Positions 1 through 64,000 of a DNA stretch of 64,000 nucleotides are shown piece by piece. Each line of letters starts with the position of its first letter. The first letter of the stretch is position 1. The DNA comes from an uncultured Anaerolinea sp. GTDB taxonomy: Bacteria; Chloroflexota; Anaerolineae; Anaerolineales; UBA4823. The stretch is taken from the NCBI GenBank assembly GCA_964503145.1, contig CAZCYV010000015.1, positions 20,378 through 84,377 on the forward strand, in the 5' to 3' direction. The notes beneath the pieces are model-generated. The model worked only from the letters and a program-made list of their open reading frames with translations, was not told where the DNA came from and made no database searches. The position numbers and the translations under genes are program-made.

Positions 1-192
1 GCTTCGCTGGAGATGCTGGAAGGGCTGACTCTACCCGGCGTGGCAGCGCTTCAGGATAAATAACCATTGATTGTGGGCGAGGGATGAAAGGTGCAACTCT
101 CATCCCTCGCTATCATCTGTCGTTTTCTGTCATTAAGGACCCTTTTGGGTCTGCAGGGCTTTTAGGGCTTGGAGCCGTAGCAGGAGCAGCAG

Positions 193-2133
193 ATGCCATT
201 CGTGGTTGGCGAAAATATCGGACCCTACAGGCTGATAGAACAGCGGGGACAGGGCGGGATGGCCACTGTATTCAAAGCTTACCACCCAGCGCTGGATCGC
301 TATGTTGCTATCAAGGTGTTGCATCCGGCATTTACCCAGCAAGCGAACTTCCTAGCGCGTTTTCGGCGTGAGGCGCAGGTGGTAGCGCGGCTGGAGCACC
401 CCAACATTGTGCCAGTTTATGATTACGCAGAATATGAGAATCGCCCCTATCTGGTGATGAAGTTCATTGAAGGCGAAACGCTCAAGCGCCGATTGGAGCG
501 CGGAGCGATAGAGTGGCAGGAGTTGCTCAAAATCGTCGAAAGCGTCGGCGCAGCATTGAGCTATGCCCACGCTCAGGGGGTGTTGCATCGCGATGTGAAA
601 CCTTCCAATGTGCTTCTGGCCAACGATGGGCGGATTTACCTGGCGGATTTCGGACTGGCGAGAATTGCAGAAGCAGGCGAGTCGACGATCTCTACCGATT
701 CAATGTTGGGCACACCACAATATATCTCTCCCGAGCAAGCATTGGGTCGTAAAGACCTGGACAGGCGGGTGGATATTTACTCTTTCGGCGTGGTGCTCTA
801 TGAACTTCTGGTGGGCAGAGTCCCGTTTAGCGCTGATACGCCATATTCTATCATTCATGACCACATCTATGCGCCATTACCTCTGCCTCGAAGCATCAAT
901 CCGAATCTGTCCGAGGCCGTGGAACGCGTTCTGCTCAAGGCGCTTGCCAAAGATCGCAATGATCGCTACGCGGATGTGGAGATGCTGCTGGCTGCCTGGC
1001 GCGAGGCGGTGAAGCCTGACATGGGTGAAGCAGCGCCTGAACTCGTGCAAGTAATCGGCCAACCATCTGAGTCTCCAGCCGAGTTAGTGCAGGTGATCTC
1101 CAGGCCAGCGGAGCTGTCGGCCAGCGTTGCACAGACTATTGTCCTGGACGAAGGGCAGGCGAATCCCCCGCCGGCCGCGCCATTAACAGGCCGAGACAAG
1201 GCTGGCGCGCCGGTTGTTTCGGGACACCCGAGAGGCGCTTTCGACCGATGGCGATGGGTATTCGTTGCTTTGCTTGCGTTGTTTTTGTTTGTCGCTGGCG
1301 CTATGGCGCTCTCGCCCGGCTTGCGTAACCGTGTCGCCTTGATCCAGAGCGCTTTGCCGCCGCCAGCCGCCCTGGTGGCGACCACCATGCCTCCATCCAC
1401 AACAGGTGCACTTCCCTCTGCAACTTTTGCCTCCCCGACAGCCACCTCCTGGCCGCCGACTTCTACCTCTCGGCCCCCAACTTCTACTCCTCGGCCCCCA
1501 ACTGCCGAATTGCGCCGCTCGCCCGACTTGATTCATCAGGCGATCCAACTTGTGACCCAGCACCCTAATGACCCAGATGCCCATCTCGAGCTGGCCCTGG
1601 CTTATATGGCGCAAGATAAACCGTTCGAGGCGCGGCAGGCTCTCGAGAAGGCGGTGCGCCTGGCTGGTAATGCACCTGAGTTTATGGTGCGCGCTGGCGA
1701 CCGTCTATTGGAGCGTCAGTCCTGGCTGGCGGCGGCTGGTATGTATGTGCTGGCAATCCAGCGCTTACCCTCGCCCGCGCCGCCGGAGTTGCAGAACCAC
1801 ATGTATCAATCCATGTACATGGCGGCCAGCCTCCCCGAGGCAGGCGACTTGCTCATCTTTTTACCTGAAGATCGATTGGCCCCGGGTATTGCAGAGTTAT
1901 GCCGCGGGCGACATGCGCTGTTTCAAGGGGAGCTGCCGGCAGCGCGCAGCATCGCGCGCCATCTTCGGGAAGAATTTCCCGACATGCGCGAAGTTGGCTT
2001 GCTCGAGGCCGAAATCGCCCTGAAGTCCGGCGAAGTGGATGCCGCCAGGAATCAGCTGAACAATCTATTGCGCGACCCCCAGCTATCCCCATGGGGGCGG
2101 CGAATAGCCCAATATTTACTGAATCAATCCTGA
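193..2133 (+). CDS. Hanks-type Ser/Thr protein kinase with a TM segment, Thr/Pro-rich linker and C-terminal TPR-like region
   Basis: N-terminus has GQGGMATVFKA (G-loop), VAIKVL (beta3 Lys), HRDVKPSNVLL (catalytic loop), DFG and SPEQ (APE-like). A hydrophobic stretch WRWVFVALLALFLFVAGAMAL follows. Next comes a PTSTSRPPTSTPRPP linker and helical repeats resembling TPR. Confidence 0.85.
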   Translation: MPFVVGENIGPYRLIEQRGQGGMATVFKAYHPALDRYVAIKVLHPAFTQQANFLARFRREAQVVARLEHPNIVPVYDYAEYENRPYLVMKFIEGETLKRRLERGAIEWQELLKIVESVGAALSYAHAQGVLHRDVKPSNVLLANDGRIYLADFGLARIAEAGESTISTDSMLGTPQYISPEQALGRKDLDRRVDIYSFGVVLYELLVGRVPFSADTPYSIIHDHIYAPLPLPRSINPNLSEAVERVLLKALAKDRNDRYADVEMLLAAWREAVKPDMGEAAPELVQVIGQPSESPAELVQVISRPAELSASVAQTIVLDEGQANPPPAAPLTGRDKAGAPVVSGHPRGAFDRWRWVFVALLALFLFVAGAMALSPGLRNRVALIQSALPPPAALVATTMPPSTTGALPSATFASPTATSWPPTSTSRPPTSTPRPPTAELRRSPDLIHQAIQLVTQHPNDPDAHLELALAYMAQDKPFEARQALEKAVRLAGNAPEFMVRAGDRLLERQSWLAAAGMYVLAIQRLPSPAPPELQNHMYQSMYMAASLPEAGDLLIFLPEDRLAPGIAELCRGRHALFQGELPAARSIARHLREEFPDMREVGLLEAEIALKSGEVDAARNQLNNLLRDPQLSPWGRRIAQYLLNQS

Positions 2134-2147
2134 CAAATGAGGACAAA

Positions 2148-2909
2148 ATGCGCAAACCATTCGTAGCAGGCAACTGGAAGATGTTCAAGACGGTGGCAGA
2201 GGCGCGTCACTTAGTATCAGAGCTGGTGCCGGGTTTGCAGGCCATCCAGGGGGTAGAGAAAGTGATCTGCCCGCCTTTCACGTCGCTGCTGGCAGTGGCG
2301 GCTCTGCTGGAAGGGACAGACATTGGCCTGGGCGCCCAGAACATGCATTGGGAGCTTTCCGGCGCGTTCACCGGCGAGATCTCGCCGACGATGCTGGCCG
2401 AGTTGTGCCATTACGTCATCCTGGGCCATTCAGAGCGGCGTACCTATTTCGGCGAGACCGACGAGATGGTCAACCGTAAGGTGCAGGCTGCGCTGGCTCA
2501 TGAACTGACCCCCATCGTGTGTGTGGGCGAAACGCTGGCCGAAAACGAGGCTGGGCGCACCGCAGAAGTGGTGGCGCGTCAGGTGCGGTTGGCTCTGGCG
2601 GATGTGAAGCTGTCGGCAGAGGGTGTCGCTCCCTTCGTTATTGCCTACGAGCCGGTTTGGGCAATCGGCACCGGGCGGGCAGCCACCGCCGAGGGCGCAG
2701 CGCAGGTGGTGCGCGAGGTGATCCGACCAACGGTTGCGGAGTTGTTTGGCGCAGCGACAGCACAAGCGGTGCGCGTGCTATACGGAGGTTCGGTGAACGC
2801 CAAGAACGCTGCCGAGTTCTTCGCCGAGCCTGAGATCGATGGGGCGCTGGTAGGCGGCGCCAGCCTGAAAGCGTCGGAATTCACGCAAATCGTGCAGGCC
2901 GCTGCCTGA
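2148..2909 (+). CDS. tpiA: Triosephosphate isomerase
   Basis: MRKPFVAGNWKMFKT start, ILGHSERR, VCVGE and AYEPVWAIGTG motifs. I trimmed the listed ORF (1899) to the ATG at 2148, 15 nt after the kinase stop. Confidence 0.95.
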   Translation: MRKPFVAGNWKMFKTVAEARHLVSELVPGLQAIQGVEKVICPPFTSLLAVAALLEGTDIGLGAQNMHWELSGAFTGEISPTMLAELCHYVILGHSERRTYFGETDEMVNRKVQAALAHELTPIVCVGETLAENEAGRTAEVVARQVRLALADVKLSAEGVAPFVIAYEPVWAIGTGRAATAEGAAQVVREVIRPTVAELFGAATAQAVRVLYGGSVNAKNAAEFFAEPEIDGALVGGASLKASEFTQIVQAAA

Positions 2910-2960
2910 AGTTTATGCGTGTAGGGACAGTTTTGGCCGCGCCCTGGCTGGAGGTGAAGG

Positions 2961-3722
2961 GTGCCCGGGGCGCTGCATAGCCTGGGGTGGCTCCTGCTCT
3001 CGCTGGGGCCACTTCTGTTTTTGCAGCGCCTGCTGCACCGCCAGGTGCAGACCTTATTTCTGTTGATCACCCGGCGCAGTGATCTTTCCATTGCCCTGTT
3101 CGCGTTGCTGTTCTTCCCCGGCGTACTGCTGCACGAAGGTAGCCATTACCTGGCGGCTAAGTTGCTGCGGGTGCGCACCGGGCGCTTTTCGATCATTCCA
3201 CGCCCCTTGCCCAACGGGCGATTACAGATGGGCTATGTCGAGACCGCCGCGTCGGATTGGGCGCGAGATACGCTGATCGGAGCCGCGCCGCTGATCACAG
3301 GCGGGTTGTTCGTGGCCTATGCCGGGTTGGCCCGATTGGGGCTTTTAGAGCTGTGGCAAATGTGGAAATCCAGCGGCTGGGAGGCGGCGTTAGCGATGCT
3401 CCCTCAGATCACGGCAGGATCCGATTTTTGGGTGTGGTTCTACCTGACGCTGGTGGTGAGTAGCACGATGCTGCCTTCAGCGTCTGATCGGCGCGCTTGG
3501 CTGCCGCTGGGACTGACCGTCCTGGCGCTGCTGGGCGCCAGTCTGTTAGCGGGGATAGGGCCGTGGCTGGAGCAACACCTGGCGCCGGTTTTAGAGGCGC
3601 TGTTTCTGTCGGCAGCGGTTGTGTTTGCCATTAGCGCAGGGGCGCATTTGTTGTTGGTGATGCCCTTATGGTTGATTACCAGGTCGTTGATGAGATGGTT
3701 GAAGTTGGAGATAATATCCTGA
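2961..3722 (+). CDS. Polytopic membrane protein with an HExxH motif (possible membrane metalloprotease)
   Basis: GTG start. Several hydrophobic helices. LLHEGSHYLAAKLL contains HEGSH (HExxH). I recognise no further family signature. Confidence 0.5.
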   Translation: MPGALHSLGWLLLSLGPLLFLQRLLHRQVQTLFLLITRRSDLSIALFALLFFPGVLLHEGSHYLAAKLLRVRTGRFSIIPRPLPNGRLQMGYVETAASDWARDTLIGAAPLITGGLFVAYAGLARLGLLELWQMWKSSGWEAALAMLPQITAGSDFWVWFYLTLVVSSTMLPSASDRRAWLPLGLTVLALLGASLLAGIGPWLEQHLAPVLEALFLSAAVVFAISAGAHLLLVMPLWLITRSLMRWLKLEIIS

Positions 3723-3833
3723 CGCGGACGGCTAATCCTCCTGACATACGAGGCTGTGAAAGGGGCTTTTACGCGGATTGCCGGCGGTGCCAGAAGGGCG
3801 CTCTACGGAGTCGCTCTCTCGACGAAAACAAGT

Positions 3834-4124
3834 TCAGTTCTCGATGAACTCCCCGCCGCTGACCTCGCGGCTGAGCAGCCGCCGGTTGGCGTCGTAGGTC
3901 AGTTCGACCTGGATGCGCTGGAAGCAGCGCCCTTCACCGATCAACACTTTGCGGCAAAAGTAGATGGCTCTGCCGCTCTCGTCGTACTCCAGGCTCAGGT
4001 CGTTGTACAGGTTCACCCGCGTGCGGATTATCTCGCCACAGCGGTGACAACGCACTTCGATCCAGTCCACCGGCGTGGCGGATTTGGATGCGAAAAAGCG
4101 GGTCAATTTCTCCAACAAGCTCAT
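3834..4124 (-). CDS. Small hypothetical protein (96 aa) with CxxC plus two further Cys
   Basis: Trimmed to the internal ATG at 4124 (MSLLEKLTRFF...). Contains VRCHRCGEII ... YFCRKV ... GRCFQ. No recognised family. Confidence 0.4.
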   Translation of the reverse strand: MSLLEKLTRFFASKSATPVDWIEVRCHRCGEIIRTRVNLYNDLSLEYDESGRAIYFCRKVLIGEGRCFQRIQVELTYDANRRLLSREVSGGEFIEN

Positions 4125-4216
4125 CGTAACGCCCTCCGGAAAAATTATAGCATCACCTGCGTCGCTTTCCGATACAGTTATCCGCTGAAATCCCCTCCGA
4201 CGCAGCGACGCCTTAT

Positions 4217-4225
4217 TGGTATAAT
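4217..4225 (+). promoter_or_regulatory. Candidate extended -10 promoter element TGgTATAAT
   Basis: Exact TGnTATAAT on the + strand, about 190 nt upstream of uvrA. No good -35. Assignment to uvrA is an inference. Confidence 0.3.
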
Positions 4226-4269
4226 CCTTCTTCGCGATTGAGGCTGAGCGACCCAACCTGAAACAAATG

Positions 4270-4278
4270 TGCTATAAT
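4270..4278 (+). promoter_or_regulatory. Candidate extended -10 promoter element TGcTATAAT
   Basis: Second exact TGnTATAAT, 135 nt upstream of the uvrA ATG. Confidence 0.35.
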
Positions 4279-4412
4279 CGCGCTCTGGTCTGTCTGCATC
4301 ATCGCTCACTCCAGACCAACCCAATGCTGATGCTAAACATGATACGCTGCCTGGGCGCCGCAAGCCAGCAGCCGATTATTATTAACCGTAAGAGTGATCA
4401 CGGATTGTACCT

Positions 4413-7349
4413 ATGTCTCAAAACGTTATTCGCGTCGTCGGAGCGCGCGAGCACAACCTGAAGAACATCACCGTCGAGATCCCGCGCGACAAATTTGTCG
4501 TCATCACCGGCCTCTCTGGCTCAGGCAAGTCCTCGCTGGCGTTCGACACCATCTTTGCCGAGGGCCAGCGGCGCTATGTCGAGTCGCTCTCGGCTTACGC
4601 TCGCCAGTTCCTGGGACAGATGGAGAAGCCCGATGTGGATTACATCGAAGGGCTCTCGCCAGCCGTCTCTATCGACCAGAAGGGCGCCTCGCACAACCCG
4701 CGTTCCACCGTAGGCACGGTGACTGAAATCTACGATTACCTGCGTTTGCTCTTTGCCCGCGCCGGTATTCCCCATTGCCCCGTCTGCGGCCGGGAAGTCG
4801 CTCGCCAGTCGGCTCAGGAGATCGTCGAAGAGATCGAGCGCTTGCCCGAAGGCTCCCGACTGCTCATCCTGTCCCCGCTGGTGCGCGGCCGCAAGGGCAC
4901 CCATCAGGCTGTGCTGGAGGAGATCCGCAAGGCCGGCTTCGTGCGCGCCCGCGTGGATGGCGTCGTCCACGAGCTGGAAGAGGATATCCAGATGGATCGC
5001 TACAAAATCCACACTATCGAGGCGGTAGTCGATCGCCTGGTGATCCGCCGCTACGAGGACGAAAGCGAGGCGAACGCTGCCCGTTCGCGCCTGACCGATT
5101 CGGTCGAGACTGCGCTCAAGTTTGGCGAGGGCTACCTGACTGTGCACATTCTGCCCTCCCCAACGGCTGTTGAAGCGAGAGGAGATGGAGGCGAGGGGAG
5201 CGAGGGCGAACCCCAGGGCCGTGACTTGTATTTCTCCGAACACCTGGCCTGCCCGGAGCACGGCTCGGTGCTGCCGGAGATCGAACCGCGCACTTTCTCC
5301 TTCAACACCCCGCACGGCGCCTGTCCCGATTGCCAGGGACTGGGCGGCAAGCTGGAGATCGACCCTGATCTGCTCATCCCCGACCGGGAGCTGTCGCTGA
5401 ACGAGGGCGCCATCGTTGCCAGCGAGTGGCGCGGCCCGCGCGAGGAGGGCGGTTATTACTGGCAGGCGCTGGAGGCGGTAGCTCGCCACTATCACATTGA
5501 TCTGGACGCGCCGGTCAAGGACATCCCACCGGAAAAGCTCGACCTGTTGCTTTACGGTACCCGCGGCCAGGAAGTCACGGTGCATTACCGAAACAAGGAT
5601 GGGCGTCAGTCCACCTTCCGCATGGCTTTCGAGGGGGTGATCGGCAACCTGCAGCGGCGCTACAACGAGACCGGCTCGGAATATATGCGCGAGCGCATCG
5701 CCGAGTTGATGAGCGAGCAGATTTGTCCCACCTGCAACGGGGCGCGCCTGCGCAAGGAAGCCCTGGCGGTGACCGTGGATGGTGTCAACATCGTCGAAGT
5801 CACCCAGTGGCCGGTGATCCGCACACTGGAATGGGCGCGGCGGCTGAGTGGACCCGACACCCCGCTCACCCCGCGTCAGCAGGCCATCTCCGAGCGCATC
5901 CTGAAGGAAATCCTGGCACGCCTGGGTTTCCTGGTCGATGTCGGCCTGGATTACCTGACCCTGCAGCGCTCAGCTTCGACCCTTTCGGGCGGCGAGGCGC
6001 AGCGCATCCGCCTGGCGACGCAGATCGGTTCGCGTCTGATGGGTGTGCTCTACGTGCTTGATGAGCCGTCGATTGGCCTGCACCCGCGCGATAACACTCG
6101 CCTGCTCAACACTTTGATGGGCCTGCGCGACCTGGGCAACACTGTCCTGGTGGTGGAGCACGACACCGAGACTATCCGCTCCGCCGACTGGATCGTGGAC
6201 TTAGGGCCGCTGGCAGGCGAACACGGGGGTAAGGTGGTCGCCGAAGGCACGGTGGAGGATATCCTCAATGCGCCTGAGTCGCTCACTGGCGCCTACCTCT
6301 CCGGCAAGCTACGCGTGCCGATCCCGAAGACGCGCCGCAGCGGCAACGGCAAGGTGCTGAGCATCCTGGGAGCGCGCGAGAACAACTTGAAGAACATCGA
6401 TGTGCACATCCCGCTGGGGCGGCTGGTGTGCATCACGGGCGTCTCTGGCTCGGGCAAGTCCACCTTGATGGTGGAGATCCTATACAAGGCACTGGCGCGC
6501 GCCCTGAACGGCGCCCACACTCAACCGGGACAGCATGATCGCATCCTGGGGCTGGAGCACCTGGATAAGATCATCAATATCGACCAGTCACCCATTGGGC
6601 GCACGCCGCGCTCGAACCCAGGCACCTACACCGGCCTTTTCGACCTGATCCGCAACCTGTTCGCTGAGCTGCCGGAGAGCAAGGTGCGCGGCTACAAACC
6701 GGGGCGCTTCTCGTTCAACGTGCACGGTGGGCGCTGCGAGGCCTGCCAGGGCCAGGGGCAATTGCGCATCGAGATGCAGTTCCTGCCGGATGTGTATGTG
6801 CCCTGTGACGTGTGCCACGGAGCGCGCTTCAACCGCGAGACTTTGCAGGTGCGCTTCAAGGACCTGAACATCGCCGATGTGCTCGACCTGACCGTGGACG
6901 CCGCGCTGGAGTTGTTTGGCGCTTTCCCGCCCATGGTCAGCCGTTTGCAGACGCTGCAGGACGTCGGGCTGGGCTACATCCGTATCGGGCAACCCGCGCC
7001 GACGCTCTCCGGCGGCGAGGCGCAGCGGGTCAAGCTGGCTAAGGAGCTTTCCCGCCGCGCTACCGGCCGCACGCTGTACGTGCTGGATGAGCCTTCGGTA
7101 GGCCTGCACGCCGCCGATGTGCACAAGCTGATCGAGGTCTTGCAGCGTCTGGTGGACGCGGGCAACAGCGTGCTGATCATCGAGCACAACCTGGACATCA
7201 TCAAGGTGGCGGATTACATCATCGACCTGGGTCCGGAGGGCGGCGACCGCGGCGGGGAGATCGTCGTCGAAGGCACTCCCGAAGAAGTGTGCGCTACAGA
7301 CCGTTCCTTCACCGGGCAGCACCTGCGGCCGTTCATCTGCGAGAGGTAG
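4413..7349 (+). CDS. uvrA: Excinuclease ABC subunit A
   Basis: 978 aa. Two ABC ATPase modules ([12 protein letters not shown] and [10 protein letters not shown] Walker A; LSGGEAQR signatures twice). Zinc-finger Cys pairs ([25 protein letters not shown]). Confidence 0.97.
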
Positions 7350-7350
7350 T

Positions 7351-7920
7351 TTGAGTGTTATAATTCCGTCGCCCATTGCAACACCGGGGTCGAGTCGCTC
7401 TATGCCCTATCACTGGTACGCCTTACGCTCCAAGTCCCGCAAGGAAGATGCGGTCGTGCGCCAGGTGCAATCCCTGGGTTTCGAGTTGTATTATCCATGC
7501 CTGCGGGTGCATCCGGTGAACCCGCGCTCGCGCAAGATCGTCCCCTATTTTCCGGGCTATCTGTTCGTCAGGGCAGATCTGGAACAGGTGGGGATTTCGG
7601 TGTTTCAATGGATGCCGCACACCATCGGCCTGGTCAGCTTTGGCGGTGAACCGGCGGTGGTCCCAGAGAATTTGATCACCGCGATTCAGGACCGAGTGGA
7701 TGAGATCAATGCCGCTGGCGGCGAGGTCTTCAACGGGTTGAAGCCAGGCGATGTGGTGTGGATCAGCAATGGGCCATTCGAGGGCTACGAGGCGATCTTC
7801 GACGCCCGCCTGCCGGGCAGCGAGCGCGTACGAGTGCTGCTGGAGTTTCTGGGCAATCGGCGTAAGGTGCCTGTGGAGTTGAACGTTTCACAAATCGTGC
7901 GTAAGAAGCGTAGGGGGTAG
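7351..7920 (+). CDS. NusG-family transcription antitermination paralog (NGN + KOW)
   Basis: WYALRSKSRKEDAV...YYP...PYFPGYLFV (NGN-like) and KPGDVVWISNGPFEGYEAIF (KOW). The listed start is TTG at 7351. An ATG at 7402 (MPYHWYAL) is an equally plausible start. Confidence 0.75.
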   Translation: MSVIIPSPIATPGSSRSMPYHWYALRSKSRKEDAVVRQVQSLGFELYYPCLRVHPVNPRSRKIVPYFPGYLFVRADLEQVGISVFQWMPHTIGLVSFGGEPAVVPENLITAIQDRVDEINAAGGEVFNGLKPGDVVWISNGPFEGYEAIFDARLPGSERVRVLLEFLGNRRKVPVELNVSQIVRKKRRG

Positions 7921-8002
7921 GTCGGCGTCGGTGGATGATGACACCTGACCTTTTCGCGATCCCGAAATAAACCCTGGCGATAGGAAAAGGAAATCGAAGA
8001 AG

Positions 8003-9070
8003 ATGAAAAAAGCACTAATTACCGGTATCACCGGGCAAGATGGCTCTTATCTGGCGGAGCTGCTGCTATCCAAAGGCTATGAGGTGCATGGGCTGATCCG
8101 CCGGGCGAGCACCTTCAACACGGGGCGCATCGACCATCTCTATCGCGACCCGCACAATGGCAACGAAGTGCGTCTGTACCTGCACTATGGGGATATGTCC
8201 AACACGGGTAACCTGGTGGACCTGATCTACAATATCCGCCCGGATGAGGTGTATCACCTGGCGGCGCAAAGCCATGTGCGGGTCAGCTTCGACCTGCCGG
8301 AGTACACCGGCGACATCACCGGCCTGGGCACGCTGCGCATCCTGGAGGCGATCCGCAAGAGCGGCAGCAAGGCGCGTTTCTACCAGGCTTCGTCCAGCGA
8401 GATGTATGGCAGCGCCAAGCCGCCGCAAAACGAGCAGACCCCCTTCGAGCCGCAAAGCCCGTACGCAGCGGCCAAGCTGTTTTCTTACTGGGTGACGCGC
8501 AACTACCGGCAGGGCTATGGCCTGTTTGCTAGCAATGGTATCTTGTTCAACCATGAATCGCCGCGCCGCGGCGAGACCTTTGTCACGCGCAAGATCACTC
8601 GCGCCGTGGCGCACATCCTGGCGGGGAAACAGAAGACGCTATATCTGGGGAATCTGGATGCCAAGCGAGACTGGGGCTACGCGCCGGATTACGTTGCGGC
8701 GATGTGGAAAATCCTGCAACACGACCGGCCTGACGATTTTGTGATCGGCACCGGCGAGGCGCACTCAGTGCGCGAATTCCTCGATGAAGCCTTCGGTTAC
8801 GTTGGGTTGGATTGGAAGGAATACGTCAAGATCGACGCGCGCTATTTTCGCCCGACCGAAGTGGACTTCTTGCAGGCGGATGCGACGCGCGCCAGAGAGA
8901 TCCTGGGTTGGGAGCCGCGGGTGCGCTTCCGGGATCTGGTGCGAGTGATGGTGGACGCCGATCTGGAGTTGCTTGGACTGGAATCGCCGGGCGAGGGGCG
9001 TAAAATCCTGGAAGCGCACCACGGCCCCTGGCACCGCTGGGAGGATCAAGTCGTTTCGATGGAGGGGTGA
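8003..9070 (+). CDS. gmd: GDP-mannose 4,6-dehydratase
   Basis: [22 protein letters not shown]..., SSEMYG, YAAAKL (YxxxK), [10 protein letters not shown]. Near full-length similarity to Gmd from memory. Confidence 0.95.
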
Positions 9071-10083
9071 GCGGGCTGAGGCGCTCTCTTCCTTCCCGCG
9101 CCTTGCGGCTGGGGCTGGCGCTGGCGATCAGCGGGCTGACGGTCTATCTGGCTTTGCGCCAGGTGGATCTGGTCCAGGTGGGGGAAGTGCTCGAACAGGC
9201 GGACTGGCGTTTCGCTATGCTGGGCGTCTTGAGTGGGACGCTGGGGTTGGGATTCAAGATCGGGCGCTGGCTGTTGTTGCTTCGAGAGCGACCAGACTCC
9301 CACCGGGCGGGCGACAACGGCTTTTGGCAGTGGAAGCCGGCTGCCGCTTCGTTTTTGTCTGCGCAGTTAATCAACAATTTTTACCCCTTGCGTGTGGGCG
9401 AGATCGGTCGGGTGGCGGTGGTGGGCCGAGCCGGCGCAGGCTATGCTTTCGTGGCGGGCACGATCGCTGTGGAGAAGGTGTTCGACCTGGCTGCCTTTGG
9501 CGCGCTGGTGGGGTTGCTGCTTGCCAACCTGGGCGTCAGCGACCTGTTTGGTGAAGCGGCGTATTGGCTGGCGGGCCTTGGGCTGGTTGCGCTGGTAGGG
9601 GCGCTTTGGGCGGCTGCGCAACAGGAGCGACTGGCAGGCCGAGCGCTGGCCTGGCTGCGCTGGCTGCCCGGTGAATGGGATGTCTGGTTGGCACGCCAGA
9701 TCCGTCAGGCGCTTACCGGACTGGGTGCATTGCGCCGCCCTGGCAGCCTGGCCGCTCTGGCGGCGCTGACGGCGTTGATCTGGGGGCTGGCGTGGTGGAC
9801 CAATCAGCTTGTGGCTCAGGCCCTGGGTCTGAGCCTGCCACCGAGCGCTGCGCTGTTGGTGCTGGTGGCTTTGCAAATTGGCATCTCGTTGCCGTCATTG
9901 CCAGGGCGCCTGGGCATCTTCGAGTATGTTTGTATCCTGGCGCTGCGAAGCTTTGGAATCGACCCGGAAATCGGGCTGAGTTACGGTATACTTCTTCACG
10001 TTGTGGTTTACCTGCCGATCATCTTTGCTGGGTTGCCGGCTGTGTGGTTGTGGCCGCTAGCCCAAGTCCAACCGACCAGATGA
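9067..10083 (+). CDS. Lysyl-phosphatidylglycerol-synthase-TM-region-like (UPF0104/flippase-like) membrane protein
   Basis: GTG start overlapping the gmd stop by 4 nt. About 8 hydrophobic helices. The N-terminal pattern [19 protein letters not shown]...LEQADW is typical of that family. Family call is from memory. Confidence 0.55.
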
Positions 10084-10121
10084 GATCGGTATGAGGTCTT
10101 TAGGAGATCGCTGAACGAAGC

Positions 10122-10607
10122 ATGCATTCCGTGTTATTCGTTTGTACGGCAAATATCTGTCGCTCGCCCATGGCCATGGGGCTCTTGCGCTCCAAAGTAG
10201 AAACGGAAGCGGACGAATGGCGGATCGACTCGGCGGGGATATGGGCGCAACGCGGGCTGCCTGCGGCGCAATATACGCGTGAGGTGTTGCGAGCGCGCGG
10301 CATTGATCTGGAGGACTATCGCTCCAAGCCGCTCTCGCGCGAGATGCTGGAGGATTTCAATCTGATCCTGGCCATGGAAAACAATCATCGCGAGGCGCTG
10401 CGCGCCGCTTTTCCCCAACATGCAGGAAAAATATTCCTGCTCAGCGAGATGATCGACCGATCTAACGATGTGGTCGATCCAGTGGGTGGACCGCTGGCCG
10501 ATTTCGAAGACACGGCGCGCGAGATCGAAACGATCCTGGAACAGGGTTATGAGCGAATCTACAGGCTGGCCGCGGACGACATCCCTGCCGAGCAATCCCA
10601 AATCTGA
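10122..10607 (+). CDS. Low-molecular-weight protein-tyrosine phosphatase
   Basis: VLFVCTANICRSPMA (CX5R(S) P-loop) and a DP motif near VVDPVGG. Confidence 0.85.
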   Translation: MHSVLFVCTANICRSPMAMGLLRSKVETEADEWRIDSAGIWAQRGLPAAQYTREVLRARGIDLEDYRSKPLSREMLEDFNLILAMENNHREALRAAFPQHAGKIFLLSEMIDRSNDVVDPVGGPLADFEDTAREIETILEQGYERIYRLAADDIPAEQSQI

Positions 10608-12501
10608 AGATCAAGAGCGCCGTGATTTCTACCTTCTTGGCTTGTTCCTGTCCTTGGCGCTAATTCACGGCCTGATTTACATCTTTCTCGTCCCCCCCTG
10701 GCAACACTACGATGAGCCGAACCATTTCGAAGTCGTCTGGCTGACGGCGCGCTTGAACCGCGTCCCGCTGCCGGGAGACCACAACCCCAAGCTGAGCCGC
10801 CAGGTTTTCCAGTCGATGCTGGAGAACAGCTTTTATGATCGTATGGCTGCCAGACCTTCGCTGCCTGCAGAGGGAGAAAAGGTAAGCATCCCAGGCTATC
10901 CACAGCTTGGTGAGCCGCCGATTTATTATCTGCTGGCCTCGCTGCCTTTGCGAGTAATCCCGCGCGCGGTCTCCATTGAAAAGCAACTCTACGCCGCCCG
11001 GCTGGTCTCGCTGGCGCTGTACCTTTTCACGGTGTTGGCGAGTTGGGGGGCGACGCGAACGGTCGCTCCGCCTGGTCATGCGCTGCGCTGGCTGGCACCG
11101 GCCACGCTGGTGCTGTTGCCGGCGTTCGTCGATCTGATGACGGCGGTGAACAACGATGTGGGGGCGGTGGCGGTCTTTTCGCTGTTCTTCTGGGGTAGCC
11201 TGAGGTTGTCGCTGCAGCGCTTTTCGCTGCCGAATCTGCTGTGGGTGCTGGTAGCAGCTGGGTTGGCATATTTCACGAAAAACACCGCCATGATCGCTCT
11301 GGCAGTGCTGCCGGTGGTTTTGCTATTCGCCGTTTTTCGCGGCCGCTGGCAGGCGCTGGCCTGGGGTATCCTGGGCCTGGGAGCGCTGATTGGGCTAGCG
11401 ATGAGTATCTCATGGCAAGATGCGGCAGGGTGGTATCGCGGGACTTCCCAAACGGGCGGATTGCGCGTAGCCGACGAACGTGCAGTCCATGGCGCTTACG
11501 TGCTGGCGCTTGACGCCCAGGCTGGCGTCATCCCTGACTGGTCGCCGCCGGTCTATCAGGTGCTCCCGCCGGAGCAGGCGCGGTCGTTGCATGCTCAGAC
11601 GGTCACACTGGGGGCATGGATGTGGGCCAGCCAGCCGATCACGGCGGACTTCCCAAGCCTGAGATCCGGCCAAGAGATGTTCACCCGACGGGTCGATCTG
11701 GACACGCAGCCGCAATTCTACGCCCTGCAGGTGGTACTGCCGCCGGGCAGCGATCGGTTGTGGGTCGATCTGAATCCCAGAGTGTCAGGGGATGCGCCCG
11801 TCGTCGTATATTACGATGGGCTGGCGTTGGCGGCGGGGGTGATGGATGTGGATCAGCCGCCGCAGTTCAGCGCGGCGGATGGAGCGCAGGGCGAATGGGG
11901 CGGTCAACCGTTCACGAACCTGTTGCGCAACCCTTCGCTAGAAGCGCCTGGGCCGCGCCTGGCCGCCTGGCTGGACGAGCCGCTCACCGCACTCCTACCG
12001 GATAACGCGCGTCCATCTCAGGTGCTGGCCTCACTGTGGGATTGGGGCGGCGCAGGGTATTTTTATGAGATTGTTTCTGGGCATCTTTTCCGCACCTTTT
12101 GGGCGCGCTTCGGCTGGGGGCATGTCCCGCTGGTCTGGGGATGGGTCTATAATTTATTGATGGGCCTGACTCTGGCGGGCGCGATAGGGGCCGTCTGGGG
12201 TGGCTGGAGGCTGCGGCGGACATTGCCCTGGCCAGCGGTCGCCATCGGAGGATTATCGTTACTGCTGGCCTGGTCTCTGACCCTGGTGCGCGGCGTCGTC
12301 TATTTGCCGTTGCCGGGCTATTACTATCCCACAGCACGCCACGCCTATCCGGCGATTCTACCGGCGGTCCTGGCGCTGAGTTTTGGCTGGTCACAATGGA
12401 TGCGCTGGGGCAGGTGGGTGACGTGGATTTATTGGGCCGGGTTGGTCTTCCTGAGCGTGCTTTCGATATTTAGCGTGGCGCAGTTCTATGGCCGGTTTTA
12501 G
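10549..12501 (+). CDS. Large polytopic membrane protein, GT-C/DUF2142-like (putative glycosyltransferase)
   Basis: First TM followed by PPWQHYDEPNHFEVVW (DExxH-like loop seen in GT-C/DUF2142 proteins), then more than 10 helices. Start is uncertain: the ATG at 10549 overlaps the phosphatase 3' end by 59 nt. Confidence 0.5.
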   Translation: MSESTGWPRTTSLPSNPKSEDQERRDFYLLGLFLSLALIHGLIYIFLVPPWQHYDEPNHFEVVWLTARLNRVPLPGDHNPKLSRQVFQSMLENSFYDRMAARPSLPAEGEKVSIPGYPQLGEPPIYYLLASLPLRVIPRAVSIEKQLYAARLVSLALYLFTVLASWGATRTVAPPGHALRWLAPATLVLLPAFVDLMTAVNNDVGAVAVFSLFFWGSLRLSLQRFSLPNLLWVLVAAGLAYFTKNTAMIALAVLPVVLLFAVFRGRWQALAWGILGLGALIGLAMSISWQDAAGWYRGTSQTGGLRVADERAVHGAYVLALDAQAGVIPDWSPPVYQVLPPEQARSLHAQTVTLGAWMWASQPITADFPSLRSGQEMFTRRVDLDTQPQFYALQVVLPPGSDRLWVDLNPRVSGDAPVVVYYDGLALAAGVMDVDQPPQFSAADGAQGEWGGQPFTNLLRNPSLEAPGPRLAAWLDEPLTALLPDNARPSQVLASLWDWGGAGYFYEIVSGHLFRTFWARFGWGHVPLVWGWVYNLLMGLTLAGAIGAVWGGWRLRRTLPWPAVAIGGLSLLLAWSLTLVRGVVYLPLPGYYYPTARHAYPAILPAVLALSFGWSQWMRWGRWVTWIYWAGLVFLSVLSIFSVAQFYGRF

Positions 12502-12632
12502 CGCTGCGGGATGGCGGCTTAATGTGCTGTGCCTGGCGAAGATCGTATCGCGCCGGGGAATTTCGAACAACGCTGGAAAAAGTTGTCCTGCTTCAGGTTA
12601 AACCTGCTAAAATGCAGCAGAAGGAGAGACTC

Positions 12633-14150
12633 ATGAGCCGTGACATTCGTTTAGCATCGCTGATCCTGTTGATGATCCTGCTGACTTCTTGCTCGCAGGG
12701 CAGGCCGCCAGCCAGTACACAGCAACCTGGCGTGACAGGCGCTCCTGAGACGCCAATTGCCGGCATGGCGCCAACCAGCGATAAGTTCCCAACGATGGAG
12801 GTGCATGCCGATGTCCCGCCAACCGTTCCTGCGGCTGCCAGGCCGACGGCTACCGGGCGTCCACCTGCTCAAGCTCAAGCGCCAACCGAGCCTATCCCGG
12901 GGATGGAACTGGAGTCGTTCATGGAAAAGCGCTACCTGCTGGCGATCGAGGCGGGCGCTTATTGGTTTCGCCGCAATGCCATCCTGTGGTCTGATGTGGA
13001 GCGCACCGAGGGAAAGCTCAATTGGAGCGTGGTGCTCAATCTGGAGAAAGAGCTGGCCTTTGCCTCGGCGCAGGGCGTGCAGATGATGGTGATCGTGCGC
13101 GGCGCGCCGGCGTGGGCGCAGAAGCTGCCGGGGGTGATTTGCGGTCCGATTCTGCCGGAGAAGCTGCCGGCATTCGCCAATTTCATGTTCGAAGTGGTCA
13201 AACGCTATAGCGCGCCGCCGTACAATGTGCGCTACTGGGAATTGGGCAATGAGCCGGATATTGACCCAAACCTGACCGCAAAGGACAGCCCTTTTGGCTG
13301 CTGGGGCGATGCAAACGATCCGTATTATGGCGGCGGCCAGTATGCAGAGATGCTCAAAGTGGTTTATCCAAAGATCAAGGAAGCTGATCCTGAAGCCCAG
13401 GTGTTGGTGGGAGGTTTGTTGTTAGATTGCGATCCGATCAATCCACCGGAGGGCAAGAATTGCACGCCTTCGCGCTACCTGGAAGGGATTCTCAAGAACG
13501 GCGGCGGGGATTACTTCGACGGCGTCAGCTTCCACGCCTATGATTACTACGTCGCGCCGCATTTTTATGGCAACGGCAATTGGAACAGCGGTATGGACAC
13601 CTATGGCCCAGTGTTGGTTCCCAAAGCGCGCTATTTGCGCAGTGTGCTCAACGCTAACGGTTACCCAGGGAAATTCCTGATAAACACCGAGTCGGGGTTG
13701 GTGTGTGGGCGAGATGGCAGCGAAGCAATATGCCAGACTGAAGAGTTCAACCAGACCAAGGCCAGCTATGTGGCCCAGGCCAACGTCAGCGCCCTGGCAG
13801 AGGGCCTGCGCGGCAATTTGTGGTACAGCCTGACAGGCTGGCGGGGCACGGCTCTGATCGACAGGAGTTCGAAGCCCTACCCGGCTTATGAAGCCTTCAA
13901 GTTCAGCGCCAACCAGATATCGAAGGCGCGCTACGTACGCGAGATCACCGATTTTCCCGGCGTGCGAGGCTACGAATTGGAGCGGAACGGCGTGCGCATT
14001 TGGTTCTTGACCTCGGCGGATGGTCAGGACCACACGATCACGCTGCCCAATCAGCCAGCAGCCATTCAGGATATGCTGGGTGAAAGTCTGCCGCCATCCA
14101 CCGAGGTGACGATCACGAATGCGCCGGTGTACATCGAGCTAAAACCTTAG
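12633..14150 (+). CDS. Secreted lipoprotein, clan GH-A-like glycoside hydrolase
   Basis: Trimmed to MSRDIRLASLILLMILLTSCSQG (lipobox LTSC). Contains a Pro/Thr/Ala linker, then YWELGNEPD, a clan GH-A acid/base-type motif. The exact GH family was not determined. Confidence 0.65.
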   Translation: MSRDIRLASLILLMILLTSCSQGRPPASTQQPGVTGAPETPIAGMAPTSDKFPTMEVHADVPPTVPAAARPTATGRPPAQAQAPTEPIPGMELESFMEKRYLLAIEAGAYWFRRNAILWSDVERTEGKLNWSVVLNLEKELAFASAQGVQMMVIVRGAPAWAQKLPGVICGPILPEKLPAFANFMFEVVKRYSAPPYNVRYWELGNEPDIDPNLTAKDSPFGCWGDANDPYYGGGQYAEMLKVVYPKIKEADPEAQVLVGGLLLDCDPINPPEGKNCTPSRYLEGILKNGGGDYFDGVSFHAYDYYVAPHFYGNGNWNSGMDTYGPVLVPKARYLRSVLNANGYPGKFLINTESGLVCGRDGSEAICQTEEFNQTKASYVAQANVSALAEGLRGNLWYSLTGWRGTALIDRSSKPYPAYEAFKFSANQISKARYVREITDFPGVRGYELERNGVRIWFLTSADGQDHTITLPNQPAAIQDMLGESLPPSTEVTITNAPVYIELKP

Positions 14151-16180
14151 CGGATTGCCTCCAGCAATGCCTTGATAGCGGCCTCGAGCACGGCGTCCAC
14201 CTCCCCCAGGGCGCTCTCAGTGGTCACCGGCACGGTGATATCCGGCACGACGCCGACGCCCTCGATTGCCAGCTCGCCGGAGGGGGTTTCGTAGCGCCCG
14301 GTCGGGAACTGCATGCTTAGGTCGCCAGGCAGTTTGTATTGGCCCTGCCCCACTTCGCCGTAAGCCCCGGCGGTGGGATAGTGCCCCACTATGATCGCCC
14401 GTTGGTCGTGCTGCATCGAGAAGGCGAAACCCTCGCAGGCGCTGATGCAATCAGGCCCTACCAGCACAGCAATTGGCCCAGGGTAGTAGGCGGGTGCTGG
14501 TTCGATGCGGCTGGGATATGGGCTGGCTTGGAATTGGGCGGTGTTCTCGTTGTAATATAGCGCGTTGAAAACCTGGAAGGTCTCCTCGAAGAAGTAGCCC
14601 GCGTAATTCTGGGCCATCCTTCCCGATCCGCCAGGATTCTGGCGCAGGTCGAGGATCAGGCCAGGGATTTCCTCATCGATCAGGCCTTGCAGGTAGCGAT
14701 CCCATAGCCGGGCCATCAGGTTTTCATCATCTCCAAAAGTGTTGATGCGGATATAGCCCAGGCCGGAATCGGGTAGGGTTCGCGCCTCGACCGGCAAGGC
14801 CAAGGGGTCGTCATCTGCATCAGGCAGACTGCGCAGTAATGAGTTGTACTCTGGCTGCGACTCGAGTCGGATTTCCCTTTCCTGGGCTTCGCCCGGGTTT
14901 TTGTGCACCACCTGAACGCTCGTCCCGGGTGGGACGCGGGTGAGAAACTTTACCTGGTTCACCCGCTGGGCATGGGGGGTGGAATACGGGCCAAAACCGG
15001 GCACCACCGATCGGATGGCTTCGCTCACCGCCTTGCCATTCCAGCGGATGATCTCTGCGCCGCGCAGCAGGCCAGCCTTTTGCGCCGCGCCGCCGGGCAG
15101 CACTTCCTGGACGATCACGCGACCGTCGCTCAATTCGACCAGGATCAAGCCAAATCCACCTCCGTAGTCTTCGTAGAACACCTGTTGGTTGAAGCCCAGG
15201 CCTACATGACCGTCGGGGATGGCGAAGGCAAAATCGCGCAGCAGCCGGTAAAAGTCCTCAGTGGAACGGACACTCTGCGCCTGCGGCATGAAGCGGGCTT
15301 TCAGCGCCGCCCAGTCCAGCCCTTTTTCTTTGGTGAAGGGATATTCGCGGGATGCTTTGTCGAACAGGGCTTCGAAAGCCTGGGCGTAGTCCAGGTCAGA
15401 AAAATCGTTCACTGCGCTGGCGCCTTCGATCAGGTCGATCACCGGGCGAGCTTCTTTATAGACGCGAAACGGCTGCTGGTTGAGATCGATCAGGTTGTAG
15501 CCTGCGGGGATAGGCGCAACCGGGTCGTCGGCAGTGAAGAGTTTGTCATCTGATCCGAAGCCGCTAGGGAAAGACTGCTGATCATCCGGCGCCCAAACCA
15601 CAAGCGTGCCGCCGGTGATTTCGTAATCTCTTTCCGGGTCGGTGATCGTGGAAGCGTAGGCGTTAGACCAGCCTTTTCCATCGCGCGGTTCCAGGAAAGG
15701 GTCTCGCCAGGTGTTCGACCAGTACGCGACGGCGAAAACCTGGACGCCGGTATCCTGCCTGCCATTATTGTCCAGGTCCAGGTAGGTGCCTTGGGGAATA
15801 GCGGGTAACGAGAGCGAGTAACTGAGCTTAAGATCGGGGCTGATCTCCACCGGTCCGATGAGCTGGGAGGCGCGCTTGAAGATGAATTCCCGGTCGCGAG
15901 CGGCGAAACCGGCCTGGTCTTCGAGCATAACGAAGGGTTCGGCGATGGTATCCAGGAAGAAGCGTGAGGTGTAGGGGATTTGGCCGCTGATGAAGACAGG
16001 CTCATCTGGATGCGCTTCGCCCGGAAGGATGCGCGTGGCCGGCAGCGGGGTGTAGGTAGGGGTGGGCTGAGCTTCTGGCGTCGGGGGGCTGCTGGGGGTA
16101 GAGACGTCTTCGCTTAGTTTGCAGGCTGCGACGGCCAGCGACAGGCTCAATATAACCAGAAAGTACCACAATCGGTTCAT
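14147..16180 (-). CDS. S41-family (C-terminal processing) peptidase lipoprotein with PDZ domain
   Basis: ATG at 16180 is preceded by AGGTGA. MNRLWYFLVILSLSLAVAACK lipobox. PDZ-like VIVQEVLPGGAAQKAGLLRGAEIIRWNGK. S41 signature LILDLRQNPGGSG. Confidence 0.85.
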   Translation of the reverse strand: MNRLWYFLVILSLSLAVAACKLSEDVSTPSSPPTPEAQPTPTYTPLPATRILPGEAHPDEPVFISGQIPYTSRFFLDTIAEPFVMLEDQAGFAARDREFIFKRASQLIGPVEISPDLKLSYSLSLPAIPQGTYLDLDNNGRQDTGVQVFAVAYWSNTWRDPFLEPRDGKGWSNAYASTITDPERDYEITGGTLVVWAPDDQQSFPSGFGSDDKLFTADDPVAPIPAGYNLIDLNQQPFRVYKEARPVIDLIEGASAVNDFSDLDYAQAFEALFDKASREYPFTKEKGLDWAALKARFMPQAQSVRSTEDFYRLLRDFAFAIPDGHVGLGFNQQVFYEDYGGGFGLILVELSDGRVIVQEVLPGGAAQKAGLLRGAEIIRWNGKAVSEAIRSVVPGFGPYSTPHAQRVNQVKFLTRVPPGTSVQVVHKNPGEAQEREIRLESQPEYNSLLRSLPDADDDPLALPVEARTLPDSGLGYIRINTFGDDENLMARLWDRYLQGLIDEEIPGLILDLRQNPGGSGRMAQNYAGYFFEETFQVFNALYYNENTAQFQASPYPSRIEPAPAYYPGPIAVLVGPDCISACEGFAFSMQHDQRAIIVGHYPTAGAYGEVGQGQYKLPGDLSMQFPTGRYETPSGELAIEGVGVVPDITVPVTTESALGEVDAVLEAAIKALLEAIR

Positions 16181-16194
16181 ACGCGGTTCACCTT

Positions 16195-16731
16195 TCACAA
16201 AGATTGGCTCAAACGATAAGCATCAATCGAACGCTGGATAAATCCGTCCACAATTTCGTCGATGCGCCATTGGACGATACTGTTGGCGATGCCGTTCAAC
16301 ACAGGTTCAGGCATGAAGCGGATGCCGAAGGGCACGGGCAGGTTGGCGCCAAGGCTAAACTGGTATTCGACCTGGGTGCTCTTGCCATTGGCCCGGAAAA
16401 TAGACTGGCTGGTGAAAGACCCCTGGCCGGTCAGGGAGTAGATGCCGACTTCGCTGGGCGTTGGCTGCATCCCAGGAATCGGCCGGGTGCGTAATACCCG
16501 CTGCTGGTGCTCCAATTCGACCTGGATATCGCAAAAAAGGCGCACGCGATAAATTCCCAACTCGGTGGTGCTATACATCACGCGATACTGGTCGGGCTGA
16601 TAGGTTTTGACGATGGTGATATGCGGCAGCATACTCAGTGTACGACGAATGTCGGCGTAATAGTCGAACGCGGCGTCGATCGGAGAGGGAAAGGTAAAAG
16701 AGCGATGAACGGAGCCGCTGATGGTGATCAT
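16195..16731 (-). CDS. Hypothetical protein, possibly SRPBCC/DUF1997-like
   Basis: Trimmed to MITISGSV. Size and a beta-rich pattern are all I can see. Family is a weak recollection. Confidence 0.45.
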   Translation of the reverse strand: MITISGSVHRSFTFPSPIDAAFDYYADIRRTLSMLPHITIVKTYQPDQYRVMYSTTELGIYRVRLFCDIQVELEHQQRVLRTRPIPGMQPTPSEVGIYSLTGQGSFTSQSIFRANGKSTQVEYQFSLGANLPVPFGIRFMPEPVLNGIANSIVQWRIDEIVDGFIQRSIDAYRLSQSL

Positions 16732-16803
16732 GACGAGGGGGAGATGCCAGCGTGTAGCTCGCTCTGGGAGGTGAAGCAATTGACGCGAGGTTGCAGGTCT
16801 GCG

Positions 16804-17364
16804 CTATTCTTTGTTGGTCAGGGTGATTTCTTCAATCTTATGGGTCAACTCTTCGATCTGAGCCTGCAGGCGGTCCAAGTCCTCTTGGGTGGGAAGCTGG
16901 CGTTGGCGCAGGTAATTCTCCAGGGTGGCTTCGTCCATGGCAGCCATGCGGTTGATCTGGCGAGCGCCTTGTTGGATCATCTTGTCGATCAGGTTGCGGG
17001 CCTCTTTTTCGGAAATTTCCCCCTGGTGGACCAGCGCCTGGATACGGTTCTTGATCTCTTCATCGATTTGATGCCAGAAGCTGGCAGGCGAAGCCAGGCT
17101 GCGTTGGAAGGCAGACAGGCGGTCGCTGCCGGCGCGAATCAGCCCGGTCAGAAACGAATTAGTCAGCAGACCACTTTGCTTCTTTTCCTGTTCCAGGATG
17201 ATCTGGGTGAGGGTGACGGCGGTTAGATCTTCGCCCGAGGCGTGATCGACTACCTGGATTTCGGCGCCCTGACGGATCAGGTCGGCGACGCCCTCCAGGG
17301 TGATATATTGCTTGGCTTCGGTGTTGTATAGTTTGCGATTGGGATAACGCTTAATAATGATCAT
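16804..17364 (-). CDS. phaR: PHA synthesis repressor PhaR-like DNA-binding protein
   Basis: MIIIKRYPNRKLYNTEAKQYITLEGVADLIRQGAEIQVVDHASGEDLTAVTLTQIILEQE matches the PHB/PHA accumulation regulator N-terminal DNA-binding domain. C-terminal coiled-coil. Confidence 0.8.
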   Translation of the reverse strand: MIIIKRYPNRKLYNTEAKQYITLEGVADLIRQGAEIQVVDHASGEDLTAVTLTQIILEQEKKQSGLLTNSFLTGLIRAGSDRLSAFQRSLASPASFWHQIDEEIKNRIQALVHQGEISEKEARNLIDKMIQQGARQINRMAAMDEATLENYLRQRQLPTQEDLDRLQAQIEELTHKIEEITLTNKE

Positions 17365-17526
17365 GACATTGTTCTCTACATGTTTCTGCCCGAACAGACC
17401 TTCAAAGCCTGAATTTGCCAGCTCGCGCCCTATTATACGCCATCTTTGGTTAAAAAGTATTCTCCCCTTCCTGGTGTACAGGGAAGGGGAGAAGCGCATA
17501 TACATTTAGAGCCGCGTACGTGGATC

Positions 17527-17904
17527 TTACTGGGCTTTCTTCAATTCATCGACCTTCTTGGAAAGGGCGACGATCTTCTCGCTGAGGGCGTCGATGTCAG
17601 CCTTGGAAGGCACGTTCATGCGCTCCAGGACGCTCTCGACACGCTTGGTGATCTCGTCCTCAGCCTTCTCGGCGTCTTTCTTGCGGCGATCCATAATTTC
17701 GCGCACCAGCTTGCGGCCATCTTTTTCGGCGATCTCGCCGCGCTCGATCAGCTTATCGACAAAATCTTCGATCTCTTCCTTGCCCAACGCGATCGCGCCG
17801 ATGCCAGCCAGCAGCACCTTGCGCACTGCCTCGAGCAGGGGGTTCTGCTCTTCTTTGCCATTGGTTTGTTCTACAACTTCGGTAGCCTTCGTCTTGGTAG
17901 CCAT
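17527..17904 (-). CDS. Phasin-like granule-associated protein
   Basis: The ATG at 17904 has a strong AAGGAGAT SD 6 nt upstream. Highly charged helical 125-aa protein. LLAGIGAIALGKEEIEDFVDKLIERGEIAEKDGRKLVREIMDR is typical of the phasin/PHA-regulator COG. Confidence 0.65.
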   Translation of the reverse strand: MATKTKATEVVEQTNGKEEQNPLLEAVRKVLLAGIGAIALGKEEIEDFVDKLIERGEIAEKDGRKLVREIMDRRKKDAEKAEDEITKRVESVLERMNVPSKADIDALSEKIVALSKKVDELKKAQ

Positions 17905-18125
17905 TGTCTTATCTCCTTTTTTCATCCTGTAGTATGGATTGATCACATCGTTTATGACGCGCTGCGTCGTAAGAGAGTATAACACACCGCGTCATGAAAG
18001 TCAAGAGTTTGAGGAAAGCCGGAATGGCTTTCCTTGACTGGACATCACTTCTCAACTATACTATTTCCACCAGGCAAAATCCCATTCCATGGCACAAAAT
18101 CTCGACCGGATGCGGAGGAAAAACA

Positions 18126-18557
18126 ATGGCAGTCTTCCGAGATGCAGAGCAATTTTACGCATGTGTGGGGGAATTGATGGATCGGGCCAAGAAAGATCCC
18201 CAAGTTGGACCGAAAATTGCAAAATCCGGGATCATCATCCAGTTTCGCTACACTGATCCTGAGGCGGTCACCACGGTCAACGCTAAGGACAAGCCAACAC
18301 AGCCCGGCGCTTTCTGCGATGTGTTGCACGGGCCATGTGACCTGAAGCCGGATGTGATCATGACAATGAAAGCCGACATCGCGCATGCATTCTGGCATGG
18401 GAAGGTCAACCTGGTCTCAGCGCTAGCAAAGAAGGACATTGTCGCCCAAGGGCCTATCCCCAAAATTCTGAAGCTGCTGCCGGCGGTGGAGCCGTTGTAC
18501 AAAGTTTATCCGGTGCTGTTGCGCGAGAAAGGGTATCCGGAGTTGGTATTGAAATAA
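18126..18557 (+). CDS. SCP2 sterol/lipid-carrier domain protein
   Basis: Trimmed to MAVFRDAEQFY. The pattern ...IIIQFRYTDPEAVTTVNAKD...ADIAHAFWHGKVNLVSALAKKDIVAQGP resembles the SCP2 fold C-terminal helix (G.l......g.i...G). Confidence 0.65.
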   Translation: MAVFRDAEQFYACVGELMDRAKKDPQVGPKIAKSGIIIQFRYTDPEAVTTVNAKDKPTQPGAFCDVLHGPCDLKPDVIMTMKADIAHAFWHGKVNLVSALAKKDIVAQGPIPKILKLLPAVEPLYKVYPVLLREKGYPELVLK

Positions 18558-18566
18558 ACGCTATGG

Positions 18567-20765
18567 ATGGTGATGAAGAGCGTCTTGGTTGTTCACCTGG
18601 GTTCCGGTGAAGAGAGCAGCTTGGTAGAGTTCCAGGGGCAGCAAATTGAAATCAGGCGACTTGGCTGTGCTGGCGACGCCGACTTGGCGCGCCGGTGGAT
18701 CATCGAGCACGACGGCAGAGTGGACGCGATCGGGCTGGAAGGACTGCCGGCGCGACTGCAACTGGGCAACGCGCGCCGGACACACGAGACTGGCGCGGCA
18801 CTAGCTTCCCTGGCGCAGATCACGCCGGTGGTTGATGGCAGCGGCGTGCGCGCCGGCCTGGAGCGTTGGGGCGTCACCCTGGCAGACCGCGCCCAACCGG
18901 GCATTTTCAGCCAGAAGCGCATCTTGCTGGTGCCTGGGTTGAACCACGAGGGGCTAGCGCAGGCATTGGGGCGACACAGTCGCGAGGTGCGCTACGCCGA
19001 CTTGGTGGTGTATTTTGCCATGCCGGATTTACCTGGGGTGGGCCGCCGGATGACGTTGGAACAAGTGGCTGGCCCGACTCTGGAACAACTCAAGGATGCG
19101 CCCTTCCGACGGATCTTCCCTCAACCAGGGCGTCCTGGGACTCCGCGGGCGGAGAAGCCTTTCAATTGGGCAGATGTATTGGCCGGGGACATTGGCGCCA
19201 TCCGCCGCTATGCTCCCTTGCGCCTGGCGCACAAGACGGTGGTGGTCAATTCGGCCAGCGAGGAAGACCTGGAAGACTTGCGCCAGCGAGGGGTTTCCAT
19301 CGCAGTAGTGATGATCCCGGATTTGAGAGGCGATGCTCATCGAAGAGGCTGGGGCGAGGCGACGATCGAGGCGATACTGGCCTCTTTGCGTCCTGATCCG
19401 CTGGCGGCGCCGAGCGAGGACACCTATCTCGACCTAATCGCCGATCTGGACTGGAAACCGGATATCCGCTACTTGCAGCCCGGTGAAGCGGGGATCAACC
19501 GTTTCGCCTTCGTGATCCATCCATTGGATGTGAGTTACATTCACAAGCACCGTTGGTTCCGTTGGACGCGGTATTTACCAGACGCGATCATCGAACCGGT
19601 GGCGGCCATGTTCCCGCCGATTTACCTTTCACGCATCACTGGCGGTCGTTCACCGACCACTGGCCAGCGCATCGAAGGTTATCTTTTTTCGCTTGGGGCG
19701 ACGCCGCGCCAGATGATGAGCCGCGGCGAGCGCTTTACCTATAAGCGCCTGAACCTGGCAGCCAGGATGGCCGAGCGGCGTGGGGCGCGCATCATGGGGT
19801 TAGGGGCATTCACCAGCGTGGTCGGCGATGCAGGGATCACCGTGGCGCATGAGGCGGATATCGCCATCACCAGCGGCAACAGCCTGACGGTCGCGGCGAC
19901 GCTGGAAGCTGCCAAGCAGGCGGTAATCAAGATGGGCGTCTCCGATCTCTCTCGCGGTAGAGCCATGGTGATCGGCGCAACCGGTTCGATTGGCTCGGTT
20001 TGCGCTCGGCTATTGGCCCAGGCGATCTATGACGTGGTGCTGATCTCCATTGAGCCTGAACGCCTGATTGATCTCAAGCGGCGCATCCTGGAGGAAACAC
20101 CCGGCGCGCACGTGACGATTGGCATCCGCGCGGATGAGATGGTCGGCGATTGCGACCTGATTGTGACCGCAACTTCGGCATTTGGCCAGCGGGTGCTGGA
20201 TATCACGCGTTGCAAACCGGGGGCGGTGATCTGCGATGTCGCTCGGCCGCCAGACATCAGCCCGGAAGAGGCTGCGCTGCGCCCGGATGTGTTGGTGATC
20301 GAGAGCGGCGAGGTGCTCATCCCTGGCGATATCGATTTCGGCTACGATATCGGCTTGCCCCCAAAGATTGCCTACGCCTGCCTGGCGGAGACGGCGCTGC
20401 TGGCAATGGAGGGGCGCTTCGAGGATTACACCTTAGGTCGAAACATCTCGCTAGAGCGCGTCAAAGAGATTTACCGTTTGTTCAAAAAACATCAGTTTCA
20501 ATTGGCGGGGTTGCGGTCGTTTGGGAAATATATTACCGATGAAGATGTAGAGGCGAAGCGGCGCCTGGCCGATGAGTTGCGCCGAGACCCCGAGCGGTTT
20601 GCGCAACTGAAGCTCGAGGCGGGTGAAAAGCTGGCCGCCATTCCGCCCATGGCGAAAGGGGTGCGCACGGGCGGCGCCGGTTGGCAAACCTGGATGGGGC
20701 TTGGACTGGCATTAGGCGCGTTGAGCTGGCTCTGGTATCGTCGGCGGGTCAACAAAACACAATAA
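18567..20765 (+). CDS. Acyl-ACP reductase (AAR)-family protein with ~300-aa N-terminal extension and C-terminal TM anchor
   Basis: Residues ~310-650 align by eye to cyanobacterial AAR. Matches are [50 protein letters not shown] (Rossmann) and [14 protein letters not shown] (AAR has FACFAEAML with the catalytic Cys). The C-terminus [19 protein letters not shown] is hydrophobic. Confidence 0.75.
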
Positions 20766-20795
20766 ACCAGTATTGCGGAGAGGAGTGGCCGGAAT

Positions 20796-21875
20796 ATGTC
20801 TGAAAAGCGAGTCATTTTAGTCACCGGGGTGGCGAGTTACTGGGGGGCGCAGGTCGCATCGCGCTTGATCGGCGACGCCTCATCGGAGAAGGATTATCAT
20901 GTGATCGGGCTGGATTCTCAACCGCCCGATGAAGCTTTGAAAGGGCTGGATTTTGTGCAGGCCGACATCCGCAACCCGCTGCTCGTCGAACTGCTGCGCT
21001 CGGAAAAAGTGCATACAGTGTGCCATCTGGTCTTCAGCGAGAGTGTGCGCGCTACCGAAGCCGCTTTCGATATCAACGTTATGGGGACGATGAAAGTGCT
21101 AGGCGCTTGCGCCGAAGCCGGGGTGCGCAAGGTGGTGTTGAAGAGCAGTATGACCGTCTATGGGGCCAATCCGAGCAATCCGGCGTTCATCACCGAACAG
21201 CAGCCTTTGCAAGCCAATCGCGCTTATGGAACGACGCGCAACCTGGTGGAGATCGAAGCTTTTTGCAACGGTTTTCGACGCCAGGTTCCGGAGATGGTGC
21301 TGACCATCCTGCGCTTTGCCAGCATCATTGGGCCGCAAGCCGACACACCGATGACGCGTTTCCTGAAGCGGCCGATGGCGCCGGTTTTGCTGGGCTTCGA
21401 TCCGCTGATGCAGGTGATCCATGAAAAGGATGTGGTTGAGGCGTTGGTGCATGCCATCCACAACGACGTGCCTGGTGTGTTCAATGTGGCTGCCGAGGGG
21501 GTCTTACCGCTCAGCCGCCTGATGGCGCTGGCGGCCAAGATCCCTGTGCCGGTGTTTCACCTTTTTGCTTACTGGGGTGCAGACCTGGCAGGAGCGGTGG
21601 GCGCATCGGTCGAGCGCCACTGGCCGATCGAAATGGATTATCTGAAATACCCATGGGTGGGCGACCTGGCCAAAATGCGCGAGGACCTGGGTTTCGTGCC
21701 GCGTTATACGGCAGAGGAAGCACTGCGAGAGTTCGCCGGCCAGCAACGCCTGCGCCGTTATATGCCCGAATCGGCAGCCCTGGCTTATGACGAGGAACGT
21801 TTACGAGACACCATCGAGCGCCGTAAGCGTGCGCGAGAGATCGGCGGCGACCCTGTGGAGGAGGTGGAAGCATGA
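20796..21875 (+). CDS. Extended-SDR NAD-dependent epimerase/dehydratase family protein
   Basis: ILVTGVASYWGAQVASRL (Rossmann) and a VLKSSMTVYG block. The putative catalytic tetrad position reads AYGTTR (YxxxR rather than YxxxK, by-eye alignment). Confidence 0.8.
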   Translation: MSEKRVILVTGVASYWGAQVASRLIGDASSEKDYHVIGLDSQPPDEALKGLDFVQADIRNPLLVELLRSEKVHTVCHLVFSESVRATEAAFDINVMGTMKVLGACAEAGVRKVVLKSSMTVYGANPSNPAFITEQQPLQANRAYGTTRNLVEIEAFCNGFRRQVPEMVLTILRFASIIGPQADTPMTRFLKRPMAPVLLGFDPLMQVIHEKDVVEALVHAIHNDVPGVFNVAAEGVLPLSRLMALAAKIPVPVFHLFAYWGADLAGAVGASVERHWPIEMDYLKYPWVGDLAKMREDLGFVPRYTAEEALREFAGQQRLRRYMPESAALAYDEERLRDTIERRKRAREIGGDPVEEVEA

Positions 21876-23074
21876 GCGACGAAACTCGCCCCGTGGAAGC
21901 ATTTGCAGAAGAGGAACCGTTGCCTGAAGTTTATACAACCGAGGAAGCTTCAGCGTCGCAAGCGCCTTCGGAGAGCATCCAAGAGCAGCCCGAAGAGGCC
22001 TCCGGCGAGGAATTGCGACGGCGCCTGATCGAGGAGCTGGATGCCCTGGTCGAGCGCTTGCAGGCGATTACACCGGGTTATGAGCCGCCCGCTTTTACGC
22101 CCCAGAGGTTGCTCGATTTGGTGAAAAAGAACCTGGGCCGCTTCTCACCCGAAATGGGGCTGGCAGTGTTGGAAAAGTTGCGCGCTTCAATCAGCCAGGA
22201 TCTGCTGGATGTGGATACCTGGAAGGGCATCTGGTACATGCTCAACTATTCGTTGGACTATCAGGCGGATCTGCTCAAGCGTCGCTTGCGGGGCGAATAC
22301 GAAACTGACGAGTGGGGCTTTGATCCCGAAATCCTGCAAGCCGTGACGCCCTTCCTGAATTTCATGTACCGCACTTATTGGCGAGTGGAAACAACAGGGA
22401 TGGAAAACATCCCCGATGAGGGTCGGGGGCTGCTGGTGTGCAACCATTCTGGCCAGCTTCCCTGGGATGGGGCAATGGTCGGCACGGCGGTCTATAACGA
22501 GCATCCCGCGCAGCGGCTGGTGCGCACCTTGTACGCCACCTGGTTCCCAACCCTGCCCTTTTTCTCGGCGCTGTTCACCAAGTTAGGCCAGGTGCTGGCC
22601 ACTGAGGAGAATGGCGTGCGCCTTCTGGAAAAGGATGAACTGGTAGCTGTCTTTCCGGAGGGCTACAAGGGGGTGGGCAAACTGTTCAAGGAGCGCTATC
22701 GGTTGGCGCGCTTTGGGCGGGGCGGCTTTGTGCGCATGGCGCTCAAGACCCGATCTCCAATGATCCCGGTCTCGATCGTCGGCGCTGAGGAGACCTACAT
22801 TTCCCTGGCGAAATCGGACTTCATCGCCCGGCTGATCGGGTTTCCTTACTTTCCTATCTCGATCACCTGGCCCTGGTTTGGCCCGTTGGGTTTTGTGCCT
22901 CTGCCGACCAAGTGGTACATCGATTTTGGCGAGCCGATCGATACCGACGGCTATGGGCCTGGAGCAGCGAACAATCTGATGCTGGTGTCGCAGCTCACGG
23001 ACCAGACGCGCAACGTGATCCAGGAGATGATCTATTCCAGACTGGCGAGCCGGCGGTCGATTTTCTTTGGGTAA
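21872..23074 (+). CDS. PlsC/LPLAT-type lysophospholipid acyltransferase with acidic N-terminal extension
   Basis: ATGA overlap with the upstream SDR gene. LLVCNHSGQLPWDG (variant of the NHx4D block), VFPEGYKG (FPEG block), PMIPVSIVGAEE (block IV). Confidence 0.8.
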   Translation: MSDETRPVEAFAEEEPLPEVYTTEEASASQAPSESIQEQPEEASGEELRRRLIEELDALVERLQAITPGYEPPAFTPQRLLDLVKKNLGRFSPEMGLAVLEKLRASISQDLLDVDTWKGIWYMLNYSLDYQADLLKRRLRGEYETDEWGFDPEILQAVTPFLNFMYRTYWRVETTGMENIPDEGRGLLVCNHSGQLPWDGAMVGTAVYNEHPAQRLVRTLYATWFPTLPFFSALFTKLGQVLATEENGVRLLEKDELVAVFPEGYKGVGKLFKERYRLARFGRGGFVRMALKTRSPMIPVSIVGAEETYISLAKSDFIARLIGFPYFPISITWPWFGPLGFVPLPTKWYIDFGEPIDTDGYGPGAANNLMLVSQLTDQTRNVIQEMIYSRLASRRSIFFG

Positions 23075-23121
23075 ATTACAGCCTCTTTCAGGATGCAAAT
23101 GCAATCTCTTACAGGTGACTG

Positions 23122-23532
23122 ATGACCGTGTATTCGGATGCCCATACGCTCAACAAGGCCTTACAAACTCTGTTTGCAAAGGTGGGGCAAGATCCGCGGG
23201 CAGCGCAGACGGTGTCGGATTCGCGGCTGATCTTGCGCCTGCGCATCACTGCCCCGGAGGCAGATGTGATCGTGAACGGTAGGAAGAGACCGCCCGAAAT
23301 TACTTATGGGGAGACGAGTCTGCGCCCCGATCTGGAGATCGAATTGAACGCCAGCGCATTGCATAGGATTTTGTTGGGGGAGTTAAGGCTTAGCAGCGCA
23401 ATAGCAGGGCGGCAGCTTGTGGTGCGCGGCCCGATCTTCAGGACCTTCGTTTTCGAAGAGATCTTTCACAGCGCCCAAAGGTTCTATCCGGGCGTACTGG
23501 CAGAAATGGGTTTGGACGGATCGGCCAAATGA
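23122..23532 (+). CDS. Second SCP2 lipid-carrier domain protein
   Basis: 136 aa. ...DLEIELNASALHRILLGELRLSSAIAGRQLVVRGP matches the SCP2 C-terminal pattern. Confidence 0.6.
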   Translation: MTVYSDAHTLNKALQTLFAKVGQDPRAAQTVSDSRLILRLRITAPEADVIVNGRKRPPEITYGETSLRPDLEIELNASALHRILLGELRLSSAIAGRQLVVRGPIFRTFVFEEIFHSAQRFYPGVLAEMGLDGSAK

Positions 23533-23548
23533 TCCACTCTGGCAAGAA

Positions 23549-23575
23549 GGGCCGCACTGCGGTCCTTTTTGTTTT
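23549..23575 (+). terminator. Rho-independent terminator candidate
   Basis: GGGCCGC-act-GCGGTCC hairpin (one G:U) followed by TTTTTGTTTT, 17 nt after the SCP2 stop. Confidence 0.5.
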
Positions 23576-23576
23576 G

Positions 23577-24836
23577 CTAAACTGCGCCTTTGTTGAGCCC
23601 TTCCAGCGCCAACTCTAACTCTGCCAGGGCGCGGTCAAGCTGACATAACGGGGTATTTCGCCGCCGGGCGCCGCAACGCGGCGTGTTGGCCTCCAGCACC
23701 CGCCGAATCACACTGGGGTCATAGTCGGAGTTGACGATCTCGGCCATTTCCTCGATGACCAGGCGTCGGCTTATGGGGATGCCATGGCGCGCCAGAATCG
23801 CCTTGTACATCGGGTAATCGGTCGCCAGATCGACTGTCACCGACTCGAAGCCATGGCGGGCGACGATCAGCCGGGCCGAGTAGCGCATAATGTTGTAGAA
23901 GAACATCTGATAGTCTTTGGGTTTCGGTTCGATCAGGATGATGTCCACTTCTGGGTGCGCCCTGCGGAGCTGCTTGACGTGATAGTTTAGCCCGGAATGG
24001 AGCATGATGCGGAACACCTGATTGGCTACCGACTGTACGCCTTTTTCGCTCAGGTATGCACTATCGGGGCCCAGCGAGGGGAGCATCCTTTTGTCCTGGT
24101 TGTCGAAGGGCACCAAAGGGTTGATACACACGACCAGAGTGGCGCCCTTCTCGATTGCCAGATCGATACTGGCGTTGCCACGCGTGCCGCCGTCGATATA
24201 TTCATTTTCACCGATGCGCACAGGCTTATAAACAATAGGCAGCGCCGAGGATGCAGCTACCGCTTGCGAGATGGGAGCATCCAGGTGCCCAGGTCCAAAG
24301 ATCGCCCGCTGCCCGCTGTCCAGGTCGGTAGCGATGATGTACAACTGTCGCTGTAGTTGGCTGAAATCGTTGGTGTAGCCTAGATCGCGTAACCCCTGGC
24401 GCACGAAGCGCTCCAGCCCGATTGGATCATAAAAGCCGGCTGGGAGAGCTTCGCTGAGCGACCAGAACAGGTCAAACAGGGTCATATCGCCGATGTGGCG
24501 CAGGTAATGCGACCAGGCATTCACCAGCTTGACCGGCAGCTTCATCCCCCATTTGAAATAGGATTGCCAGTTCAGGTTGAATAGATGCTTACGCTCGATT
24601 GTGCGTCCCACCGGATGAGAGCCATGGATTACCTGAAGCATCTCCTCTGGGCTGAGGCCATTGGCTATAAACGTCGCGACGAGCGAGCCGGCGCTGGTGC
24701 CGACATAGATATCAAAATCATTTACGGTTCGGTCGATCAGTAGATCGTCGATGGCGCGCAGGGCGCCGATTTCATACACCGCCCCGGTCAGACCTCCACC
24801 AGCCAGTACAAGCGCAGTCTTACCTTTCTTTGCCAT
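23577..24836 (-). CDS. Patatin-like phospholipase
   Basis: LVLAGGGLTGAVYEIGAL (oxyanion GGGxxG), YVGTSAGS (GxSxG), YIDGGTRGN (DGG catalytic Asp). Confidence 0.9.
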   Translation of the reverse strand: MAKKGKTALVLAGGGLTGAVYEIGALRAIDDLLIDRTVNDFDIYVGTSAGSLVATFIANGLSPEEMLQVIHGSHPVGRTIERKHLFNLNWQSYFKWGMKLPVKLVNAWSHYLRHIGDMTLFDLFWSLSEALPAGFYDPIGLERFVRQGLRDLGYTNDFSQLQRQLYIIATDLDSGQRAIFGPGHLDAPISQAVAASSALPIVYKPVRIGENEYIDGGTRGNASIDLAIEKGATLVVCINPLVPFDNQDKRMLPSLGPDSAYLSEKGVQSVANQVFRIMLHSGLNYHVKQLRRAHPEVDIILIEPKPKDYQMFFYNIMRYSARLIVARHGFESVTVDLATDYPMYKAILARHGIPISRRLVIEEMAEIVNSDYDPSVIRRVLEANTPRCGARRRNTPLCQLDRALAELELALEGLNKGAV

Positions 24837-24962
24837 ACCACCTCTTCGATGACTGAACTATAGCATTGACCGGGGATCGTGTCAATCCATCGATCGTGAA
24901 ACCATTCCACCTGTATTCGCGATGCCCGGTGCACACGATACCGCCATCAGCCAAAAGGGATT

Positions 24963-25370
24963 TCAAGACCAGCCCAACCATTTGCCAGCGAGAAATCCAA
25001 TGTAGCTGACCGTCACGCTCAAAACTACGCCCCAGATCATATCTACCACCGTCACGGCGACGGGCCAGTCCTTCACCGTCGCCAGATTGGTCAGGTCGTA
25101 AGTGGCATAGGTGATCAGGCCGAATAGGGCGGCGCGCAGCAAGGTGAGCTTGAGCGAGCCGGTCTGCAGACCAGGCAATATCACGAAGACCAGGATGCCC
25201 AGGATGAACAGCAGGTAGAAAATGATCGCTGCGGTCCAGTTGGGGCTGGGCGCCATCAAGAAGCCCAGGTTTCTGCGATAGAACGAGCGCGCCACTAGCC
25301 CAAGCCAGAGCATATCGATGGCAAGGAAGGCGCACAAGCTGACCAGATACAGTTTGAGGTAATTGGCCAT
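24963..25370 (-). CDS. Small 4-TM membrane protein (DUF2177-like)
   Basis: 135 aa, four hydrophobic helices. The N-terminus MANYLKLYLVSLCAFLAIDMLWLG resembles the DUF2177 family from memory. Confidence 0.55.
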   Translation of the reverse strand: MANYLKLYLVSLCAFLAIDMLWLGLVARSFYRRNLGFLMAPSPNWTAAIIFYLLFILGILVFVILPGLQTGSLKLTLLRAALFGLITYATYDLTNLATVKDWPVAVTVVDMIWGVVLSVTVSYIGFLAGKWLGWS

Positions 25371-25376
25371 GGTACC

Positions 25377-26258
25377 TTATCCTTCAGTGGCGACAAAGTG
25401 ATGGAATATTTCGCTATATTTTGCAAAGAGTGATAAATGCCCCTCGCTGGGGTAGAGTTGCAGCTTGCTGTTTGGAATGGCCTCTGCCATGTAGCGCCCC
25501 ATTGCAGGCGGCGCGTTGCGATCAGCTTCGCCGTGCCAGAGTTGGACACGCATCTTGATCTCCTGCGGCCGAAAACCCCAGGGCGAAACCATCAATTGCG
25601 TCTCATGCTGAGCGCCACGTGGCCCCTGGCGCAAGGCCTCCAGGAACATCCTTAGAAATCCTTGCTGAAACTCGGGTTGGGCTATGATCTGGCGATCTGG
25701 TTCTGGAAGCGCCGCCATCGCATTGGCGATCATCTTCTCCCTGACAAATCGCGCCAATAAACCCATCATGCGTAGACTCAGGCGAGAGAGCCAGGGTCTC
25801 TCGCGCGACAGGTCCATGAAGCGACGGCTATCCGGATGTATGACGTCTGCCAGACCGGGCCGATCGAACGGCGCTGTCCCACTGATGACTCCTACTTTGG
25901 TCAGGCGCTCGGGGATGATCAGAGCACAGACGGCGGCGTAAGGCCCGCCGCCCGAGTATCCCATTACGGCAAAAGTATCTAGTTGCAAATGGTCTGCCAG
26001 GGCGACTACGTCCCTGGGCCAGTCCAATATATGTCGGTTGGGCTGAAAAGTGGAACCTCCCATCCCGGGCCGGTCGGGCGCAATGATGCGAATGCCCAGT
26101 GCTTGAGCCATCGCCTGGCTGCCAAATAGCGACCACTCGAGCCGCGAACTGGGTGAGCCATGAAAGTAGAGAATCGGCTTACCTTCTGGCGGGCCGTGTT
26201 CGTCGAATGTAAGGGTGCGGTCGTCGGGTAAGGTTATACGCTGGGGCGGTTGGGGCAT
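25377..26258 (-). CDS. Alpha/beta-fold hydrolase
   Basis: ILYFHGSPSS, GYSGGGPYA (GxSxG nucleophile elbow), C-terminal EGHLS (His). Confidence 0.85.
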   Translation of the reverse strand: MPQPPQRITLPDDRTLTFDEHGPPEGKPILYFHGSPSSRLEWSLFGSQAMAQALGIRIIAPDRPGMGGSTFQPNRHILDWPRDVVALADHLQLDTFAVMGYSGGGPYAAVCALIIPERLTKVGVISGTAPFDRPGLADVIHPDSRRFMDLSRERPWLSRLSLRMMGLLARFVREKMIANAMAALPEPDRQIIAQPEFQQGFLRMFLEALRQGPRGAQHETQLMVSPWGFRPQEIKMRVQLWHGEADRNAPPAMGRYMAEAIPNSKLQLYPSEGHLSLFAKYSEIFHHFVATEG

Positions 26259-26318
26259 GTCACTTTTGTTCCTTCCAGTAAGGTTCGAAGCGAGTAATTC
26301 GGGGGCAACTGTGAATCA

Positions 26319-27590
26319 TCAATGTCCCAGAAGTCTCAAGATACTGGCGATGTTCACCAGAGCCTTTGGTACGAACGACGAAATCAAGACGTACTCTTGT
26401 TCCTTGCTTCCATCTGCGCTGCGTTCGGAGCAGTGGGCGTTGTTGCCAGTTGGTCCCAGCCCATCCAGCGTAGGGTAATATTTCCAGAGTAAATTGCCAT
26501 CGCTCAGACCACCGCGTTGCTCCGGAGTAGTGCGGTAGCCCAGAGAAGCCGCGCTGGCCGACCAGACCTCGTACAGGCGGTCGGTTTGCGGATTGCGCGG
26601 CCAGGGTGGGTTGCGCGAGAGCAACTTTACGGAGACGCGGCAGGGGAACCCGTCATAGCTGGAGACCTGCGAGCTGCCATCCAGGGCCAGCATGCGCTGC
26701 ATGCCCTGCTCGAAAACCAGAGGGTCGAAGGTGCGCATCTCTACCCGCGCCTCGGCGTAATGTGGGACGCGATTGACCACCGAGCCGCCCTGCGCCACGC
26801 CAACGTTGAAGGTTAAATTATTTTCGTAATCAGTGAATGAAGCTACATCCAGGATGGTCCTGGCAAGCTGTACGATGGCATTGGCCCCTTGTTTGTGATA
26901 GTTCCCGGCATGGGCGCTGCGCCCTTCGACGGAGATGCCGAATTCGGCGCGGCCTTTGCGCGCAGTGACGATGGGTAACGCCTCGGGATTGGGGGTGCCG
27001 CCTTCGAACACCAGGCAAGTCGCAGACGAGGAGCGCTGCAGGCGCTCCAGACACAGCTTCCCAAAATCTTCGGAGAGCGTTTCTTCAGAAGCATCCAGGC
27101 AAACCAGCCAGCGCACGCGCTGGAAGCTTTGGGGGGCAAAATCTCGCAACGCCTGCAGCACCATAAAGATCATCAGCGTCCCACCTTTGATGTCTATGGT
27201 GCCCGGCCCATAGGCGCGATCGCCTTCTACCCGCCAGATGAAATTGTTGTGTTGCTCTTCTTCGGGAGGAAATACCGTATCTAAATGGGAGATCATGGCG
27301 ATGGTTGGAGCCTGAGGATCTTTGATCACGCCTGATTGTAAGAACAGGTGCTTGCCGAAAGCCGGGTTCACCGACTGAACGTATTCAGGTCGAAAACCCA
27401 GCCCGGCGAAGATAGAGGCCGTGTATTCGGCAAGCCGATTGACCCCCGCAGCATTAGCGGTAAACGAATTTATCCCCACCATATGGCGCAGGATTTCGAG
27501 GTAATCAGGCAGGCGCTGGTTGAGATCATTCTGTATGTCTGCGAGCATAGCCGTCCTCCGTGATTTTTGGATGATGAGGTTGTTAGCCAT
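26319..27590 (-). CDS. M20-family metallopeptidase (carboxypeptidase G2-like)
   Basis: ISHLDTVFP, GPGTIDIKGG, DASEETLSE (Glu-Glu-type), SAHAGNYHKQGANA. The ATG at 27590 overlaps the upstream stop as TGATG. An alternative ATG is at 27548. Confidence 0.85.
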   Translation of the reverse strand: MANNLIIQKSRRTAMLADIQNDLNQRLPDYLEILRHMVGINSFTANAAGVNRLAEYTASIFAGLGFRPEYVQSVNPAFGKHLFLQSGVIKDPQAPTIAMISHLDTVFPPEEEQHNNFIWRVEGDRAYGPGTIDIKGGTLMIFMVLQALRDFAPQSFQRVRWLVCLDASEETLSEDFGKLCLERLQRSSSATCLVFEGGTPNPEALPIVTARKGRAEFGISVEGRSAHAGNYHKQGANAIVQLARTILDVASFTDYENNLTFNVGVAQGGSVVNRVPHYAEARVEMRTFDPLVFEQGMQRMLALDGSSQVSSYDGFPCRVSVKLLSRNPPWPRNPQTDRLYEVWSASAASLGYRTTPEQRGGLSDGNLLWKYYPTLDGLGPTGNNAHCSERSADGSKEQEYVLISSFVPKALVNIASILRLLGH

Positions 27591-29584
27591 CAGATGTAGC
27601 GGCTGGCAATCCGTCTGCCGATCGTCCAGTCCAACTCTAGAGATTGGTCCTTGAGTTGGACGGAGATCAATTCCGTTGGGAACTCCGCCTGGGCGTAGGG
27701 GCTGCCGTAGCGCGGGTAGTCCTCCAGGGGCACCTGTCGCCCGTCCTGAAGGAGCGGGCCATTCCAACCAAATTTGAGCACCCCTTGCGATGGCGAATGA
27801 TAGGTAACGCTTAGACCGGAGAAACGCACCTGTGCGTGAATGATGCGCTCGATGAACTCGGAGAATTTCCCGTCCGTCCCCCGACGTCCCAGTTCGCAGA
27901 TATAGATGTTATCCTTGCTGTCCACCAGGATCTCCCGTCCCTGATCTTCGCCGGGGAGATCATGCCAGCGATAGGGATTCTCGGAGAGCAAGGCCAGATA
28001 ACCATCTCCAAGGCGGGCGAAAATCCAGCCCTCGCGCTCGACCACTTCCTGAAACTGATCGCGGGGAATCCAGGCATGGGTGACCCACAAATCGTTGGGC
28101 GCATAAAAAGTCGGAAATCGGCTCAGATGATATACCGCGATCAGGACGTTCTTGATCTGCGCCACGCGTGGCAGGCATCCCGACCCCGTCCAGTAGTTGG
28201 GAGGCGGCCCGCTCGGGCGCGCCGGGTGGGTGGTGAAGCACACGGCGTCGGGTCCCAGCGTCGCTTGCCAGATGTGCTGCTGATCTCCGCCATAACCTTT
28301 GCGATAGTCTTGCGCCGAGCCAAGCATGTAATCGGGGGTGCGATAGGTGTACAGGTTGGCCTGTTCGCGGGTAGTGCGGCAGACGTCGTAGCGATAATGG
28401 CGCATGACCCAGGGTAAGAGCCGGGCGGCGCTTAAGAGCTTCAATAGACGTCGTCGCTGCTGGAGGGGCTTGAAAAAGGGATTCTCCCACCAGTGGAACT
28501 GGTCGAGCATCTTTAGGAATAGCCGGGCTGTACGCGGGTGTAGATAGGCCTCCAGCGTCAGGAGCTGCATCCCGTTTTCGAAGTCGTTCGGTTTCAGCCC
28601 CCACCATTCGGCCTGGTCGATGCAAATGCCGACGCGCTGACGCTGGAGCAACTCTGGCCGTTGGGTGTCGTTGGCGATATCGTAGATCACCTGCGGCATG
28701 CGGTAGCGCAAGCTCAGGGCAAAACTGGCGGCGCTCATGTTATCGCTGCCGGCAAAGATCCCCTTGCCAAACAGGAGCTTCTGCGTATCGGTGGTGCTCT
28801 CTTGCGCTGCCCACTTTTGCATCGGCTCGTAGCTGCGGCCGTGACTGCCGCCGAAGACCCCGGCAAAATTGTTCACCGCCATTTCGTACAGCAACAAGTC
28901 GATCAGGATGGCAGAGCGCCGTTGAATGTCTTCGTCTTTGCAAAAATCGACCAGGTTGAGCAGCGCAGTCAGGTCATCGTCGTAATAGACGTTCGAGAGC
29001 CACTCGCTGAAACCGGTGTAAAAGCGCAAATCCAACCAACGTTTGATGCGAGGGCCAAACCGCGTCATCATCTCTGCGCCGCTATAGCCGGAGTTCTCGA
29101 AAATTCGATCTGGGAAGAGCTGGCCAGCCAGATAACCTGCTGAAGCGAAAAGAACGTAATGGCTTTCGGTCCAGGAGCACATTTCGTCCTGGCCGGGCTC
29201 ATCTGGCCAGTACCTGAACCCCAGCAGCGATTTTTCGGCGCGAGAGAGCAAATCGGCGCTCAGGCGCAGGTGATGGCGGTATTGGTAGAACAGGCGCAGG
29301 AATGCGTGCAGGGCATAATCGGCGCAGTCGTAGCGGCCGTCGATGTAATCCAGCGCTGCGAAGAGGAGGCCCTCATGGGGCGTGGCTCCAGCAGCCAAAC
29401 GGGCTAATTCGATCCAAGGGGCTTTGGGGTTGGTTGGTGCCGGATTGCTCAGGACGAATTCGAAGAATGCGCGTCGGCGAGTTTCAAAATCGGCGGCGAA
29501 TGATTCGCTCGAATACGAATCCGGAGAAGGGCTAAAAGGGTAATCTGCGGGGGCAGGCGTAGCAGGGGCAATAAATGATTGCAT
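27590..29584 (-). CDS. 664-aa hypothetical protein, possibly heparinase II/III-like (alpha/alpha toroid + beta-sandwich)
   Basis: Long clean ORF with genome-typical codon bias. The helical N-terminal half and beta-rich C-terminal half with GYGGDQQHIWQATLG vaguely resemble the heparinase II/III GHGH.D block. Product is a weak inference. Confidence 0.65.
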   Translation of the reverse strand: MQSFIAPATPAPADYPFSPSPDSYSSESFAADFETRRRAFFEFVLSNPAPTNPKAPWIELARLAAGATPHEGLLFAALDYIDGRYDCADYALHAFLRLFYQYRHHLRLSADLLSRAEKSLLGFRYWPDEPGQDEMCSWTESHYVLFASAGYLAGQLFPDRIFENSGYSGAEMMTRFGPRIKRWLDLRFYTGFSEWLSNVYYDDDLTALLNLVDFCKDEDIQRRSAILIDLLLYEMAVNNFAGVFGGSHGRSYEPMQKWAAQESTTDTQKLLFGKGIFAGSDNMSAASFALSLRYRMPQVIYDIANDTQRPELLQRQRVGICIDQAEWWGLKPNDFENGMQLLTLEAYLHPRTARLFLKMLDQFHWWENPFFKPLQQRRRLLKLLSAARLLPWVMRHYRYDVCRTTREQANLYTYRTPDYMLGSAQDYRKGYGGDQQHIWQATLGPDAVCFTTHPARPSGPPPNYWTGSGCLPRVAQIKNVLIAVYHLSRFPTFYAPNDLWVTHAWIPRDQFQEVVEREGWIFARLGDGYLALLSENPYRWHDLPGEDQGREILVDSKDNIYICELGRRGTDGKFSEFIERIIHAQVRFSGLSVTYHSPSQGVLKFGWNGPLLQDGRQVPLEDYPRYGSPYAQAEFPTELISVQLKDQSLELDWTIGRRIASRYI

Positions 29585-29766
29585 AGGCGGGATTAATTTT
29601 ACCTAAAATATAGCCTTGTAACATCACGAAACCTGCATCCTTGCGTCTTAAGAGTGGACGAAATAACACTGCCGCTTACATCGAAAAACCCGGGTTGTGA
29701 GCACCGCTACCATGACCGAAAGGTGATGGCCGGTGGTTTGTCCTTTTATAGTAGATCGGCAGAATT

Positions 29767-31032
29767 ATGAACAGTATCAACTGGCAATTCATTTTCAATG
29801 CACTTATCCTGTCAGTTTTGCCTGTTGTGGTTGCTGGTGTTTGGATATTTGCTTCTCGCAGAGGCAACTCCAGCGGGCAATCTGCGTTGCTTCCAGCGGC
29901 TCATACCACGCTCATAGACCGTTTGGAGGCGGCAGCTTTCATCCTGGATCTGAATGGCAAAATCGCCGAGATCAATCTGGCGGCGGCAAAGCTTTGCGCC
30001 ATTGGCAAAGAGCAGGCCAAAGGTCAGACGCTTTCCTCCCTGCTTCCCTGGTGGGAGGAGGTCGAGCGAGGCTGTAATGGCTGCATCGAGCTGCAGAAAG
30101 ATGTCCAGGTGATGGTCTCGGGGCTGAAGCGGCAGTACAACGTACAAATCACCCCGATTTGGGATCAGCAGCAAAACCTGACCGGCAGGCTGGTCTTGAT
30201 CCGCTACCTCATGGCGGAAAAGATCACCGAGGGAGTGCTGTCTCTCACTTCTGTTCGGGCTGAATTCCTGGCCAAGGTCTCCCATGAGTTGCGCACGCCG
30301 CTGACCAGCATTCTAGGGATCAGCGAGATGCTGGACTATGGGGTCTATGGCCCGCTTTCGCGCGAGCAAAAGGAAGCCTTGCGCTTGATTTCGGATAGCT
30401 CACAGCAAATGGTGCGCCTGGTCAACGACTTGCTCGAGCAAACCCGACTGGAGCAAGGCGCGCTGCAACTGGACATCGCCGATTTCGTGATGGACGATCT
30501 GATCGACCGCCTGCGGGTGAACACGATTTATGCGGCGCGCGCCAAGGGCCTGAGCCTGGAATTCGAGATCGAGCCAGATGTGCCATCCATTGTGCGCGGC
30601 GATGCGTTGCGCTTGTACCAGATCTTGAGGAACCTGGTCGATAATGCGATCAAGTACACCAACCAGGGTCAGGTCAAGGTGCGGGTTTACTCCTGTGGGC
30701 GCAATCGCTGCGCATTCGAGGTCTCGGACACCGGGATTGGCATCCCCAAAGAACAACAGTCCCTGATTTACCAGCCTTTCCTTCGCATCTATCCGCAGCA
30801 TGGACAAAATGGAAATGGCAAAGGCAACGGGAATGGAAATGGCAACGGCCACAGCAACGGCAACGGATATCGACAGACAGATGGCTTTGGTTTAGGCCTG
30901 TCAATTGTCAAGCAATTGGTCACCTTGATGGGTGGGGAGATCGAACTGGATAGCGAAGTAAATCGGGGGAGCATATTCACGGTGAAGCTGCCGCTCGAAG
31001 CAGTCAGCGAAACTGTGCGCTCACTAAAATAA
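29767..31032 (+). CDS. Membrane sensor histidine kinase (TM + PAS + HisKA + HATPase_c)
   Basis: N-terminal TM, PAS-like segment, H-box SHELRTPLTSI, N-box NLVDNAIKYT, G1 VSDTGIGIP, G2 GFGLGLSIV. Confidence 0.9.
   Translation: MNSINWQFIFNALILSVLPVVVAGVWIFASRRGNSSGQSALLPAAHTTLIDRLEAAAFILDLNGKIAEINLAAAKLCAIGKEQAKGQTLSSLLPWWEEVERGCNGCIELQKDVQVMVSGLKRQYNVQITPIWDQQQNLTGRLVLIRYLMAEKITEGVLSLTSVRAEFLAKVSHELRTPLTSILGISEMLDYGVYGPLSREQKEALRLISDSSQQMVRLVNDLLEQTRLEQGALQLDIADFVMDDLIDRLRVNTIYAARAKGLSLEFEIEPDVPSIVRGDALRLYQILRNLVDNAIKYTNQGQVKVRVYSCGRNRCAFEVSDTGIGIPKEQQSLIYQPFLRIYPQHGQNGNGKGNGNGNGNGHSNGNGYRQTDGFGLGLSIVKQLVTLMGGEIELDSEVNRGSIFTVKLPLEAVSETVRSLK
30808..30867 (+). repeat. In-frame (AAY-GGN)n tract encoding NGNGKGNGNGNGNGHSNGNG inside the kinase ATP-lid
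   Basis: Read directly: aat gga aat ggc aaa ggc aac ggg aat gga aat ggc aac ggc cac agc aac ggc aac gga. Confidence 0.9.
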
Positions 31033-31052
31033 CCTTTACTTGATCGGCAGCG

Positions 31053-31087
31053 CACTCCCCTGCTTGAATTATCCAAGCAGGGGAGTG
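31053..31087. terminator. Bidirectional hairpin terminator between convergent genes
   Basis: Perfect 14-bp stem CACTCCCCTGCTTG / CAAGCAGGGGAGTG with a 7-nt loop, between the HK stop (31032) and the TPR gene stop (31093). Confidence 0.6.
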
Positions 31088-31092
31088 ATGAT

Positions 31093-32850
31093 TTAAGGGG
31101 TGGGTGTGACCGTAGAGCTATCTACGTCCATGATGAGCACCCAGCCAATGACCGACTTGTCCGGTCCTTGATATTCCACCAGGACGCACTCTCGATTGAA
31201 CTGATCGAATCGGCGCTCGGAGGGCAAGAAGCGCAGCAGGCCGCCTTGCGGGATGCGACTGATGGCGTTGAAGCCTTCGTAGCAGCCGCTGCGCGCCCAA
31301 ACCTCCCGCAGAGTAACGCCTGCAATCGGGGTGGGTGTTGGCAGAGGCGTGTGGGTGGCGGTTGGGGTCAGCGTAGCAGTTGGGGTAGGGGTCAATGATG
31401 GTGTGACCGTGGGGGTGGGGGTGAAAGTCGCCGTGGCTGTCGGCGTGAGCGAAAGCAAGTAGCTTTGGAAACGACCGTAGGCGAAATAGCCTGCGCCCAG
31501 GAGCGCCAGAAGCAGCAGGACGGCCCCTCCAACCTTGATCGCGCCGCGCAGAAAATGGTATCTGGCCAGCGAGCGATTGAGGCGAACTACTCCGGGATCG
31601 TTGGGGTAATGCTGGCGCACCTCGAGGCTGATCCGATCTGCCTGGGCCGGCCAACTGCGGTTGTTCTCGTAGGAGGCGGTCGCCTGGGCAAGTTCATCCT
31701 GATAGCGGGCAACGTTGCGCATCAATCGATCCACTTCGTTTTGCAAGTGATCCAGATCCTCGTCCAGGCCGGCCAGGTTGCGGATCTGGTCGAGTTGGGC
31801 GCGCGCCTGACGGGCCAGATACATGGCTTCGTCAAGGGTCGTGGCACGCTCCACCTGGGCCTTCAGTGCCCGCGCCTGTTCCTGAAGCGGGGCGACGGCG
31901 CGCGGCATGACCGACTCCAGGCGCGCCCGCAAGCGCACGATGGCTGGGTTTTCTCCATATTCCGCAGTGAGCAAGTCCAGGTCAGCCTTAGCTTGGGTCA
32001 CCACTTTTGGTTCGATGTTGGGTGAACTGAGCGCCTCGTTGATGCTACGGGTGATCTCTTTGACCCGGCGCAGCGCCTGGGCGCGGTCGGTGTACTTGGG
32101 CAAACCGGTGGCGCGGGCGGCGGTCTCAACGCGCTCGATGGCCTCGTCGATCTTACCTTGCTCGAAAAACTGCATCCCCTCGTTGTAAGTGTTTTCGGCG
32201 TCGATGTTTTCCTGGAGTTTCTGTTCGAATTCCAGGCCCTCCTGCCAGCGCTGGATTCCCAGCTCGCGCATCACACTCTGCGCCCGAGAGAGCAGGGCCA
32301 AAGCGTCTGCATAGCGCCCAACCCGTGCGGCGGACTGCGCTTTACCAAACGCAGAGGCTGCCTCTGCGGGCAGCGCCACCGGCGGAATATAGCCGGTGCG
32401 CAAATAGTTCTCCGATTCGGCGCGGTGCTGTCGCGCCCGCTCCCAGCCAGGCTCGAGCTGGAGGACGCGATCGAACAGCTTGATGGCTTCGGCATACCGT
32501 CCGCTATAAAAGAGCTTCTCTGCGTCTTCCATCTGCTGGTCGGCCAGCGGATCGCGTGGGCGGGCGGCCGCGCGCATCGCTTCTGCAGCCGACCCTTCGA
32601 TTCCGGCGGCGGGCGGTTGACCGCTGGCTGCTTCTGCCTGGGAGGCGTCGCTTTCTTCGATCTGGCGCAGGCGATTCTTCAGATCACGGCGCAGGTCTTG
32701 CGCCTGGTTACGTTGCTCGGCGCTCAGATCCTGAAATTCGGCGGAAGCGATGAATTCTTCCACCTCCAGCAAGGCCTTGCGCAATTCGACCACAGGGGGA
32801 TTTTCCTGGTCGAGCAAGGCAGCAATTTCACTTTGAAGGTTTTCGATCAT
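31093..32850 (-). CDS. TPR-repeat protein with C-terminal TM, Thr/Pro linker and SH3b-like domain
   Basis: TPR-like units (AEKLFYSGRYAEAIKLFDRVLQLEP, GRYADALALLSRAQ, FFEQGKIDEAIERVE). TM segment GGAVLLLLALLGAGYFAY. PTATATFTPTPTVTPSLTPTPTATLTPTATHTPLPTPTP linker. Small beta-rich C-terminal domain. Confidence 0.75.
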   Translation of the reverse strand: MIENLQSEIAALLDQENPPVVELRKALLEVEEFIASAEFQDLSAEQRNQAQDLRRDLKNRLRQIEESDASQAEAASGQPPAAGIEGSAAEAMRAAARPRDPLADQQMEDAEKLFYSGRYAEAIKLFDRVLQLEPGWERARQHRAESENYLRTGYIPPVALPAEAASAFGKAQSAARVGRYADALALLSRAQSVMRELGIQRWQEGLEFEQKLQENIDAENTYNEGMQFFEQGKIDEAIERVETAARATGLPKYTDRAQALRRVKEITRSINEALSSPNIEPKVVTQAKADLDLLTAEYGENPAIVRLRARLESVMPRAVAPLQEQARALKAQVERATTLDEAMYLARQARAQLDQIRNLAGLDEDLDHLQNEVDRLMRNVARYQDELAQATASYENNRSWPAQADRISLEVRQHYPNDPGVVRLNRSLARYHFLRGAIKVGGAVLLLLALLGAGYFAYGRFQSYLLSLTPTATATFTPTPTVTPSLTPTPTATLTPTATHTPLPTPTPIAGVTLREVWARSGCYEGFNAISRIPQGGLLRFLPSERRFDQFNRECVLVEYQGPDKSVIGWVLIMDVDSSTVTPTP

Positions 32851-32899
32851 GTAAAAAGCCGATCCCTTTCGAAAGCTGTATTTCGGATTGAGCGCTACA

Positions 32900-35884
32900 T
32901 CAACTCACCAATTCCAGCAGCTTCAGGTAAATCGTGTGAAGATCTTCGCGCAATTGCCTGGCGCTGGAATAACTGCCAGCCAGCACGGTCTCCAGCATAT
33001 CCTTTACATCCTTGGGCAAGCGGCGGTCGTCATAGGTCCAGTTGACCGCATAGCTACGGGCAGCGGCTTCGATTTCGTCCGGGCGATTTGGGCCAAGCGG
33101 CAGCGCGCCAGGAGCCGGGCGACCGGTGAGGATGTAATGCAGGGCGCGTGCCCCGAATTGCACCAAGTCGAATTGAATCTCATTCGGCGAAAGTCCTTCC
33201 GGGTAGCGCCTGGCGACATTCCAATCCAGCATGAATATCCCATTATATTCATTTTGCCAGTAGTAATGCAGGATTTTGTGGTCACGATAGACGATGTTCC
33301 TACCGTGGGCTACTTCCAGGATGTCGCAAATCTGGATCGCCATGATCAGTCCGTCCAGGATGGGCAGAAAGCGCCCACGGGTGTGGCCGGTGTCGCATAG
33401 CAGCAGCAAGTTATCGCTTTGCTTTTGCGGCTCGATTGCCAGGTAGGGGATCCATCCTTGCGAAGCCTTTTTTTCGATATCGGCCAGGAAGTTGTGGACG
33501 GAATCCAGGCCGTAGCGGATGACCTTGCCGGTTAGCGCTTCAGCAGAGGCGGTGCGATCTTCTGAAGGTAGAGAAGGCTGATCCAACTGGATGAATCCGC
33601 ATTCTAACAAGGGCACCACGCCGGTCACATCGCGCAGCAGGCTGAGGATGCGCGTTTCCTCTACGAACAGCGGTAAGGCATATTCGAGGCGATCGGGGCG
33701 CATCAGCTTCATAGCGGCATGGCGCGGCGGTCCAGAGATGGCAGCCAGTTGACCCAGGAAAACCCGCGCTGAAGAGCCACGCGCCTCGTGGACCCAGGCG
33801 TCGAGCGCCGCTCCTAGTTTCACGCCAGCATCGCTACCAAGCGCTGCTTCCTTGACCCCAAACAGGAGTGGGCGCGACTCTGTTGGTAAGGCGATGCGCT
33901 CGATGGAGATGGTTTTGTTTGGAGAAACGAGCACCGGATGGCGTGGCTCCAGTTCGATCAACCAACCCAGCGCGTCGCGAACTTCGGGATGCGCTACCAG
34001 CACATCTGTTGGATCAGCGCCGCGGCGGAGTTGTCTGAATGCTTCCAGCAAGGAGTCCAGCCATTCTGCCGGCGCCACCTGGTTGCGCAAGTCGCGCCCA
34101 ATCAACTCGTGGTGGGTAATCCAGTCCTGCAGTGGTTCATCACCGGTGTGTCCTTGTCGGACTTGCGCCAGCCATGAAGGAGTGTTCGCGATCGCCTGGT
34201 CGGCTTTCAGCAGGCGGCTGCGATCGGGATCCCAGAGCAGGATCCGCCGCAAGGCTCGGCGAGCGGTGTCGAAGTCTTTTTGCTCCCAGGCATCCAGCGC
34301 AATTCGAACCTGGGCGCGCGGCTGGTCGAGCGCCTGGATCAAAGACTGCGCCACATCTGGCAAGAGTTGCTGGATCCGCTCCATGTAGTGCTGAATGTCT
34401 TGATAGTCTATTCCAGAAGCCGGTGGATCAGGCTCGAGTTGTGTCCAGCGGGGCAAGGCTTCTTGTTTGAGTTCTCCCGCCAGGCTCTGGTAGGGCTCGG
34501 GATCAGTGGATTGCAAGGCCTGCGCCTGCAGGGCGTGGATCAGCCGGTTGAGCGCTACCAGCGGACGCAGGGAGTCGCTCCCTGTCTCTTGCTGGCGAAT
34601 CTTGCTGCTCAGTTCGTCCCACCAGGGGGGTTCGGGCTGATTCAGGGCGGTCGAACGCAACTCCCAAAGCGCCGAGGCCCAATCTCCCATCAAGCCGTAA
34701 AGCAATGCATTGCGCGAGACATTGCCATCTTGGGCTCCCTTTGTCATCAGGTACACCAGGCGACAATGGTCGGCGTTCAGGAACGGCGTTTGTTTAGCCA
34801 AATCGCACAAGCGAATTACACCAGAAAGATCGTCTTGCTGGATCAGATTCTGCCCAAAACGCTGAAAGAAGCGCTCCGCGCTCTGATAATCGGGAACTTC
34901 ACCCAGGTCGAAAATCTGGTGATGCAACTGCGTCAACCGTTCCATCTGCTCGAAGTCTGGAGCAATGCTTTCCAGAATATCTGCTTCCTCGCGCTTTGCT
35001 CGGGAGAGCGCCTGGATTTCCAATTCCAGGGCCGCCTCCAGCCGTTCTTTCAAGGGCAAGATATTCGAGGCGTACACGCTGGCTGGGGAAGTCTCCTGGG
35101 ACCATTCCAGGCGTCGATAAAGCGCGGGGGCGTAATCCTGCAGGAAGCGCCCCATTTCTTGCAGAAACTGCTGATAGTCGCCAGTGCGAGAATACAGACG
35201 GTCTTTGGTGATCCCATCTGCTGCGACGAATTGGGCGTTTCCCCAGTCGATGATCGTGAAGCTGGACTCGCCGGGATTCCAGAAGATATGCTCCGGTTTG
35301 ACATCGTTCCAGAGAATGCCGTAGGCTTTTTCAGTGAAAGTCTCTATTTCGAGTGTGTGAATGGCCTCCAAGAATTCCAGCAGACCCTTCATGGCGCGCA
35401 ATAAGACCAGTTCGGGCAATTTGCCAGACGCAGCCAGATGCTCCAGGAAGGAGCGTTCCATCAGCGAATGATGGAGCGAAGCGGCTGGGCCGAAAGTCGG
35501 TCTGATGTCGCTTTTGCCAAAACGGGCGACCTGAGCCAGAGTAGTCAGGCTCAGGCCTGGGGCGGGCGTGATGACGATGAAGAAACGCTCCGAAAACTCT
35601 GTGCCGCTTTCACTGCGGTCGAGCAAAATAGGGGCGTGCAACCCCAGCCTGGTTGTGTCCAGACGTTCCAGCAGGCGCAAAACGCGCCCTTCTTGTTCGA
35701 TTTGAGTGGCCTGGCGGATGATGTCGCTTGGGAATGCGTTGCGCCGCGGCCGCTTCAAGATCGCAATGCGGTGCTCTATCAGGGATTCGACGCGGTAAAC
35801 TTCACCAGCATCTCCTTCGCCCAGTTTTTCCAGTAAATTCCAGGCGCGTTGCTGCCCGGCTGCGGTTTCCAGTGGGAGATTCAC
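32900..35884 (-). CDS. 994-aa protein with two atypical protein-kinase-like domains separated by a helical region
   Basis: N-terminal domain: LGEGDAGEVYRV, AILKRP, WNDVKPEHIF, IIDWGNAQF. C-terminal domain: AAMKLMRP, IVYRDHKILHYYW, FMLDWNVARRY. Both keep the catalytic-loop Asp/Lys and the DFG-position Asp. Both carry His where Asn is expected and Trp where Phe is expected. Confidence 0.75.
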   Translation of the reverse strand: MNLPLETAAGQQRAWNLLEKLGEGDAGEVYRVESLIEHRIAILKRPRRNAFPSDIIRQATQIEQEGRVLRLLERLDTTRLGLHAPILLDRSESGTEFSERFFIVITPAPGLSLTTLAQVARFGKSDIRPTFGPAASLHHSLMERSFLEHLAASGKLPELVLLRAMKGLLEFLEAIHTLEIETFTEKAYGILWNDVKPEHIFWNPGESSFTIIDWGNAQFVAADGITKDRLYSRTGDYQQFLQEMGRFLQDYAPALYRRLEWSQETSPASVYASNILPLKERLEAALELEIQALSRAKREEADILESIAPDFEQMERLTQLHHQIFDLGEVPDYQSAERFFQRFGQNLIQQDDLSGVIRLCDLAKQTPFLNADHCRLVYLMTKGAQDGNVSRNALLYGLMGDWASALWELRSTALNQPEPPWWDELSSKIRQQETGSDSLRPLVALNRLIHALQAQALQSTDPEPYQSLAGELKQEALPRWTQLEPDPPASGIDYQDIQHYMERIQQLLPDVAQSLIQALDQPRAQVRIALDAWEQKDFDTARRALRRILLWDPDRSRLLKADQAIANTPSWLAQVRQGHTGDEPLQDWITHHELIGRDLRNQVAPAEWLDSLLEAFRQLRRGADPTDVLVAHPEVRDALGWLIELEPRHPVLVSPNKTISIERIALPTESRPLLFGVKEAALGSDAGVKLGAALDAWVHEARGSSARVFLGQLAAISGPPRHAAMKLMRPDRLEYALPLFVEETRILSLLRDVTGVVPLLECGFIQLDQPSLPSEDRTASAEALTGKVIRYGLDSVHNFLADIEKKASQGWIPYLAIEPQKQSDNLLLLCDTGHTRGRFLPILDGLIMAIQICDILEVAHGRNIVYRDHKILHYYWQNEYNGIFMLDWNVARRYPEGLSPNEIQFDLVQFGARALHYILTGRPAPGALPLGPNRPDEIEAAARSYAVNWTYDDRRLPKDVKDMLETVLAGSYSSARQLREDLHTIYLKLLELVS

Positions 35885-35899
35885 GAGGGCTATTTTATC

Positions 35900-36772
35900 T
35901 TAATAGTTGGTGATCACATCGATCAAGCCACGCTCGCGTGCTTTTTCCTCGCACCAGCGGAAGGTGAAGCGCGCCAGCAGGGCGAAGACGGCGCTCAAAC
36001 CAAGCAAGATGCCCAGAAGCTCCGGATTCGAAAGGCGACTCAAGGTGGGAAAAGCCTGGGCGACCTGCCCTACCAGGGCGCGCCGCATCAGCTCCAGCCA
36101 ATAGGTGATTGGCATTAAGAAGCCGATCCAGCGCAGCCAGGCCGGCAGAACTTCGAGCGGGAAAATGGCGCCGCTGAAAAGGTAGAGCGCGCCGGCGACT
36201 GCTTCGCCAATCCCCCACATGTGATGAACCAGTAACAGCATCGTCCCCGCCAGGATCAGGCCGATCAAGGCCATCATGTTTACCCCCAACGCCAGGCTGA
36301 CCAGCAACAGGGGCCAGTCGATGGCCTGGAATTGCAGTTGAACGTCGAGGAAAGCCACGCCGAAGAAGAGGGTGATGGCGACCGCGATAGCGCCGATCAG
36401 GAAATTGGCAACGCCGCGACCTAGCAGATAGGTCGGATAGTGGATCGGTGAGGCATAGATGTACTTTAAGGTCTTGTAATGCTCCCGGTCATCAATGACC
36501 GACCAGGCCAGCCCGTTCAAGATGCGCCCAACGATGATGTAGCAGGCATTCCCAACGTAAATGTAGGTAAAGAGGGCGCTCGTAAAGTCGCCTTGGGTGA
36601 TGACGCCGTACATCACTACCAGGATCAGCGCGCTGGCAAGAGGTTTGACCAGCGAATAGATCGCGAACAGGAAGGGGTCGGTCCAGTTCGATTCGATTTG
36701 CCAGCCCAGCCAGGTGGAAATGGCAAATGAGCGCCAGAAGATGCGGTAACGTTGCCTCAGCTTCTCCAACAT
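35900..36772 (-). CDS. ABC-2 type transporter permease
   Basis: 290 aa, 6 helices, typical ABC-2 layout. 15 nt upstream of the kinase-like gene. Confidence 0.8.
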   Translation of the reverse strand: MLEKLRQRYRIFWRSFAISTWLGWQIESNWTDPFLFAIYSLVKPLASALILVVMYGVITQGDFTSALFTYIYVGNACYIIVGRILNGLAWSVIDDREHYKTLKYIYASPIHYPTYLLGRGVANFLIGAIAVAITLFFGVAFLDVQLQFQAIDWPLLLVSLALGVNMMALIGLILAGTMLLLVHHMWGIGEAVAGALYLFSGAIFPLEVLPAWLRWIGFLMPITYWLELMRRALVGQVAQAFPTLSRLSNPELLGILLGLSAVFALLARFTFRWCEEKARERGLIDVITNY

Positions 36773-36778
36773 ACAGCA

Positions 36779-37627
36779 TTACCTGCGGCTTTCCGTCAGT
36801 CGGCCCTCTTGTATGGCCAGCTTTTCCATATAGGCCAGTAAGTAATAAGCGCCGATCAGGAATAGCACACACAAGATGATCAGCAGGAGGATCTCTATTC
36901 CGACGTTCAGGAAACCCAACGCCGGGCCAGATGGGAAGATGAGTTGACGCATGGCATCCATGCCCAGCGTGAGCGGGATGATGGAGGCTCCTACTGCGAC
37001 CCAAAAGCCCAGATTCTTGACCGGGAAGTAGAAGCCAGAGAGCAGGTAAACCGGTTCTTGGGCCAGGTTTGCCAGGTGCCAGGCCTCCCGGCTTAGCAAC
37101 AGAAAGGCCGAAGCGGACATCATCCCCATGCCGTAGAGCGCCACCATTGCCAGAACAAAGACGGCAAAGAGCTGAACGAAACTGGCGACCTGATACTGTA
37201 CGCCGAACAGCCAGCTTCCAATGCCGATGATCACCAGGGCGCGCAAGGTAGAAGCGACCAGACCGCCCAGCGCCATGCCCAACAGGATGGCCATCATCGA
37301 GCCAGGCGCCATGATATACAACGCTAAGTTCCCCTGCTCCTTCTCCCAATAGAGCTGGCTGGACATAGACCACAAGACGTTCAACCAGAAGGCGGTCATT
37401 GCGCCTCCCAGCACCACGAAGCCAACGTATTCTTCGGGCGCGCCGATGGCGCGGTAAATGAATACATACGCTGCGACCGAGAGCAGGGGTAGAAAGATTT
37501 CGAAGAACATCCACGACTTCTCGCGCTGCTGACCGATGACCCGCGGGTAGGCGCGGGCTACGACGGTCTGCAGGAAAAGCCGCCAACCGGTGTTCTTGGG
37601 GACGCGCAGGGCGGGAGAGTCAAGCAT
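36779..37627 (-). CDS. ABC-2 type transporter permease (second subunit)
   Basis: Trimmed to the ATG at 37627 (MLDSPALRV...), 16 nt after the ATPase stop. 6 helices. Confidence 0.8.
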   Translation of the reverse strand: MLDSPALRVPKNTGWRLFLQTVVARAYPRVIGQQREKSWMFFEIFLPLLSVAAYVFIYRAIGAPEEYVGFVVLGGAMTAFWLNVLWSMSSQLYWEKEQGNLALYIMAPGSMMAILLGMALGGLVASTLRALVIIGIGSWLFGVQYQVASFVQLFAVFVLAMVALYGMGMMSASAFLLLSREAWHLANLAQEPVYLLSGFYFPVKNLGFWVAVGASIIPLTLGMDAMRQLIFPSGPALGFLNVGIEILLLIILCVLFLIGAYYLLAYMEKLAIQEGRLTESRR

Positions 37628-37643
37628 CGGCAGGGGTCCTGTT

Positions 37644-38654
37644 CTAGCCTTCTGTTTCGGCGCGCTCGACTTCTGCCATGCTGCGGCCGACCAGCTCGAC
37701 AAATACGTCCTCCAGCGTCGGTTCGCGCTTTTGGAGATTGAGCAGGTGAATGTTGGCGCGCGTCAGCATACTGACGACGTTGGGAAGTACATCGTCGGCG
37801 GCCAAGATCATCTCGATGGCGTCAAAGCCGTCGTGTGGGGTTCGGATGACTTTGCGCACGCCCGGCAACGCGTTGAGCGCCTCGATGGAGACGCCGTTCA
37901 GCGCATTGACCTCGATACGGTAGATGGCATCCTTTTGGAGCGCCCGCTTGAGGTTGGCCGGCGAATCGCAGGCCAGAACCCGGCCTTTGTTGATAATCGC
38001 CACCCGGTCGCACAACTCGTCGGCCTCTACCATGTAATGAGTGGTGAGCAGCAGGGTGCGGCTGGGATCTCTGTCCACCCAGGCGCGGATGAACTGGCGC
38101 ACTTCACGCGATGCGCCAACGTCCAGCCCAAGCGTTGGCTCGTCGAGAAATAATACATCTGGGTCGGTCAGGAAGCCGCGCACGATGTTCATCTTCTGGC
38201 GCAGACCGGTCGAAAGATCGGACGATTTAGTGTTCATGCGATCCGCCAGGCCCACGATCTCCAAAAGCTCTTTGATGCGTTGGTTGGCTATCTTGGTTGG
38301 AATGCCGTAAAACTGGGCGAACATCCACAGGTTTTCGCGCACCGTGAGCAGCCCATAGCCGGATGATTCGCCGCCGGAAACCATGTTGATGCGCTGGCGT
38401 ACCTGGCTGGCCTGGCGAACGACGTCGAACCCGGCAACCATTGCCTGACCCTGGCTCGGCGCTAACAAGGTGGTCAGGATTTTGATCATCGTGGTCTTCC
38501 CAGCGCCATTGGGACCGAGCAAGCCAAACAACTCGCCGGGGTGCACTTCGAGATTGACCTGTTGCAAGGCGGTGAGCGACTTCGGCTCGGATTTTTTGCC
38601 GCCGCGTATTTTGTAGATGCGCCACAAATCGGTGGCTTTGATGGCAAAATTCAT
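37644..38654 (-). CDS. ABC transporter ATP-binding protein (DrrA/NodI-like)
   Basis: GLLGPNGAGKTT (Walker A), LSTGLRQK (signature), LFLDEPTLGLD (Walker B), plus a C-terminal extra domain. Confidence 0.93.
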   Translation of the reverse strand: MNFAIKATDLWRIYKIRGGKKSEPKSLTALQQVNLEVHPGELFGLLGPNGAGKTTMIKILTTLLAPSQGQAMVAGFDVVRQASQVRQRINMVSGGESSGYGLLTVRENLWMFAQFYGIPTKIANQRIKELLEIVGLADRMNTKSSDLSTGLRQKMNIVRGFLTDPDVLFLDEPTLGLDVGASREVRQFIRAWVDRDPSRTLLLTTHYMVEADELCDRVAIINKGRVLACDSPANLKRALQKDAIYRIEVNALNGVSIEALNALPGVRKVIRTPHDGFDAIEMILAADDVLPNVVSMLTRANIHLLNLQKREPTLEDVFVELVGRSMAEVERAETEG

Positions 38655-38785
38655 GGCTTGATCGACAAAAATATCAAGATTGTTGGCTGAGTGTAGGGTA
38701 ATCGTAGGTTAATCGTCGAGTAAGAAATCGAGGTCTCTGGTATAGTAGGAATCGAAGGGCGATTTCTCTTCTTCTCCTCCTTAGA

Positions 38786-38814
38786 GAGAGCCGGGGGCGG
38801 CGAACCCGGCTCTC
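38786..38814 (-). terminator. Stem-loop downstream of tag (possible terminator, no U-tract)
   Basis: Perfect 10-bp stem GAGAGCCGGG / CCCGGCTCTC with a 9-nt loop, 26 nt after the tag stop. It lacks a T-run on either strand. Confidence 0.35.
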
Positions 38815-38839
38815 GGTGATTCTAAGGCCAGAGTGGGAA

Positions 38840-39403
38840 TTATATCTGGTGGTAACGAAAACAATCGACGGTGTGATCGTTTACCATGCCGGTTGCCTGC
38901 ATGTGGGCGTAGCAGATGGTCGAGCCAACAAAGCGAAAGCCGCGTCGCAGCAAGTCTTTGCTCATGGCGTCGGATTCGGCGGTGCGAGCGGGTATCTCTG
39001 CCACGCTGGTCCAGGCGTTCTTGCGCGTTTTGCCGTCGGTAAAACGCCAGATGTAGGCGTCGAAGCTGCCAAATTCTTCGACGACTTTGAGAAAAGCGCG
39101 CGCGTTGGTGACCGTAGCCTGGACTTTGAGACGGTTACGAATGATGCCAGGGTTAGCGAGCAGCTCGGCGATTTTATTCTCGTCATAGGCGGCGATCTTG
39201 TGTGGATCAAAACCATCGAATGCCTGGCGAAAGTTTTCGCGTTTGTAGAGGATGGTGCGCCAGCTCAAACCGGCCTGAAAACCTTCCAGGATGAGAAACT
39301 CCCATAGTTTGTAGTCATCATGGATGGGGACGCCCCATTCCAGATCATGGTAATCCACGTACAGCGGGTCGTTAAGCGGGACCCAGGCGCAGCGTTGAAG
39401 CAT
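38840..39403 (-). CDS. tag: DNA-3-methyladenine glycosylase I
   Basis: RCAWVPLNDPLYVDYHDLEWGVPIHDD..LFEFLILEGFQAGLSW...CYAHMQATGMVNDH is colinear with Tag, including Zn-ligand Cys/His positions. Confidence 0.92.
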   Translation of the reverse strand: MLQRCAWVPLNDPLYVDYHDLEWGVPIHDDYKLWEFLILEGFQAGLSWRTILYKRENFRQAFDGFDPHKIAAYDENKIAELLANPGIIRNRLKVQATVTNARAFLKVVEEFGSFDAYIWRFTDGKTRKNAWTSVAEIPARTAESDAMSKDLLRRGFRFVGSTICYAHMQATGMVNDHTVDCFRYHQI

Positions 39404-39777
39404 CAGGGTTTGTCCTTTCCTGGACCACTCCAGCCAAAAAGGTTAAGGTCGATCCGCTCACGGTTATCGAAGACCACGCCTTCGGCCTCTAACAGCTGCC
39501 GCTGGTGGGTTTCGCTGCCGCCGCGCAGGCTTATCTTTCCCTGGGCGTTGACCACACGTTGCCAGGGGACGCCTTCGGGGCAAGCGGCCATGGCGCCACC
39601 CACCCAGCGCGCGCCGAAAGCGCGATAATCCTGCTCAGAGACGCCAGGAGGCGCGCCGACCCAGGAGGCTATCTGGCCATAGGTAGCGACTTTGCCGGCG
39701 GGGATTTGCCGGGTGATTTCCCAAACCCGCGCCCGGAATTCATGCGGGTTGGGAGGAGAAGTAAAACCGGGAGACAT
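39403..39777 (-). CDS. Alkyltransferase-like protein (MGMT-fold DNA-binding domain, active-site Cys replaced by Trp)
   Basis: IPAGKVATYGQIA... and GVPWQRVVNAQGKIS, where MGMT/Ogt has PCHRVV. Its stop overlaps the tag start as TGATG. Confidence 0.8.
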   Translation of the reverse strand: MSPGFTSPPNPHEFRARVWEITRQIPAGKVATYGQIASWVGAPPGVSEQDYRAFGARWVGGAMAACPEGVPWQRVVNAQGKISLRGGSETHQRQLLEAEGVVFDNRERIDLNLFGWSGPGKDKP

Positions 39778-39814
39778 CTATACTCTCTCCTGTAATAGGT
39801 GACCATCATATGCA

Positions 39815-39843
39815 ACTATAACACGAACGTATGTTCGGCGCAA
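39815..39843 (-). promoter_or_regulatory. Sigma-70-type promoter with embedded LexA (Cheo/SOS) box
   Basis: The minus strand reads TTGCGC-cgaacatacgttcgtgt-TATAGT (17-nt spacer). The spacer contains the perfect palindrome CGAACGTATGTTCG (39824..39837) = CGAAC-N4-GTTCG. It lies 38 nt upstream of the ATL gene ATG, which has a GGAGAG SD. Confidence 0.6.
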
Positions 39844-39996
39844 GGATCGAATAGGCGCTTGGGTAAGGTGCACGCATCTAATTCTCCTTCAGACAAAAAT
39901 GGGCGGCATGGCTTATCCTCAGCGCTCACAAGGTTCTGGCCGGTCTGCCCCAGATGGAAAATTAAGATGCGTTTGCCTCAGAACAATCCATCTGAT

Positions 39997-40024
39997 AAAA
40001 AAACCCCGCCGGCGGGGTTTTTTC
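39997..40024. terminator. Bidirectional rho-independent terminator
   Basis: AAAAAAA-CCCCGCC/GGCGGGG-TTTTTTT, immediately 3' of the minus-strand tRNA. Confidence 0.7.
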
Positions 40025-40027
40025 AGG

Positions 40028-40100
40028 TGGACCTGAGGGGATTCGAACCCCTGACCTCCTCAGTGCGATTGAGGCGCGCTCCCAACTGCGCTACAGGCCC
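40028..40100 (-). tRNA. tRNA-Ala (anticodon CGC)
   Basis: Reverse complement is GGGCCTG TA GCGC AGTTGGGA GCGC G CCTCA ATCGCAC TGAGG AGGTC AGGGG TTCGAAT CCCCT CAGGTCC A. It forms a cloverleaf with the G3:U70 Ala identity pair. CC (not CCA) follows in the genome. Confidence 0.93.
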
Positions 40101-40117
40101 TCTCCAAGAGCGGATGA

Positions 40118-40146
40118 ATTGTATCCCTCACTCACAGGAATGTCAA
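40118..40146 (-). promoter_or_regulatory. Promoter of tRNA-Ala(CGC)
   Basis: The minus strand reads TTGACA-17 nt-TACAAT, ending 17 nt before the tRNA 5' end. Confidence 0.6.
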
Positions 40147-40187
40147 GCAATCGGCCGCACCCGCCGTGCCACGTTCGGCTACGTGGA

Positions 40188-40877
40188 TCAGTGCCCCATT
40201 GGCAACACCTGCCTGCACTGTGGGTAATTCGGACAACCATAAAACTGCTTGCCCTGATGCTCGCCGCTCTTTACAGTGCGTATCACCATTGGCACACCAC
40301 ACTTAGGACACAAGGGCGCCAATGACGAAGATGCAGGTCGAGATGATCTAGCTGGCTGGGGCGCAGATGCCGGCATGTCTATATACTGCACTAATCGCTC
40401 CGCGATCTCGTTGGGATTATAGCCTGATCGGGCCGAAAATCGCACCAATGGCAATCCAGCCGCTTCGAACACCTGATCTATGAACTCATCCCGCATCTGT
40501 CGATCCGGGCGCGAATGGCTGCTATCGTCCAGTTCGACCCCGACCAACGGGCGCATTGTGCCGGGCTGGCACACCAGAAAATCAACGTGTTTTTGAGCGA
40601 TCCGTCCACGGTAAGACGCGTTTTCATTGGGGCGGACAACAAAGAATACATCGATCAAATTCACTTTTGGACAGACAATCGCCCGATTGCCGATCGCCGT
40701 GTTCAGGACTTGATAAAAAGATCTTTCAGCAGGTGATAAGAAATCATCACGCACCCGATAGGGGAGTTGATCGACTCGGCTCTGCTGAAATGTTGTTCCA
40801 CCAGGTGCCCCAAGTTTAATACCAAACCAACTTAACACTGTGGCAAGGCAGCCCGGGTTTTGTTCGCTAGATTTCAT
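40188..40877 (-). CDS. DUF2726 (endonuclease-like) domain protein with C-terminal topoisomerase-type C4 zinc finger
   Basis: FLSPAERSFYQVL...VNLIDVF...KHVDFLVC...GVELDDSSH (DUF2726-like core). The C-terminus is CPKCGVPMVIRTVKSGEHQGKQFYGCPNYPQC. Confidence 0.7.
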   Translation of the reverse strand: MKSSEQNPGCLATVLSWFGIKLGAPGGTTFQQSRVDQLPYRVRDDFLSPAERSFYQVLNTAIGNRAIVCPKVNLIDVFFVVRPNENASYRGRIAQKHVDFLVCQPGTMRPLVGVELDDSSHSRPDRQMRDEFIDQVFEAAGLPLVRFSARSGYNPNEIAERLVQYIDMPASAPQPARSSRPASSSLAPLCPKCGVPMVIRTVKSGEHQGKQFYGCPNYPQCRQVLPMGH

Positions 40878-41568
40878 CAGTGACTCTCCATGGGCAGATC
40901 AGTTTGCCGGTTGCCAGCGCCTCCTGTTCCACGGTCTGCGCCAGCCGCTGACGCTCCGCCTGCGCCGTCTCCAGAAGCTGCAGTGTGTAACGCCAGACAT
41001 TCTCGCGCCAGCGCGCCAGCAGCGCCGAGATCAGCTTCTCGTCCAGCGGGCCGCACAGCCGATCGATCAGATCCATCACCGGCATCGCCGGCTCCAGCAC
41101 CTGATCCTGCACCGCGTCCACCGTGCGGGCGATGATCTCGTTCACCCGGCGGTAATCGGCGTAGCGAGCAGCGCGCCGCTCTGGAGGGAGATCGCGCCAT
41201 TCCGGCTGCAGCATATCCGCCGTCGAAAACACCAGATCGTAATTGATGTGGGCGTTGACGCCGATGAGCAGCTTCTGCAGCGCAGTGCTGCGCGGGTCGC
41301 CGGCCAGCCGGTGAGCCTGCTGCCAGACGCGCGGCGCCGAAGCAGGATCCCGATCGTAAGCCTCCAGGGCGACGAAATAATAGGTGGCGAAATGGTCCAC
41401 CAGACCATCCACCCACAGGGGATCGAAAAATTCACCCTGACGGGCGGCAGCGCGCATGTTGCAGGTCATCAGGTAGTAGCAATCCAGGAAGATGGCGCGC
41501 GGGTCGGCGGCGGGTTTCCATTGCTGGAGCAGGGATTGCATGCGTTGCAGGGTGGTATCGTGGGTCAT
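40867..41568 (-). CDS. Hypothetical helical protein (DUF5995-like)
   Basis: ATG at 41568 (MTHDTTLQRM...). The listed ORF starts at a TTG at 41580. FLDCYYLMTCNMRAA...HFATYYFVALEAY fits my recollection of DUF5995. Weak. Confidence 0.55.
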   Translation of the reverse strand: MTHDTTLQRMQSLLQQWKPAADPRAIFLDCYYLMTCNMRAAARQGEFFDPLWVDGLVDHFATYYFVALEAYDRDPASAPRVWQQAHRLAGDPRSTALQKLLIGVNAHINYDLVFSTADMLQPEWRDLPPERRAARYADYRRVNEIIARTVDAVQDQVLEPAMPVMDLIDRLCGPLDEKLISALLARWRENVWRYTLQLLETAQAERQRLAQTVEQEALATGKLICPWRVTDEI

Positions 41569-41576
41569 ATGACAGC

Positions 41577-44500
41577 TCAATCTTTGCTCAGGGCATAGAA
41601 ATACAGCCCTGGCAGGATGGGGTTGCTGTACCAGCCGCGCACCCAGCGCTGCTGATAGCGCCGTCCCAGCGACTGGTACATCAGGATTACTGGCGCCTGC
41701 TCGTAGAACAAGCGGTTGAACTCGGCGTAGACCTGTGTCCGCCGCGCCGGGTCTTGCTCGGCTACGCCGCGGTCGATGATCTCTTTAAAGCGCCGGGTGA
41801 GGTCTGCTGGCAAGTTGAGTTGGCTGCCGAAATTGACCAGGGTATAGGGGACAACCCAGTTATGCGGGTCATGGATGTCCTCGATCCAACTGCCGGTGTA
41901 AATCGGCAGGCGGTCTTCGGCGTAGCGATTCCAATAGTCGTCGCTTTCCAGCGCCGCCGCCTCGACTTTGAACTTCGGGTTCAGCCGGGTCAGTTCGCGC
42001 TGGAAGATCTCGGCGATCTTCTGGCGGGGCAGGCTCCCCTGGGGATAAGGCAGTTTGAGGGCGAAGCCAACGTCCCAGACGCTCGGCCCGCCAAAGCTGG
42101 CCTGGCGAAATTCATCCTGGCAGCGCGCCGGGTCATACTCGTAATGCGGCGCGTCAGCCTCATAGCCGATCATCCCCGGCAACATCACTGTGAACGAACG
42201 CTCCCCCTCGCCTAACATGACCTCCTGCAGGTAACTCTCATAATAGAAGCAGAACTGGAACGCCCGGCGCACGTGAATATTGGAGAAGAACTCTGGCGGG
42301 ACGCCCTTACCGTCCAGTTTGGCGCTGCCGATCAGGTCGTTGCCATCGCGGGCGTTGATCTGCCAGTTCATGAAGATGTCGTAGTCGCGGCTGGCGACGG
42401 GAAAGCCTCGGATTACCTCCAGCGGCCCCAGCAGGTTGCTGCTAAACTGGCATTGTTGATCACTGAGCTGGCAGACCGCGCTGGTCAGGCGGTCCAACTC
42501 AGGCCATTCGGTGTTGTTGGCAGTATGGATCGAGTCGGTCTCGCCGTTGCGCAATGCCGCCAGGCGGGCGTCGAACTCCCGCTGATAGCGAATGACCACC
42601 GTCTTCAGCGCTGGAGCGCCCACTGGCCCGTCAGGCCAGGCAGGTTCGCGGCGCCAGTAACTCTCGTTGGCCTTCAGCACGATCTGTTCCCCCGGCGTCC
42701 AGTTTTCCAGGCGATAGGGGCCGGTGCCCATCGCCCCGGCACCCAGCGGGGTCTTGTTTAAATCCGCGGCGCTGCGTCCGTAATAGTTCTGCCAGGTAGC
42801 GCAGTCGCCATCCCAGCCGCCGTTGGCGATTGTCCAGGCCTTGGAGCGGATGCTGCCCCAGCCATTCGCCAGAGTGACCAGAAATGGCGCCCAGGGTTGC
42901 GCCAGACGGAAGATCACCACCCCGCTGGCGGGATCGGCGTAGATGGCCTGCTGCAGCCGCTGGCACACCTGCAGTAGCCGCCCGGGATCGGCTTTCTTCA
43001 GCCCGGCGGGGTCGTCTATCAGCGCCGGATCGATCAGCGCCGCCACGTCGTATACCCCCACCCCAAAGATCGGCTCGGTCAGCAGCCACATCGGCGAATG
43101 CGATCCGCCCTGCAGGATGTTGCGCTGGAAGGTGTAAACCACGTCCTGAGGAGTCAACGGGCTGCCGTCGTGGAAAGTCACCCCGGGGCGGATCTTGAAG
43201 GTGTAGGTCAGACCATCTGCCGAGATGCCGCCGTTCTCGCGGCTGGGCACTTCCAACGCAAGCTGAGGCACGAGCCGGTTGGGATCATCCCGATAAAAGA
43301 AGACCAGGGTATCGTAAACGTTTTGGATGATCTGTAGCCCCGAAACCTCATAATCCAGCGCCGGGTCCAGTGTGTCTGGCTCGCCGGTATTGATATGCAC
43401 GTAGGTATGCGGGTCTTTGGAATGCACCACCGGTAACGTCGGGATGGGGGTGTTCGTTGGCGGGGCAGGCGGCAGCTGTGTGGAAACAGCGGGCGTCTCG
43501 CTGATTTGCAGACCCAGCGACTGCGGGGTGGTCGCCGCCGGCGGGGTCGGCGTCCCGTCCCCGCGCAGGCCGAGCAACGCCAGCGTCCCGCCCCCCAGGG
43601 TGAGACACAGGATCGCCAGCACCGCTACGCCTCCCAATCCGATCCATAGCCAGGGCGGGCGACGGGCGGCAGCTTTCGGAGCGGTTACAGGCCGGGAGAC
43701 TGGCGGCGCGACCTCCCTCACCGCTGCTGCCGAAATCGCCGCCGGACTGGGCGAAACCAGCACCGGCGCGGCCGCCGAAGGCAGGCACGCCTGCAGCGCA
43801 TCTTTGAACTCGGCCACGCTCTGAAAGCGCTGCGCCGGGTCAAGCGCCAGGGCTTTCTCGATGGCTAGCCCCAGGCGCGGCGGCAGGCGCGGGTTGAGCT
43901 GCCCTGGCGGCTTCAACTGCTCGCCTGCGGCGCGCTGCACGCTCTCCAATGGCTCTTTCCGGGTGACCAACTTGTACAGGGTGGCTCCCAGGGCATAGAT
44001 GTCGGAGCGAGCGTCGGTGCGCCCCAGCCCGTACTGCTCCGGCGGCGCGTAGCCCGGGGTGAGCGCCCGCGCCCCCAGGGTGGTCTTCAGCGTCGGGTCG
44101 GCCATCTTCACCAGGCCGAAATCCACCAGCATCGCTTTGCCTTCGGGGGTGATGCGGATGTTGGAAGGCTTGATATCGCGGTGCAGCACGGGCGGCTGGC
44201 GGTTATGCATATAGATCAGCGCATCGGCTACCTGCAGCATCCACCCCAGGCACTGCTCCAGCGGCAGCGCCTCGCTCCGGCGCAGCAGCGAAGCCAGGTC
44301 TTCCCCCTCCACGAAGTCCATCACCAGGTACTGCCCCTGGTCGGGGATCGAGAAATGGTCTGTCACCCGCGGCAGGTTGGGGTGCGAAAGGTTCGCCAGC
44401 ACCGTCGCCTCGCGGGCGAACTGGCGCCGCGCCTCGGCGGAGGTGTTCAGGTTCTCTTTGACCGCGCAGGGGCGCTGAAGGTTGATGTCCCAGGCTTTGT

Positions 44501-44723
44501 ACACCGCGCCAAAGCCGCCCCGCCCCAGCTCGCGCTCGATGCGGTAGCGCCCCAACAGCGTCTTGCCTGCCTGGGTGACAGCGGCGGCAGGCTGCTCGTC
44601 ATCATTCAGGGCTTGCGGCCCGTTGCGGGGGGCGCTGCCCAGCAGTGGATAGCCACACTCGTTGCAGAAACGAGCGTCGCTGCGGTTCGGCGCGTGACAT
44701 TCGGGGCACAGGATCTCGCTCAT
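41577..44723 (-). CDS. Ser/Thr protein kinase with N-terminal zinc ribbon, TM, and extracellular family-5 solute-binding domain
   Basis: ATG at 44723. CPECHAPNRSDARFCNECG. Kinase motifs GRGGFGAVYKA, AVKE, HRDIKPSNI, DFG, PPEQ. TM segment WLWIGLGGVAVLAILCLTLGGG. SBP_bac_5-like block DTLDPALDYEVSGLQIIQNVYDTLVFF...DGLTYTFKIRPGVTFHDGSPLTPQDVVYTFQR. Confidence 0.85.
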   Translation of the reverse strand: MSEILCPECHAPNRSDARFCNECGYPLLGSAPRNGPQALNDDEQPAAAVTQAGKTLLGRYRIERELGRGGFGAVYKAWDINLQRPCAVKENLNTSAEARRQFAREATVLANLSHPNLPRVTDHFSIPDQGQYLVMDFVEGEDLASLLRRSEALPLEQCLGWMLQVADALIYMHNRQPPVLHRDIKPSNIRITPEGKAMLVDFGLVKMADPTLKTTLGARALTPGYAPPEQYGLGRTDARSDIYALGATLYKLVTRKEPLESVQRAAGEQLKPPGQLNPRLPPRLGLAIEKALALDPAQRFQSVAEFKDALQACLPSAAAPVLVSPSPAAISAAAVREVAPPVSRPVTAPKAAARRPPWLWIGLGGVAVLAILCLTLGGGTLALLGLRGDGTPTPPAATTPQSLGLQISETPAVSTQLPPAPPTNTPIPTLPVVHSKDPHTYVHINTGEPDTLDPALDYEVSGLQIIQNVYDTLVFFYRDDPNRLVPQLALEVPSRENGGISADGLTYTFKIRPGVTFHDGSPLTPQDVVYTFQRNILQGGSHSPMWLLTEPIFGVGVYDVAALIDPALIDDPAGLKKADPGRLLQVCQRLQQAIYADPASGVVIFRLAQPWAPFLVTLANGWGSIRSKAWTIANGGWDGDCATWQNYYGRSAADLNKTPLGAGAMGTGPYRLENWTPGEQIVLKANESYWRREPAWPDGPVGAPALKTVVIRYQREFDARLAALRNGETDSIHTANNTEWPELDRLTSAVCQLSDQQCQFSSNLLGPLEVIRGFPVASRDYDIFMNWQINARDGNDLIGSAKLDGKGVPPEFFSNIHVRRAFQFCFYYESYLQEVMLGEGERSFTVMLPGMIGYEADAPHYEYDPARCQDEFRQASFGGPSVWDVGFALKLPYPQGSLPRQKIAEIFQRELTRLNPKFKVEAAALESDDYWNRYAEDRLPIYTGSWIEDIHDPHNWVVPYTLVNFGSQLNLPADLTRRFKEIIDRGVAEQDPARRTQVYAEFNRLFYEQAPVILMYQSLGRRYQQRWVRGWYSNPILPGLYFYALSKD

Positions 44724-44764
44724 CCGGTTTCTTCCGAGTCGCCCTCCAACCGCGCGTCTGCGCC

Positions 44765-45424
44765 TCAATTCGTCGAGAAAGGCAGGTCGCCGTCCCGCCC
44801 CTCCCGCGAAAGGAAGGCTTCGAGCAAGGCCTGCTCACGGCGGTAAATCTCCAGCACGCGCGCCACCATCTCCTCGGCGTGCACCAATTGCAACAGTTGC
44901 TGCTTCTGGTCGGCGCTGATCTGCAGCACCGACGCTGCCAGATAAGCCAGCTCCAGCGGATCTTCGGGCAGGCGAGACTCATCCAGCGACTTGCCCATGG
45001 CCGTCAACTGGGTCTGCATCAGCCGGATTACCTGGCGGCGCAATTCGCTGCCCTGGCGCGCCAGTTCAGCGCGGTCGCTGACCTCGATGGGGAACGGCTG
45101 CACCTGGCCGACCAGGTAGGGGAAAGCCCGGCTGTCCAAAGACAGGATGCGGAAGCGCTCCTGGCCGATGGCGACGATGTTCATTCGCCCCTCTTCCAGC
45201 GGCTGGACGTTGATGATCGCCGCGGTGCAGCCCACGGTATGCGGCTCGGCCAGCGGCCCCAGCGCCTCGGCCCCGCGGCGGATGAGCACCACGCCGAACG
45301 GCCAGCGCTCATTCAAACACATGCCGATCATGCGCTTGTAGCGCTCCTCGAAAATGTGTAAGTGGATCGGCGCGCCGGGGAAGAGCACGGTGTTGAGCGG
45401 GAATAATGGCAATTCTGTCAGCAT
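44765..45424 (-). CDS. LON substrate-binding (LonN) domain-only protein
   Basis: ATG at 45424. LPLFPLNTVLFPGAPIHLHIFEERYKRMI is the canonical Lon N-terminal motif. No AAA+ or protease part. Confidence 0.8.
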   Translation of the reverse strand: MLTELPLFPLNTVLFPGAPIHLHIFEERYKRMIGMCLNERWPFGVVLIRRGAEALGPLAEPHTVGCTAAIINVQPLEEGRMNIVAIGQERFRILSLDSRAFPYLVGQVQPFPIEVSDRAELARQGSELRRQVIRLMQTQLTAMGKSLDESRLPEDPLELAYLAASVLQISADQKQQLLQLVHAEEMVARVLEIYRREQALLEAFLSREGRDGDLPFSTN

Positions 45425-45648
45425 GATATGCTTAATTCTAGCATAAACACGCCGCCTTGGGCATCCAATCATGCCCCCAACGGTTAAACTTCACACGTAA
45501 GGCACTCCAGGCTGATCGCCTTCAACGGCGTGGCGTAAAGAAGCTTATCCTGATCGCTATGCCACTTTTACGGAACAAAATGCGCATTTGGGTTAAAATT
45601 AGGGTGAGCAGATCCATACCCACATCCACCTCGAGCGGAGGATCAGGA

Positions 45649-46776
45649 ATGAACGACTCTCCCCTGCTATACGCCACCCGCCACGCCCGCCTGGCCGAAG
45701 CGCTGAACCAGAACCAACTGGACGCGCTGGCGCTCAACCCCGGGCCCACGCTGACGTACCTGACCGGCCTGCGCTTCCACCTGATGGAGCGCCCGGTGAC
45801 GGCGCTGTTCAGCCTCGGGAGGCCGCCCACCCTGGTCCTGCCGGAACTCGAGACGGCCAAATTGGACGATCTGCCCTTCATCATCCAGGCCTTTCCCTAC
45901 GGCGAAGACCCGGCCAGATGGCCGGCGGTCTTCGAGCAGGCGGCGCAGGCGGCTGGCTTCAACGGGCGCAAAGTGGGAGTCGAGCCGACGCGCATGCGCC
46001 TGCTGGAGTATCAGTACCTGAAGCGCGCCGCTCCCCAGACGCGCTTCGTCCACGCTGACGAAGCCCTGGCGCAGTTGCGCATCCGCAAAGATGCAGGCGA
46101 GATCGCCGCCATGCGCAAAGCCGTGGATATCGCCCAGCGCGCCTTGCAGGCCACCTTGCCCTTCATTCGCCCTGGGGTAACTGAAAAGCAGATCGCTGCA
46201 GAGTTGACCATCCAGCTTCTGCGCGCCGGCTCCGAGCCGGAATTCCCCTTCTCGCCAATCGTTTCGGGCGGACCCAACAGCGCCAACCCCCACGCTGTCC
46301 CCACCGAGCGCCCACTGCGGCCCGGCGATCTGCTGGTGATCGACTGGGGCGCCATCTACGAGGGTTACGTCTCCGACCTGACCCGCACCTTCGCCATCGG
46401 CCAGGTGGACGGCGAACTGGCGCACATCGCCCATGTCGTTGCCCAGGCCAACCAGGCCGGGCGCGAGGCCGCCGGGCCTGAAGTGGCCGCCGAAGAGGTC
46501 GATCGGGCAGCGCGGCGGGTCATCGCTCAGGCCGGCTACGGCCCCTGCTTCATCCACCGCACCGGCCACGGCCTGGGCATGGAGGGCCACGAGCCGCCCT
46601 ACATCCGCGAAGGCAACGCTCAGCTGCTGCAGCCGGGCATGACCTTCACCGTGGAGCCAGGCATCTACCTGCCCGGGCGGGGCGGCGTGCGCATCGAAGA
46701 TGATGTCGTTATCACCGCCGAGGGCGCTGAAAGCCTGAGCGACCTGCCGCGTGAATTGATCATCCTGCCCGCCTGA
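45649..46776 (+). CDS. M24B Xaa-Pro aminopeptidase/dipeptidase
   Basis: ATG at 45649 after GGAGGA. Metal ligand blocks DWGAIYEGYVSDLTRT, HRTGHGLGMEGHE, FTVEPGIY, IEDDV. Confidence 0.9.
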   Translation: MNDSPLLYATRHARLAEALNQNQLDALALNPGPTLTYLTGLRFHLMERPVTALFSLGRPPTLVLPELETAKLDDLPFIIQAFPYGEDPARWPAVFEQAAQAAGFNGRKVGVEPTRMRLLEYQYLKRAAPQTRFVHADEALAQLRIRKDAGEIAAMRKAVDIAQRALQATLPFIRPGVTEKQIAAELTIQLLRAGSEPEFPFSPIVSGGPNSANPHAVPTERPLRPGDLLVIDWGAIYEGYVSDLTRTFAIGQVDGELAHIAHVVAQANQAGREAAGPEVAAEEVDRAARRVIAQAGYGPCFIHRTGHGLGMEGHEPPYIREGNAQLLQPGMTFTVEPGIYLPGRGGVRIEDDVVITAEGAESLSDLPRELIILPA

Positions 46777-46794
46777 GACGACCCCGACATTGGC

Positions 46795-46899
46795 ATGAGC
46801 CTGCTGCTGCTCATCCTGTGCTGCCTGGGGAGCCTGCTGGCGCTGGCGGTTGCCGTCCTCGCCATCTGGGTGTTCCACGGGCGCAATTCCGATTCGTGA
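46795..46899 (+). CDS. Unlisted 34-aa hydrophobic micro-ORF (MSLLLLILCCLGSLLALAVAVLAIWVFHGRNSDS)
   Basis: ATG..TGA read directly. It is below the ORF-track length cutoff. About 90% G/C at third positions, like neighbouring genes. One clear TM helix followed by a basic/polar tail. Confidence 0.4.
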   Translation: MSLLLLILCCLGSLLALAVAVLAIWVFHGRNSDS

Positions 46900-46908
46900 G
46901 GCCTCCCG

Positions 46909-47691
46909 ATGAACCCACCCTTCCTGATCCCCACCGCTGAACCGTTCTTCTTCCCCGGCGACGAGATCGGCTGCCTGCTCGTCCACGGATTCACCGGCAC
47001 ACCCAAAGAAATGCGTTGGCTGGGCGAGTACCTGGCGCAGCGCGGGCGCACTGTGTTGGGGATTCGCCTGATGGGGCACGCCACCCGCCCCGAGGATATG
47101 CTGCGCGCCCGCTGGCAGGACTGGCTGGCAAATGTGGAGGACGGCTGGCACCTCCTTTCTAACTGCACCAGGCGCATCTTCGTCATCGGCCTGTCGATGG
47201 GCGGGATGCTGGCGCTGCGTTTCGCCGCCGGATTCCCGGTCGCCGGGGTCGTCGCCATGTCCACCCTAAATCACCTGCCACCCGATTGGCGGCTGCCGTA
47301 TATCGAATGGCTGAGCCTGGTGCAGCCTAAAGTTGCCAAAGCGCCTTCGGACTGGCATGACCGTCAGGCGGAGAGCGTCCATGTATCCTACCCAGACTAC
47401 TCCACCCGCGCCATCGGTGAGCTGCGCGATCTGCTGGCGGAGATGCGCGCCGCCCTGCCCCAGGTGACCGCCCCGACCCTGCTGATCTATTCGCGGGAAG
47501 ACAGCGCCGTACGGCCGCAGGATGGACACGCTGAGCAGATCTACGCCGCCCTGGGCAGCGCCGACAAGCGCCTGGTGTGGGTCGAAGGCAGCGGCCATGT
47601 GATCACCCGCGACGCGGCGCGAGGAGAAGTCTTCCAGCATATATCCAGTTTTGTGGACGAAGTCGCCAATACTCCCCCGGAGGCTGCGTGA
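46909..47691 (+). CDS. Alpha/beta hydrolase (carboxylesterase/monoacylglycerol-lipase-like)
   Basis: CLLVHGFTGTP, GLSMGG (GxSxG), C-terminal SGHVIT (His). Confidence 0.8.
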   Translation: MNPPFLIPTAEPFFFPGDEIGCLLVHGFTGTPKEMRWLGEYLAQRGRTVLGIRLMGHATRPEDMLRARWQDWLANVEDGWHLLSNCTRRIFVIGLSMGGMLALRFAAGFPVAGVVAMSTLNHLPPDWRLPYIEWLSLVQPKVAKAPSDWHDRQAESVHVSYPDYSTRAIGELRDLLAEMRAALPQVTAPTLLIYSREDSAVRPQDGHAEQIYAALGSADKRLVWVEGSGHVITRDAARGEVFQHISSFVDEVANTPPEAA

Positions 47692-48860
47692 GCCGAGACC
47701 TGATCCTGGTCGCCATCTCCCTGATCACCTGGGGAATGGGTGAGGGGATGTTCTACTTCTTCCAGCCGCTCTACCTGGAAAAGCTGGGCGCTAATCCGGT
47801 GGAGATCGGCGGCATCCTGGGGATCACCGGCCTGGCGATGATGCTTTCCTTCCTGCCCGCCGGGTTGCTCTCCGACCGCATCGGCCGCCGCCCGCTGATC
47901 CGCCTGGCGTGGATCATGGGCACGGTCGCTACGCTGATGATGGCCTTTGCGCCCTCGCTGGCTCTGTTTGTGCCCGGCATCGTGCTGTATGGCGCTACCG
48001 GCTTCGTCACCGTGCCGCTCAACAGCTACACCACTGCCGCTCGCGGCCGCCTGAGCGTGGGGCGCGCCATCACCTTGATCACGGCCTCCTTCAGCTTCGG
48101 CACCATCCTGGGGCCGCTGGTGGGCGGCTGGATGGGCGAGCGATACGGCCTGGAGATGAACTTCCGCATCGCGGCAGGTTTCTTCATCGTCTCCACTCTG
48201 ATCATCTTCTTCATCCGGCCGCAGCCGGTGGTCGCCTCCGCCTCGGCTGGGCGTCTCGACGGGGTGCGCGGCCTGCTGCATCGGCGCTACTTGAGTTATC
48301 TGGCGCTGGTGCTGTTCATCATGCTAGGGATGTACCTGCCGCAGCCGCTCACTCCCAACTTCCTGCAGAGCTACCGTCATGTCAACCTGACGCAGATTGG
48401 GCAGTTGCTCTCGGCGCGCGGCGCCGGAGTGGTGCTGCTGAACCTGCTGCTAGGGCAGATGAACGCCCGCCTGGGGTTGCTGATCTCTCAGGGTTTGATG
48501 GCGTTTTTCAGCCTGCTCATCTGGTTGGGGAGCGGCTTCCCCACCTATCTGCTGGCCTATCTGCTGATGGGCAGCTTTGTCACCGCCCGCGGGCTGACGC
48601 TGGCTCAGGGGCGCTCGCTGGTGCAGGCGGCGAACATGGGCGCTGGCTACGGCCTGGTGGAGACGGTGATGGCGCTGGCCACTGTACTCGGCCCGCCGCT
48701 AGCGGGCTATCTGTATTCGCTCCAACCGGAATGGGTGTACCAGGTCAGCCTGGCGCTGCTCCTGGCCGGCCTGGTGTTGAACCTGGGCTTCTCGCCGGTG
48801 CGCCGCGCCGATGTGCAAGCCTTCGAAGAAAGGGAAAAAGCGCAATGGACGCAAACCTGA
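47688..48860 (+). CDS. MFS transporter
   Basis: GTG start overlapping the esterase stop (GTGA). 12 helices. LSDRIGRRPLI (MFS motif A). Confidence 0.85.
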   Translation: MSRDLILVAISLITWGMGEGMFYFFQPLYLEKLGANPVEIGGILGITGLAMMLSFLPAGLLSDRIGRRPLIRLAWIMGTVATLMMAFAPSLALFVPGIVLYGATGFVTVPLNSYTTAARGRLSVGRAITLITASFSFGTILGPLVGGWMGERYGLEMNFRIAAGFFIVSTLIIFFIRPQPVVASASAGRLDGVRGLLHRRYLSYLALVLFIMLGMYLPQPLTPNFLQSYRHVNLTQIGQLLSARGAGVVLLNLLLGQMNARLGLLISQGLMAFFSLLIWLGSGFPTYLLAYLLMGSFVTARGLTLAQGRSLVQAANMGAGYGLVETVMALATVLGPPLAGYLYSLQPEWVYQVSLALLLAGLVLNLGFSPVRRADVQAFEEREKAQWTQT

Positions 48861-49807
48861 TCGTTCAAAGCCTGGGCGCATGGTTGCTTGCTCCGATGCA
48901 GTTTTTCTCCTTCCTGGGTACCGAACAGTTCTACCTGTTCGTCGCCCCGGCGCTCTTGTGGTGCCTGGACGCCGGGCTGGGGCTGCGCCTGGGGCTGGGG
49001 CTGACGCTCTCCAGCGCGTTGAACTCGGCGCTCAAGCTGGCTTTCCACTCGCCGCGCCCTTACTGGCTGGATGCGCGCGTCCAAGCGCTGGCCGCCGAGA
49101 CCTCTTTCGGCATTCCCTCCGGCCATGCCCAGAACGCCGTGACCGTGTGGGGGCTGCTGGCCGCCAGCCTGCGCAGAACCTGGGCGTGGATCGCTGCCCT
49201 GGCGCTGATGCTGCTGATCGGCTTCTCGCGCATCTATTTGGGGGTGCATTTTCTGGGTGATGTGGTGGTCGGCTGGCTGGTGGGGGCGCTGATCCTGTGG
49301 GCCTTCTTGAACCTGGAGGGGCCGACGCTCTCCTGGCTGGCGCGCCGCTCCGTCGCCCAGCAGGCGCTGGCGGCGCTGGCGGTCTCGATGCTGCTGGTGC
49401 TGTTGGGGGCGCTGGCGCGGCTGGCGCTGGAGGGCTGGACCGTCCCCGGTCTATGGGAGAAGCTTGCGGCGCGCGCCCCTGACGCTGAACCGCTCGACCC
49501 GCTGTCGCTTTCCGGGCTGGTCTCGCAAGCAGGGGTCTTCTTCGGCCTGGCGCTGGGCGGCATCTTGCTCAAGCGCCGCGGCTGGTTCGACGCCCGCGGC
49601 CCGGCCGCGCAGCGCGCCCTGCGCTACCTGATCGGCGTGGCGGGCGTGCTGGCGATCTATACCCTGCTCGGGGCGATCTTTCCCCGCGGCGAGAGCCTGC
49701 TGCCCTACCTGCTGCGCTACCTGCGCTACTTTCTGATCGGGCTGTGGGTGGCTTTCCTGGCGCCCTGGCTGTTCGTCCGCCTGAACCTGGCGCGCCCGAC
49801 AGAATAA
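48845..49807 (+). CDS. PAP2-family lipid phosphate phosphatase with extra C-terminal TM helices
   Basis: ATG at 48845 (overlaps the MFS 3' end by 16 nt). KLAFHSPRP, PSGHAQ, SRIYLGVHFLGDV = PAP2 motifs C1-C3. The 632-aa listed ORF is an upstream read-through of this frame. Confidence 0.85.
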   Translation: MDANLIVQSLGAWLLAPMQFFSFLGTEQFYLFVAPALLWCLDAGLGLRLGLGLTLSSALNSALKLAFHSPRPYWLDARVQALAAETSFGIPSGHAQNAVTVWGLLAASLRRTWAWIAALALMLLIGFSRIYLGVHFLGDVVVGWLVGALILWAFLNLEGPTLSWLARRSVAQQALAALAVSMLLVLLGALARLALEGWTVPGLWEKLAARAPDAEPLDPLSLSGLVSQAGVFFGLALGGILLKRRGWFDARGPAAQRALRYLIGVAGVLAIYTLLGAIFPRGESLLPYLLRYLRYFLIGLWVAFLAPWLFVRLNLARPTE

Positions 49808-49884
49808 GCTTCGGAAGGTATCATAAGATGATTTGTCTGGGGAAAAATTAGATGCGTTTGTCCTGGAATTTCATATCCTGGACG

Positions 49885-49913
49885 TTGACGGATACGCCGT
49901 TTGCGGGTAGAAT
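49885..49913 (+). promoter_or_regulatory. Promoter of tRNA-Ala(GGC)
   Basis: TTGACG-17 nt-TAGAAT, ending 23 nt before the tRNA 5' end. Confidence 0.6.
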
Positions 49914-49936
49914 AAGTCACTGTCACGGAAGCCTCT

Positions 49937-50009
49937 GGGCCCATAGCGCAGTTGGGAGCGCGTCTCAATGGCATTGAGAAGGCCGTGGGTTCGAATCCCA
50001 CTGGGTCCA
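49937..50009 (+). tRNA. tRNA-Ala (anticodon GGC)
   Basis: GGGCCCA TA GCGC AGTTGGGA GCGC G TCTCA ATGGCAT TGAGA AGGCC GTGGG TTCGAAT CCCAC TGGGTCC A. G3:U70 present. No encoded CCA. Confidence 0.93.
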
Positions 50010-50104
50010 CTCGAGCGGTCGTTCGCAGTTGGCGGTTAGCCATCAGCGGCCGGGTGAACCGGTGAAAAGCTGAGTGCTGACCGCTCAATATATTCAAGGC
50101 CACC

Positions 50105-50398
50105 GCAGGAGTAGTAGGCCATCTGCCAGCGAGTCGGGAGAGCGAGGTGGAAGCCCGGCGAGGCGCCCGCAGAGCGCCATAAAGGCTGAACTCGCCTGCT
50201 GCCCGGCAGTCATCCGGGCTGGCCTCGGCGGTGAATCTGAGCCATCAGCCTAGCCGACGGCGGGTTTCGCCCGTTAGCGCGAGACAAAGCGGCCCGGGGA
50301 GCGCAGTGGCAGACTCTGCCCTTGAATTCCGGCTCCCCTGGCAAGCAGGGTGGTACCGCGGAGGTTGCCTTCGTCCCTGGTGGGACGAAGGATTTTTT
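50105..50398 (+). promoter_or_regulatory. T-box riboswitch leader, specifier CUC (Leu), with intrinsic terminator
   Basis: Stem I base is GCAGG(50105)/CCTGC(50199). The specifier loop has AGUAGUA on the 5' side and GAA-CUC-G on the 3' side (CUC = 50191..50193). Also present: AGAGA box (GGGAGAGCG), distal GGTGGAAGC, F-box CCGTTA (50271..50276) and the T-box sequence AGGGTGGTACCGCG (50347..50360). The terminator is CCTTCGTCCC-tggt-GGGACGAAGG + TTTTTT (50368..50398). Confidence 0.88.
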
Positions 50399-50418
50399 AT
50401 TATTTTTTGGAGGAGAAG

Positions 50419-51342
50419 ATGCCGCTGCCAAAATCTGATTGGATCTGGTACAACGGGGAATTCGTCCCCTGGGATCAGGCGACGGTGCATGTCAGCGCCC
50501 ATGTGCTGCACTATGGCTCCAGCGTGTTCGAGGGCATTCGCGCCTACAGCACGCCCTCTGGATCGGCGGTGCTGGGGCTGGACGCCCACGTGCGCCGGCT
50601 GTTCGAGTCCTGCCGCCTGACCCGCTTGGCCATGCCCTATACGCCAGAGCAAATCCGCTCTGCCATCCTGGAGTTGATCCGCCGCAACGGGCATGCGCAG
50701 TGTTACATCCGCCCGCTGGTGTTTCGTGGCTCGGATTCGTTCAGCCTGGACGCTCGCACCTGCCCGACAGAGGCGGCGATCATGACTATCGAGATGGGGC
50801 GTTACCTGGGCAACGAGGCGCTGGAGAACGGCGTGGACGTGATGGTCAGCTCGTGGCGACGCATTGCCCCGAACACCTCGCCGGTCTTTTCCAAGACGGG
50901 CGGCAATTACGTCAACTCGCAGTTCATCGCCATGGAGGCCAAGGATTACGGCTTCGTCGAGGGCATCGCCCTGGACGTGCATGGCTTCCTCAGCGAGGGC
51001 AGCGGCGAGAACATCTTCGCCGTGTATCGCGGGGTGATTTACACCCCGTCGTTCGGCTCGTCCATCTTGATGGGCATCACCCGCGATATCGTCATTACCC
51101 TGGCTAAAGAGCTGGGCTACGAAGTGCGCGAGGCGATGTTGCCGCGCGATCTGCTTTACGTGGCCGACGAGGTCTTCTTCACCGGCACGGCGGCGGAGAT
51201 CACCCCGGTGCGCTCGGTGGATCACGTGCCAGTGGGCGAGGGCAAGCGCGGGCCGATCACCCGGCGCCTGCAGGACGAGTTCTTCGCCATCGTCAGCGGC
51301 CAGGCGCCAGATCGGCACGGCTGGCTGACGATGGTCAGGTAG
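50419..51342 (+). CDS. ilvE: Branched-chain amino acid aminotransferase (class IV)
   Basis: ATG at 50419 after GGAGGAG. WIWYNGEFVPWDQATVHVSAHVLHYGSSVFEGIRAY is colinear with E. coli IlvE. SEGSGENIF and FFTGTAAEITPV blocks. Confidence 0.93.
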   Translation: MPLPKSDWIWYNGEFVPWDQATVHVSAHVLHYGSSVFEGIRAYSTPSGSAVLGLDAHVRRLFESCRLTRLAMPYTPEQIRSAILELIRRNGHAQCYIRPLVFRGSDSFSLDARTCPTEAAIMTIEMGRYLGNEALENGVDVMVSSWRRIAPNTSPVFSKTGGNYVNSQFIAMEAKDYGFVEGIALDVHGFLSEGSGENIFAVYRGVIYTPSFGSSILMGITRDIVITLAKELGYEVREAMLPRDLLYVADEVFFTGTAAEITPVRSVDHVPVGEGKRGPITRRLQDEFFAIVSGQAPDRHGWLTMVR

Positions 51343-51354
51343 AGGATCGAGACG

Positions 51355-52173
51355 ATGGGCGTCGCGCTGGCGGTCACCTGGAATCCACGCGGCGAGTTGC
51401 CGCGCTTTGAGCGCCTGCTGCCGCAACTGCAGCAGGTGTATCAGGGGCTGGCGATCTCCTTCCCGCCCGACGTAGAGCCGACGACGGCGCAGGTGTTCAC
51501 CCAGGGCAAATACGCCGCCGGGCTGGAAATCCAGACGGCGGTCAACCAGGATTGGAGCTGGGGGCGGTACGTGGCGCTGCGCTTGGGGGCGCAGTTCCAG
51601 GCTGATTTCGTCCACTACGCCGACATGGACCGCCTGCTGCGCTGGGTGGAGACCCGCCCACAGGAATGGCGGCAAGCGGTGCAGGCGATCCAGGCGACGG
51701 ACTGCCTGGTGCTAGGGCGTTCGGCGGCGGCTTATCGCACCCATCCCCAATCGCTGATCCTGACCGAGCAGATCAGCAACCGGGTGGTATCGCACTTCCT
51801 GGGGCGGGCGATGGACGTCAGCGCCGGTTCGAAGGGTTTCAGTGGGGCGGCGGCGGAGTACCTGGCGGCGAATACCCAGCCCGGGCGGGCGCTGGGCACA
51901 GACGCCGAATGGCCGATCCTGCTGCAGCGGGCAGGGTTTCGGGTGGACTACCTGGAGGTGGACGGGCTGGATTGGGAATCGGCCGACCGCTATCAGGAGC
52001 AGGCGGCGGGGGCGGAGGCGCAGCGGCGGGCGGCGGAGCAGGTGGATGCCGACCCACGCGCCTGGGAGTGGCGCGTGCGTGTAGCCAACGAGATTGTCGA
52101 GGCGGCGTTCGAGGCGGCGGCCCGGAAACTGATCCCGGCGGTGGCCGGTGTAAGCGAGGTTCACCATGAATAG
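51355..52173 (+). CDS. Hypothetical protein (272 aa)
   Basis: Clean ORF 12 nt after ilvE, overlapping the next gene by 8 nt. No motif I recognise. Confidence 0.55.
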   Translation: MGVALAVTWNPRGELPRFERLLPQLQQVYQGLAISFPPDVEPTTAQVFTQGKYAAGLEIQTAVNQDWSWGRYVALRLGAQFQADFVHYADMDRLLRWVETRPQEWRQAVQAIQATDCLVLGRSAAAYRTHPQSLILTEQISNRVVSHFLGRAMDVSAGSKGFSGAAAEYLAANTQPGRALGTDAEWPILLQRAGFRVDYLEVDGLDWESADRYQEQAAGAEAQRRAAEQVDADPRAWEWRVRVANEIVEAAFEAAARKLIPAVAGVSEVHHE

Positions 52174-52927
52174 CGCGCAAGGTTGGCAGGACGAAGACGG
52201 CTATGCCAGCGTCTTCGAAGTGGACGACTATCTGTACTTCTACGGCGAGATGCTCACCGATGAAGTCACCGAGCGGCAGGTGGCGGCGCTGACGCAGTTG
52301 CTTGGGCTGGATCGCCCCATGCGCATCCTCGACCTGGGCTGTGGTCACGGGCGGCACGCCAACCGCCTGGCGGCGCTGGGACACCAGGTGACCGGTTACG
52401 ATCGTTCGGTGGGCTTTCTGGACCTTGCCCGGCGCGACGCTGCAGCGCGCGGCGTGAGCGTGGATTACCGCCAGGGCGACATGCGTCAGCTCGATTTCGA
52501 CCAGGCCTTCGACTGTGTCTTGATGCTGTTCACCGTCTTCGGTTATTTCGACGATGACGAAAATCTGCTGGTGCTGCGCAAGGTCGCCCGCGCCCTCAGA
52601 CCCGGCGGTCGGCTGCTGTTCGATATCCTCAATCGGGATGTCTTTCTGGTTGGTTTTCGACCCGATTTCGTCACCGAAAAGCAGGGCAACCTGATGATCG
52701 ACCGCAACCGCTTCGATATGCTCAGCGGCAGGCTGTACAACCAGCGCATCGTCATCCGCGAAGGTGCGCGGCGCGACAAGCCTTTCTTTGTGCGCCTGTA
52801 CAATGCCACCGAGATGCGCGACCTGCTGCGCCAAGCGGGCCTGGAATTGGAGCAGGTTTACGGCGGTTGGGAAGGTCAGCCGTTGAGCACAGAATCGAGA
52901 AGAATGATTATAATCGCTCGGAAGTAG
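52166..52927 (+). CDS. Class I SAM-dependent methyltransferase
   Basis: ILDLGCGHGRHANRLA (motif I), LRPGGRLLFD (post-II). Confidence 0.85.
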   Translation: MNSAQGWQDEDGYASVFEVDDYLYFYGEMLTDEVTERQVAALTQLLGLDRPMRILDLGCGHGRHANRLAALGHQVTGYDRSVGFLDLARRDAAARGVSVDYRQGDMRQLDFDQAFDCVLMLFTVFGYFDDDENLLVLRKVARALRPGGRLLFDILNRDVFLVGFRPDFVTEKQGNLMIDRNRFDMLSGRLYNQRIVIREGARRDKPFFVRLYNATEMRDLLRQAGLELEQVYGGWEGQPLSTESRRMIIIARK

Positions 52928-52969
52928 CGAGTTTGGCGTTTGCCGCCAGAACTTGACAAGGAGATTTAG

Positions 52970-55737
<2,768 letters not shown>

Positions 55738-55741
<4 letters not shown>

Positions 55742-56193
55742 CTGGCGGCGCGCTTTTGCCCGGCCATCTGCCACCACAACAGTCCACCCACGGCGCCCAG
55801 ACCGGCCATCAGGGCCAGGTCCAGCAAGCCGACACAGCAGGCGCTGCCGAACACGCCGAGGTAGTAAGCGGCGCTGAAGTCGCCGCCGCTGGGGGCGCGA
55901 AACCCCCACTGGCGCAACAGCTGCTGCGCCAGTTCCGGGCCGACCAGCGCCGCGTTGATCCCGGCGCCGATGAACTGACCCAGGATCGCCCCGATGCCGC
56001 CGAGCGCGCCCGCCAGCGCCCCAACTCTGGCGGAGGCGCCGGGAGCGAGCGGCTTATCGAAGACGCCCGCCAGCCCACCCGCTGCCAGCCCGAGAAAGAT
56101 CGCTACGCACGGCACGCACAGCGGGCTGAGCAGGGTGATCCCCGCGCTCAGGATCAAGGCAGTGATTCCGACGATCAAGCTGGATTTCAACAT
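55738..56193 (-). CDS. Small Gly/Ala-rich membrane protein (151 aa)
   Basis: ATG at 56193 with a GGAAGGAGG SD. Four hydrophobic helices (MLKSSLIVGITALILSAGITLL...). The upstream part of the listed ORF overlaps the hydrolase gene out of frame. Confidence 0.55.
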
Positions 56194-56213
56194 CGCAGGC
56201 CTCCTTCCTGTGG

Positions 56214-57914
56214 CTATTCTTCCTTGACAATCGGCAACTCCAGGTAACTTGGGCGCTCTGAGTCGTGGTACAGGGTTACATGGGCGGTGCGCGCATCCTG
56301 GCCTGATTCGGCAGCGACGACGCCTCCGCTGTTGTAGTTCTTCTGGATATAGATCGAGTTTGGCGAGACGATCAGCAGCCGCAGACGACTGCCTTTGGCC
56401 ACCTGGCGGGAGAAGAAGGTGAAACCGTCGAATTGGTAGCGCTCGATCTCGCCGGGGGTGACCAGCTTTTCTTCCCGCAGCGACTGGCGATAGCGCGCCC
56501 GCAGCATGTCCTGGGTGAGGTGGATGCACGAGCCATCCAGCAGGATTTCGCTAAGGGTGACCTGGAAATCGGTGTCCGGCACATCCAGGGCGATCCAGGC
56601 GACGAACCGGACATAGCCGGTGATTTCGACGTCCTGCTCGAACGGCTCGCTGTGGTACACCAGCCCGTTGCCGAAGAGGTTCAAGGCGTAGCGCTGATCG
56701 GTGAAGCGGTCTTTGATCTCCTGGCGCTCCAATTCGGCTAGGCGGGTGTCCAGCGGATCGTAGATGTAAGCATCTGGCTGGCTTTTGGCAGGCGGCGCGT
56801 CTTGCAGGAAGCCGGAGTGGAAGACGTCATTGGCGTTGCCATGGGCGGAATTGAGGTACAGGCGGCGCGTCTCGTCCGAGATGGCCTCCAGGCTGTCGGC
56901 GTATTTCCACTCTTCCGCCCCGGCCAGGTAGTAGGCCACCCGTTTTTTCAGGAATTCGGGTTTGGGGCCGCCCTGCATCGTCCAGGCGTACCATTCGGCG
57001 TGCAGCTTGTTCAGGTCGAGCAAACAGGCCTCGCCGAACTTCAGCCCGCCGAATTCACGATTGGGAGTGCGCGTCCCGGCGTGATCCCAGGGGCCGATGA
57101 TCAGATAGTGCTGCTCGCGCGCCGGGGAGGCCGAACGCATATGCTGATGGTAGTAATGCATCGCCCCAGGCTGATCGTCGTCGTAGTGCCCGGTGATGGA
57201 CAGGATGGGGATAGCGATGCGGTCGTATTCCTGCGGAGTGAGCGCCATCGTATCCCAATAGGCGTCGGGGGTGGGGTGCTGCAGCCAGGTCTGGAAATGG
57301 GTGGTGGTGTTGCCGACGACCTGATCGAGTTGATTGAAGGGGCGGTGGCTAAGGTACAGTTCGCGGTACTTCTCGATCCAGAAGGACTCCTCGGCGAACA
57401 GATTGGCGTTGCCGGTCACGCCGCTGACCAGCGTCTGCCATTGCATCTCATAGGCGTACAGGATGTTCTTGAAGAAAGGGAAGTCCACCGCGGCATGCGC
57501 CGCGGCTGCGGGGACGATAGTCTTCAGGTGCGGCGGGAACTCTTTGAGCGCCATCCACTGGTCGAAGCCGGCGTAGGAGCCGCCCCACATCGCCACCGAG
57601 CCATCGCACCACGGCTGGGCCGCCAGCCACTCGACGATGTCATGGGCGTCGCGGCCTTCGTTGACGAACGGCTCGAACTTGCCCTGTGAGTTGCCACGCC
57701 CGCGGCAATCCACCAGGGCGAAGGCGAAGCCGTGATTGGCGAAGTAGTAGGCGCGGGCATGGTAGGAATCGGCGATGTAGGGGGTGAGGGTGAAGATGAC
57801 CGGGGTTGGGGCGGCGTCTTTGGGCCTGTAGAGCGTGGCGTTGAGCAGGACGCCGTCGCGCATTGGGATTTTCAGGCCCCAGGTGAAGTCGATGTTTTGG
57901 GAGGGTTCAGACAT
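56214..57914 (-). CDS. CocE/NonD-family (S15, X-Pro dipeptidyl-peptidase-like) hydrolase
   Basis: IPMRDGVLLNATLYRP..., RGRGNSQG, WGGSYAG (GxSxG-type), with a C-terminal beta-sandwich region. Confidence 0.85.
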   Translation of the reverse strand: MSEPSQNIDFTWGLKIPMRDGVLLNATLYRPKDAAPTPVIFTLTPYIADSYHARAYYFANHGFAFALVDCRGRGNSQGKFEPFVNEGRDAHDIVEWLAAQPWCDGSVAMWGGSYAGFDQWMALKEFPPHLKTIVPAAAAHAAVDFPFFKNILYAYEMQWQTLVSGVTGNANLFAEESFWIEKYRELYLSHRPFNQLDQVVGNTTTHFQTWLQHPTPDAYWDTMALTPQEYDRIAIPILSITGHYDDDQPGAMHYYHQHMRSASPAREQHYLIIGPWDHAGTRTPNREFGGLKFGEACLLDLNKLHAEWYAWTMQGGPKPEFLKKRVAYYLAGAEEWKYADSLEAISDETRRLYLNSAHGNANDVFHSGFLQDAPPAKSQPDAYIYDPLDTRLAELERQEIKDRFTDQRYALNLFGNGLVYHSEPFEQDVEITGYVRFVAWIALDVPDTDFQVTLSEILLDGSCIHLTQDMLRARYRQSLREEKLVTPGEIERYQFDGFTFFSRQVAKGSRLRLLIVSPNSIYIQKNYNSGGVVAAESGQDARTAHVTLYHDSERPSYLELPIVKEE

Positions 57915-58137
57915 TTTTGTAATCCCTGATGGCGATCTGGTAGGTGAAACGGCTTAGAATCCAGGCGTCCGAGGCGGTGAAGCTGGAAGGATGATCATCT
58001 GGAGCACCACAGGAAACCTTATCATCAGATCGCAACACCGGTTTCGGCAATGAAAACTTCCAAAGCGGCCGCTTGATCTTCGAAAACTTCCGCTCCGAAG
58101 GTTTCGATGTGGGATTCAATGGGCAATTTGCCATCGT

Positions 58138-58878
58138 TTAGCGCTTCTTCCTCCCTGCGGCGTAGAACGTAGGCACGAAGAGCACGCGTGCGCCGCTCGC
58201 CCAGGCCTGGGCGTCGCTCTGCCGCAGACGCGCCAGTTCCTCGGGGGGGAGCGCCCCACCCAGGTCGGCCTGCAGCACCTGCCACTCCTGGGCCAGGTCC
58301 TCCGGCGCAGGCGCAGCGCGCCACTGCCCGCCCAGCACGCCGGTCTCGACTTCCTGCAACCCGGCGGCGTGGAACAGGGCGGCCAGGCGGCGGCCGAGGC
58401 GCGTCTCGGCGCCCTGGCGACGCAGGGCGGCCTCTTGCAGCGCGCCGAGCTGGATCAGTTCGTCGGGGTAGTCGATGCGCCCGCCGTAGTCTGGCTCGGC
58501 CAGGGCCAGCAGCCAGCCGCCAGGGCGAAGAATGCGGCGCATCTCAGCCAGGACGCGGGCGGGGTCGACCACCCATAGCAGCAGAAAATGGCAGCAGACG
58601 ATGTCGAAGCTGGCCTCGGCGTAGGGCAGAAAATGGGCGTCGCCCTGGACAAGCGCCGCGGCAGGTGTGTTGCGCTTTGCCTGGAGCAAAAATGCATCCT
58701 CCAGGTCCAGGCCATGCACCTGGCAGCCGCTCTCGGCCAGCGTGGAGAGCACCGCGCCGGTGCCGCAGCCCACCTCGAGCAGGCGCATGCTGGAGGAAAG
58801 CCCGGCGCGCTGCAACAGATAGCGCCGGATTTGCTCCGTCCAGCGCGCCTGCTGGGTGAAGCGGGCGTGCCAGTTCAT
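58138..58878 (-). CDS. Class I SAM-dependent methyltransferase
   Basis: LLEVGCGTGAVLSTLA (motif I), LRPGGWLLAL. 18 nt downstream of the pseudo-rSAM gene. Confidence 0.85.
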   Translation of the reverse strand: MNWHARFTQQARWTEQIRRYLLQRAGLSSSMRLLEVGCGTGAVLSTLAESGCQVHGLDLEDAFLLQAKRNTPAAALVQGDAHFLPYAEASFDIVCCHFLLLWVVDPARVLAEMRRILRPGGWLLALAEPDYGGRIDYPDELIQLGALQEAALRRQGAETRLGRRLAALFHAAGLQEVETGVLGGQWRAAPAPEDLAQEWQVLQADLGGALPPEELARLRQSDAQAWASGARVLFVPTFYAAGRKKR

Positions 58879-58896
58879 TGTGGCCTCAGCAGCCAG

Positions 58897-60045
58897 CTAC
58901 CCTTTTCCCCAAATCTTTTCCCAGGGATCGTGCAGCAGGTTGCCCAACACGCGGGGATCGCCCTGCGTCGGGCGCACATCGCCGTCCGGTTCGACATAGA
59001 GCCAGGCGCGCCCGGCGCCCTCCATCTGGGCGTCGCTGGCCTCCAGCGCCACCGGGTGCAGCGCCGAATAGGGCACCGGCAGGTTCCACACCAGCTCCAT
59101 CTGCAGCAGGGCGGCGCGGTCGCGGGCGGAGGCCAGCGCCTCTGCCAGCGCCGGGTCGGAGGCGCTGAGCGAAATGCGCCGCACGCCCAGCCCTGCCAGG
59201 CGCTCCAGCAGGCCCGCCGCCGCAGAGTGATTCTCCGGCGTCACGGTCAGGTGCACCGCCACCGAAAGGTCTTCCACCATGGCGTTGCCCACCGCCTGCC
59301 AGGACTGCTCATTCTCCGGCTGAAGCACCAGCAGCAGGTGATCCAGCCCGGCTTGCAGCAGGCGGCCGAGGTAAAGTTCGTCCGCCAGGCGCAGGCCGTT
59401 GGTGAGCAGGCCGGTCACCTGTCCCAGGCGCTCGGCGTGAGCGATCAGCTCAGGCAGGTCGTCGCGTAGGGTAGGCTCACCGCCGGTGAAGATGATGTGG
59501 GGCACCCCAGCCGCCCAGGCCTTATCCAGGATCGTCTGCCACTCTGTGGCGTTCAGCTCGCGGGCGACGCGCTCGATGGGGGCCGAATCGGGTGCTTCGT
59601 CATCGGGCAGGCGGTAGGTCAGGGCACAGTCCAGGCGGTAGGGCGCCGAGATTTCGCCGGAAAAGGGCTTTTGGCGCTCGAAATCCAGATAGGTCACCGG
59701 ATCCAGGTCGGGAGTGTTGATCAGGATCTGAATGCGCTCGGCCAGGTCGAGGTAATCCTGGCGGGCCTGCGCCGGGTCAACCTGATAGCGCGCCGCCATC
59801 AGGCGGGCTGCCTCTTCGACCGGGGTGTTGTGGATGAAGTAGTAAGCGTATTCGGCGGCGGTCTGGTTCAGGTGTAGCACGGTGGCGGCGTTGACGATCA
59901 GCACGCCCCCGCCGTGCGCCTCCATGCGCAGGTGCAGGCGGTAGTTACGCGGGTCATCCGGCGGCGACTGATAGTGGTACAGCCCCGCAGGCAGGGGGCG
60001 AATGGGGGTGAACAGGCGACGGAAGGGTTTGAGCAGAGCGGTCAT
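58897..60045 (-). CDS. Degenerate radical-SAM paralog (pseudo-rSAM) with N-terminal PqqD/RRE-like domain
   Basis: ATG at 60045 overlaps the upstream stop as ATGA. It is colinear with the 60042..61406 product (PYRLD.ALTYR, PHI.FTGGEPTLR.DLPELIA.AE, LLTNG). The CX3CX2C position reads LPDDEAPD (59587..59610). The protein ends (...LLHDPWEKIWGKG) before the SPASM Cys block. Confidence 0.75.
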   Translation of the reverse strand: MTALLKPFRRLFTPIRPLPAGLYHYQSPPDDPRNYRLHLRMEAHGGGVLIVNAATVLHLNQTAAEYAYYFIHNTPVEEAARLMAARYQVDPAQARQDYLDLAERIQILINTPDLDPVTYLDFERQKPFSGEISAPYRLDCALTYRLPDDEAPDSAPIERVARELNATEWQTILDKAWAAGVPHIIFTGGEPTLRDDLPELIAHAERLGQVTGLLTNGLRLADELYLGRLLQAGLDHLLLVLQPENEQSWQAVGNAMVEDLSVAVHLTVTPENHSAAAGLLERLAGLGVRRISLSASDPALAEALASARDRAALLQMELVWNLPVPYSALHPVALEASDAQMEGAGRAWLYVEPDGDVRPTQGDPRVLGNLLHDPWEKIWGKG

Positions 60046-61406
60046 ACGGGCCTCGGTTTGCGGTTTGCCTGATGATAGAGGGGGCATCCGCCGCCGCATT
60101 CGGCAAGCAGGGCGCAGGCATGGCATTTGTCCATCACCATCTGACGCTCGCGCAGGCGGATGGCAAGCTCGTGGTTCCAGATCGACTCCCAGGGGTCGGT
60201 CAACAAGTTGCCCAGGGGCTGGTAATAGGACTGGCAGGGCAGCACAGCGCCATCCGGCTCGACGCACATGTTGTATAGCGCCGCGGTGCAGCCCTTGACG
60301 CCCAATTCGAGCGCCATGGGGTCGAAGTTGCAATATTGGGTGGGGGTGTACCAGATCAGGCGCTGATGGTAGGCGTCGGTGGAGGCGCGCGCCAGCTCCA
60401 GCAGTGGGGCCAGCTCCGCCTCGTCCAGGCCGCTATCTACCGTGGCGCCCCTGCCGGAGTAGATCAGCGCGTTCAGGCCGAGCGTAGGCACGCCCAGCTT
60501 GCCCAGGAAATCCAGCGTCTCGGCCAGGGTGGGGGCGTTCCAGCGCAGCATGGTGGTGTTGGTCATCACGTACAGCGGGCTGTCCAGGGCGTTCTTGACG
60601 CCGGCGACGGTTTGCGCCCAGGCGCCGCGCGCGCCCACCATCTGGTCGTGAATTGCCGGATCGTGCGATTCGAGAGTAATCTGCACGTGATCCAGGCCAG
60701 AACGCACCAGCAGGCGCAGGTAATCGGGGTCCTTCAAGCGGCGGCCGTTGGTGTTCAGGCCGGTGATCTGACCTTTGGCTTCGGCATAGGCGATCAATTC
60801 GGGCAGGTCGGCGCGCAGGGTAGGCTCGCCGCCGGTAAAGACGATATGGGGGATGCCGATTTCCCAGGCGCGGTCGATGATCGCCTTCCAGCGGGCGGTG
60901 TCCAGTTCGGCGAAATCGCGCGGGCGGGCGTTGTAGCAGTGGGCGCAGTCGTTGTTGCAGCGGTAGGTGAGCGCCAGGTCGAGGCGGTAAGGGGCGGAGG
61001 GGCGGGCGGAGAAGGGGGCAATAACCTCCAGGTCCAGGTCGTGCAGGGCGCAGGCGCCGTCTGGACGGGCGAGTTCGGCAATCTGCGTCTGGATTTGCGC
61101 ATAGTCATTGAGCACCTGCTGGCGGGAGACGCGGTAACGACGGCGGATGACCTGCGCCGCCTGAGCTGCGGGGGTCTCGTCCAGCGCCAGGCGGGCCATC
61201 AGCGCCGCGGTGGGATTCAGGTGCATCACCCGGCTGGCGTTGACCAATAACTGCCCGCTGCCATCAGCGTCGATGCGCAGGTGCAGGCGGGCGCGCTCTC
61301 CCGGCGCCTGGCGCTCATAGTGGTGAAGCTGGTGGAAAGCGGGGCGTTCCGCCTCTTCGGGGGCTTTCAGCCATCTGGCGCTCAGCTTCTGCAGGAAGTT
61401 GGTCAT
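60042..61406 (-). CDS. Radical SAM/SPASM enzyme with N-terminal PqqD/RRE-like peptide-recognition domain
   Basis: CNNDCAHC (60936..60959) = CX3CX2C. FTGGEPTL. The C-terminus has ...C..PDGAVLPC... and CHACALLAECGGGC (60084..60125) = CX2CX5CX3C. Residues ~38-112 (LHLRIDADGSGQLLVNASRVMHLNPTAALMARLALDETPAAQAAQVIRRRYRVSRQQVLNDYAQIQTQIAEL) look like PqqD. Confidence 0.88.
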   Translation of the reverse strand: MTNFLQKLSARWLKAPEEAERPAFHQLHHYERQAPGERARLHLRIDADGSGQLLVNASRVMHLNPTAALMARLALDETPAAQAAQVIRRRYRVSRQQVLNDYAQIQTQIAELARPDGACALHDLDLEVIAPFSARPSAPYRLDLALTYRCNNDCAHCYNARPRDFAELDTARWKAIIDRAWEIGIPHIVFTGGEPTLRADLPELIAYAEAKGQITGLNTNGRRLKDPDYLRLLVRSGLDHVQITLESHDPAIHDQMVGARGAWAQTVAGVKNALDSPLYVMTNTTMLRWNAPTLAETLDFLGKLGVPTLGLNALIYSGRGATVDSGLDEAELAPLLELARASTDAYHQRLIWYTPTQYCNFDPMALELGVKGCTAALYNMCVEPDGAVLPCQSYYQPLGNLLTDPWESIWNHELAIRLRERQMVMDKCHACALLAECGGGCPLYHQANRKPRPV

Positions 61407-61460
61407 CTTGACCTCCCTAACCGGCGCAATGCAAAGCGCATCGCGCCTGACGCAAATCGC

Positions 61461-63131
61461 TCAACGTCCACCTCCGGCGCAGGCGCAGGCGCAGCCCGCA
61501 CAGGCGCAGGCACAGGCGCAACCGCCCCCGCTGCGGCCGCCGCCAGAGCGGCTGGGCGGCGGGAGGGGGTTGGTGCGGTTGGTGATTGAGCTGGTGAACT
61601 CGCTCAGGTTGCCCACCACGCTGCTGGAGAAGTTCTGCACTCCGCCCACCACCGAAGCGGCGAAGGCCGAGCCGGGCAGGGAGGGCAGGGAGAAGCTCCC
61701 ACCGCCGGCGCTGGGGCCGCTGGTCGAGGGGGCGCTGATGGTGGAAGGCCGCGGCCCAGCCGAGGGCCGGAAGGTCGGGTCGTAGCGCCCCCACCAGGTG
61801 GGGACGAAGACCGGGCCGGTAAACACCCGCCGTGTGCGCTCGTCGTAATCCTTGTCCAGCATGGTCCATTCCATGTACTTGTCGAAGGTTTCGCTCTTGA
61901 CCTCGGGGGTTTGGGCGGCCTCGACTTGCGCCCAGGCGCGCTCCATGATGTCTTTGTAATAGGCGATGGTCTCTTTGCGGCTGAAGCCTTTCATCTTGGC
62001 CGAAAGGCTCTTGACCAGGTCCACCATCATCTCCTGCAGTTCCTTCTTGCGCCCGGCGCCTTTGGCCTTGAAGGCGTTCAGGAACGCCTTCTCGTAATCA
62101 TACAGTCCCTCGGGCAGCGGGCTGGCGACTTCGATTTCGAGGGGATCTTGCTTGACCACCCGCGCGGCGCCTTTCTTGATCACCCCGAACAAGATCATGG
62201 TGAGCACTTTATCCAGCGGCTGTTCCATCAGCACCGCCGCCTCCACCGCGGTCAGGCCGCGCTTGATGCCCAGGCCTTCGATGGCGATCTTGGGCGGCAG
62301 GTATTGCAGCTTGCGGCGGTTGTTGGAGTAGATGGAAAGAGCGCTGCTGCCGCCGATCAGACCGATCACCCCGAAGCAGCACAGGAAGCCGAACAGGTCA
62401 TCCGGATCGATGCCGGTGGTTTCGGCAAAGCTGGGCGCGACGACTGTGCCTGCAGGCACATATTGGGCGGGGAAGGAGGCGCCGAATTCGTACTGGCGGT
62501 AGCCTTCGGCCTGGGGATTGTTCCAGGTGTAGGTGATGCGTCCCTCGCCGTCCAGGCCGGTCATCGGCTCGGCCGGGAAACCGGGCGGCGCGCTGTGCCA
62601 GCGCGGCTCTTCGGGCTTGACCCCTGGCGGCAGATGGAAGGTGACGGTCATGTTGGTCGTGCCTTGCATGAACTGCTTGCCGAACCAGGTGGGCGAGAAG
62701 ACGAAGCTGGCGTAGTTGGGATCTTTGGAGTCGGTGCGCAGCCAGGAGCCGGCGTTGGGCACGAAGACGAACACTCGGCCAGTCTGGCCGGGGCGGATGG
62801 CCTGCGCGCCCATGACGATGGCAAAGCCGCTGCCCGAGCCCTGATATTCGGAGCGCGAGACGGGGACTTTGACCCCGTTCGCCTCTGCGATGATGCCGCT
62901 GGTCTGGAAGCTGCTGTTGGGCATGCCGACGTCGATGTAGTCGATCGGCGAGGCGCCCGGGGCGTTGGTGAAGACGAAGTTGTACAGGATCGAGGCGCTG
63001 CCGTCTTCGTTGACGAAGACATCTACCCGCAGTTCATCCAGCGAGAAGAGGTAGTTCTGCGCCAGGGCGCTGACCGGGATCAGCGCCAGGAGCAGGATGA
63101 GCACCCCACAGGCCCAACGTGCGCGTTTCAT
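61461..63131 (-). CDS. DUF2207-like membrane protein ending in a (Cys-Ala)n tail
   Basis: ATG at 63131 (GGAGG 5 nt upstream). Signal peptide MKRARWACGVLILLLALIPVSALA. DUF2207-like ectodomain (YLFSLDELRVDVFVNEDGSASILYNFVFTN). One TM segment (FGFLCCFGVIGLIGGSSALSIY) followed by NNRRK. GLTAVEAAVLM motif. Gly/Ser/Pro-rich C-terminal region ending GGGCACACACAGCACACAGGGR. Confidence 0.8.
   Translation of the reverse strand: MKRARWACGVLILLLALIPVSALAQNYLFSLDELRVDVFVNEDGSASILYNFVFTNAPGASPIDYIDVGMPNSSFQTSGIIAEANGVKVPVSRSEYQGSGSGFAIVMGAQAIRPGQTGRVFVFVPNAGSWLRTDSKDPNYASFVFSPTWFGKQFMQGTTNMTVTFHLPPGVKPEEPRWHSAPPGFPAEPMTGLDGEGRITYTWNNPQAEGYRQYEFGASFPAQYVPAGTVVAPSFAETTGIDPDDLFGFLCCFGVIGLIGGSSALSIYSNNRRKLQYLPPKIAIEGLGIKRGLTAVEAAVLMEQPLDKVLTMILFGVIKKGAARVVKQDPLEIEVASPLPEGLYDYEKAFLNAFKAKGAGRKKELQEMMVDLVKSLSAKMKGFSRKETIAYYKDIMERAWAQVEAAQTPEVKSETFDKYMEWTMLDKDYDERTRRVFTGPVFVPTWWGRYDPTFRPSAGPRPSTISAPSTSGPSAGGGSFSLPSLPGSAFAASVVGGVQNFSSSVVGNLSEFTSSITNRTNPLPPPSRSGGGRSGGGCACACACAGCACACAGGGR
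61476..61520 (-). repeat. Imperfect (TGY-GCC)n hexanucleotide repeat encoding CACACACAGCACACA
   Basis: Read codon by codon on the minus strand: TGC GCC TGT GCC TGC GCC TGT GCG GGC TGC GCC TGC GCC TGC GCC. Confidence 0.95.
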
Positions 63132-63198
63132 TTTTGCCTCCATCTTTTTTGTTTTGAGCGGCGAATGACCCGATGAAGCTCGGTTTAAAACCACCGTT

Positions 63199-63552
63199 TT
63201 ACCATTTGGGCTCTTCTTTGAGCTGATAGCTGGTGTGACAGTAAGGGCAGGTGACCACCGGCGCGCCGGCGACCATTTGGACGTTTTCGGGCTTGAGCAC
63301 CCCACCGCAGGATTCGCATTTGAAGGTGTCCATGCTTACATTCGATGGCAAATCGACCTTGACAGTGACGTTGGTGACGCCGGCGGCAGGCTTTTGCCGG
63401 CCGGCCAGCCAGATCAGCCCCAGCCCGATGCCCGCGCTGATCACCCCGACGATGATCCAACCGTCGGGCGCGCTGGGATCGAACGCGCCCCAGATGAACA
63501 GCACGCCGAAAAAGATCAGGATGGCGGCGATAATGTAAAGGATAATTTTCAT
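63199..63552 (-). CDS. Small membrane protein (2 TM) with C-terminal CxxC...CxxC zinc-ribbon
   Basis: MKIILYIIAAILIFFGVLFIWG and WIIVGVISAGIGLGLIWLAG helices. KCESCGG...TCPYCHTSY. Confidence 0.65.
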   Translation of the reverse strand: MKIILYIIAAILIFFGVLFIWGAFDPSAPDGWIIVGVISAGIGLGLIWLAGRQKPAAGVTNVTVKVDLPSNVSMDTFKCESCGGVLKPENVQMVAGAPVVTCPYCHTSYQLKEEPKW

Positions 63553-63849
63553 CGGTTCCTCTCTCTCAGCAACTCACCCTGGCCCAGGCTGCCAGACCTC
63601 GATCATTACACACGGTGCTGCAATTGGATTTAGTTTAATCGCAATTTGGGCGCAGTTCAACTGATTTTCATCCTGATTTTGTCATGTATCCGACCCCACT
63701 CATTCGAAGCGTGAGATCATGCCGGCGCCCGCCGTTCCCATTGGGGGCGGCCCGTATGAATCTCTATACGTTTTATAGTCTTGCGGGTTGCGAGAGTGGT
63801 AAAATCAAGGCGAACATTTCAAACGAATTCAAAATATGGAGGGCCGAAC

Positions 63850-64000
63850 ATGAAGGGCAACGAAAAGGTCATTGCGTTGTTGAACGATCTGCTAGCGGAC
63901 GAGCTTACGGCAATCAATCAGTATATTGTCCACTCGGAGATGTGCCACGATTGGGGTTACGACAAGCTGCACGAAGCCGACGAGAAGCGGGCAATCACCG
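63850..64000 (+). CDS. bfr: Bacterioferritin (5' part, runs off the window)
   Basis: The ATG at 63850 follows GGAGGG. MKGNEKVIALLNDLLADELTAINQYIVHSEMCHDWGY is colinear with Bfr (MKGDxKVIxxLNxxLxxELxAINQY). Confidence 0.85.
   Translation, partial: MKGNEKVIALLNDLLADELTAINQYIVHSEMCHDWGYDKLHEADEKRAIT

Follow-up and report, generated by a model that had tools for sequence, protein, structure and literature searches.

Both ether-lipid operons of M. xanthus, elbA-E (with ElbD) and MXAN_1676-1674, encode a fatty-acyl reductase, a PF01553-type acyltransferase and a protein of the NAD-epimerase/dehydratase family; ElbE is needed for ether lipids in this organism, and the ElbD route dispenses with alkylglycerone-phosphate synthase (AGPS; PMC9131029). 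A fold, a GxTGxIG motif and an acyl-accepting Cys are common to cyanobacterial acyl-ACP reductase (AAR) and PigE, where they belong to an N-terminal reductase domain. In the control of PHA granules, for example in Ralstonia, Paracoccus and Rhodobacter, a PhaR-type repressor gene adjoins a phasin gene whose promoter is overlapped by palindromic operators rich in TGC/GCA. In Synechocystis, a PHB-producing cyanobacterium, phasin-like and patatin-domain proteins of storage granules are encoded together (slr0058-slr0061): the patatin protein Slr0060, whose gene neighbours that of a PhaF-like phasin, is co-purified with PHB granules (PMC7203880). Acyltransferases of the PlsC/AGPAT and DGAT2/MGAT types offer a comparison for a PF01553 domain in which His-Asp, FPEG and IPV-type motifs occur.

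Here, we describe a Chloroflexota locus that resembles each of these systems and departs from each. It lies in a 64,000-nucleotide stretch of DNA, called the window below. As in M. xanthus, a reductase, a PF01553 acyltransferase and a PF01370 protein are encoded in one operon, but each function has a gene of its own. The reductase, which is optional, is of the AAR/PigE-N fold rather than the FAR1/SDR type; ACP, HAD and AGPS genes are absent from the window; and the locus has in addition two SCP2 genes, a gene for a patatin lipase and a PhaR-phasin operon. The reductase (AARL) shares the fold, GxTGxIG motif and Cys of AAR and PigE in its C-terminal half, whereas its length (730 aa), an uncharacterised N-domain of ~300 aa, a putative C-terminal membrane anchor and the lack of an aldehyde-deformylating oxygenase (ADO) partner set it apart. 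In contrast to the PHA-granule systems, there is no nearby PHA synthase, the neighbours are lipid enzymes, the PhaR-type regulator has a phasin-like C-terminal part, and its predicted operator is found in other genomes in front of malate synthase and of an SCP2-Fe-ADH operon as well. The acyltransferase has the PF01553 motifs, but its motif I, NHSGQLPWD, departs from HX4D spacing, it has an N-terminal extension of ~150 aa and an obligatory SDR-like partner gene, and its scores do not reach the curated cut-offs of AGPAT (TIGR00530) or DAGAT. The likeness to slr0058-slr0061 lies in the pairing of a phasin-like with a patatin-domain protein; no reductase, acyltransferase or SCP2 genes are reported there.

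Architecture of the locus

The original prediction described a compact five-gene cluster facing a patatin gene, and its ORFs, gaps of 9, 30 and 47 nt, ATGA overlap (21872-21875) and terminator were all found. The features are as follows:

18034-18062, plus strand: promoter of the five-gene operon, TTGACT-17-TATACT, 10/12 match
18126-18557, plus strand: SCP2a, putative SCP2-fold lipid-binding protein, 143 aa
18573-20765 (alternative start 18567), plus strand: AARL, predicted acyl-thioester reductase, 730 aa
20796-21875, plus strand: SDR-like protein, epimerase/dehydratase-type extended SDR, PF01370 92.4 bits
21872-23074, plus strand: divergent acyltransferase, PF01553 58.6 bits
23122-23532, plus strand: SCP2b, putative SCP2-fold lipid-binding protein, 136 aa
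23541-23573: hairpin terminator, on which SCP2b and patatin converge from either side
23577-24836, minus strand: patatin-like lipase, PF01734 97.9 bits, with GGGxxG, GTSAG and DGG motifs
24857-24885, minus strand: strong patatin promoter-like site, TTGACA-17-TATAGT with TG, 11/12 match

The ATG of SCP2a at 18126 is preceded by GGAGGAAAAACA. The first gap becomes 15 nt with the reductase start at 18573, the one used by its 730-aa orthologues. The hairpin (-21.9 kcal/mol, z = -3.9) is followed by the U-run UUUUUGUUUU. An element similar to the operon promoter is seen in locus L088. As predicted, neither ADO nor wax ester synthase/DGAT (WS/DGAT) nor PHA synthase (PhaC) was found among the window ORFs scanned.

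The divergent phasin-PhaR operon

The strongest element of the context, which the original prediction did not mention, is an operon upstream of SCP2a and divergent from it, phasin-PhaR(-DUF1997-S41), with conserved operators:

17978-17998: predicted operator 2, TATAACACACCGCGTCATGAA, within the phasin promoter spacer, between -35 and -10
17976-18004, minus strand: phasin promoter, TTGACT-17-TATACT with TG extension, 10/12 match (-35 at 18004-17999, -10 at 17981-17976)
17952-17972: predicted operator 1, palindrome TTATGACGCGCTGCGTCGTAA, immediately downstream of the phasin -10 box
17527-17904, minus strand: phasin, 125 aa, PF05597 53.7 bits, ATG at 17904
16804-17364, minus strand: PhaR-type regulator, PHB_acc_N DNA-binding domain (PF07879 99.4 bits) plus phasin-like C-terminal part
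16195-16779, minus strand: DUF1997 protein, PF09366 34.3 bits, true start probably near 16731
14147-16198, minus strand: S41 C-terminal processing peptidase, PF03572 102 bits plus PDZ, last gene of the string

Phasin orthologues in the same position at other loci are 72-92% identical. The start of PhaR at 17364 (MIIIKRYPNRKLY) was picked by orthologue comparison, and the protein scores 94.6 bits with TIGR01848, under the cut-off of 109. The DUF1997 gene recurs directly downstream of PhaR at many loci; the S41 gene overlaps it by 4 nt and is also a neighbour in L001 and L088, a synteny from which a link between the peptidase and the lipid genes might be inferred.

Both operators are palindromes of 21 bp that overlap the phasin promoter, whose GTCAAG and TATAAC blocks are kept from locus to locus, and both are conserved in all 26 phasin/SCP2a intergenic regions compared. 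A position weight matrix of the operator (consensus TTATGACGCACTGCGTCATAA) gave 76 matches in 1.68 Mb of loci and none in the reversed-sequence control; among other genomes, it is located ahead of an SCP2c-Fe-ADH operon in L050 and ahead of malate synthase in L059. In the window, the operators are located on the phasin promoter and not on the promoter of the SCP2a operon, which stands back-to-back with it clear of the operators, nor did the operator scan find a PhaR-type operator adjoining the patatin promoter. Thus, any co-regulation of the biosynthetic operon by PhaR would be conjectural.

Conservation of the gene order

The gene order is found again at dozens of Chloroflexota loci, with its parts unequally fixed, and the full order including PhaR-phasin also recurs in GTDB genomes. 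Because many genomes and metagenome contigs repeat the arrangement independently of one another, it is more than chance, and the objection that the order might not extend beyond the source genome, which the original prediction had raised against itself, falls away. The module is conserved in Chloroflexota, mainly of the Anaerolineae type. Among acyltransferase-anchored metagenome loci, SCP2 lies downstream of the acyltransferase in 37 of 52, a convergent patatin is present in 14 of 25 and PhaR/phasin lies upstream in 13 of 16. The Ca. Amarolinea genome (L076) has the arrangement reductase-SCP2 ... patatin-PhaR-phasin.

The fixed core is the SDR-like/acyltransferase pair: the SDR-like gene lies directly upstream of the acyltransferase in 36/36 loci. 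The reductase is an optional insert: 12/20 acyltransferase-anchored loci have it, placed after SCP2a and before the SDR-like gene; most Chloroflexota copies stand alone, with the pair downstream in only 14 of 61 reductase-anchored loci. An aldo-keto reductase (AKR) gene directly adjoins stand-alone reductase genes in three loci, and a Cloacimonadota reductase gene adjoins phasin and PhaR (L079). Acyl-thioester reductase, Fe-ADH and AMP-ligase genes recur around related loci, the AMP-dependent ligase being an addition in some of them. In Polyangiaceae myxobacteria the pair occurs by itself beside truB, with no phasin, SCP2, patatin or reductase gene in its neighbourhood.

The encoded proteins

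AARL is a predicted acyl-thioester reductase of two domains, in which the AAR-type Cys/NAD(P) site is intact. A new N-domain covers residues ~1-300 and is followed by an AAR/PigE-N-like domain (~348-662) and, at the C terminus, by a hydrophobic helix predicted to be a tail anchor. The earlier assignment as AAR-like stands as to the catalytic Cys (YACLAE) and the nucleotide motif (GATGSIG), both retained by every Chloroflexota reductase examined, but the similarity is confined to residues ~348-662 and the TIGR04058 score is 68.8 bits against a cut-off of 449.7. The Cys is aligned in the matches to PDB 4ppm (E = 2e-30) and AAR 6jzq (E = 1e-14), and the top Foldseek matches are AAR and carmabin TAD. 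The N-domain has no match in Pfam or PDB, and its AF2 model has a pLDDT of ~90 throughout. Bacillota and Armatimonadota encode the two halves separately, in genes that adjoin each other.

The SDR-like protein of the window has TGVASYWG, and Y..R in place of YxxxK, and the family as a whole conserves neither the catalytic Tyr nor the Lys. Thus, a simple aldehyde or keto reductase role is doubtful. The acyltransferase is translationally coupled to it through the ATGA overlap and has the invariant motifs NHSG.LP.D, FPEG.KG.GK and VVGAEE. Its assignment as a PlsC orthologue was rejected on its motif I, a TIGR00530 score of 21 bits against 103 and a match to PlsC 5kym of only E = 0.005. In NCBIfam it is matched best by acyl-ACP-phospholipid acyltransferases of the Aas type; PF03982 (DAGAT, DGAT2 family) matches 16 of 18 acyltransferase relatives, always below threshold (13.2 bits against 22 for the window protein). 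It seems to be a divergent enzyme with DGAT2-like traces, of a family common to Myxococcota at 54% identity.

SCP2b and SCP2a score 21.2 and 18.6 bits with PF02036, slightly under the Pfam threshold of 21.3. The SCP2 fold of both is supported by the matches of the SCP2b profile to SCP2-fold PDB entries (4jgx, E = 8.5e-5; 1ikt, E = 3e-4) and by the homology of the two proteins (99.8% by hhalign). Orthologues are 65-91% identical for SCP2a and 55-85% for the convergent patatin.

Possible functions

The divergent phasin-PhaR operon with its conserved operators shifts the likeliest role from membrane-lipid remodelling to lipid metabolism of storage inclusions. The reading that we tentatively favour is a PhaR/phasin-linked module that may make and mobilise a storage or neutral lipid bearing acyl groups. 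Small inclusions with a coat of phasin would be the probable site of the store. The acyltransferase, probably complexed with its non-canonical SDR-like partner, would esterify an alcohol acceptor, for which diacylglycerol, monoacylglycerol and fatty alcohol are candidates. The reductase, where present, would convert acyl-ACP or acyl-CoA to a fatty aldehyde, which the Fe-ADH or AKR encoded nearby in other genomes could take to the alcohol, feeding the acceptor pool. SCP2 proteins would ferry hydrophobic intermediates and phasin would coat the product, while PhaR would let go of the phasin promoter once hydrophobic inclusions appear. The patatin lipase may then remobilise the store to acetyl-CoA and the glyoxylate shunt.

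The synteny counts, the Cloacimonadota reductase gene adjoining phasin and PhaR, the shared operator, the intact reductase site, the AKR genes next to stand-alone reductases, the DGAT2-family traces and the supported SCP2 fold all favour storage of a lipid. PHA as the stored material is argued against by the lack of PhaC in the window and the rarity of phaABC in related Chloroflexota: of the genera covered by 53 wastewater Chloroflexota MAGs, just 2 encode them, and in situ no PHA was ever detected (PMC10746286). Filaments of Ca. Amarolinea, the carrier of the L076 arrangement, are Nile-blue-A negative with small Sudan-black-positive granules (bioRxiv 10.1101/335752). Against lipid storage, neutral-lipid bodies of Anaerolineae are undocumented beyond that single staining remark, and the dispensable, elsewhere mostly unlinked reductase, the sub-threshold DGAT2-like signal and the siting of the operators on the phasin promoter instead of the SCP2a operon or patatin promoter also weigh.

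Since the SDR-like/acyltransferase pair occurs in Polyangiaceae without phasin, SCP2 or patatin, a general membrane-lipid role fits it too, and its position beside truB is a housekeeping context. Remodelling or repair of membrane phospholipids by a Lands-type cycle, in which patatin deacylates phospholipids, the acyltransferase reacylates lysolipids and SCP2 moves lipids, is accordant with the patatin fold, which is that of phospholipase A, with the typical (lyso)phospholipid acyltransferase activity of PF01553 enzymes and with the Aas-type matches. It is nevertheless rather unlikely for the locus: the acyltransferase is far from PlsC, the recurrent reductase, Fe-ADH and AMP-ligase genes and the operator common to malate synthase and the SCP2-Fe-ADH operon are left unexplained, and so is the highly conserved phasin-PhaR operon, which would be a coincidence or stress-related.

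The original prediction also suggested that the cluster could be a split analogue of ElbD making ether, diol or fatty-alcohol-derived lipids. The analogy is sound as to the three functions shared with the M. xanthus operons, to which the AMP-dependent ligase (cf. the ACS domain of ElbD), the AGPS-free route and the acyltransferase family common to Myxococcota may be added. As for the product, there is nothing specific to it: no AGPS, Ger/PlsA-type or other ether-forming enzyme, ACP or HAD (ElbB) gene is present in the window or the conserved neighbours, the reductase fold differs from the FAR1-like domain of ElbD, the reductase is optional and absent beside the Polyangiaceae pair, the SDR-like family lacks a conserved Tyr/Lys, and Chloroflexota are absent from the cultured ether-lipid producers listed in PMC13159169. 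A split analogue of the Elb or MXAN_1674-1676 systems, making alkyl/alkenyl ether or long-chain diol membrane lipids, is thus unlikely.

An accessory locus of PHA granules (carbonosome), with PhaR and phasin serving PHB granules, the patatin and a nearby alpha/beta hydrolase acting on them and the other genes being lipid-surface accessories, is improbable: PhaC, PhaE, PhaA and PhaB are absent from the window and recurrent neighbours, phaABC is rare and PHA undetected in situ in related Chloroflexota, the hydrolase is not conserved at other loci, and we know of no role of thioester reductase, acyltransferase or SCP2 proteins in PHA metabolism, even though the PhaR (PF07879) and phasin (PF05597) families are defined by PHA systems. 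In addition to the association of Slr0060 with PHB granules (PMC7203880), a minor point of resemblance is that this hydrolase (25377-26258) shows a weak likeness to intracellular scl-PHA depolymerase (49.7 bits against a cut-off of 300).

Organization of the gene cluster

All six open reading frames that the original prediction had assigned to the cluster lie at the positions it gave, and its spacers (9 nt, 30 nt, an ATGA overlap and 47 nt) are confirmed, the first becoming 15 nt if the later of two possible reductase starts is used. Upstream, on the minus strand, the genes for a phasin and a PhaR-type regulator are found together with those for a DUF1997 protein and an S41 peptidase.

Genes of the cluster and of the divergent phasin-PhaR operon in the window
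16804-17364 (-), PhaR-type regulator (PF07879, 99.4 bits)
17527-17904 (-), phasin (PF05597, 53.7 bits)
18126-18557 (+), SCP2a, open reading frame as originally placed
18567/18573-20765 (+), reductase, the start at 18573 being suggested by 730-aa orthologues
20796-21875 (+), SDR-like protein, an epimerase-type extended SDR (PF01370, 92.4 bits)
21872-23074 (+), acyltransferase (PF01553, 58.6 bits against a cut-off of 23)
23122-23532 (+), SCP2b, a PF02036-type SCP2 match just below the Pfam threshold
23577-24836 (-), patatin (PF01734, 97.9 bits)

The terminator expected after SCP2b is a hairpin with a U-run at 23541-23573 (-21.9 kcal/mol, z = -3.9), between the convergent SCP2b and patatin genes. 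As originally noted, none of the scanned open reading frames in the window encodes an aldehyde-deformylating oxygenase (ADO), a WS/DGAT or PhaC. Four kinds of genes that recur as accessories in other genomes, for a third SCP2, an iron-dependent alcohol dehydrogenase (Fe-ADH), a second short patatin and an AMP-dependent ligase, are likewise missing from the window. The observation of the cluster is confirmed and its interpretation in part supported; as a whole, the finding is an interesting lead that can be put to the test, and not a new system already established.

Conservation of the gene order

How widely is this arrangement shared? A survey anchored on the reductase, with one genome per GTDB species and a 10-sequence alignment as the query of the locus scan, found a relative in at least 588 species, of which the best 80 loci were examined. 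Among these, the complete order occurs in metagenome-assembled genomes (MAGs) of Anaerolineales, Caldilineales, Ardenticatenales, Thermoflexales and Promineifilaceae, so that it recurs across several orders of Chloroflexota, a point on which the original prediction had asked for a check. Where enough flank was available in these 80 loci, only 14 of 61 have the SDR-like and acyltransferase genes after the reductase, and 14 of 60 have PhaR/phasin genes close to it. The reductase stands alone, without the SDR-like and acyltransferase genes, in the Chloroflexia (Roseiflexus, Chloroflexus, Oscillochloris and Herpetosiphon), and for this reason the cluster was rejected as a direct explanation of the wax esters of these bacteria. 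In a neighbour-joining tree, clustered and solitary reductase copies are interleaved, the clustered state occurring on both sides of the deepest split.

A second survey was anchored on the acyltransferase.

Neighbours of the acyltransferase gene in 80 metagenome contigs (counts restricted to loci with enough flank)
SDR-like gene directly upstream, 36 of 36 loci
SCP2 gene downstream, 37 of 52 loci
Convergent patatin gene, 14 of 25 loci
PhaR/phasin genes upstream, 13 of 16 loci
Reductase gene between SCP2a and the SDR-like gene, 12 of 20 loci

At loci without the inserted reductase, the SCP2a, SDR-like and acyltransferase genes follow one another directly. The acyltransferase family extends to Myxococcota: proteins of Polyangiaceae are 54% identical to that of the window, and there an overlapping SDR-acyltransferase gene pair lies beside truB with none of the other cluster genes (loci L167:8000-10227 and L168:7976-10230). 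As the pair is kept in 36 of 36 loci and stands by itself in Polyangiaceae, it is the invariant unit. The trait specific to Chloroflexota is this pair set among SCP2, patatin and PhaR/phasin genes, optionally with the reductase.

Two other groups of neighbours are also conserved. Upstream of the Polyangiaceae pair, both loci carry a gene for a Ser/Thr kinase with a PatA_N domain. In the window, a cell-envelope gene group at 8003-14150 (+), upstream of the S41 peptidase gene, is syntenic with positions 1-5058 of comparison locus L001; it encodes a GDP-mannose 4,6-dehydratase, an LPG_synthase_TM protein, a low-molecular-weight phosphotyrosine phosphatase and two large proteins without a Pfam match (10468-12501 and 12522-14150).

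The two-domain reductase

The reductase had been taken for a thioester reductase, and its predicted fold and active-site motifs are in keeping with this. Residues ~348-662 match the N-terminal domain of PigE (4ppm, E = 2e-30) and cyanobacterial acyl-ACP reductase (AAR; 6jzq, E = 1e-14). The sequence GATGSIG is aligned with the GxTGxIG NAD(P)H motif of the latter, and YACLAE, at the position of the acyl-accepting Cys (C294 of Synechococcus elongatus AAR), corresponds to FACFAE in 6jzq and GCMAE in PigE. Both the Cys and GATGSIG are kept in all aligned Chloroflexota reductases, clustered or solitary, except at locus L082, where the sequence is cut short or misaligned. An AlphaFold model built from an 80-sequence alignment (pLDDT 74 overall, ~90 over the N-terminal domain), which replaced an unusable single-sequence model (pLDDT 33), gave AAR chains as the top Foldseek matches, and also the TAD domain of carmabin. 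However, the protein is not an AAR orthologue, because it reaches 68.8 bits against a TIGR04058 cut-off of 449.7 and, unlike AAR, has no ADO partner among the scanned open reading frames of the window. Whereas AAR is a single domain of ~340 aa, this protein of 730 aa has an extra N-terminal domain and a C-terminal hydrophobic tail anchor.

The N-terminal domain, residues 1-~300 (window 18573-19600), is confidently predicted to fold as an alpha/beta domain. It has no sequence match in Pfam, NCBIfam or the PDB, a 13-sequence profile searched at E <= 10 giving none either, and a Foldseek search with the full model gave, below 1e-3, only matches of the C-terminal domain (AAR/Rossmann) and none of the N-terminal one. 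The same domain exists as a separate protein of ~300 aa, annotated as 'quinate 5-dehydrogenase', in Bacillota, Armatimonadota and others. Of the four contexts examined, which are non-lipid, three have its gene adjoining or close to an AAR-like gene that stands alone; in two of them, in Bacillota (Sporomusa termitida) and Armatimonadota (L083:8001-10012; L085:7001-8985), it is directly upstream of the latter. The public names 'quinate 5-dehydrogenase' and 'serine carboxypeptidase' for proteins related to the reductase look like misannotations. The family is large, with 3,471 representative clusters, and proteins with both domains still occur at ~30% identity. At three loci with a stand-alone reductase gene (L013, L016, where it comes after the reductase, and L077), an aldo-keto reductase gene is adjoining, a position that would be consistent with an aldehyde product of the reductase.

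SDR-like protein, acyltransferase, SCP2 proteins and patatin

Membership of the SDR-like protein in the NAD-epimerase/dehydratase family PF01370 agrees with its original assignment as an atypical SDR. Judged on the family alignment and on alignment to Y149/K153 of GalE, the canonical Ser...YxxxK triad is not conserved: Ser is kept, the Tyr position is occupied by Y, T, A, S, D, F or W, and Lys is replaced by R, H, A or L. Compared with TGxxGxxG, the Rossmann motif is largely retained, as TGVAGYWG in the family consensus and TGVASYWG in the window, where the middle Gly is replaced by Ser. Since Tyr and Lys are not conserved and the protein is always encoded translationally close to the acyltransferase, it is probably a non-canonical partner or subunit of the latter rather than a plain reductase.

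Similarly, the acyltransferase does belong to PF01553, but its description as PlsC-type fits less well. It scores 21.3 bits against a TIGR00530 threshold of 102.95, and matches PlsC of Thermotoga maritima (5kym) at E = 0.005 only. NHSG.LP.D, FPEG.KG.GK and VVGAEE are invariant in the family; in NHSGQLPWD, Asp comes seven residues after His instead of forming the canonical HX4D. This motif may resemble that of TMEM68/DIESL, a likeness not used as evidence. Sixteen of 18 relatives match PF03982 (DGAT2/MGAT) below its threshold, the best at 4e-6 (window protein, 13.2 bits against 22), and one from Polyangiaceae has a precomputed match.

The claim of two SCP2 lipid carriers holds at the level of fold. 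The Pfam scores are borderline (21.2 and 18.6 bits against 21.3); a profile of the SCP2b family matches the SCP2-fold structures 4jgx (E = 8.5e-5) and 1ikt (E = 3e-4), and SCP2a is homologous to SCP2b (hhalign, 99.8%). The patatin lipase is also upheld: besides the PF01734 match, the Gly-rich oxyanion loop GGGLTG, the Ser motif GTSAG (GxSxG) and the Asp motif DGG (DG[GA]) can all be read in its sequence. A role of the patatin as an anti-phage effector was rejected: in PADLOC the protein had no more than a generic resemblance to lipase effectors, no defence partners were detected, and the gene order is conserved in a housekeeping-like manner. An alpha/beta hydrolase gene (25377-26258, -) that lies downstream of patatin, and is not conserved in related loci, shows a weak likeness to intracellular short-chain PHA depolymerase (49.7 bits against 300).

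All domains come from known superfamilies, and none scores above the curated threshold of a characterized group (AAR, AGPAT, PhaR equivalog). We found no description of this gene combination in the literature. The cluster is related to known gene sets for lipid biosynthesis and for storage granules, and contains two uncharacterized families, the two-domain reductase and the SDR-like/acyltransferase pair.

Putative phasin operators

By sequence, the window has a PhaR DNA-binding domain, a phasin gene and a putative operator at the phasin promoter. The 220-bp intergenic region between the phasin and SCP2a genes carries two back-to-back sigma-70-type promoters. The phasin promoter is overlapped, around its -10 box and within its spacer, by two 21-bp palindromes (17952-17972 and 17978-17998). 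The same twin operators are present in all 26 extractable phasin/SCP2a intergenic regions. The weight matrix made from these operators, with the putative PhaR-type consensus TTATGACGCACTGCGTCATAA, detects 76 sites across the 1.68 Mb of fetched loci, 68 of them at phasin promoters, whereas a reversed-sequence control gave no site. Further sites are found 33 nt upstream of an SCP2c-Fe-ADH operon (L050:3182-3202), upstream of a Pfam-confirmed malate synthase gene starting at 8809 (L059:8761-8781) and upstream of a gene (15507-17789) for a fused B12-dependent diol/glycerol dehydratase (L017:15312-15332). This suggests that in other Chloroflexota the PhaR regulon is wider, with links to aldehyde/diol metabolism as well as to the glyoxylate shunt. 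In the window, no such operator was found at the promoters of patatin and SCP2a; because it is restricted there to the phasin promoter, it is from the shared control region and the synteny that we infer PhaR control of the biosynthetic operon.

Proposed function and alternatives

The direct observations are the gene content with its couplings, a reductase site that is intact, synteny that is conserved, and the operators at the phasin promoter. From these we tentatively favor a module that makes and mobilizes an acylated storage lipid. The reductase would supply a fatty aldehyde from acyl-ACP or acyl-CoA, which in other genomes the neighboring Fe-ADH or aldo-keto reductase could reduce to the alcohol; the acyltransferase with its SDR-like partner would esterify an alcohol acceptor such as diacylglycerol, monoacylglycerol or a fatty alcohol, with the SCP2 proteins carrying intermediates. 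Phasin would coat the product, PhaR would derepress the phasin gene when inclusions form, and patatin would remobilize the store; that malate synthase is linked to the operator suggests that the acetyl-CoA so released is put to use.

PHA is unlikely as the stored material, because PhaC is absent from the scanned open reading frames of the window and because, among 53 wastewater Chloroflexota MAGs, phaABC was present in only two genera and PHA was never detected in situ (PMC10746286). A staining hint comes from Ca. Amarolinea, whose locus (L076) has reductase-SCP2 and, further on, patatin-PhaR-phasin: its granules were reported to be small and Sudan-black-positive, and Nile blue A staining to be negative (bioRxiv 10.1101/335752). 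A more specific version of the storage module, which we consider rather doubtful, is that Anaerolineae-type Chloroflexota have a neutral-lipid droplet pathway governed by phasin/PhaR and independent of WS/DGAT. A DGAT2-like PF01553 acyltransferase locked to a non-catalytic SDR-like partner, would be fed with fatty aldehyde or alcohol by the tail-anchored reductase. Droplets of wax ester or alkyl/acyl-glycerol would be built by the SCP2 carriers, coated by phasin and sensed by a PhaR-type repressor. If so, a machinery of PhaR and phasin known from polyester granules would have been recruited to droplets of neutral lipid.

Of the explanations that compete with a storage module, deacylation and reacylation of phospholipids is an unlikely one that would fit both the pairing of a PF01553 enzyme with a patatin lipase and the housekeeping surroundings seen in Polyangiaceae, but leaves PhaR/phasin, the shared operator and the reductase, alcohol dehydrogenase and ligase genes unexplained. 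Less probable again is the split Elb-like cluster for ether, diol or fatty-alcohol-derived lipids originally proposed. ElbD is one protein with FAR1-like reductase, ACS, ACP and AGPAT-like acyltransferase parts; both ether-lipid operons of Myxococcus xanthus combine a reductase, a PF01553 acyltransferase and an NAD-epimerase-family protein, a true parallel to the parts in the window, where the PF01370 match makes the SDR-like protein a candidate for the ElbE-like partner, and the ElbD route does not need AGPS (PMC9131029). However, the genes of the window are separate, its reductase has the AAR fold and is optional in the locus, ACP (together with an AMP-ligase), HAD, AGPS and Ger are absent from the window, the SDR-like protein is without canonical catalytic residues, and Chloroflexota are missing from the cultured ether-lipid producers given in PMC13159169. 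A PHA-granule accessory locus, to which PhaR/phasin and the granule-associated patatin Slr0060 of Synechocystis (PMC7203880) would be suited, is very improbable given that no PHA synthase (PhaC/PhaE) is found in the 64-kb window or among the recurrent neighbors.

If a stored neutral lipid is made, the storage module would provide the genes behind lipid inclusions in a very abundant, poorly cultured phylum of wastewater, sediments and soils, and would place PhaR/phasin systems at work outside PHA metabolism. It would also give functions to the two-domain reductase family annotated as 'serine carboxypeptidase / quinate 5-dehydrogenase' and to an SDR-like/acyltransferase pair found in myxobacteria too, and could furnish enzymes new to the production of fatty aldehydes, alcohols or esters. 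Should the product turn out to be an ether lipid or a diol lipid, the module would be relevant to the question of where non-isoprenoid ether-lipid biomarkers come from.

Other features of the window

At about 42 kb the G+C content jumps to ~0.64-0.68, from ~0.56-0.59 before, and near 62 kb it falls again; this stretch (~41500-62000) may represent an island or part of a different replicon, or may reflect a join made in assembly. Large open reading frames without a Pfam match at E <= 1e-5 lie at 27590-29584, 45667-47151, 50245-51675 and 61461-63305 (all -), some of which may be wrong-strand artefacts of high G+C. A 1063-aa fusion of a zinc ribbon, a Ser/Thr kinase and a family-5 extracellular solute-binding domain is encoded at 41577-44768 (-), followed by a protein with a Lon substrate-binding domain (44765-45472). 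At 58138-61406 (-), two adjacent radical-SAM genes, one with SPASM, lie beside a class I methyltransferase gene, with overlapping gene calls; this group may be a peptide-maturation cassette.

Follow-up and report, generated by a model that had tools for sequence, protein, structure and literature searches.

An AAR/PigE-type thioester reductase module joined to a degenerate copy of its predicted fold and to a hydrophobic tail in a Chloroflexota genome

Introduction

AAR-type reductases are valued as an entry to the biological production of alkanes, aldehydes and alcohols, and those known so far are either small soluble enzymes from cyanobacteria or parts of pigment and NRPS pathway proteins. 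For cyanobacterial acyl-ACP reductase (AAR), one study describes the mechanism and assigns the role of acyl-enzyme cysteine to C294 (PMC7089970). Similarly, reductase activity and a conserved Cys296 are described for PigE in a second study (PMC8341465).

Here, a window of 64,000 nucleotides from an uncultured Anaerolinea sp. (Chloroflexota) was analysed, in which a first-pass annotation had pointed to an AAR homologue outside cyanobacteria. The homology was borne out, but its occurrence outside cyanobacteria is not new, as PigE, TamH and the TAD of an NRPS are already known. On the other hand, full-text searches of non-subscription journals found no paper on the present fusion.

Results

Architecture of the fusion

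The open reading frame at 18567-20765 (+) encodes 732 aa, as had been described in the first-pass annotation. Because homologues begin at its third codon, the likely start is ATG 18573. The product is a three-part protein, in which an N-module and a catalytic reductase module are followed by basic helices and a hydrophobic tail, and the predicted model of the whole protein has a pLDDT of 90.4 and a pTM of 0.82. Its features are the following.

18567..20765, + strand: whole fusion gene, 732 aa; likely true start ATG 18573, giving 730 aa
18567..19481, + strand: N-module (residues 1-305), a predicted two-lobed alpha/beta domain with an AAR-like fold
19494..20537, + strand: AAR/PigE-type thioester reductase module (residues 310-657), assigned from profile, PDB sequence matches and model
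19968..19988, + strand: dinucleotide-binding loop GATGSIG (residues 468-474), aligned to AAR 162-GATGDIG-168
20379..20381, + strand: Cys605, predicted acyl-enzyme nucleophile, aligned to AAR C294 and the PigE Cys
20538..20639, + strand: two basic helices (residues 658-691; helices 658-673 and 675-691 in the model)
20640..20663, + strand: conserved motif IPPMAKGV (residues 692-699)
20682..20762, + strand: hydrophobic tail (residues 706-724) and basic end (725-732), a predicted tail anchor

The catalytic module

The C-terminal half had been proposed to belong to the AAR family and to contain both its catalytic Cys and its dinucleotide loop, and HMMER and NCBIfam alignments agree that it is a thioester reductase of this kind. 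By HMMER, residues 350-649 aligned to positions 38-339 of the 341-347-aa AAR chains 6jzq/6jzu (E 1e-14), and residues 364-664 aligned to the reductase portion at the N-terminus of PigE (4ppm, E 2.1e-30). The GATGSIG segment, which meets the dinucleotide-loop pattern GX(1-3)GX(1-2)G of AAR, fell on AAR 'vvgatgdigs', and the Cys605 segment fell on AAR 'facfaeamll'. In a set of 80 related loci, obtained by a search with a 15-sequence alignment, residues 466-476 around the loop were matched in 79, the other locus being cut, with small substitutions in some of them (e.g. GGTGSIG, GATGAIG or GATGSIA). Cys605 was also kept in 79 of the 80 loci (one locus was not covered), as were T435 and G437 of the T-x-G motif (one locus was cut). 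Judged by sequence, with homology over the whole module and with the Cys and T-x-G kept, the catalytic module is placed in the AAR/PigE-type thioester reductase superfamily (COG5322). Its homologues are named 'predicted amino acid dehydrogenase' by JGI, which we take to be the name of COG5322.

Among NCBIfam models, the PigE model NF053554 gave an E of 1.6e-54 and 185.5 bits, covering only model positions 56-360 of 837, and the AAR model TIGR04058 gave an E of 5.2e-19 and 68.8 bits (70.8 on the genome) over positions 49-335 of 339. The profile scores thus place the fusion nearer to the PigE reductase domain than to AAR. The TAD of the carmabin NRPS matched the catalytic module weakly in sequence (E 0.003). 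The likeness to AAR that had first been recognised by eye holds at the level of the family; an AAR orthologue was ruled out, as 68.8-70.8 bits fall far below the TIGR04058 cut-off of 449.7 and no ADO was found in the genome. A PigE equivalog was likewise ruled out by 185.5 bits against the NF053554 cut-off of 850, and by the lack of a PLP aminotransferase domain.

The N-module

The first-pass annotation had called the N-terminal ~300 aa an unknown domain. This is correct insofar as no named family was found: residues 1-310 matched no Pfam family (the best E, 0.1, was a chance NinH match) and no NCBIfam model, and the N-module profile gave only two chance-level matches against PDB sequences (GroEL 0.28, PTS component 0.61). 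However, the domain is not an orphan. Sequence comparison assigns it to a huge family of free-standing ~300-aa proteins, with 7999 of 8000 scored candidates at E <= 0.001 and ~80% identity within Chloroflexota. The own genome contains one such free-standing paralogue, 28% identical to the N-module (E 3.3e-28). The nearest Atlas clusters are labelled 'quinate 5-dehydrogenase'; this label has no support here, and neither the N-module nor the paralogue matched shikimate or quinate dehydrogenase models. The free-standing family is also without a Pfam domain.

The predicted model of the N-module has a pLDDT of 91.5 and a pTM of 0.91. Foldseek on this model, a check that had been named beforehand, ranked the TAD first (E 4.4e-6), and VIA on the same model gave the AAR fold as most similar and the TAD as second match. 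The predicted fold is AAR-like over the whole domain and nearest to AAR. The N-module has neither a Gly-rich loop nor a Cys at the aligned positions. Alignment of the N- and C-module profiles by hhalign was weak, co-linear and local (E 0.016, probability 2.8%), placing N 'TPVvDG' on C 'IpVTtGN', A265 on Cys605 and E268 on E608, and the global profile-profile comparison was not significant (probability 0.1%); homology between the two modules is proposed on the basis of the predicted fold. Across fused and free forms, G91 does not vary, and at least 90% of sequences have D145, K223 and E268. D145 comes just after strand 141-143, the second one of the Rossmann-like lobe in the model, presumably the place where dinucleotide-binding folds carry a ribose-binding acid.

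The C-terminal helices and tail

In the model, the C-terminus forms two helices, a loop and a helix of residues 705-731. The stretch 706-724 is hydrophobic, with RRR after it. By the criterion of a Kyte-Doolittle value of at least 1.2 over 17 aa within the last 45 aa, a comparable hydrophobic tail is present in 112 of 120 near homologues, and the Trp/Gly-rich tail of the fusion itself scores 1.05, just under this threshold. The C-terminal anchor that had been suggested from the sequence is thus upheld, and the single conserved hydrophobic helix is predicted to be a membrane tail anchor. The motif IPPMAKGV is kept also in tail-less gammaproteobacterial forms. From the tail and the chemistry together, membrane-localised aldehyde production can reasonably be inferred.

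Operon and own genome

The fusion lies in an operon with the order SCP2, fusion, SDR, PlsC, SCP2, with patatin and phasins alongside. The neighbouring genes, with their occurrence in the 80 related loci, are the following.

16804-17505, - strand: PhaR-like PHB_acc_N regulator, divergent from the operon; 11 of 80 loci
17527-17985, - strand: phasin, divergent from the operon; 11 of 80 loci
18126..18557, + strand: SCP2-like gene (18.6 bits, cut-off 21.3), ending 9 bases upstream of the fusion
20796..21875, + strand: atypical extended-SDR (epimerase-type) gene; downstream of the fusion in 12 of 80 loci
21872..23074, + strand: PlsC-family acyltransferase, whose start overlaps the SDR stop by 4 bases; 12 of 80 loci
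23122..23532, + strand: second SCP2-like gene (21.2 bits against a cut-off of 21.3); 17 of 80 loci
23577..24836, - strand: patatin-like lipase, convergent with the operon; 6 of 80 loci

The upstream SCP2-like gene is preceded by a GGAGGA ribosome-binding site and by a promoter-like site at 18034-18062, and a homologue with 67-85% identity stands directly upstream of the fusion in 7 loci. In the downstream SDR, the usual Tyr/Lys pair is not conserved, so that a simple second step from aldehyde to alcohol is doubtful. No carrier protein, aminotransferase or NRPS/PKS gene is present in the operon.

The own genome, which is 97.6% complete, contains a WS/DGAT gene. No match to ADO (TIGR04059) was found in it, although the control was detected in Synechococcus elongatus, and an alkane pathway was therefore rejected. 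PHA synthase of class I/II or III was not found in this genome either, despite the phasins. PF07993 was useless as a marker of other fatty acyl reductases, as it was detected in all 14 control genomes.

Relatives of the fusion

The fusion query gave 3262 matches at E <= 0.001, and 3472 cluster representatives match. This large family is uncharacterised and often stands among lipid-storage genes, with a lipid context in about a quarter of loci. Over the 80 related loci, individual lipid genes recur in 6 (patatin) to 17 (the second SCP2) loci, and DUF1997 in 3; in ~56 of the 80, many on short contigs, no lipid gene was seen beside the fusion, and no neighbours beyond the lipid set are conserved in most loci. 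A WS/DGAT gene lies directly 3' of the fusion in loci L017, L020 and G083, a NAD_binding_4 (FAR-type) gene follows it in L080, and its flanking genes in L082 include a lipid kinase and an AMP-ligase. Fusions with SRPBCC lipid-binding domains occur among sister proteins, and other relatives carry PilZ domains. In the phylum sample, WS/DGAT was found in only 2 of 16 genomes with the two-module form, and 8 of 10 WS/DGAT genomes had no match to the fusion protein at all. General co-occurrence with WS/DGAT in the phylum was rejected on this overlap of 2 genomes, and coupling to wax-ester synthase is therefore not general.

Close relatives in a gammaproteobacterial/Thermoanaerobaculia clade consist of the catalytic module only, and the N-module query detected no N-like gene in any of five catalytic-only genomes examined, which implies that the N-module may be dispensable. 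Within the flanks covered, the 11 catalytic-only loci likewise showed no N-like gene, and in 10 genomes of the same order that contain both kinds of gene, these stand apart from each other. In a sister clade (P0134, P0144, P0149 and P0171), the Cys and the Gly loop are lost while both modules and the tail are kept, which implies that non-catalytic roles exist in the family.

Discussion

The fusion unites a relative of AAR and PigE with a second, degenerate version of the same predicted fold and with a predicted membrane tail. From the homologies, kept motifs, predicted fold, distribution of the family and gene neighbourhood presented above, its substrate, reaction direction, cofactor, membrane location and N-module role may be deduced, and we consider it moderately probable that it is anchored in the membrane and reduces fatty acyl thioesters to aldehyde for use in neutral or ether lipids. 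If it works as AAR does, an acyl thioester (acyl-ACP or acyl-CoA) would pass its acyl group to Cys605, the carrier would leave, and the thioester would be reduced to the free aldehyde by NAD(P)H held in the GATGSIG loop. The most likely substrate is a long-chain fatty acyl thioester. The N-module, as a degenerate copy of the two-lobed fold, would be incapable of the reductase reaction because its cysteine and glycine loop are lost, and it is most likely a built-in non-catalytic partner in scaffolding, ligand binding or regulation. The basic helices, the IPPxAKGV motif and the terminal hydrophobic helix may tie the enzyme to the membrane or to the surface of a lipid body. The products of the neighbouring genes would use the aldehyde to make neutral lipids (wax-ester-type) or ether lipids.

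The same chemistry could act on a thioester that is not fatty, for instance a carrier-bound intermediate of a specialised-metabolite or amino-acyl kind, as in PigE, TamH and the TAD, and the lipid neighbours would then be incidental. The higher score of the PigE reductase domain (185.5 bits against 68.8 for AAR), the absence of conserved lipid neighbours from most loci and an NRPS-like gene near the fusion in 4 loci agree with such a substrate. We nevertheless regard it as unlikely, since the operon has none of the carrier protein, aminotransferase or NRPS/PKS genes, unrelated lineages repeatedly show lipid-binding or lipid-enzyme partners (SCP2, SRPBCC, PlsC, WS/DGAT, FAR-type and patatin), and a membrane tail suits a hydrophobic product. 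Just as improbable in our judgement is that the N-module is itself an enzyme, for example a nucleotide-binding one converting aldehyde to alcohol or performing another step, which would make the fusion a two-step enzyme. Its free-standing family is very large and strongly conserved, the four residues from G91 to E268 are kept in fused and free forms alike, D145 stands at the presumed place of a ribose-binding acid in the predicted Rossmann-like lobe, and the apparently impaired SDR leaves a second reduction without an obvious enzyme. However, the Gly-rich loop and the cysteine are missing at the aligned positions, no sequence relative of known function was found in Pfam, NCBIfam or the PDB, and close relatives of the catalytic module do without the N-module altogether.

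A reversed direction, in which an acylating aldehyde dehydrogenase detoxifies lipid aldehydes, or a role as membrane sensor of acyl-thioester pools would accommodate the sister clade that retains both modules and the tail without the Cys and the Gly loop, as well as the PilZ domains of other relatives. It is a distinctly poor candidate, because every catalytic motif tested is kept in the copy in the window, and the characterised relatives AAR and PigE are described only as enzymes leading from thioester to aldehyde. Lowest of all is the probability, which we put close to nil, of a relative of shikimate/quinate dehydrogenase or glutamyl-tRNA reductase. In fact, the sole Pfam match of the protein is PF01488 Shikimate_DH (E 6.5e-5, residues 456-571), and the source names of the N-module family include 'quinate 5-dehydrogenase'. 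This match reaches 23.5 bits, below the cut-off of 24.3, and covers the Rossmann part only; NCBIfam hemA gave 23.5 bits against a cut-off of 209.55 and the shikimate dehydrogenase model NF009201 gave 19.6 against 235, whereas the alignments to AAR and PigE span the whole module and take in the Cys, and the N-module fits no shikimate or quinate dehydrogenase model. The first-pass annotation had named placement in the shikimate/quinate family without the acyl-enzyme Cys as the outcome that would overturn it; instead, such models gave 20-27 bits, compared to 69 for AAR and 185 for PigE, and identity with either dehydrogenase or GluTR was rejected on these scores.

Returning to the membrane-anchored fatty acyl-thioester reductase, a bolder and more tentative extension may be drawn, which we hold to be possible though doubtful. 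The protein would be a self-contained 'pseudo-dimer' of two AAR folds on membranes or lipid bodies, whose dead N-module gates or receives the aldehyde, thereby assuming a position held elsewhere by a distinct partner, namely ADO in the case of AAR and an aminotransferase in that of PigE or GluTR. The family would then be the so far missing source of fatty aldehyde or alcohol for neutral lipids, e.g. wax esters, in Chloroflexota including Roseiflexus-type bacteria, and the thousands of free-standing 'quinate 5-dehydrogenase' proteins would be AAR-fold proteins with a new function. The wax esters of Roseiflexus-type bacteria are used as mat biomarkers (PMC12542760).

The fusion represents a large uncharacterised branch of these reductases, with a degenerate second fold copy, with a membrane tail in one of its clades, and with recurrent links to genes of lipid binding and neutral lipids. 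If the proposed reading is true, Chloroflexota and several other phyla would have in it a candidate enzyme supplying fatty aldehyde or alcohol, and the big family labelled 'quinate 5-dehydrogenase', for which Pfam has no model, would gain a first structural handle. Source names that mislead would also be corrected, namely 'serine carboxypeptidase', 'predicted amino acid dehydrogenase' and 'quinate 5-dehydrogenase'.

Comparison with known systems

Cyanobacterial AAR (TIGR04058; 6jzq/6jzu) shares with the fusion an alignment over the whole module, the dinucleotide loop, the catalytic Cys and the three-part fold, and its fold is also the nearest to that predicted for the N-module. AAR itself uses NADPH to convert acyl-ACP or acyl-CoA to aldehyde. 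However, AAR is a single soluble module of ~340 aa, whereas the fusion has 732 aa with an extra degenerate module and a hydrophobic tail; AAR partners ADO, for which no counterpart was found in the 97.6% complete genome of the fusion; and AAR belongs to cyanobacteria, the fusion to Chloroflexota. The reductase domain of PigE, from prodigiosin synthesis, is the best sequence match of the fusion, and the Cys is common to both. PigE, TamH and KecF are fused to a PLP aminotransferase and stand in pigment or alkaloid clusters (PMC8341465 for PigE); in contrast, the fusion has no aminotransferase, its partner is a pseudo-AAR module and its context is lipid-related. The TAD of the carmabin NRPS (PDB 9e4s and others) is described as an AAR-like two-domain fold with an invariant Cys; it stands at the end of an NRPS module, and its substrate is a carrier-bound intermediate, whereas the N-module of the fusion is without a Cys at the aligned place. 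Finally, the free-standing ~300-aa 'quinate 5-dehydrogenase' or hypothetical proteins have G91, D145, K223 and E268 in common with the N-module, but they stand alone, whereas the N-module is fused to a reductase.

Gene and operon

The fusion gene lies within a tight same-strand run, whose features and flanks are as follows:

16804-17985, minus strand: phasin and PhaR-like regulator, upstream of the run and divergent
18034-18062: promoter-like site ahead of the first SCP2-like gene
18126-18557, plus strand: first SCP2-like gene, with a GGAGGA ribosome-binding site and a 9-base gap to the fusion gene
18567-20765, plus strand: fusion gene, an ORF of 732 aa
20796-21875, plus strand: epimerase-type SDR, 30 bases after the fusion gene, its stop overlapping the PlsC start by 4 bases
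21872-23074, plus strand: PlsC-type acyltransferase
23122-23532, plus strand: second SCP2-like gene
23577-24836, minus strand: patatin-like lipase, convergent on the run

A DUF1997 gene is also upstream of the run and divergent to it. Since the homologues begin at the third codon of the ORF, translation probably begins at ATG 18573. The promoter-like site is a weak signal, because the scan gave 5 such sites against 3.7 expected. The SDR has YxxxR in place of YxxxK, and a comparison of 10 orthologues shows no conservation of the Tyr; lacking the conserved catalytic Tyr/Lys pair, it is perhaps an 'atypical' SDR without catalytic activity. Within the window, the G+C content goes up from approximately 0.56-0.59 and reaches 0.62-0.68 at roughly 42 kb and beyond (42000-62000).

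The catalytic module

Judged by its sequence, the C-terminal half of the protein is a real member of the AAR (acyl-ACP reductase) family of reductases. Among NCBIfam models, residues 364-671 match the reductase part of PigE (1.6e-54, 185.5 bits) and residues 363-645 match AAR model positions 49-335 of 339 (5.2e-19, 68.8 bits), with only 20-27 bits for the glutamyl-tRNA reductase and shikimate dehydrogenase models; the sole Pfam match, Shikimate_DH, is below its cut-off and restricted to the Rossmann part. Solved structures rank in the order PigE 4ppm (2.1e-30), AAR 6jzq/6jzu (1e-14) and, far behind, the terminal amidation domain (TAD) of the carmabin NRPS (0.003). The GATGSIG stretch (468-474) aligns on GATGDIG of AAR, described as the dinucleotide loop (162-GATGDIG-168), and Cys605 aligns on the Cys of the AAR 'facfae' motif; C294 of AAR is described as the residue that bears the thioester of the acyl-enzyme, the mechanism being of the ping-pong type (PMC7089970). 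For PigE, which keeps the same Cys, thioester reduction is reported (PMC8341465). The first-pass annotation had aligned this half to AAR, and rightly so in both the loop and the Cys; the alternative that it set against this, a shikimate dehydrogenase that lacks the Cys, is contradicted by the weak scores and the presence of Cys605.

The protein was also considered as an AAR orthologue and rejected: its score is far below the curated cut-off, and no aldehyde-deformylating oxygenase was found in its own genome (97.6% complete), while the positive control was matched in Synechococcus elongatus. Public names for the protein are 'serine carboxypeptidase' (NCBI MAG records), which no result of this analysis supports, and 'predicted amino acid dehydrogenase' (JGI).

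The N-module

The N-terminal 305 residues matched no Pfam or NCBIfam model, and to that extent the earlier description of an unrecognised domain stands; it is not, however, an orphan. A paralogue of 302 aa (28% identity, E 3.3e-28) is encoded as a free-standing protein in the same genome and is likewise matched by no Pfam or NCBIfam model. It belongs to a very large family, in which 7999 of the 8000 candidates scored reach E <= 0.001 and whose members are named 'hypothetical protein', with 'quinate 5-dehydrogenase' once among the 120 listed. The Atlas clusters nearest to the N-module are proteins of the same kind. In the own genome, the paralogue locus (L002:163-2421 on G000:C8, minus strand) continues on the same strand with genes for a MobA-like NTP transferase and for a phosphatase of the PAP2 type. 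Such neighbours may point towards head-group or lipid-phosphate metabolism as the pathway of the free-standing proteins; a divergent ORF there looks branched-chain aminotransferase-like on a reading of its sequence.

A structure model of the N-module, for which 50 sequences were used, has high confidence (pLDDT 91.5, pTM 0.91). When Foldseek was run independently on this region, a check that the first-pass annotation had proposed, TAD ranked first (E 4.4e-6, TM 0.44-0.48), and TAD has itself been described as AAR-like (10.1101/2024.10.28.620694). At the sequence level the link between the two modules is almost gone. Global profile comparison gave nothing, and a permissive local run aligned the two co-linearly, with E 0.016 and a probability of 2.8%, placing 'TPVvDG' of the N-module on 'IpVTtGN', 'aD..V...GKT..D' on 'aDlIV...kPGaVIcD', A265 on Cys605, and E268 on E608, which is invariant. 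The N-module does not retain the glycine loop. A profile made from 34 N-modules, both fused and free, found no PDB match. All 34 have G91 and L220, and D145, K223 and E268 are each present in 90% or more of them. We read the N-module, from its modelled fold, as an ancient AAR-fold domain that has degenerated and would be incapable of thioester reduction. The whole-protein model (pLDDT 90.4, pTM 0.82) has a high pTM, which suggests that this domain may pack in a fixed way against the catalytic module.

The C-terminal tail

Beyond the catalytic module, the whole-protein model places helices at 658-673 and 675-691 and, after a loop of low confidence, a last helix at 705-731, which has a hydrophobic stretch at 706-724 with RRR after it. 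The membrane anchor proposed earlier is borne out as a prediction: 112 of 120 near homologues have a hydrophobic tail segment by a hydropathy rule with a threshold of 1.2, slightly above the 1.05 of the Trp- and Gly-rich tail of the window protein itself. The tail occurs in only 11 of 68 two-module cluster representatives, which marks the predicted anchor as a feature of the nearer clade. Just ahead of it, an IPPxAKGV motif (window 20640-20663) is kept even in gammaproteobacterial forms without the hydrophobic tail (L064-L077).

Distribution and architecture of the family

Searches with the whole protein gave 3262 matches at E <= 0.001 among 8000 scored candidates and 3472 matching cluster representatives (639 at 1e-30 or better), and 586 of 600 matched stretches of species genomes encode a relative. 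The best 80 loci are mostly from Chloroflexota (Anaerolineae, Caldilineae, Ardenticatenaceae, Chloroflexaceae, Roseiflexus, Oscillochloris, Herpetosiphon), and the remainder includes Myxococcota, Gammaproteobacteria (Marinobacter, 41%), Acidobacteriota, 'Clostridia' MAGs and Bdellovibrionota. Among 151 genomes sampled evenly across Chloroflexota, the two-module form occurs in 16, and a further 13 carry the catalytic module alone. Of the 80 loci, 79 keep Cys605 and 79 match the loop region (466-476), some of them with minor changes in it, and the one miss in each count is a cut contig, a different one in each case; these loci were chosen by two other conserved motifs, which biases them toward active forms. 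A long-branched sister clade (P0134, P0144, P0149, P0171) keeps both modules and the tail without the Cys and the Gly-rich loop, and its members are probably pseudoenzymes.

A quick tree was made from 123 catalytic modules, rooted at the midpoint and with SH-aLRT as its only support measure. In it the two-module build, present in 76 rows, is spread over most of the tree, and a catalytic-only gammaproteobacterial/Thermoanaerobaculia clade (support 99) adjoins the group of the window protein; this looks like a loss of the N-module. With this query, no N-like gene was detected in 5 of 5 genomes of that kind. Nowhere among the genomes covered did the N-module turn up as a separate gene next to the catalytic one. 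Another catalytic-only clade contains fusions to SRPBCC (START-like) lipid-binding domains (P0258, P0260, P0248, P0251, P0265), two of them with PilZ and one with HTH. Among the control genomes, Thermus thermophilus, Deinococcus radiodurans and Methanocaldococcus jannaschii gave matches to TIGR04058 (AAR) below its cut-off, so AAR-like proteins occur in well-studied, testable organisms.

Lipid context and proposed function

Genes beside the fusion in the 80 loci
SCP2-like: 16-17 loci
SDR: 12 loci
PlsC acyltransferase: 12 loci
PhaR-like regulator: 11 loci
Phasin: 11 loci
Patatin: 6 loci
DUF1997: 3 loci

No conserved neighbours other than this set were found in the 80 loci. In three cases a gene for wax-ester synthase (WS/DGAT) directly follows the fusion:

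L017: fusion 2265-4451, WS/DGAT 4511-5851
L020: fusion 7001-9187, WS/DGAT 9250-10590
G083, contig C47: fusion 22410-24587, WS/DGAT 24659-25417

Elsewhere, a NAD_binding_4 ('male sterility', FAR-type) reductase gene directly follows the two-module gene (L080:9458-10582), and in L082 the fusion is surrounded by a lipid kinase, DUF3419, a hydrolase and an AMP-ligase. L080 is a MAG labelled Clostridia, a label made doubtful by a nearby TonB gene. The genome of the window also carries WS/DGAT, on a different contig; as PHA synthase was not detected there with PhaC_N and class III models (97.6% complete), the phasin pair of the window may coat another kind of inclusion.

The reading that best fits the data, to which we give somewhat better than even chances, is that the protein would reduce long-chain acyl thioesters to aldehydes through Cys605 on a membrane or lipid body. 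The aldehyde might then enter wax-ester-type neutral lipids, consistent with the WS/DGAT, phasin and patatin neighbours, or ether lipids, with which the neighbours also agree. The acyl/alkyl-DHAP route likewise employs a reductase, a PlsC-type acyltransferase and an SDR. Against a general link between the fusion and lipids count the lack of lipid neighbours in most of the 80 loci, with nothing lipid-related around the fusion in the Marinobacter, Herpetosiphon and delta-proteobacterial loci, the presence of WS/DGAT in only 2 of the 16 two-module genomes of the phylum sample, and the missing Tyr/Lys pair of the SDR.

Comparison with known systems

The chemistry and the fold are already known. 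What is new, and was not found in print by a full-text literature search, is the build, in which a pseudo-AAR module, an active module and a predicted tail anchor are joined; the size of the family; and the AAR-like fold that modelling assigns to the 'quinate 5-dehydrogenase' family.

Follow-up and report, generated by a model that had tools for sequence, protein, structure and literature searches.

Genomic evidence pointing to an undescribed protein-tail modification system of a radical SAM/SPASM enzyme and a Cys-Ala-tailed membrane protein

The cassette and its smaller genes

The cassette described here lies within a window of 64,000 nucleotides, the whole stretch of DNA analysed, and consists of the five genes listed in Table 1, referred to as Znr, Big, rSAM, pseudo-rSAM and methyltransferase. 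The initial annotation had placed five co-directional genes on the minus strand, and an ORF check of the sequence found all of them at those coordinates; a direct reading of the DNA likewise bore out the spacing it had reported, with a 54-nt gap between Big and rSAM (inside which lies a GGGAGG ribosome-binding site), an ATGA formed by the overlap of the rSAM stop with the pseudo-rSAM start, and 18 nt between pseudo-rSAM and the methyltransferase gene. Along the cassette the intergenic gaps are, in order, 67, 54, -4 and 18 nt, which leaves no space where a small precursor ORF could fit. The hairpin within the Big-rSAM spacer is possibly an attenuator, of uncertain significance; the evidence for it is weak, because terminator-like matches in the region are fewer than the shuffle expectation. 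In the window, a bacterioferritin gene is oriented divergently to the cassette, and an S15/CocE-NonD hydrolase is encoded just downstream. The PADLOC anti-phage models showed only generic similarity to rSAM (pVip) and the methyltransferase (mad2) and none to Znr or Big, and no literature on this Znr/Big/rSAM system was found.

Table 1. Genes, domains and sequence features of the cassette, in coordinates of the window
Feature	Position	Strand	Description
Znr	63199..63552	-	117 aa; 2 TM segments and a predicted cytoplasmic CxxC...CxxC zinc ribbon; C-terminal EEPKW
Big	61461..63131	-	556 aa; predicted single-pass membrane protein; no Pfam/NCBIfam family; proposed substrate
Big residues 29-221	62469..63047	-	Extracytoplasmic beta-sandwich domain after a signal-peptide-like segment; AF2 pLDDT ~85-95
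Big residues 243-269	62325..62405	-	TM helix followed by NNRRK; AF2 helix 243-269
Big residues 273-456	61764..62315	-	Conserved cytoplasmic helical domain; motifs GIKRGLTAVEAA, KGFSRKET..YYK.I..AW and WWGRYDP
Big residues 481-524	61560..61691	-	Leader-like conserved segment LPGS.FAASV..GVQNFS...GN...FT..IT..TNP.P
Big residues 525-537	61521..61559	-	Ser/Gly-rich spacer of variable length
Big residues 538-556	61464..61520	-	Core CACACACAGCACACAGGGR, DNA read directly; proposed modification site
Small GC-rich hairpin	61437..61454	-	Inside the 54-nt Big-rSAM spacer; terminator-like consensus match
rSAM	60042..61406	-	Radical SAM/SPASM enzyme with fused N-terminal RRE (PqqD-like) domain; proposed catalyst
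rSAM residues 26-113	61068..61331	-	RRE/PqqD-like domain, four strands then three helices; AF2 pLDDT 71-93
rSAM residues 150-157	60936..60959	-	CX3CX2C motif (CNNDCAHC) of the radical SAM [4Fe-4S] cluster
rSAM residues 359-441	60084..60332	-	SPASM region; Cys C359, C373, C381, C391, C428, C431, C437, C441
pseudo-rSAM	58897..60045	-	382-aa paralog of rSAM; RRE-like domain and GGE motif kept, SPASM region truncated
methyltransferase	58138..58878	-	Class I SAM-dependent; accessory tailoring enzyme (role inferred)

Znr had been called a 2-TM zinc-ribbon protein, a description that stands as regards its two hydrophobic segments (residues 1-29 and 29-52) and the CxxC...CxxC pattern but not as regards a formal family assignment, since its matches to the Pfam Zn-ribbon models stay below cutoff (Zn_ribbon_8 at 18.4 bits). 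From Chloroflexota to archaea, its four Cys and an E-x-P-x-W at the C-terminus do not vary. The pseudo-rSAM protein is 40% identical to rSAM, has a single Cys (C140) and stops before the CX2CX5CX3C block, in agreement with the earlier statement that every cluster Cys has been lost; against the pseudo-SAM/SPASM model TIGR04347 it scores 47.5 bits for a cutoff of 525 and is therefore not a member of that family. The last gene, taken from the outset for a class I SAM methyltransferase, is confirmed as such by Pfam (Methyltransf_11, 91 bits). Its best NCBIfam match, the DVU_1556 family (NF045667), was rejected as an identification, at 87 bits for a cutoff of 155 and with the SAM-binding half alone covered.

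The radical SAM enzyme and its relatives

Of the models in Pfam, rSAM matches PF04055 at 96 bits, the SPASM model PF13186 at 36.7 bits (cutoff 21.5) and, barely above cutoff, the PqqD model PF05402 over residues 55-105 (24.2 vs. 23.4). Among 75 aligned sequences C150, C154 and C157 are invariant (75/75) and the eight Cys of the SPASM region are also present in 75/75; one archaeal ortholog has C381 replaced. C428-x2-C431-x5-C437-x3-C441 makes up the CX2CX5CX3C block, and 152 of the 454 positions, 12 Cys among them, are at least 97% invariant. Pfam and the alignment thus agree with the original description of a radical SAM enzyme with CNNDCAHC, a CX2CX5CX3C SPASM block and a PqqD/RRE-like domain at its N-terminus. 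The solved structures nearest to rSAM by sequence are those of PqqE (72 bits) and SkfB, and by fold (Foldseek) SkfB and SuiB are best, over 403-478 columns with the N-terminal RRE included; the order of RRE, radical SAM and SPASM domains is that of these two peptide maturases. The CX3CX2C/PF04055, SPASM and RRE criteria of RiPP-type maturases are all satisfied by rSAM.

No curated family cutoff in NCBIfam is reached by rSAM or by its distant orthologs. The scores against the heme-related models are 130 bits for NirJ2 (cutoff 500), 118 for AhbC (650), 116 for AhbD (500) and 100 for NirJ (515), and those against the PqqE model TIGR02109 and MftC are 121 (381) and 97 (265). A heme or heme d1 enzyme (NirJ, NirJ1/2, AhbC, AhbD) was rejected on these scores and on the lack of tetrapyrrole-pathway gene neighbours, Znr, Big, pseudo-rSAM and the methyltransferase being all that is conserved around it, and PqqE on its score and on pqq genes not being found in the loci. 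An anSME was rejected as well: no anSME model is in the best 25 of 66 NCBIfam matches, an RRE is present, anSME is merely a mid-rank fold match in Foldseek, and there is no sulfatase among the conserved neighbours of the rSAM loci. Membership in a characterised non-peptide family, which had been named in advance as an outcome that would refute the proposal, was therefore sought through NCBIfam scores and fold, and rSAM falls inside none.

The weak similarity of rSAM to the lipid-modifying radical SAM enzyme GDGT-MAS/Tes, together with the hydropathy of its partners, all of them membrane proteins, leaves room for a quite different arrangement, in which Big and Znr would be membrane anchors or adaptors that recruit rSAM through its RRE to a membrane substrate, for instance a lipid, and the tail would have an unrelated role. 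The GDGT-MAS similarity is however confined to the radical SAM core (225 columns, TMq 0.38), whereas the alignments with SkfB and SuiB are full-length, and RRE domains are known to bind peptides (PMC8188230). Such recruitment would also leave unexplained both the invariance of the tail and its co-occurrence with rSAM, and we consider it very improbable.

Big, its Cys-Ala tail and their distribution

Big had been described as having a signal peptide, one TM segment and NNRRK after it, and hydropathy and AF2 predictions concur, with a signal-peptide-like segment at residues 3-31 and a TM segment by hydropathy at 245-268, followed by NNRRK. Because of this signal peptide and single TM segment, the tail is predicted to be cytoplasmic; distant homologs have three hydrophobic segments, an odd number as well. 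The label "DUF2207-like" on the other hand could not be sustained: Big has no match in Pfam at E≤10, 0/30 family members match Pfam, and at E≤0.01 there is no NCBIfam match, TIGR04222 included, either for Big or for an archaeal homolog, so that the HMMs support neither DUF2207 (PF09972) nor a TIGR04222-domain protein. In Foldseek the beta-sandwich comes closest to ribophorin I/OST1 and to the N-domain of M1 aminopeptidases, with a low TM-score. The helical domain is the most conserved block apart from the tail (0.84-0.91), and its motifs are retained in archaeal and distant bacterial homologs. Homologs of Big number 4800, all annotated "hypothetical", with 840 representatives at 50% clustering; a single JGI record names a homolog "IscA". 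By homology, Big with its tail is not peculiar to this genome and defines a large family.

The C-terminal module has the leader-spacer-core layout of a RiPP precursor, but its carrier is a 556-aa membrane protein. In the leader-like segment L485, P486, G487, F490, A491, A492, Q499, G507, F512, T513, T517, T520, N521, P522 and P524 are invariant, and the motif is still recognisable in archaeal homologs; it is a candidate docking site for RRE domains, a role that is inferred, with no binding data. The Ser/Gly spacer ranges from ~10 to ~80 residues across species and varies in sequence too. AF2 finds no structure for the leader-like segment or the tail (pLDDT 27-58). From 61520 the tail DNA reads GCACACACAGCACACAGGGR, followed by the stop. 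All 87 of the Anaerolineales copies of Big end in CACACAGCACACAGGGR, and their 17 terminal residues are invariant (87/87) although encoded by 87 distinct DNA versions that differ by synonymous changes, which indicates selection at the protein level. The tail is retained in 91/97 full-length representatives, at identities down to 31%, and where Big occurs in tandem both copies have it. Among the representatives its Cys count runs from 3 to 10, in C-A/V-C repeats, which is easier to reconcile with a repeated modification than with a single fixed metal site.

The linkage of rSAM to a Cys-tailed neighbour, whose absence from other genomes would have refuted the proposal, is borne out in Anaerolineales, in other bacteria and in archaea with the gene order rearranged, and in metagenomes. 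In the survey of 80 species-level Anaerolineales genomes, for which ratios count informative loci only, Big lies directly upstream of the rSAM ortholog in 76/76 loci and pseudo-rSAM downstream of it in 76/76; Znr is present in 72/73 species loci, and the methyltransferase gene is downstream in 64/73, adjacent in 26. A metagenome scan seeded with the tail DNA pattern alone yielded 120 contigs, and wherever the sequence upstream of a tail could be read, the protein was a Big homolog; rSAM is on 99 of these contigs and missing within 2.9 kb on 1, the other 20 being too short to decide. Big with a Cys-Ala tail is found beside rSAM in hundreds of bacteria and some archaea, and the Znr, Big and rSAM trio occurs in at least six gene orders, other bacteria and archaea included. 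The archaeal trios come from Bathyarchaeia and Aigarchaeota/Nitrososphaeria, the contigs being identified as archaeal by TBP, Alba, Sec61beta and PolD genes and by their source names. At least two Big loci have no nearby SPASM rSAM, L085 (8 kb) and L141 (1.5 kb upstream, 5 kb downstream), and L138 has no rSAM within 2.9 kb. The expected co-occurrence of pseudo-rSAM and methyltransferase held for Anaerolineales but not throughout, both genes being missing from archaeal loci and from some bacterial ones; pseudo-rSAM is missing at L086 and L089, the paralog at L081 retains SPASM cysteines, and L081, L086 and many metagenome contigs likewise have a linked methyltransferase gene. The conserved core is thus Znr, Big and rSAM, with pseudo-rSAM and the methyltransferase as lineage-specific accessories.

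In metal-binding Cys motifs the intervening residues normally tolerate variation, whereas the Ala and Gly positions of this tail are as invariant as its Cys. That comparison weighs against the tail being a cytoplasmic thiolate site for a metal or Fe-S cluster, metallothionein- or CopY-like and not covalently modified, with rSAM and Znr as functional partners of Big, to which the tail may donate a cluster or electrons or for which it may serve as a regulator. What recommends such a site is that the CxC...CxC motifs of CopY bind Cu(I) and Zn(II) (PMC12648655), that the suf Fe-S assembly operon adjoins the cassette in ~30/80 species loci and the bacterioferritin gene diverges from it in the window, and that "IscA" has been used as a name for one homolog. 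The suf and bacterioferritin neighbours are however conserved within sub-lineages only, the variable number of Cys is against one defined cluster site, and an RRE-bearing SPASM enzyme that stays tightly linked through several gene orders is characteristic of a maturase-substrate pair; we regard a bare metal site as unlikely, while not negligible.

Cofactor precursors such as PqqA and MftA typically have an invariant core, as this tail does; the closest sequence relatives of rSAM, moreover, include PqqE and the mycofactocin maturase, and the S15 hydrolase lies close at hand in the window. The tail could accordingly be a RiPP or cofactor precursor which, after rSAM chemistry, would be cut by a protease encoded elsewhere to act as a free peptide or small molecule. 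But that hydrolase is missing from all 80 Anaerolineales species loci, and the cassette holds no conserved protease, exporter or further cofactor-processing gene. The other domains of Big are strongly conserved as well, and the expense of one conserved 540-residue membrane protein per molecule is implausible; release of a product seems to us improbable. Neither in the 80 species loci nor in the distant ones is a leader protease or exporter conserved, so the protease/exporter criterion of RiPP-type maturases is not met and this is not a classical RiPP pathway.

Proposed maturation of the tail and comparison with known systems

The genomic pattern points to an undescribed system for the modification of a protein tail, the chemistry of which is inferred. 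We think it probable, with some reserve, that the cassette serves protein maturation and that rSAM modifies the Cys-Ala tail where it stands in the cytoplasm, thioether cross-links being the likeliest outcome; the initial annotation's reading that rSAM acts on the tail is supported to the extent that the synteny and family checks both fail to refute it, the modification itself remaining an inference. What is observed or predicted here is the gene and domain content, the tail invariance, the predicted topology and the three-way genomic linkage in Bacteria and Archaea. That the tail is the substrate is inferred, and is not proven by linkage alone, as there are no experimental or mass-spectrometry data.

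In the maturation that we envisage, rSAM would dock on Big by means of its fused RRE domain and cleave SAM reductively to a 5'-deoxyadenosyl radical, which would take H atoms from the alternating Cys-Ala core with the tail still on Big, at the cytoplasmic face of the membrane. The presumed products are intramolecular thioethers, in which a Cys sulfur is joined to an Ala beside it or across the strand, at the alpha or the beta carbon; the core CACACACAGCACACAGGGR would thereby be stiffened into a ladder or knot. After thioether formation, ranked as most likely, comes epimerisation of alternate residues; the type of chemistry is inferred, and thioether formation, epimerisation and others are not distinguishable from sequence. 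The roles of the other proteins are inferred as well: Znr, the obligatory membrane partner, may hold enzyme or tail at the membrane, pseudo-rSAM, present in Chloroflexota and some other bacteria as a duplicated and apparently catalytically dead protein with its RRE kept, is probably a non-catalytic substrate-binding subunit, and the methyltransferase probably adds a tailoring methyl group. For the sactisynthase RumMC2, thioether formation needs the RRE, and activity is restored in part when an RRE is provided in trans (PMC8188230), so that an RRE-bearing subunit separate from the enzyme has a precedent.

The maturases of sactipeptides and ranthipeptides (SkfB, AlbA, RumMC, CteB with SCIFF, and PapB) have the same order of RRE, radical SAM and SPASM domains; SkfB is the best structural match of rSAM, the AlbA and SkfB models of NCBIfam span the full length of the orthologs, and the Cys-rich substrate is encoded beside the enzyme, as is proposed here. 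SCIFF is widely conserved, with a near-invariant Cys-rich core and a role that is unknown. The substrate in these systems is, however, a peptide of 40-60 aa and not the C-terminal tail of a ~550-aa membrane protein, and the present cassette differs further in having no leader protease or exporter, a core of strict Cys-Ala alternation, an obligatory 2-TM Zn-ribbon partner and conservation in both Bacteria and Archaea, and in that no NCBIfam maturase model reaches its cutoff on rSAM. QhpD is a SPASM radical SAM enzyme that makes Cys thioether cross-links in QhpC, where they stay in the mature protein. This pair comes closest as a precedent for a protein, and not a peptide, being modified in place, but QhpC is a small soluble periplasmic subunit with Cys to Asp/Glu cross-links and a quinone cofactor, and the cassette is without qhp genes.

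The PQQ and mycofactocin systems (PqqE with PqqD and PqqA, MftC with MftB and MftA) share the PqqD-type RRE, rSAM has PqqE and MftC among its highest-scoring NCBIfam models, and the invariant C-terminal core of Big resembles cofactor precursors. They differ in that pqqB/C and mft genes are missing here, rSAM carries its RRE as a fused domain, the core of Big lacks Glu/Tyr or Val-Tyr, and the proposed substrate is no small peptide. Paired systems (HxsB/C, ScmE/F, TrnC/D, TIGR04347) also combine a radical SAM enzyme with a paralog, which in TIGR04347, to go by the family name, is without the SAM-cluster cysteines, as is pseudo-rSAM; unlike these, pseudo-rSAM has lost the SPASM cysteines too, with RRE and GGE motif kept, and it is dispensable, being missing from the archaeal and some bacterial versions. 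Bufferins are conserved RiPP precursors larger than a peptide in which an MNIO rewrites Cys, with copper chelation as the result (PMC12452194). They are exported periplasmic proteins modified by an MNIO, in contrast to a radical SAM enzyme and a cytoplasmic membrane-protein tail.

More tentatively, and as a possibility that we would not yet favour, the cassette may make a new protein-derived prosthetic structure, either a thioether ladder or an alternating D/L stretch, built by rSAM from the Cys-Ala repeat and remaining attached, at the cytoplasmic end, to members of an ancient, previously unrecognised family of membrane proteins of Bacteria and Archaea. That, if true, would give Big a redox, metal-binding or membrane-inserting function that is absent from the systems described to date.

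Organization of the cassette and its enzymes

The five open reading frames of the cassette, all read in the same direction on the minus strand, are present exactly as the initial annotation had described them. Direct reading of the DNA also bears out the 54-nt spacer between the gene for Big, the single-pass membrane protein proposed as substrate, and that for the radical SAM/SPASM enzyme (rSAM), as well as the ATGA overlap between the rSAM gene and that of its paralog, the pseudo-rSAM. The spacer holds a GGGAGG ribosome-binding site, and the codons of the Big tail, from position 61520, read GCACACACAGCACACAGGGR-stop. The successive intergenic gaps of 67, 54, -4 and 18 nt rule out a hidden small precursor ORF. 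A hairpin in the spacer might conceivably lower expression of the enzyme relative to its substrate, and no riboswitch or other known RNA was found upstream of the cassette at E<=1.

Features of the cassette within the window
Feature	Position	Strand	Description
Znr (two-TM zinc-ribbon protein)	63199-63552	minus	117 aa ORF
Big	61461-63131	minus	556 aa ORF
Hairpin	61437-61454	minus	GC-rich, six pairs, then CTTTGCATTG; inside the Big-to-rSAM spacer
rSAM	60042-61406	minus	454 aa ORF
pseudo-rSAM	58897-60045	minus	382 aa ORF
Methyltransferase	58138-58878	minus	246 aa ORF

The domains read from the rSAM sequence are matched in Pfam by Radical_SAM (96 bits), SPASM (36.7 bits) and, just over its 23.4 cutoff, PqqD (24.2 bits). 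Across 75 species, 152 of the 454 positions are at least 97% invariant, and the invariant cysteines number twelve (C119; C150/C154/C157; C359, C373, C381, C391; C428, C431, C437, C441). No NCBIfam model reaches its cutoff for this enzyme or for its distant orthologs, the best for the rSAM itself being NirJ2 (130/500), PqqE (121/381), AhbC (118/650) and AhbD (116/500), followed in the ranking by several peptide maturases; the cassette system is outside every curated family tested. Public annotations call the protein "radical SAM protein" or "PqqD family peptide modification chaperone", and among solved proteins PqqE (72 bits) and SkfB (64 bits) are closest to it in sequence. In the AF2 model (pTM 0.75), residues 26-113 form N-terminal strands followed by three helices, with the barrel after them, and Foldseek places SkfB first and SuiB second, over 403-478 aligned columns that include the RRE. 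Because of this N-terminal unit and these full-length alignments, the predicted architecture is that of an RRE-dependent peptide maturase.

The pseudo-rSAM, 40% identical to the rSAM, has a partial Pfam match to Radical_SAM and a sub-threshold one to PqqD. Its reported loss of the cluster cysteines holds: the single cysteine, C140, is off the cluster positions and the protein stops short of the CX2CX5CX3C block. Invariant positions number only 27 and are concentrated in the RRE-like region and near the GGE motif, which has been kept. The fifth protein is a class I methyltransferase, as proposed (Methyltransf_11 in Pfam), with the DVU_1556 family as its best NCBIfam match. In 12 species the gene for a putative redox protein of the C_GCAxxG_C_C family (PF09719, 108 bits) directly precedes that of the methyltransferase (for example at 10225-10680, plus strand, of locus L033); a gene of this family presumably also adjoins DVU_1556 in Desulfovibrio, and methyltransferase and redox protein may constitute a separate module.

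Several other genes lie nearby. An S15 hydrolase of the CocE/NonD family (TIGR00976, 284 bits; 56214-57914, minus) follows the methyltransferase on the same strand after 223 nt; being absent from all 80 related species loci, it was rejected as part of the cassette and is probably unrelated to it. Another class I methyltransferase (Methyltransf_25, 83 bits) is encoded at 52166-52927 on the plus strand, opposite to the cassette and about 5 kb from it, upstream of leuS. The divergent gene that runs off the window (63850-64000, plus) matches bacterioferritin over its first 49 residues (TIGR00754, 56 bits); this neighbour was not seen at the related loci, which have PstB and PhoU upstream instead. 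Further away, at 41577-44768 (minus), a protein of 1063 aa shows an unusual sensor-kinase architecture, with a zinc ribbon at the N-terminus, a Ser/Thr protein kinase domain and, at the C-terminus, a family-5 solute-binding domain (SBP_bac_5).

The membrane protein and its Cys-Ala tail

Big had been described as DUF2207-like, a reading that finds no HMM support: neither DUF2207 nor TIGR04222 matches at any threshold, Pfam gives nothing even at E<=10 (0 of 30 family members match), and there is no NCBIfam match. Sequence and profile searches of the PDB likewise gave nothing significant, and in public annotations Big is a "hypothetical protein". In the AF2 model (pLDDT 68), residues 29-221 fold with confidence into a beta-sandwich outside the cytoplasm, residues 243-269 form the TM helix, a helical domain of about 295-436 lies on the cytoplasmic side, and the tail is disordered. 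Only the beta-sandwich was recognized in a fold search, resembling, at low TM-score, ribophorin I and the N-domain of M1 aminopeptidase. Since hydropathy shows a signal-like segment, one TM segment and nothing else, the tail should be cytoplasmic and accessible to an Fe-S enzyme, as first suggested.

At the Anaerolineales loci all copies of Big end in ...CACACA(CA)GCACACAGGGR, while the remainder of the protein is only 46-81% identical. The last 17 residues are protein-identical in 87 copies and encoded by 87 distinct DNA versions that differ by synonymous changes only; selection therefore acts on the peptide rather than on a nucleic-acid element, and a meaningless low-complexity stretch or a repeat maintained at the DNA or RNA level is excluded. 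This core of 17-19 residues is more conserved than the rSAM enzyme itself. Going toward the C-terminus, poorly conserved residues 461-480 give way to a conserved region (481-524, with the motif LPGS.FAASV..GVQNFS...GN...FT..IT..TNP.P), then to a Ser/Gly spacer of variable length, then to the invariant core, a layout like that of a precursor.

A wider search, in which residues 1-524 of Big, without the tail, were compared with 1.84 billion cluster representatives at E<=1e-3, returned 840 representatives of a family that has thousands of members, is covered by neither Pfam nor NCBIfam models and lacks an annotated function. The pattern CACxCx[GS]GG.. ends 90 of the 97 listed representatives of at least 480 aa and, with a single substitution, one more; the other six are apparently truncated inside the conserved domains. 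The number of cysteines varies from 3 to 10 among the representatives, with a mode of 7, and the variants include CACAGCACACACAGGGR and CACACACDSCACACAGGGR, short forms such as CACACACACAGGGR and CACACAGGGR, and an archaeal three-block form, for example CVCACHACACACACVSCACACAGGGAR. Five homologs of about 770-840 aa (P0241-P0244 and P0253), some 200-280 residues longer than Big, keep the same tail; they align to the query in two stretches, which suggests that the N-terminal extracytoplasmic domain may have been duplicated.

Linkage of the cassette genes in bacteria and archaea

Scanning one genome per GTDB species yielded 423 relatives of the rSAM, of which the best 80 were used, all from Anaerolineales/Chloroflexota MAGs and 63-81% identical to the query. 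Neighbours were counted by tblastn with the window proteins, Big only where at least 1.8 kb of upstream sequence was available. The synteny check bore out the pairing: Big lies immediately upstream of the rSAM at 76/76 informative loci, in several species as two tandem genes, and Znr is present at 72/73. The pseudo-rSAM follows downstream at all 76 informative loci (adjacent in 41, with unrelated insertions in the others) and the methyltransferase at 64 of 73 (adjacent in 26). All-against-all clustering of the neighbouring ORFs at the 80 loci revealed no further conserved partner.

A suf Fe-S assembly operon (SufS, SufU, SufBD, Rieske) occupies the opposite strand at about 30 of the 80 loci and is missing from the distant ones, and was therefore set aside as a lineage-specific neighbourhood; at L003, for instance, the genes for Rieske ferredoxin, SufU/NifU_N, SufS and SufBD (10259-14056, minus) lie tail-to-tail just downstream of the cassette. 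The arrangement may have been inherited, or it may reflect a loose functional connection with an enzyme rich in Fe-S clusters. At ten MAG loci (L012, L017, L023, L025, L030, L033, L046, L050, L058 and L077), mostly 'MFD' assemblies, matches to Big, pseudo-rSAM or methyltransferase are split between frames, probably through assembly or indel errors rather than as pseudogenes; at L077 the frame that encodes the C-terminal portion of Big continues without a break through the rSAM gene.

Gene orders at loci outside the Anaerolineales (MT, methyltransferase)
Locus	Source	Gene order	Remark
L081	GC-rich bacterium	Znr-rSAM-pseudo-Big-MT	SPASM cysteines still in pseudo-rSAM
L086	bacterium	Znr-rSAM-Big-Big-MT	
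L089	bacterium	Big-rSAM	
L082-84	archaeon (contig with TBP, Alba)	Znr-Big-rSAM	
L087	archaeon (contig with Alba, Sec61beta, PolD)	rSAM-Znr-Big	
L088	archaeon	Znr-Big-rSAM	

The Big-rSAM partnership extends through Chloroflexota, other bacteria and Thermoproteota archaea, the archaeal clusters bearing the source names Bathyarchaeia, Aigarchaeota and Nitrososphaeria; no pseudo-rSAM occurs at the archaeal loci. Znr retains four cysteines and a C-terminal E-x-P-x-W in both domains. As an independent check, metagenome contigs were scanned with the back-translated tail pattern alone, giving at least 120 contigs, and every tail with readable upstream sequence ends a Big homolog; within this tail-seeded sample, no other protein family carries the tail as a transferable tag. 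Among the 120 contigs listed, an rSAM ortholog accompanies the tail on 99, and 20 end too soon on one side for a verdict; on a single one, L138, which has the pseudo-rSAM, Big and methyltransferase genes, the rSAM is missing within 2.9 kb. Tailed Big genes with no SPASM rSAM in the available flanks also occur at L085 and L141: L085, a bacterial contig of 41% GC, has two in tandem (8001-11602) and no SPASM rSAM within 8 kb, and L141 lacks the enzyme over 1.5 kb of upstream and 5 kb of downstream sequence. These genomes may encode the maturase at another site, or the tail may be able to function in its absence. On L085 a B12-binding radical SAM gene lies four genes away on the other strand. With at least six gene orders in all, the linkage persists through rearrangement and across domains, which strongly indicates that Znr, Big and rSAM share a function.

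Proposed modification of the tail

The domain content, the precursor-like C-terminus, the invariance of the tail and the three-way linkage of Znr, Big and rSAM have been demonstrated; the mechanism is inferred. The rSAM would dock on Big through its RRE, probably at residues 481-524, and would abstract hydrogen atoms from the Cys-Ala core while this remains on Big. Thioether cross-linking, from S to C-alpha or C-beta, is the most likely outcome, since the universal residue is Cys, a sactisynthase is the best match in structure, the number of repeats differs between homologs, as it does in repeated-motif ranthipeptides, and Ala is as constrained as Cys, which would suit Ala as a participant in the reaction or a close fit in the active site. 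Epimerization of alternate residues, which would begin with the same C-alpha hydrogen abstraction, is a serious alternative. The methyltransferase would be a tailoring enzyme and the pseudo-rSAM might plausibly supply a second RRE, since an RRE provided in trans partly restores activity of the sactisynthase RumMC2 (PMC8188230).

It is not excluded that the tail is purely metal-binding, for which the CxC...CxC motif of CopY is a precedent (PMC12648655), that it is released as a cofactor or peptide, or that the rSAM is recruited to the membrane to act on a lipid substrate; none of these accounts for the full pattern as well as modification of the tail. Release must be weighed against the absence of any protease or exporter from the system. 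Taken with the invariance of the core, which by analogy recalls cofactor-type precursors and not antibiotics, this absence suggests a structure that stays tethered to the protein. An anti-phage defence system, for which only generic matches were obtained, was rejected; the cassette appears to serve a housekeeping-type modification of a protein and not to make an antibiotic.

To our knowledge, nearly everything known of radical SAM/SPASM maturases comes from small secreted peptides and a handful of cofactor precursors, and no description of the cassette was found in the literature, open-access papers only being covered. The system would work like an RRE/SPASM maturase on a neighbouring substrate. 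It differs from the known ones in its putative substrate, the tail of a large membrane protein, in a core that strictly alternates Cys and Ala, in having a zinc-ribbon membrane protein as obligatory partner, in the lack of protease and exporter, and in its occurrence in both Bacteria and Archaea. If confirmed, it would represent a new substrate class for RiPP-type enzymes, with possibly new Cys-Ala chemistry, and would give a functional handle on a conserved unknown in the Anaerolineae, abundant members of sludge, sediment and soil communities.
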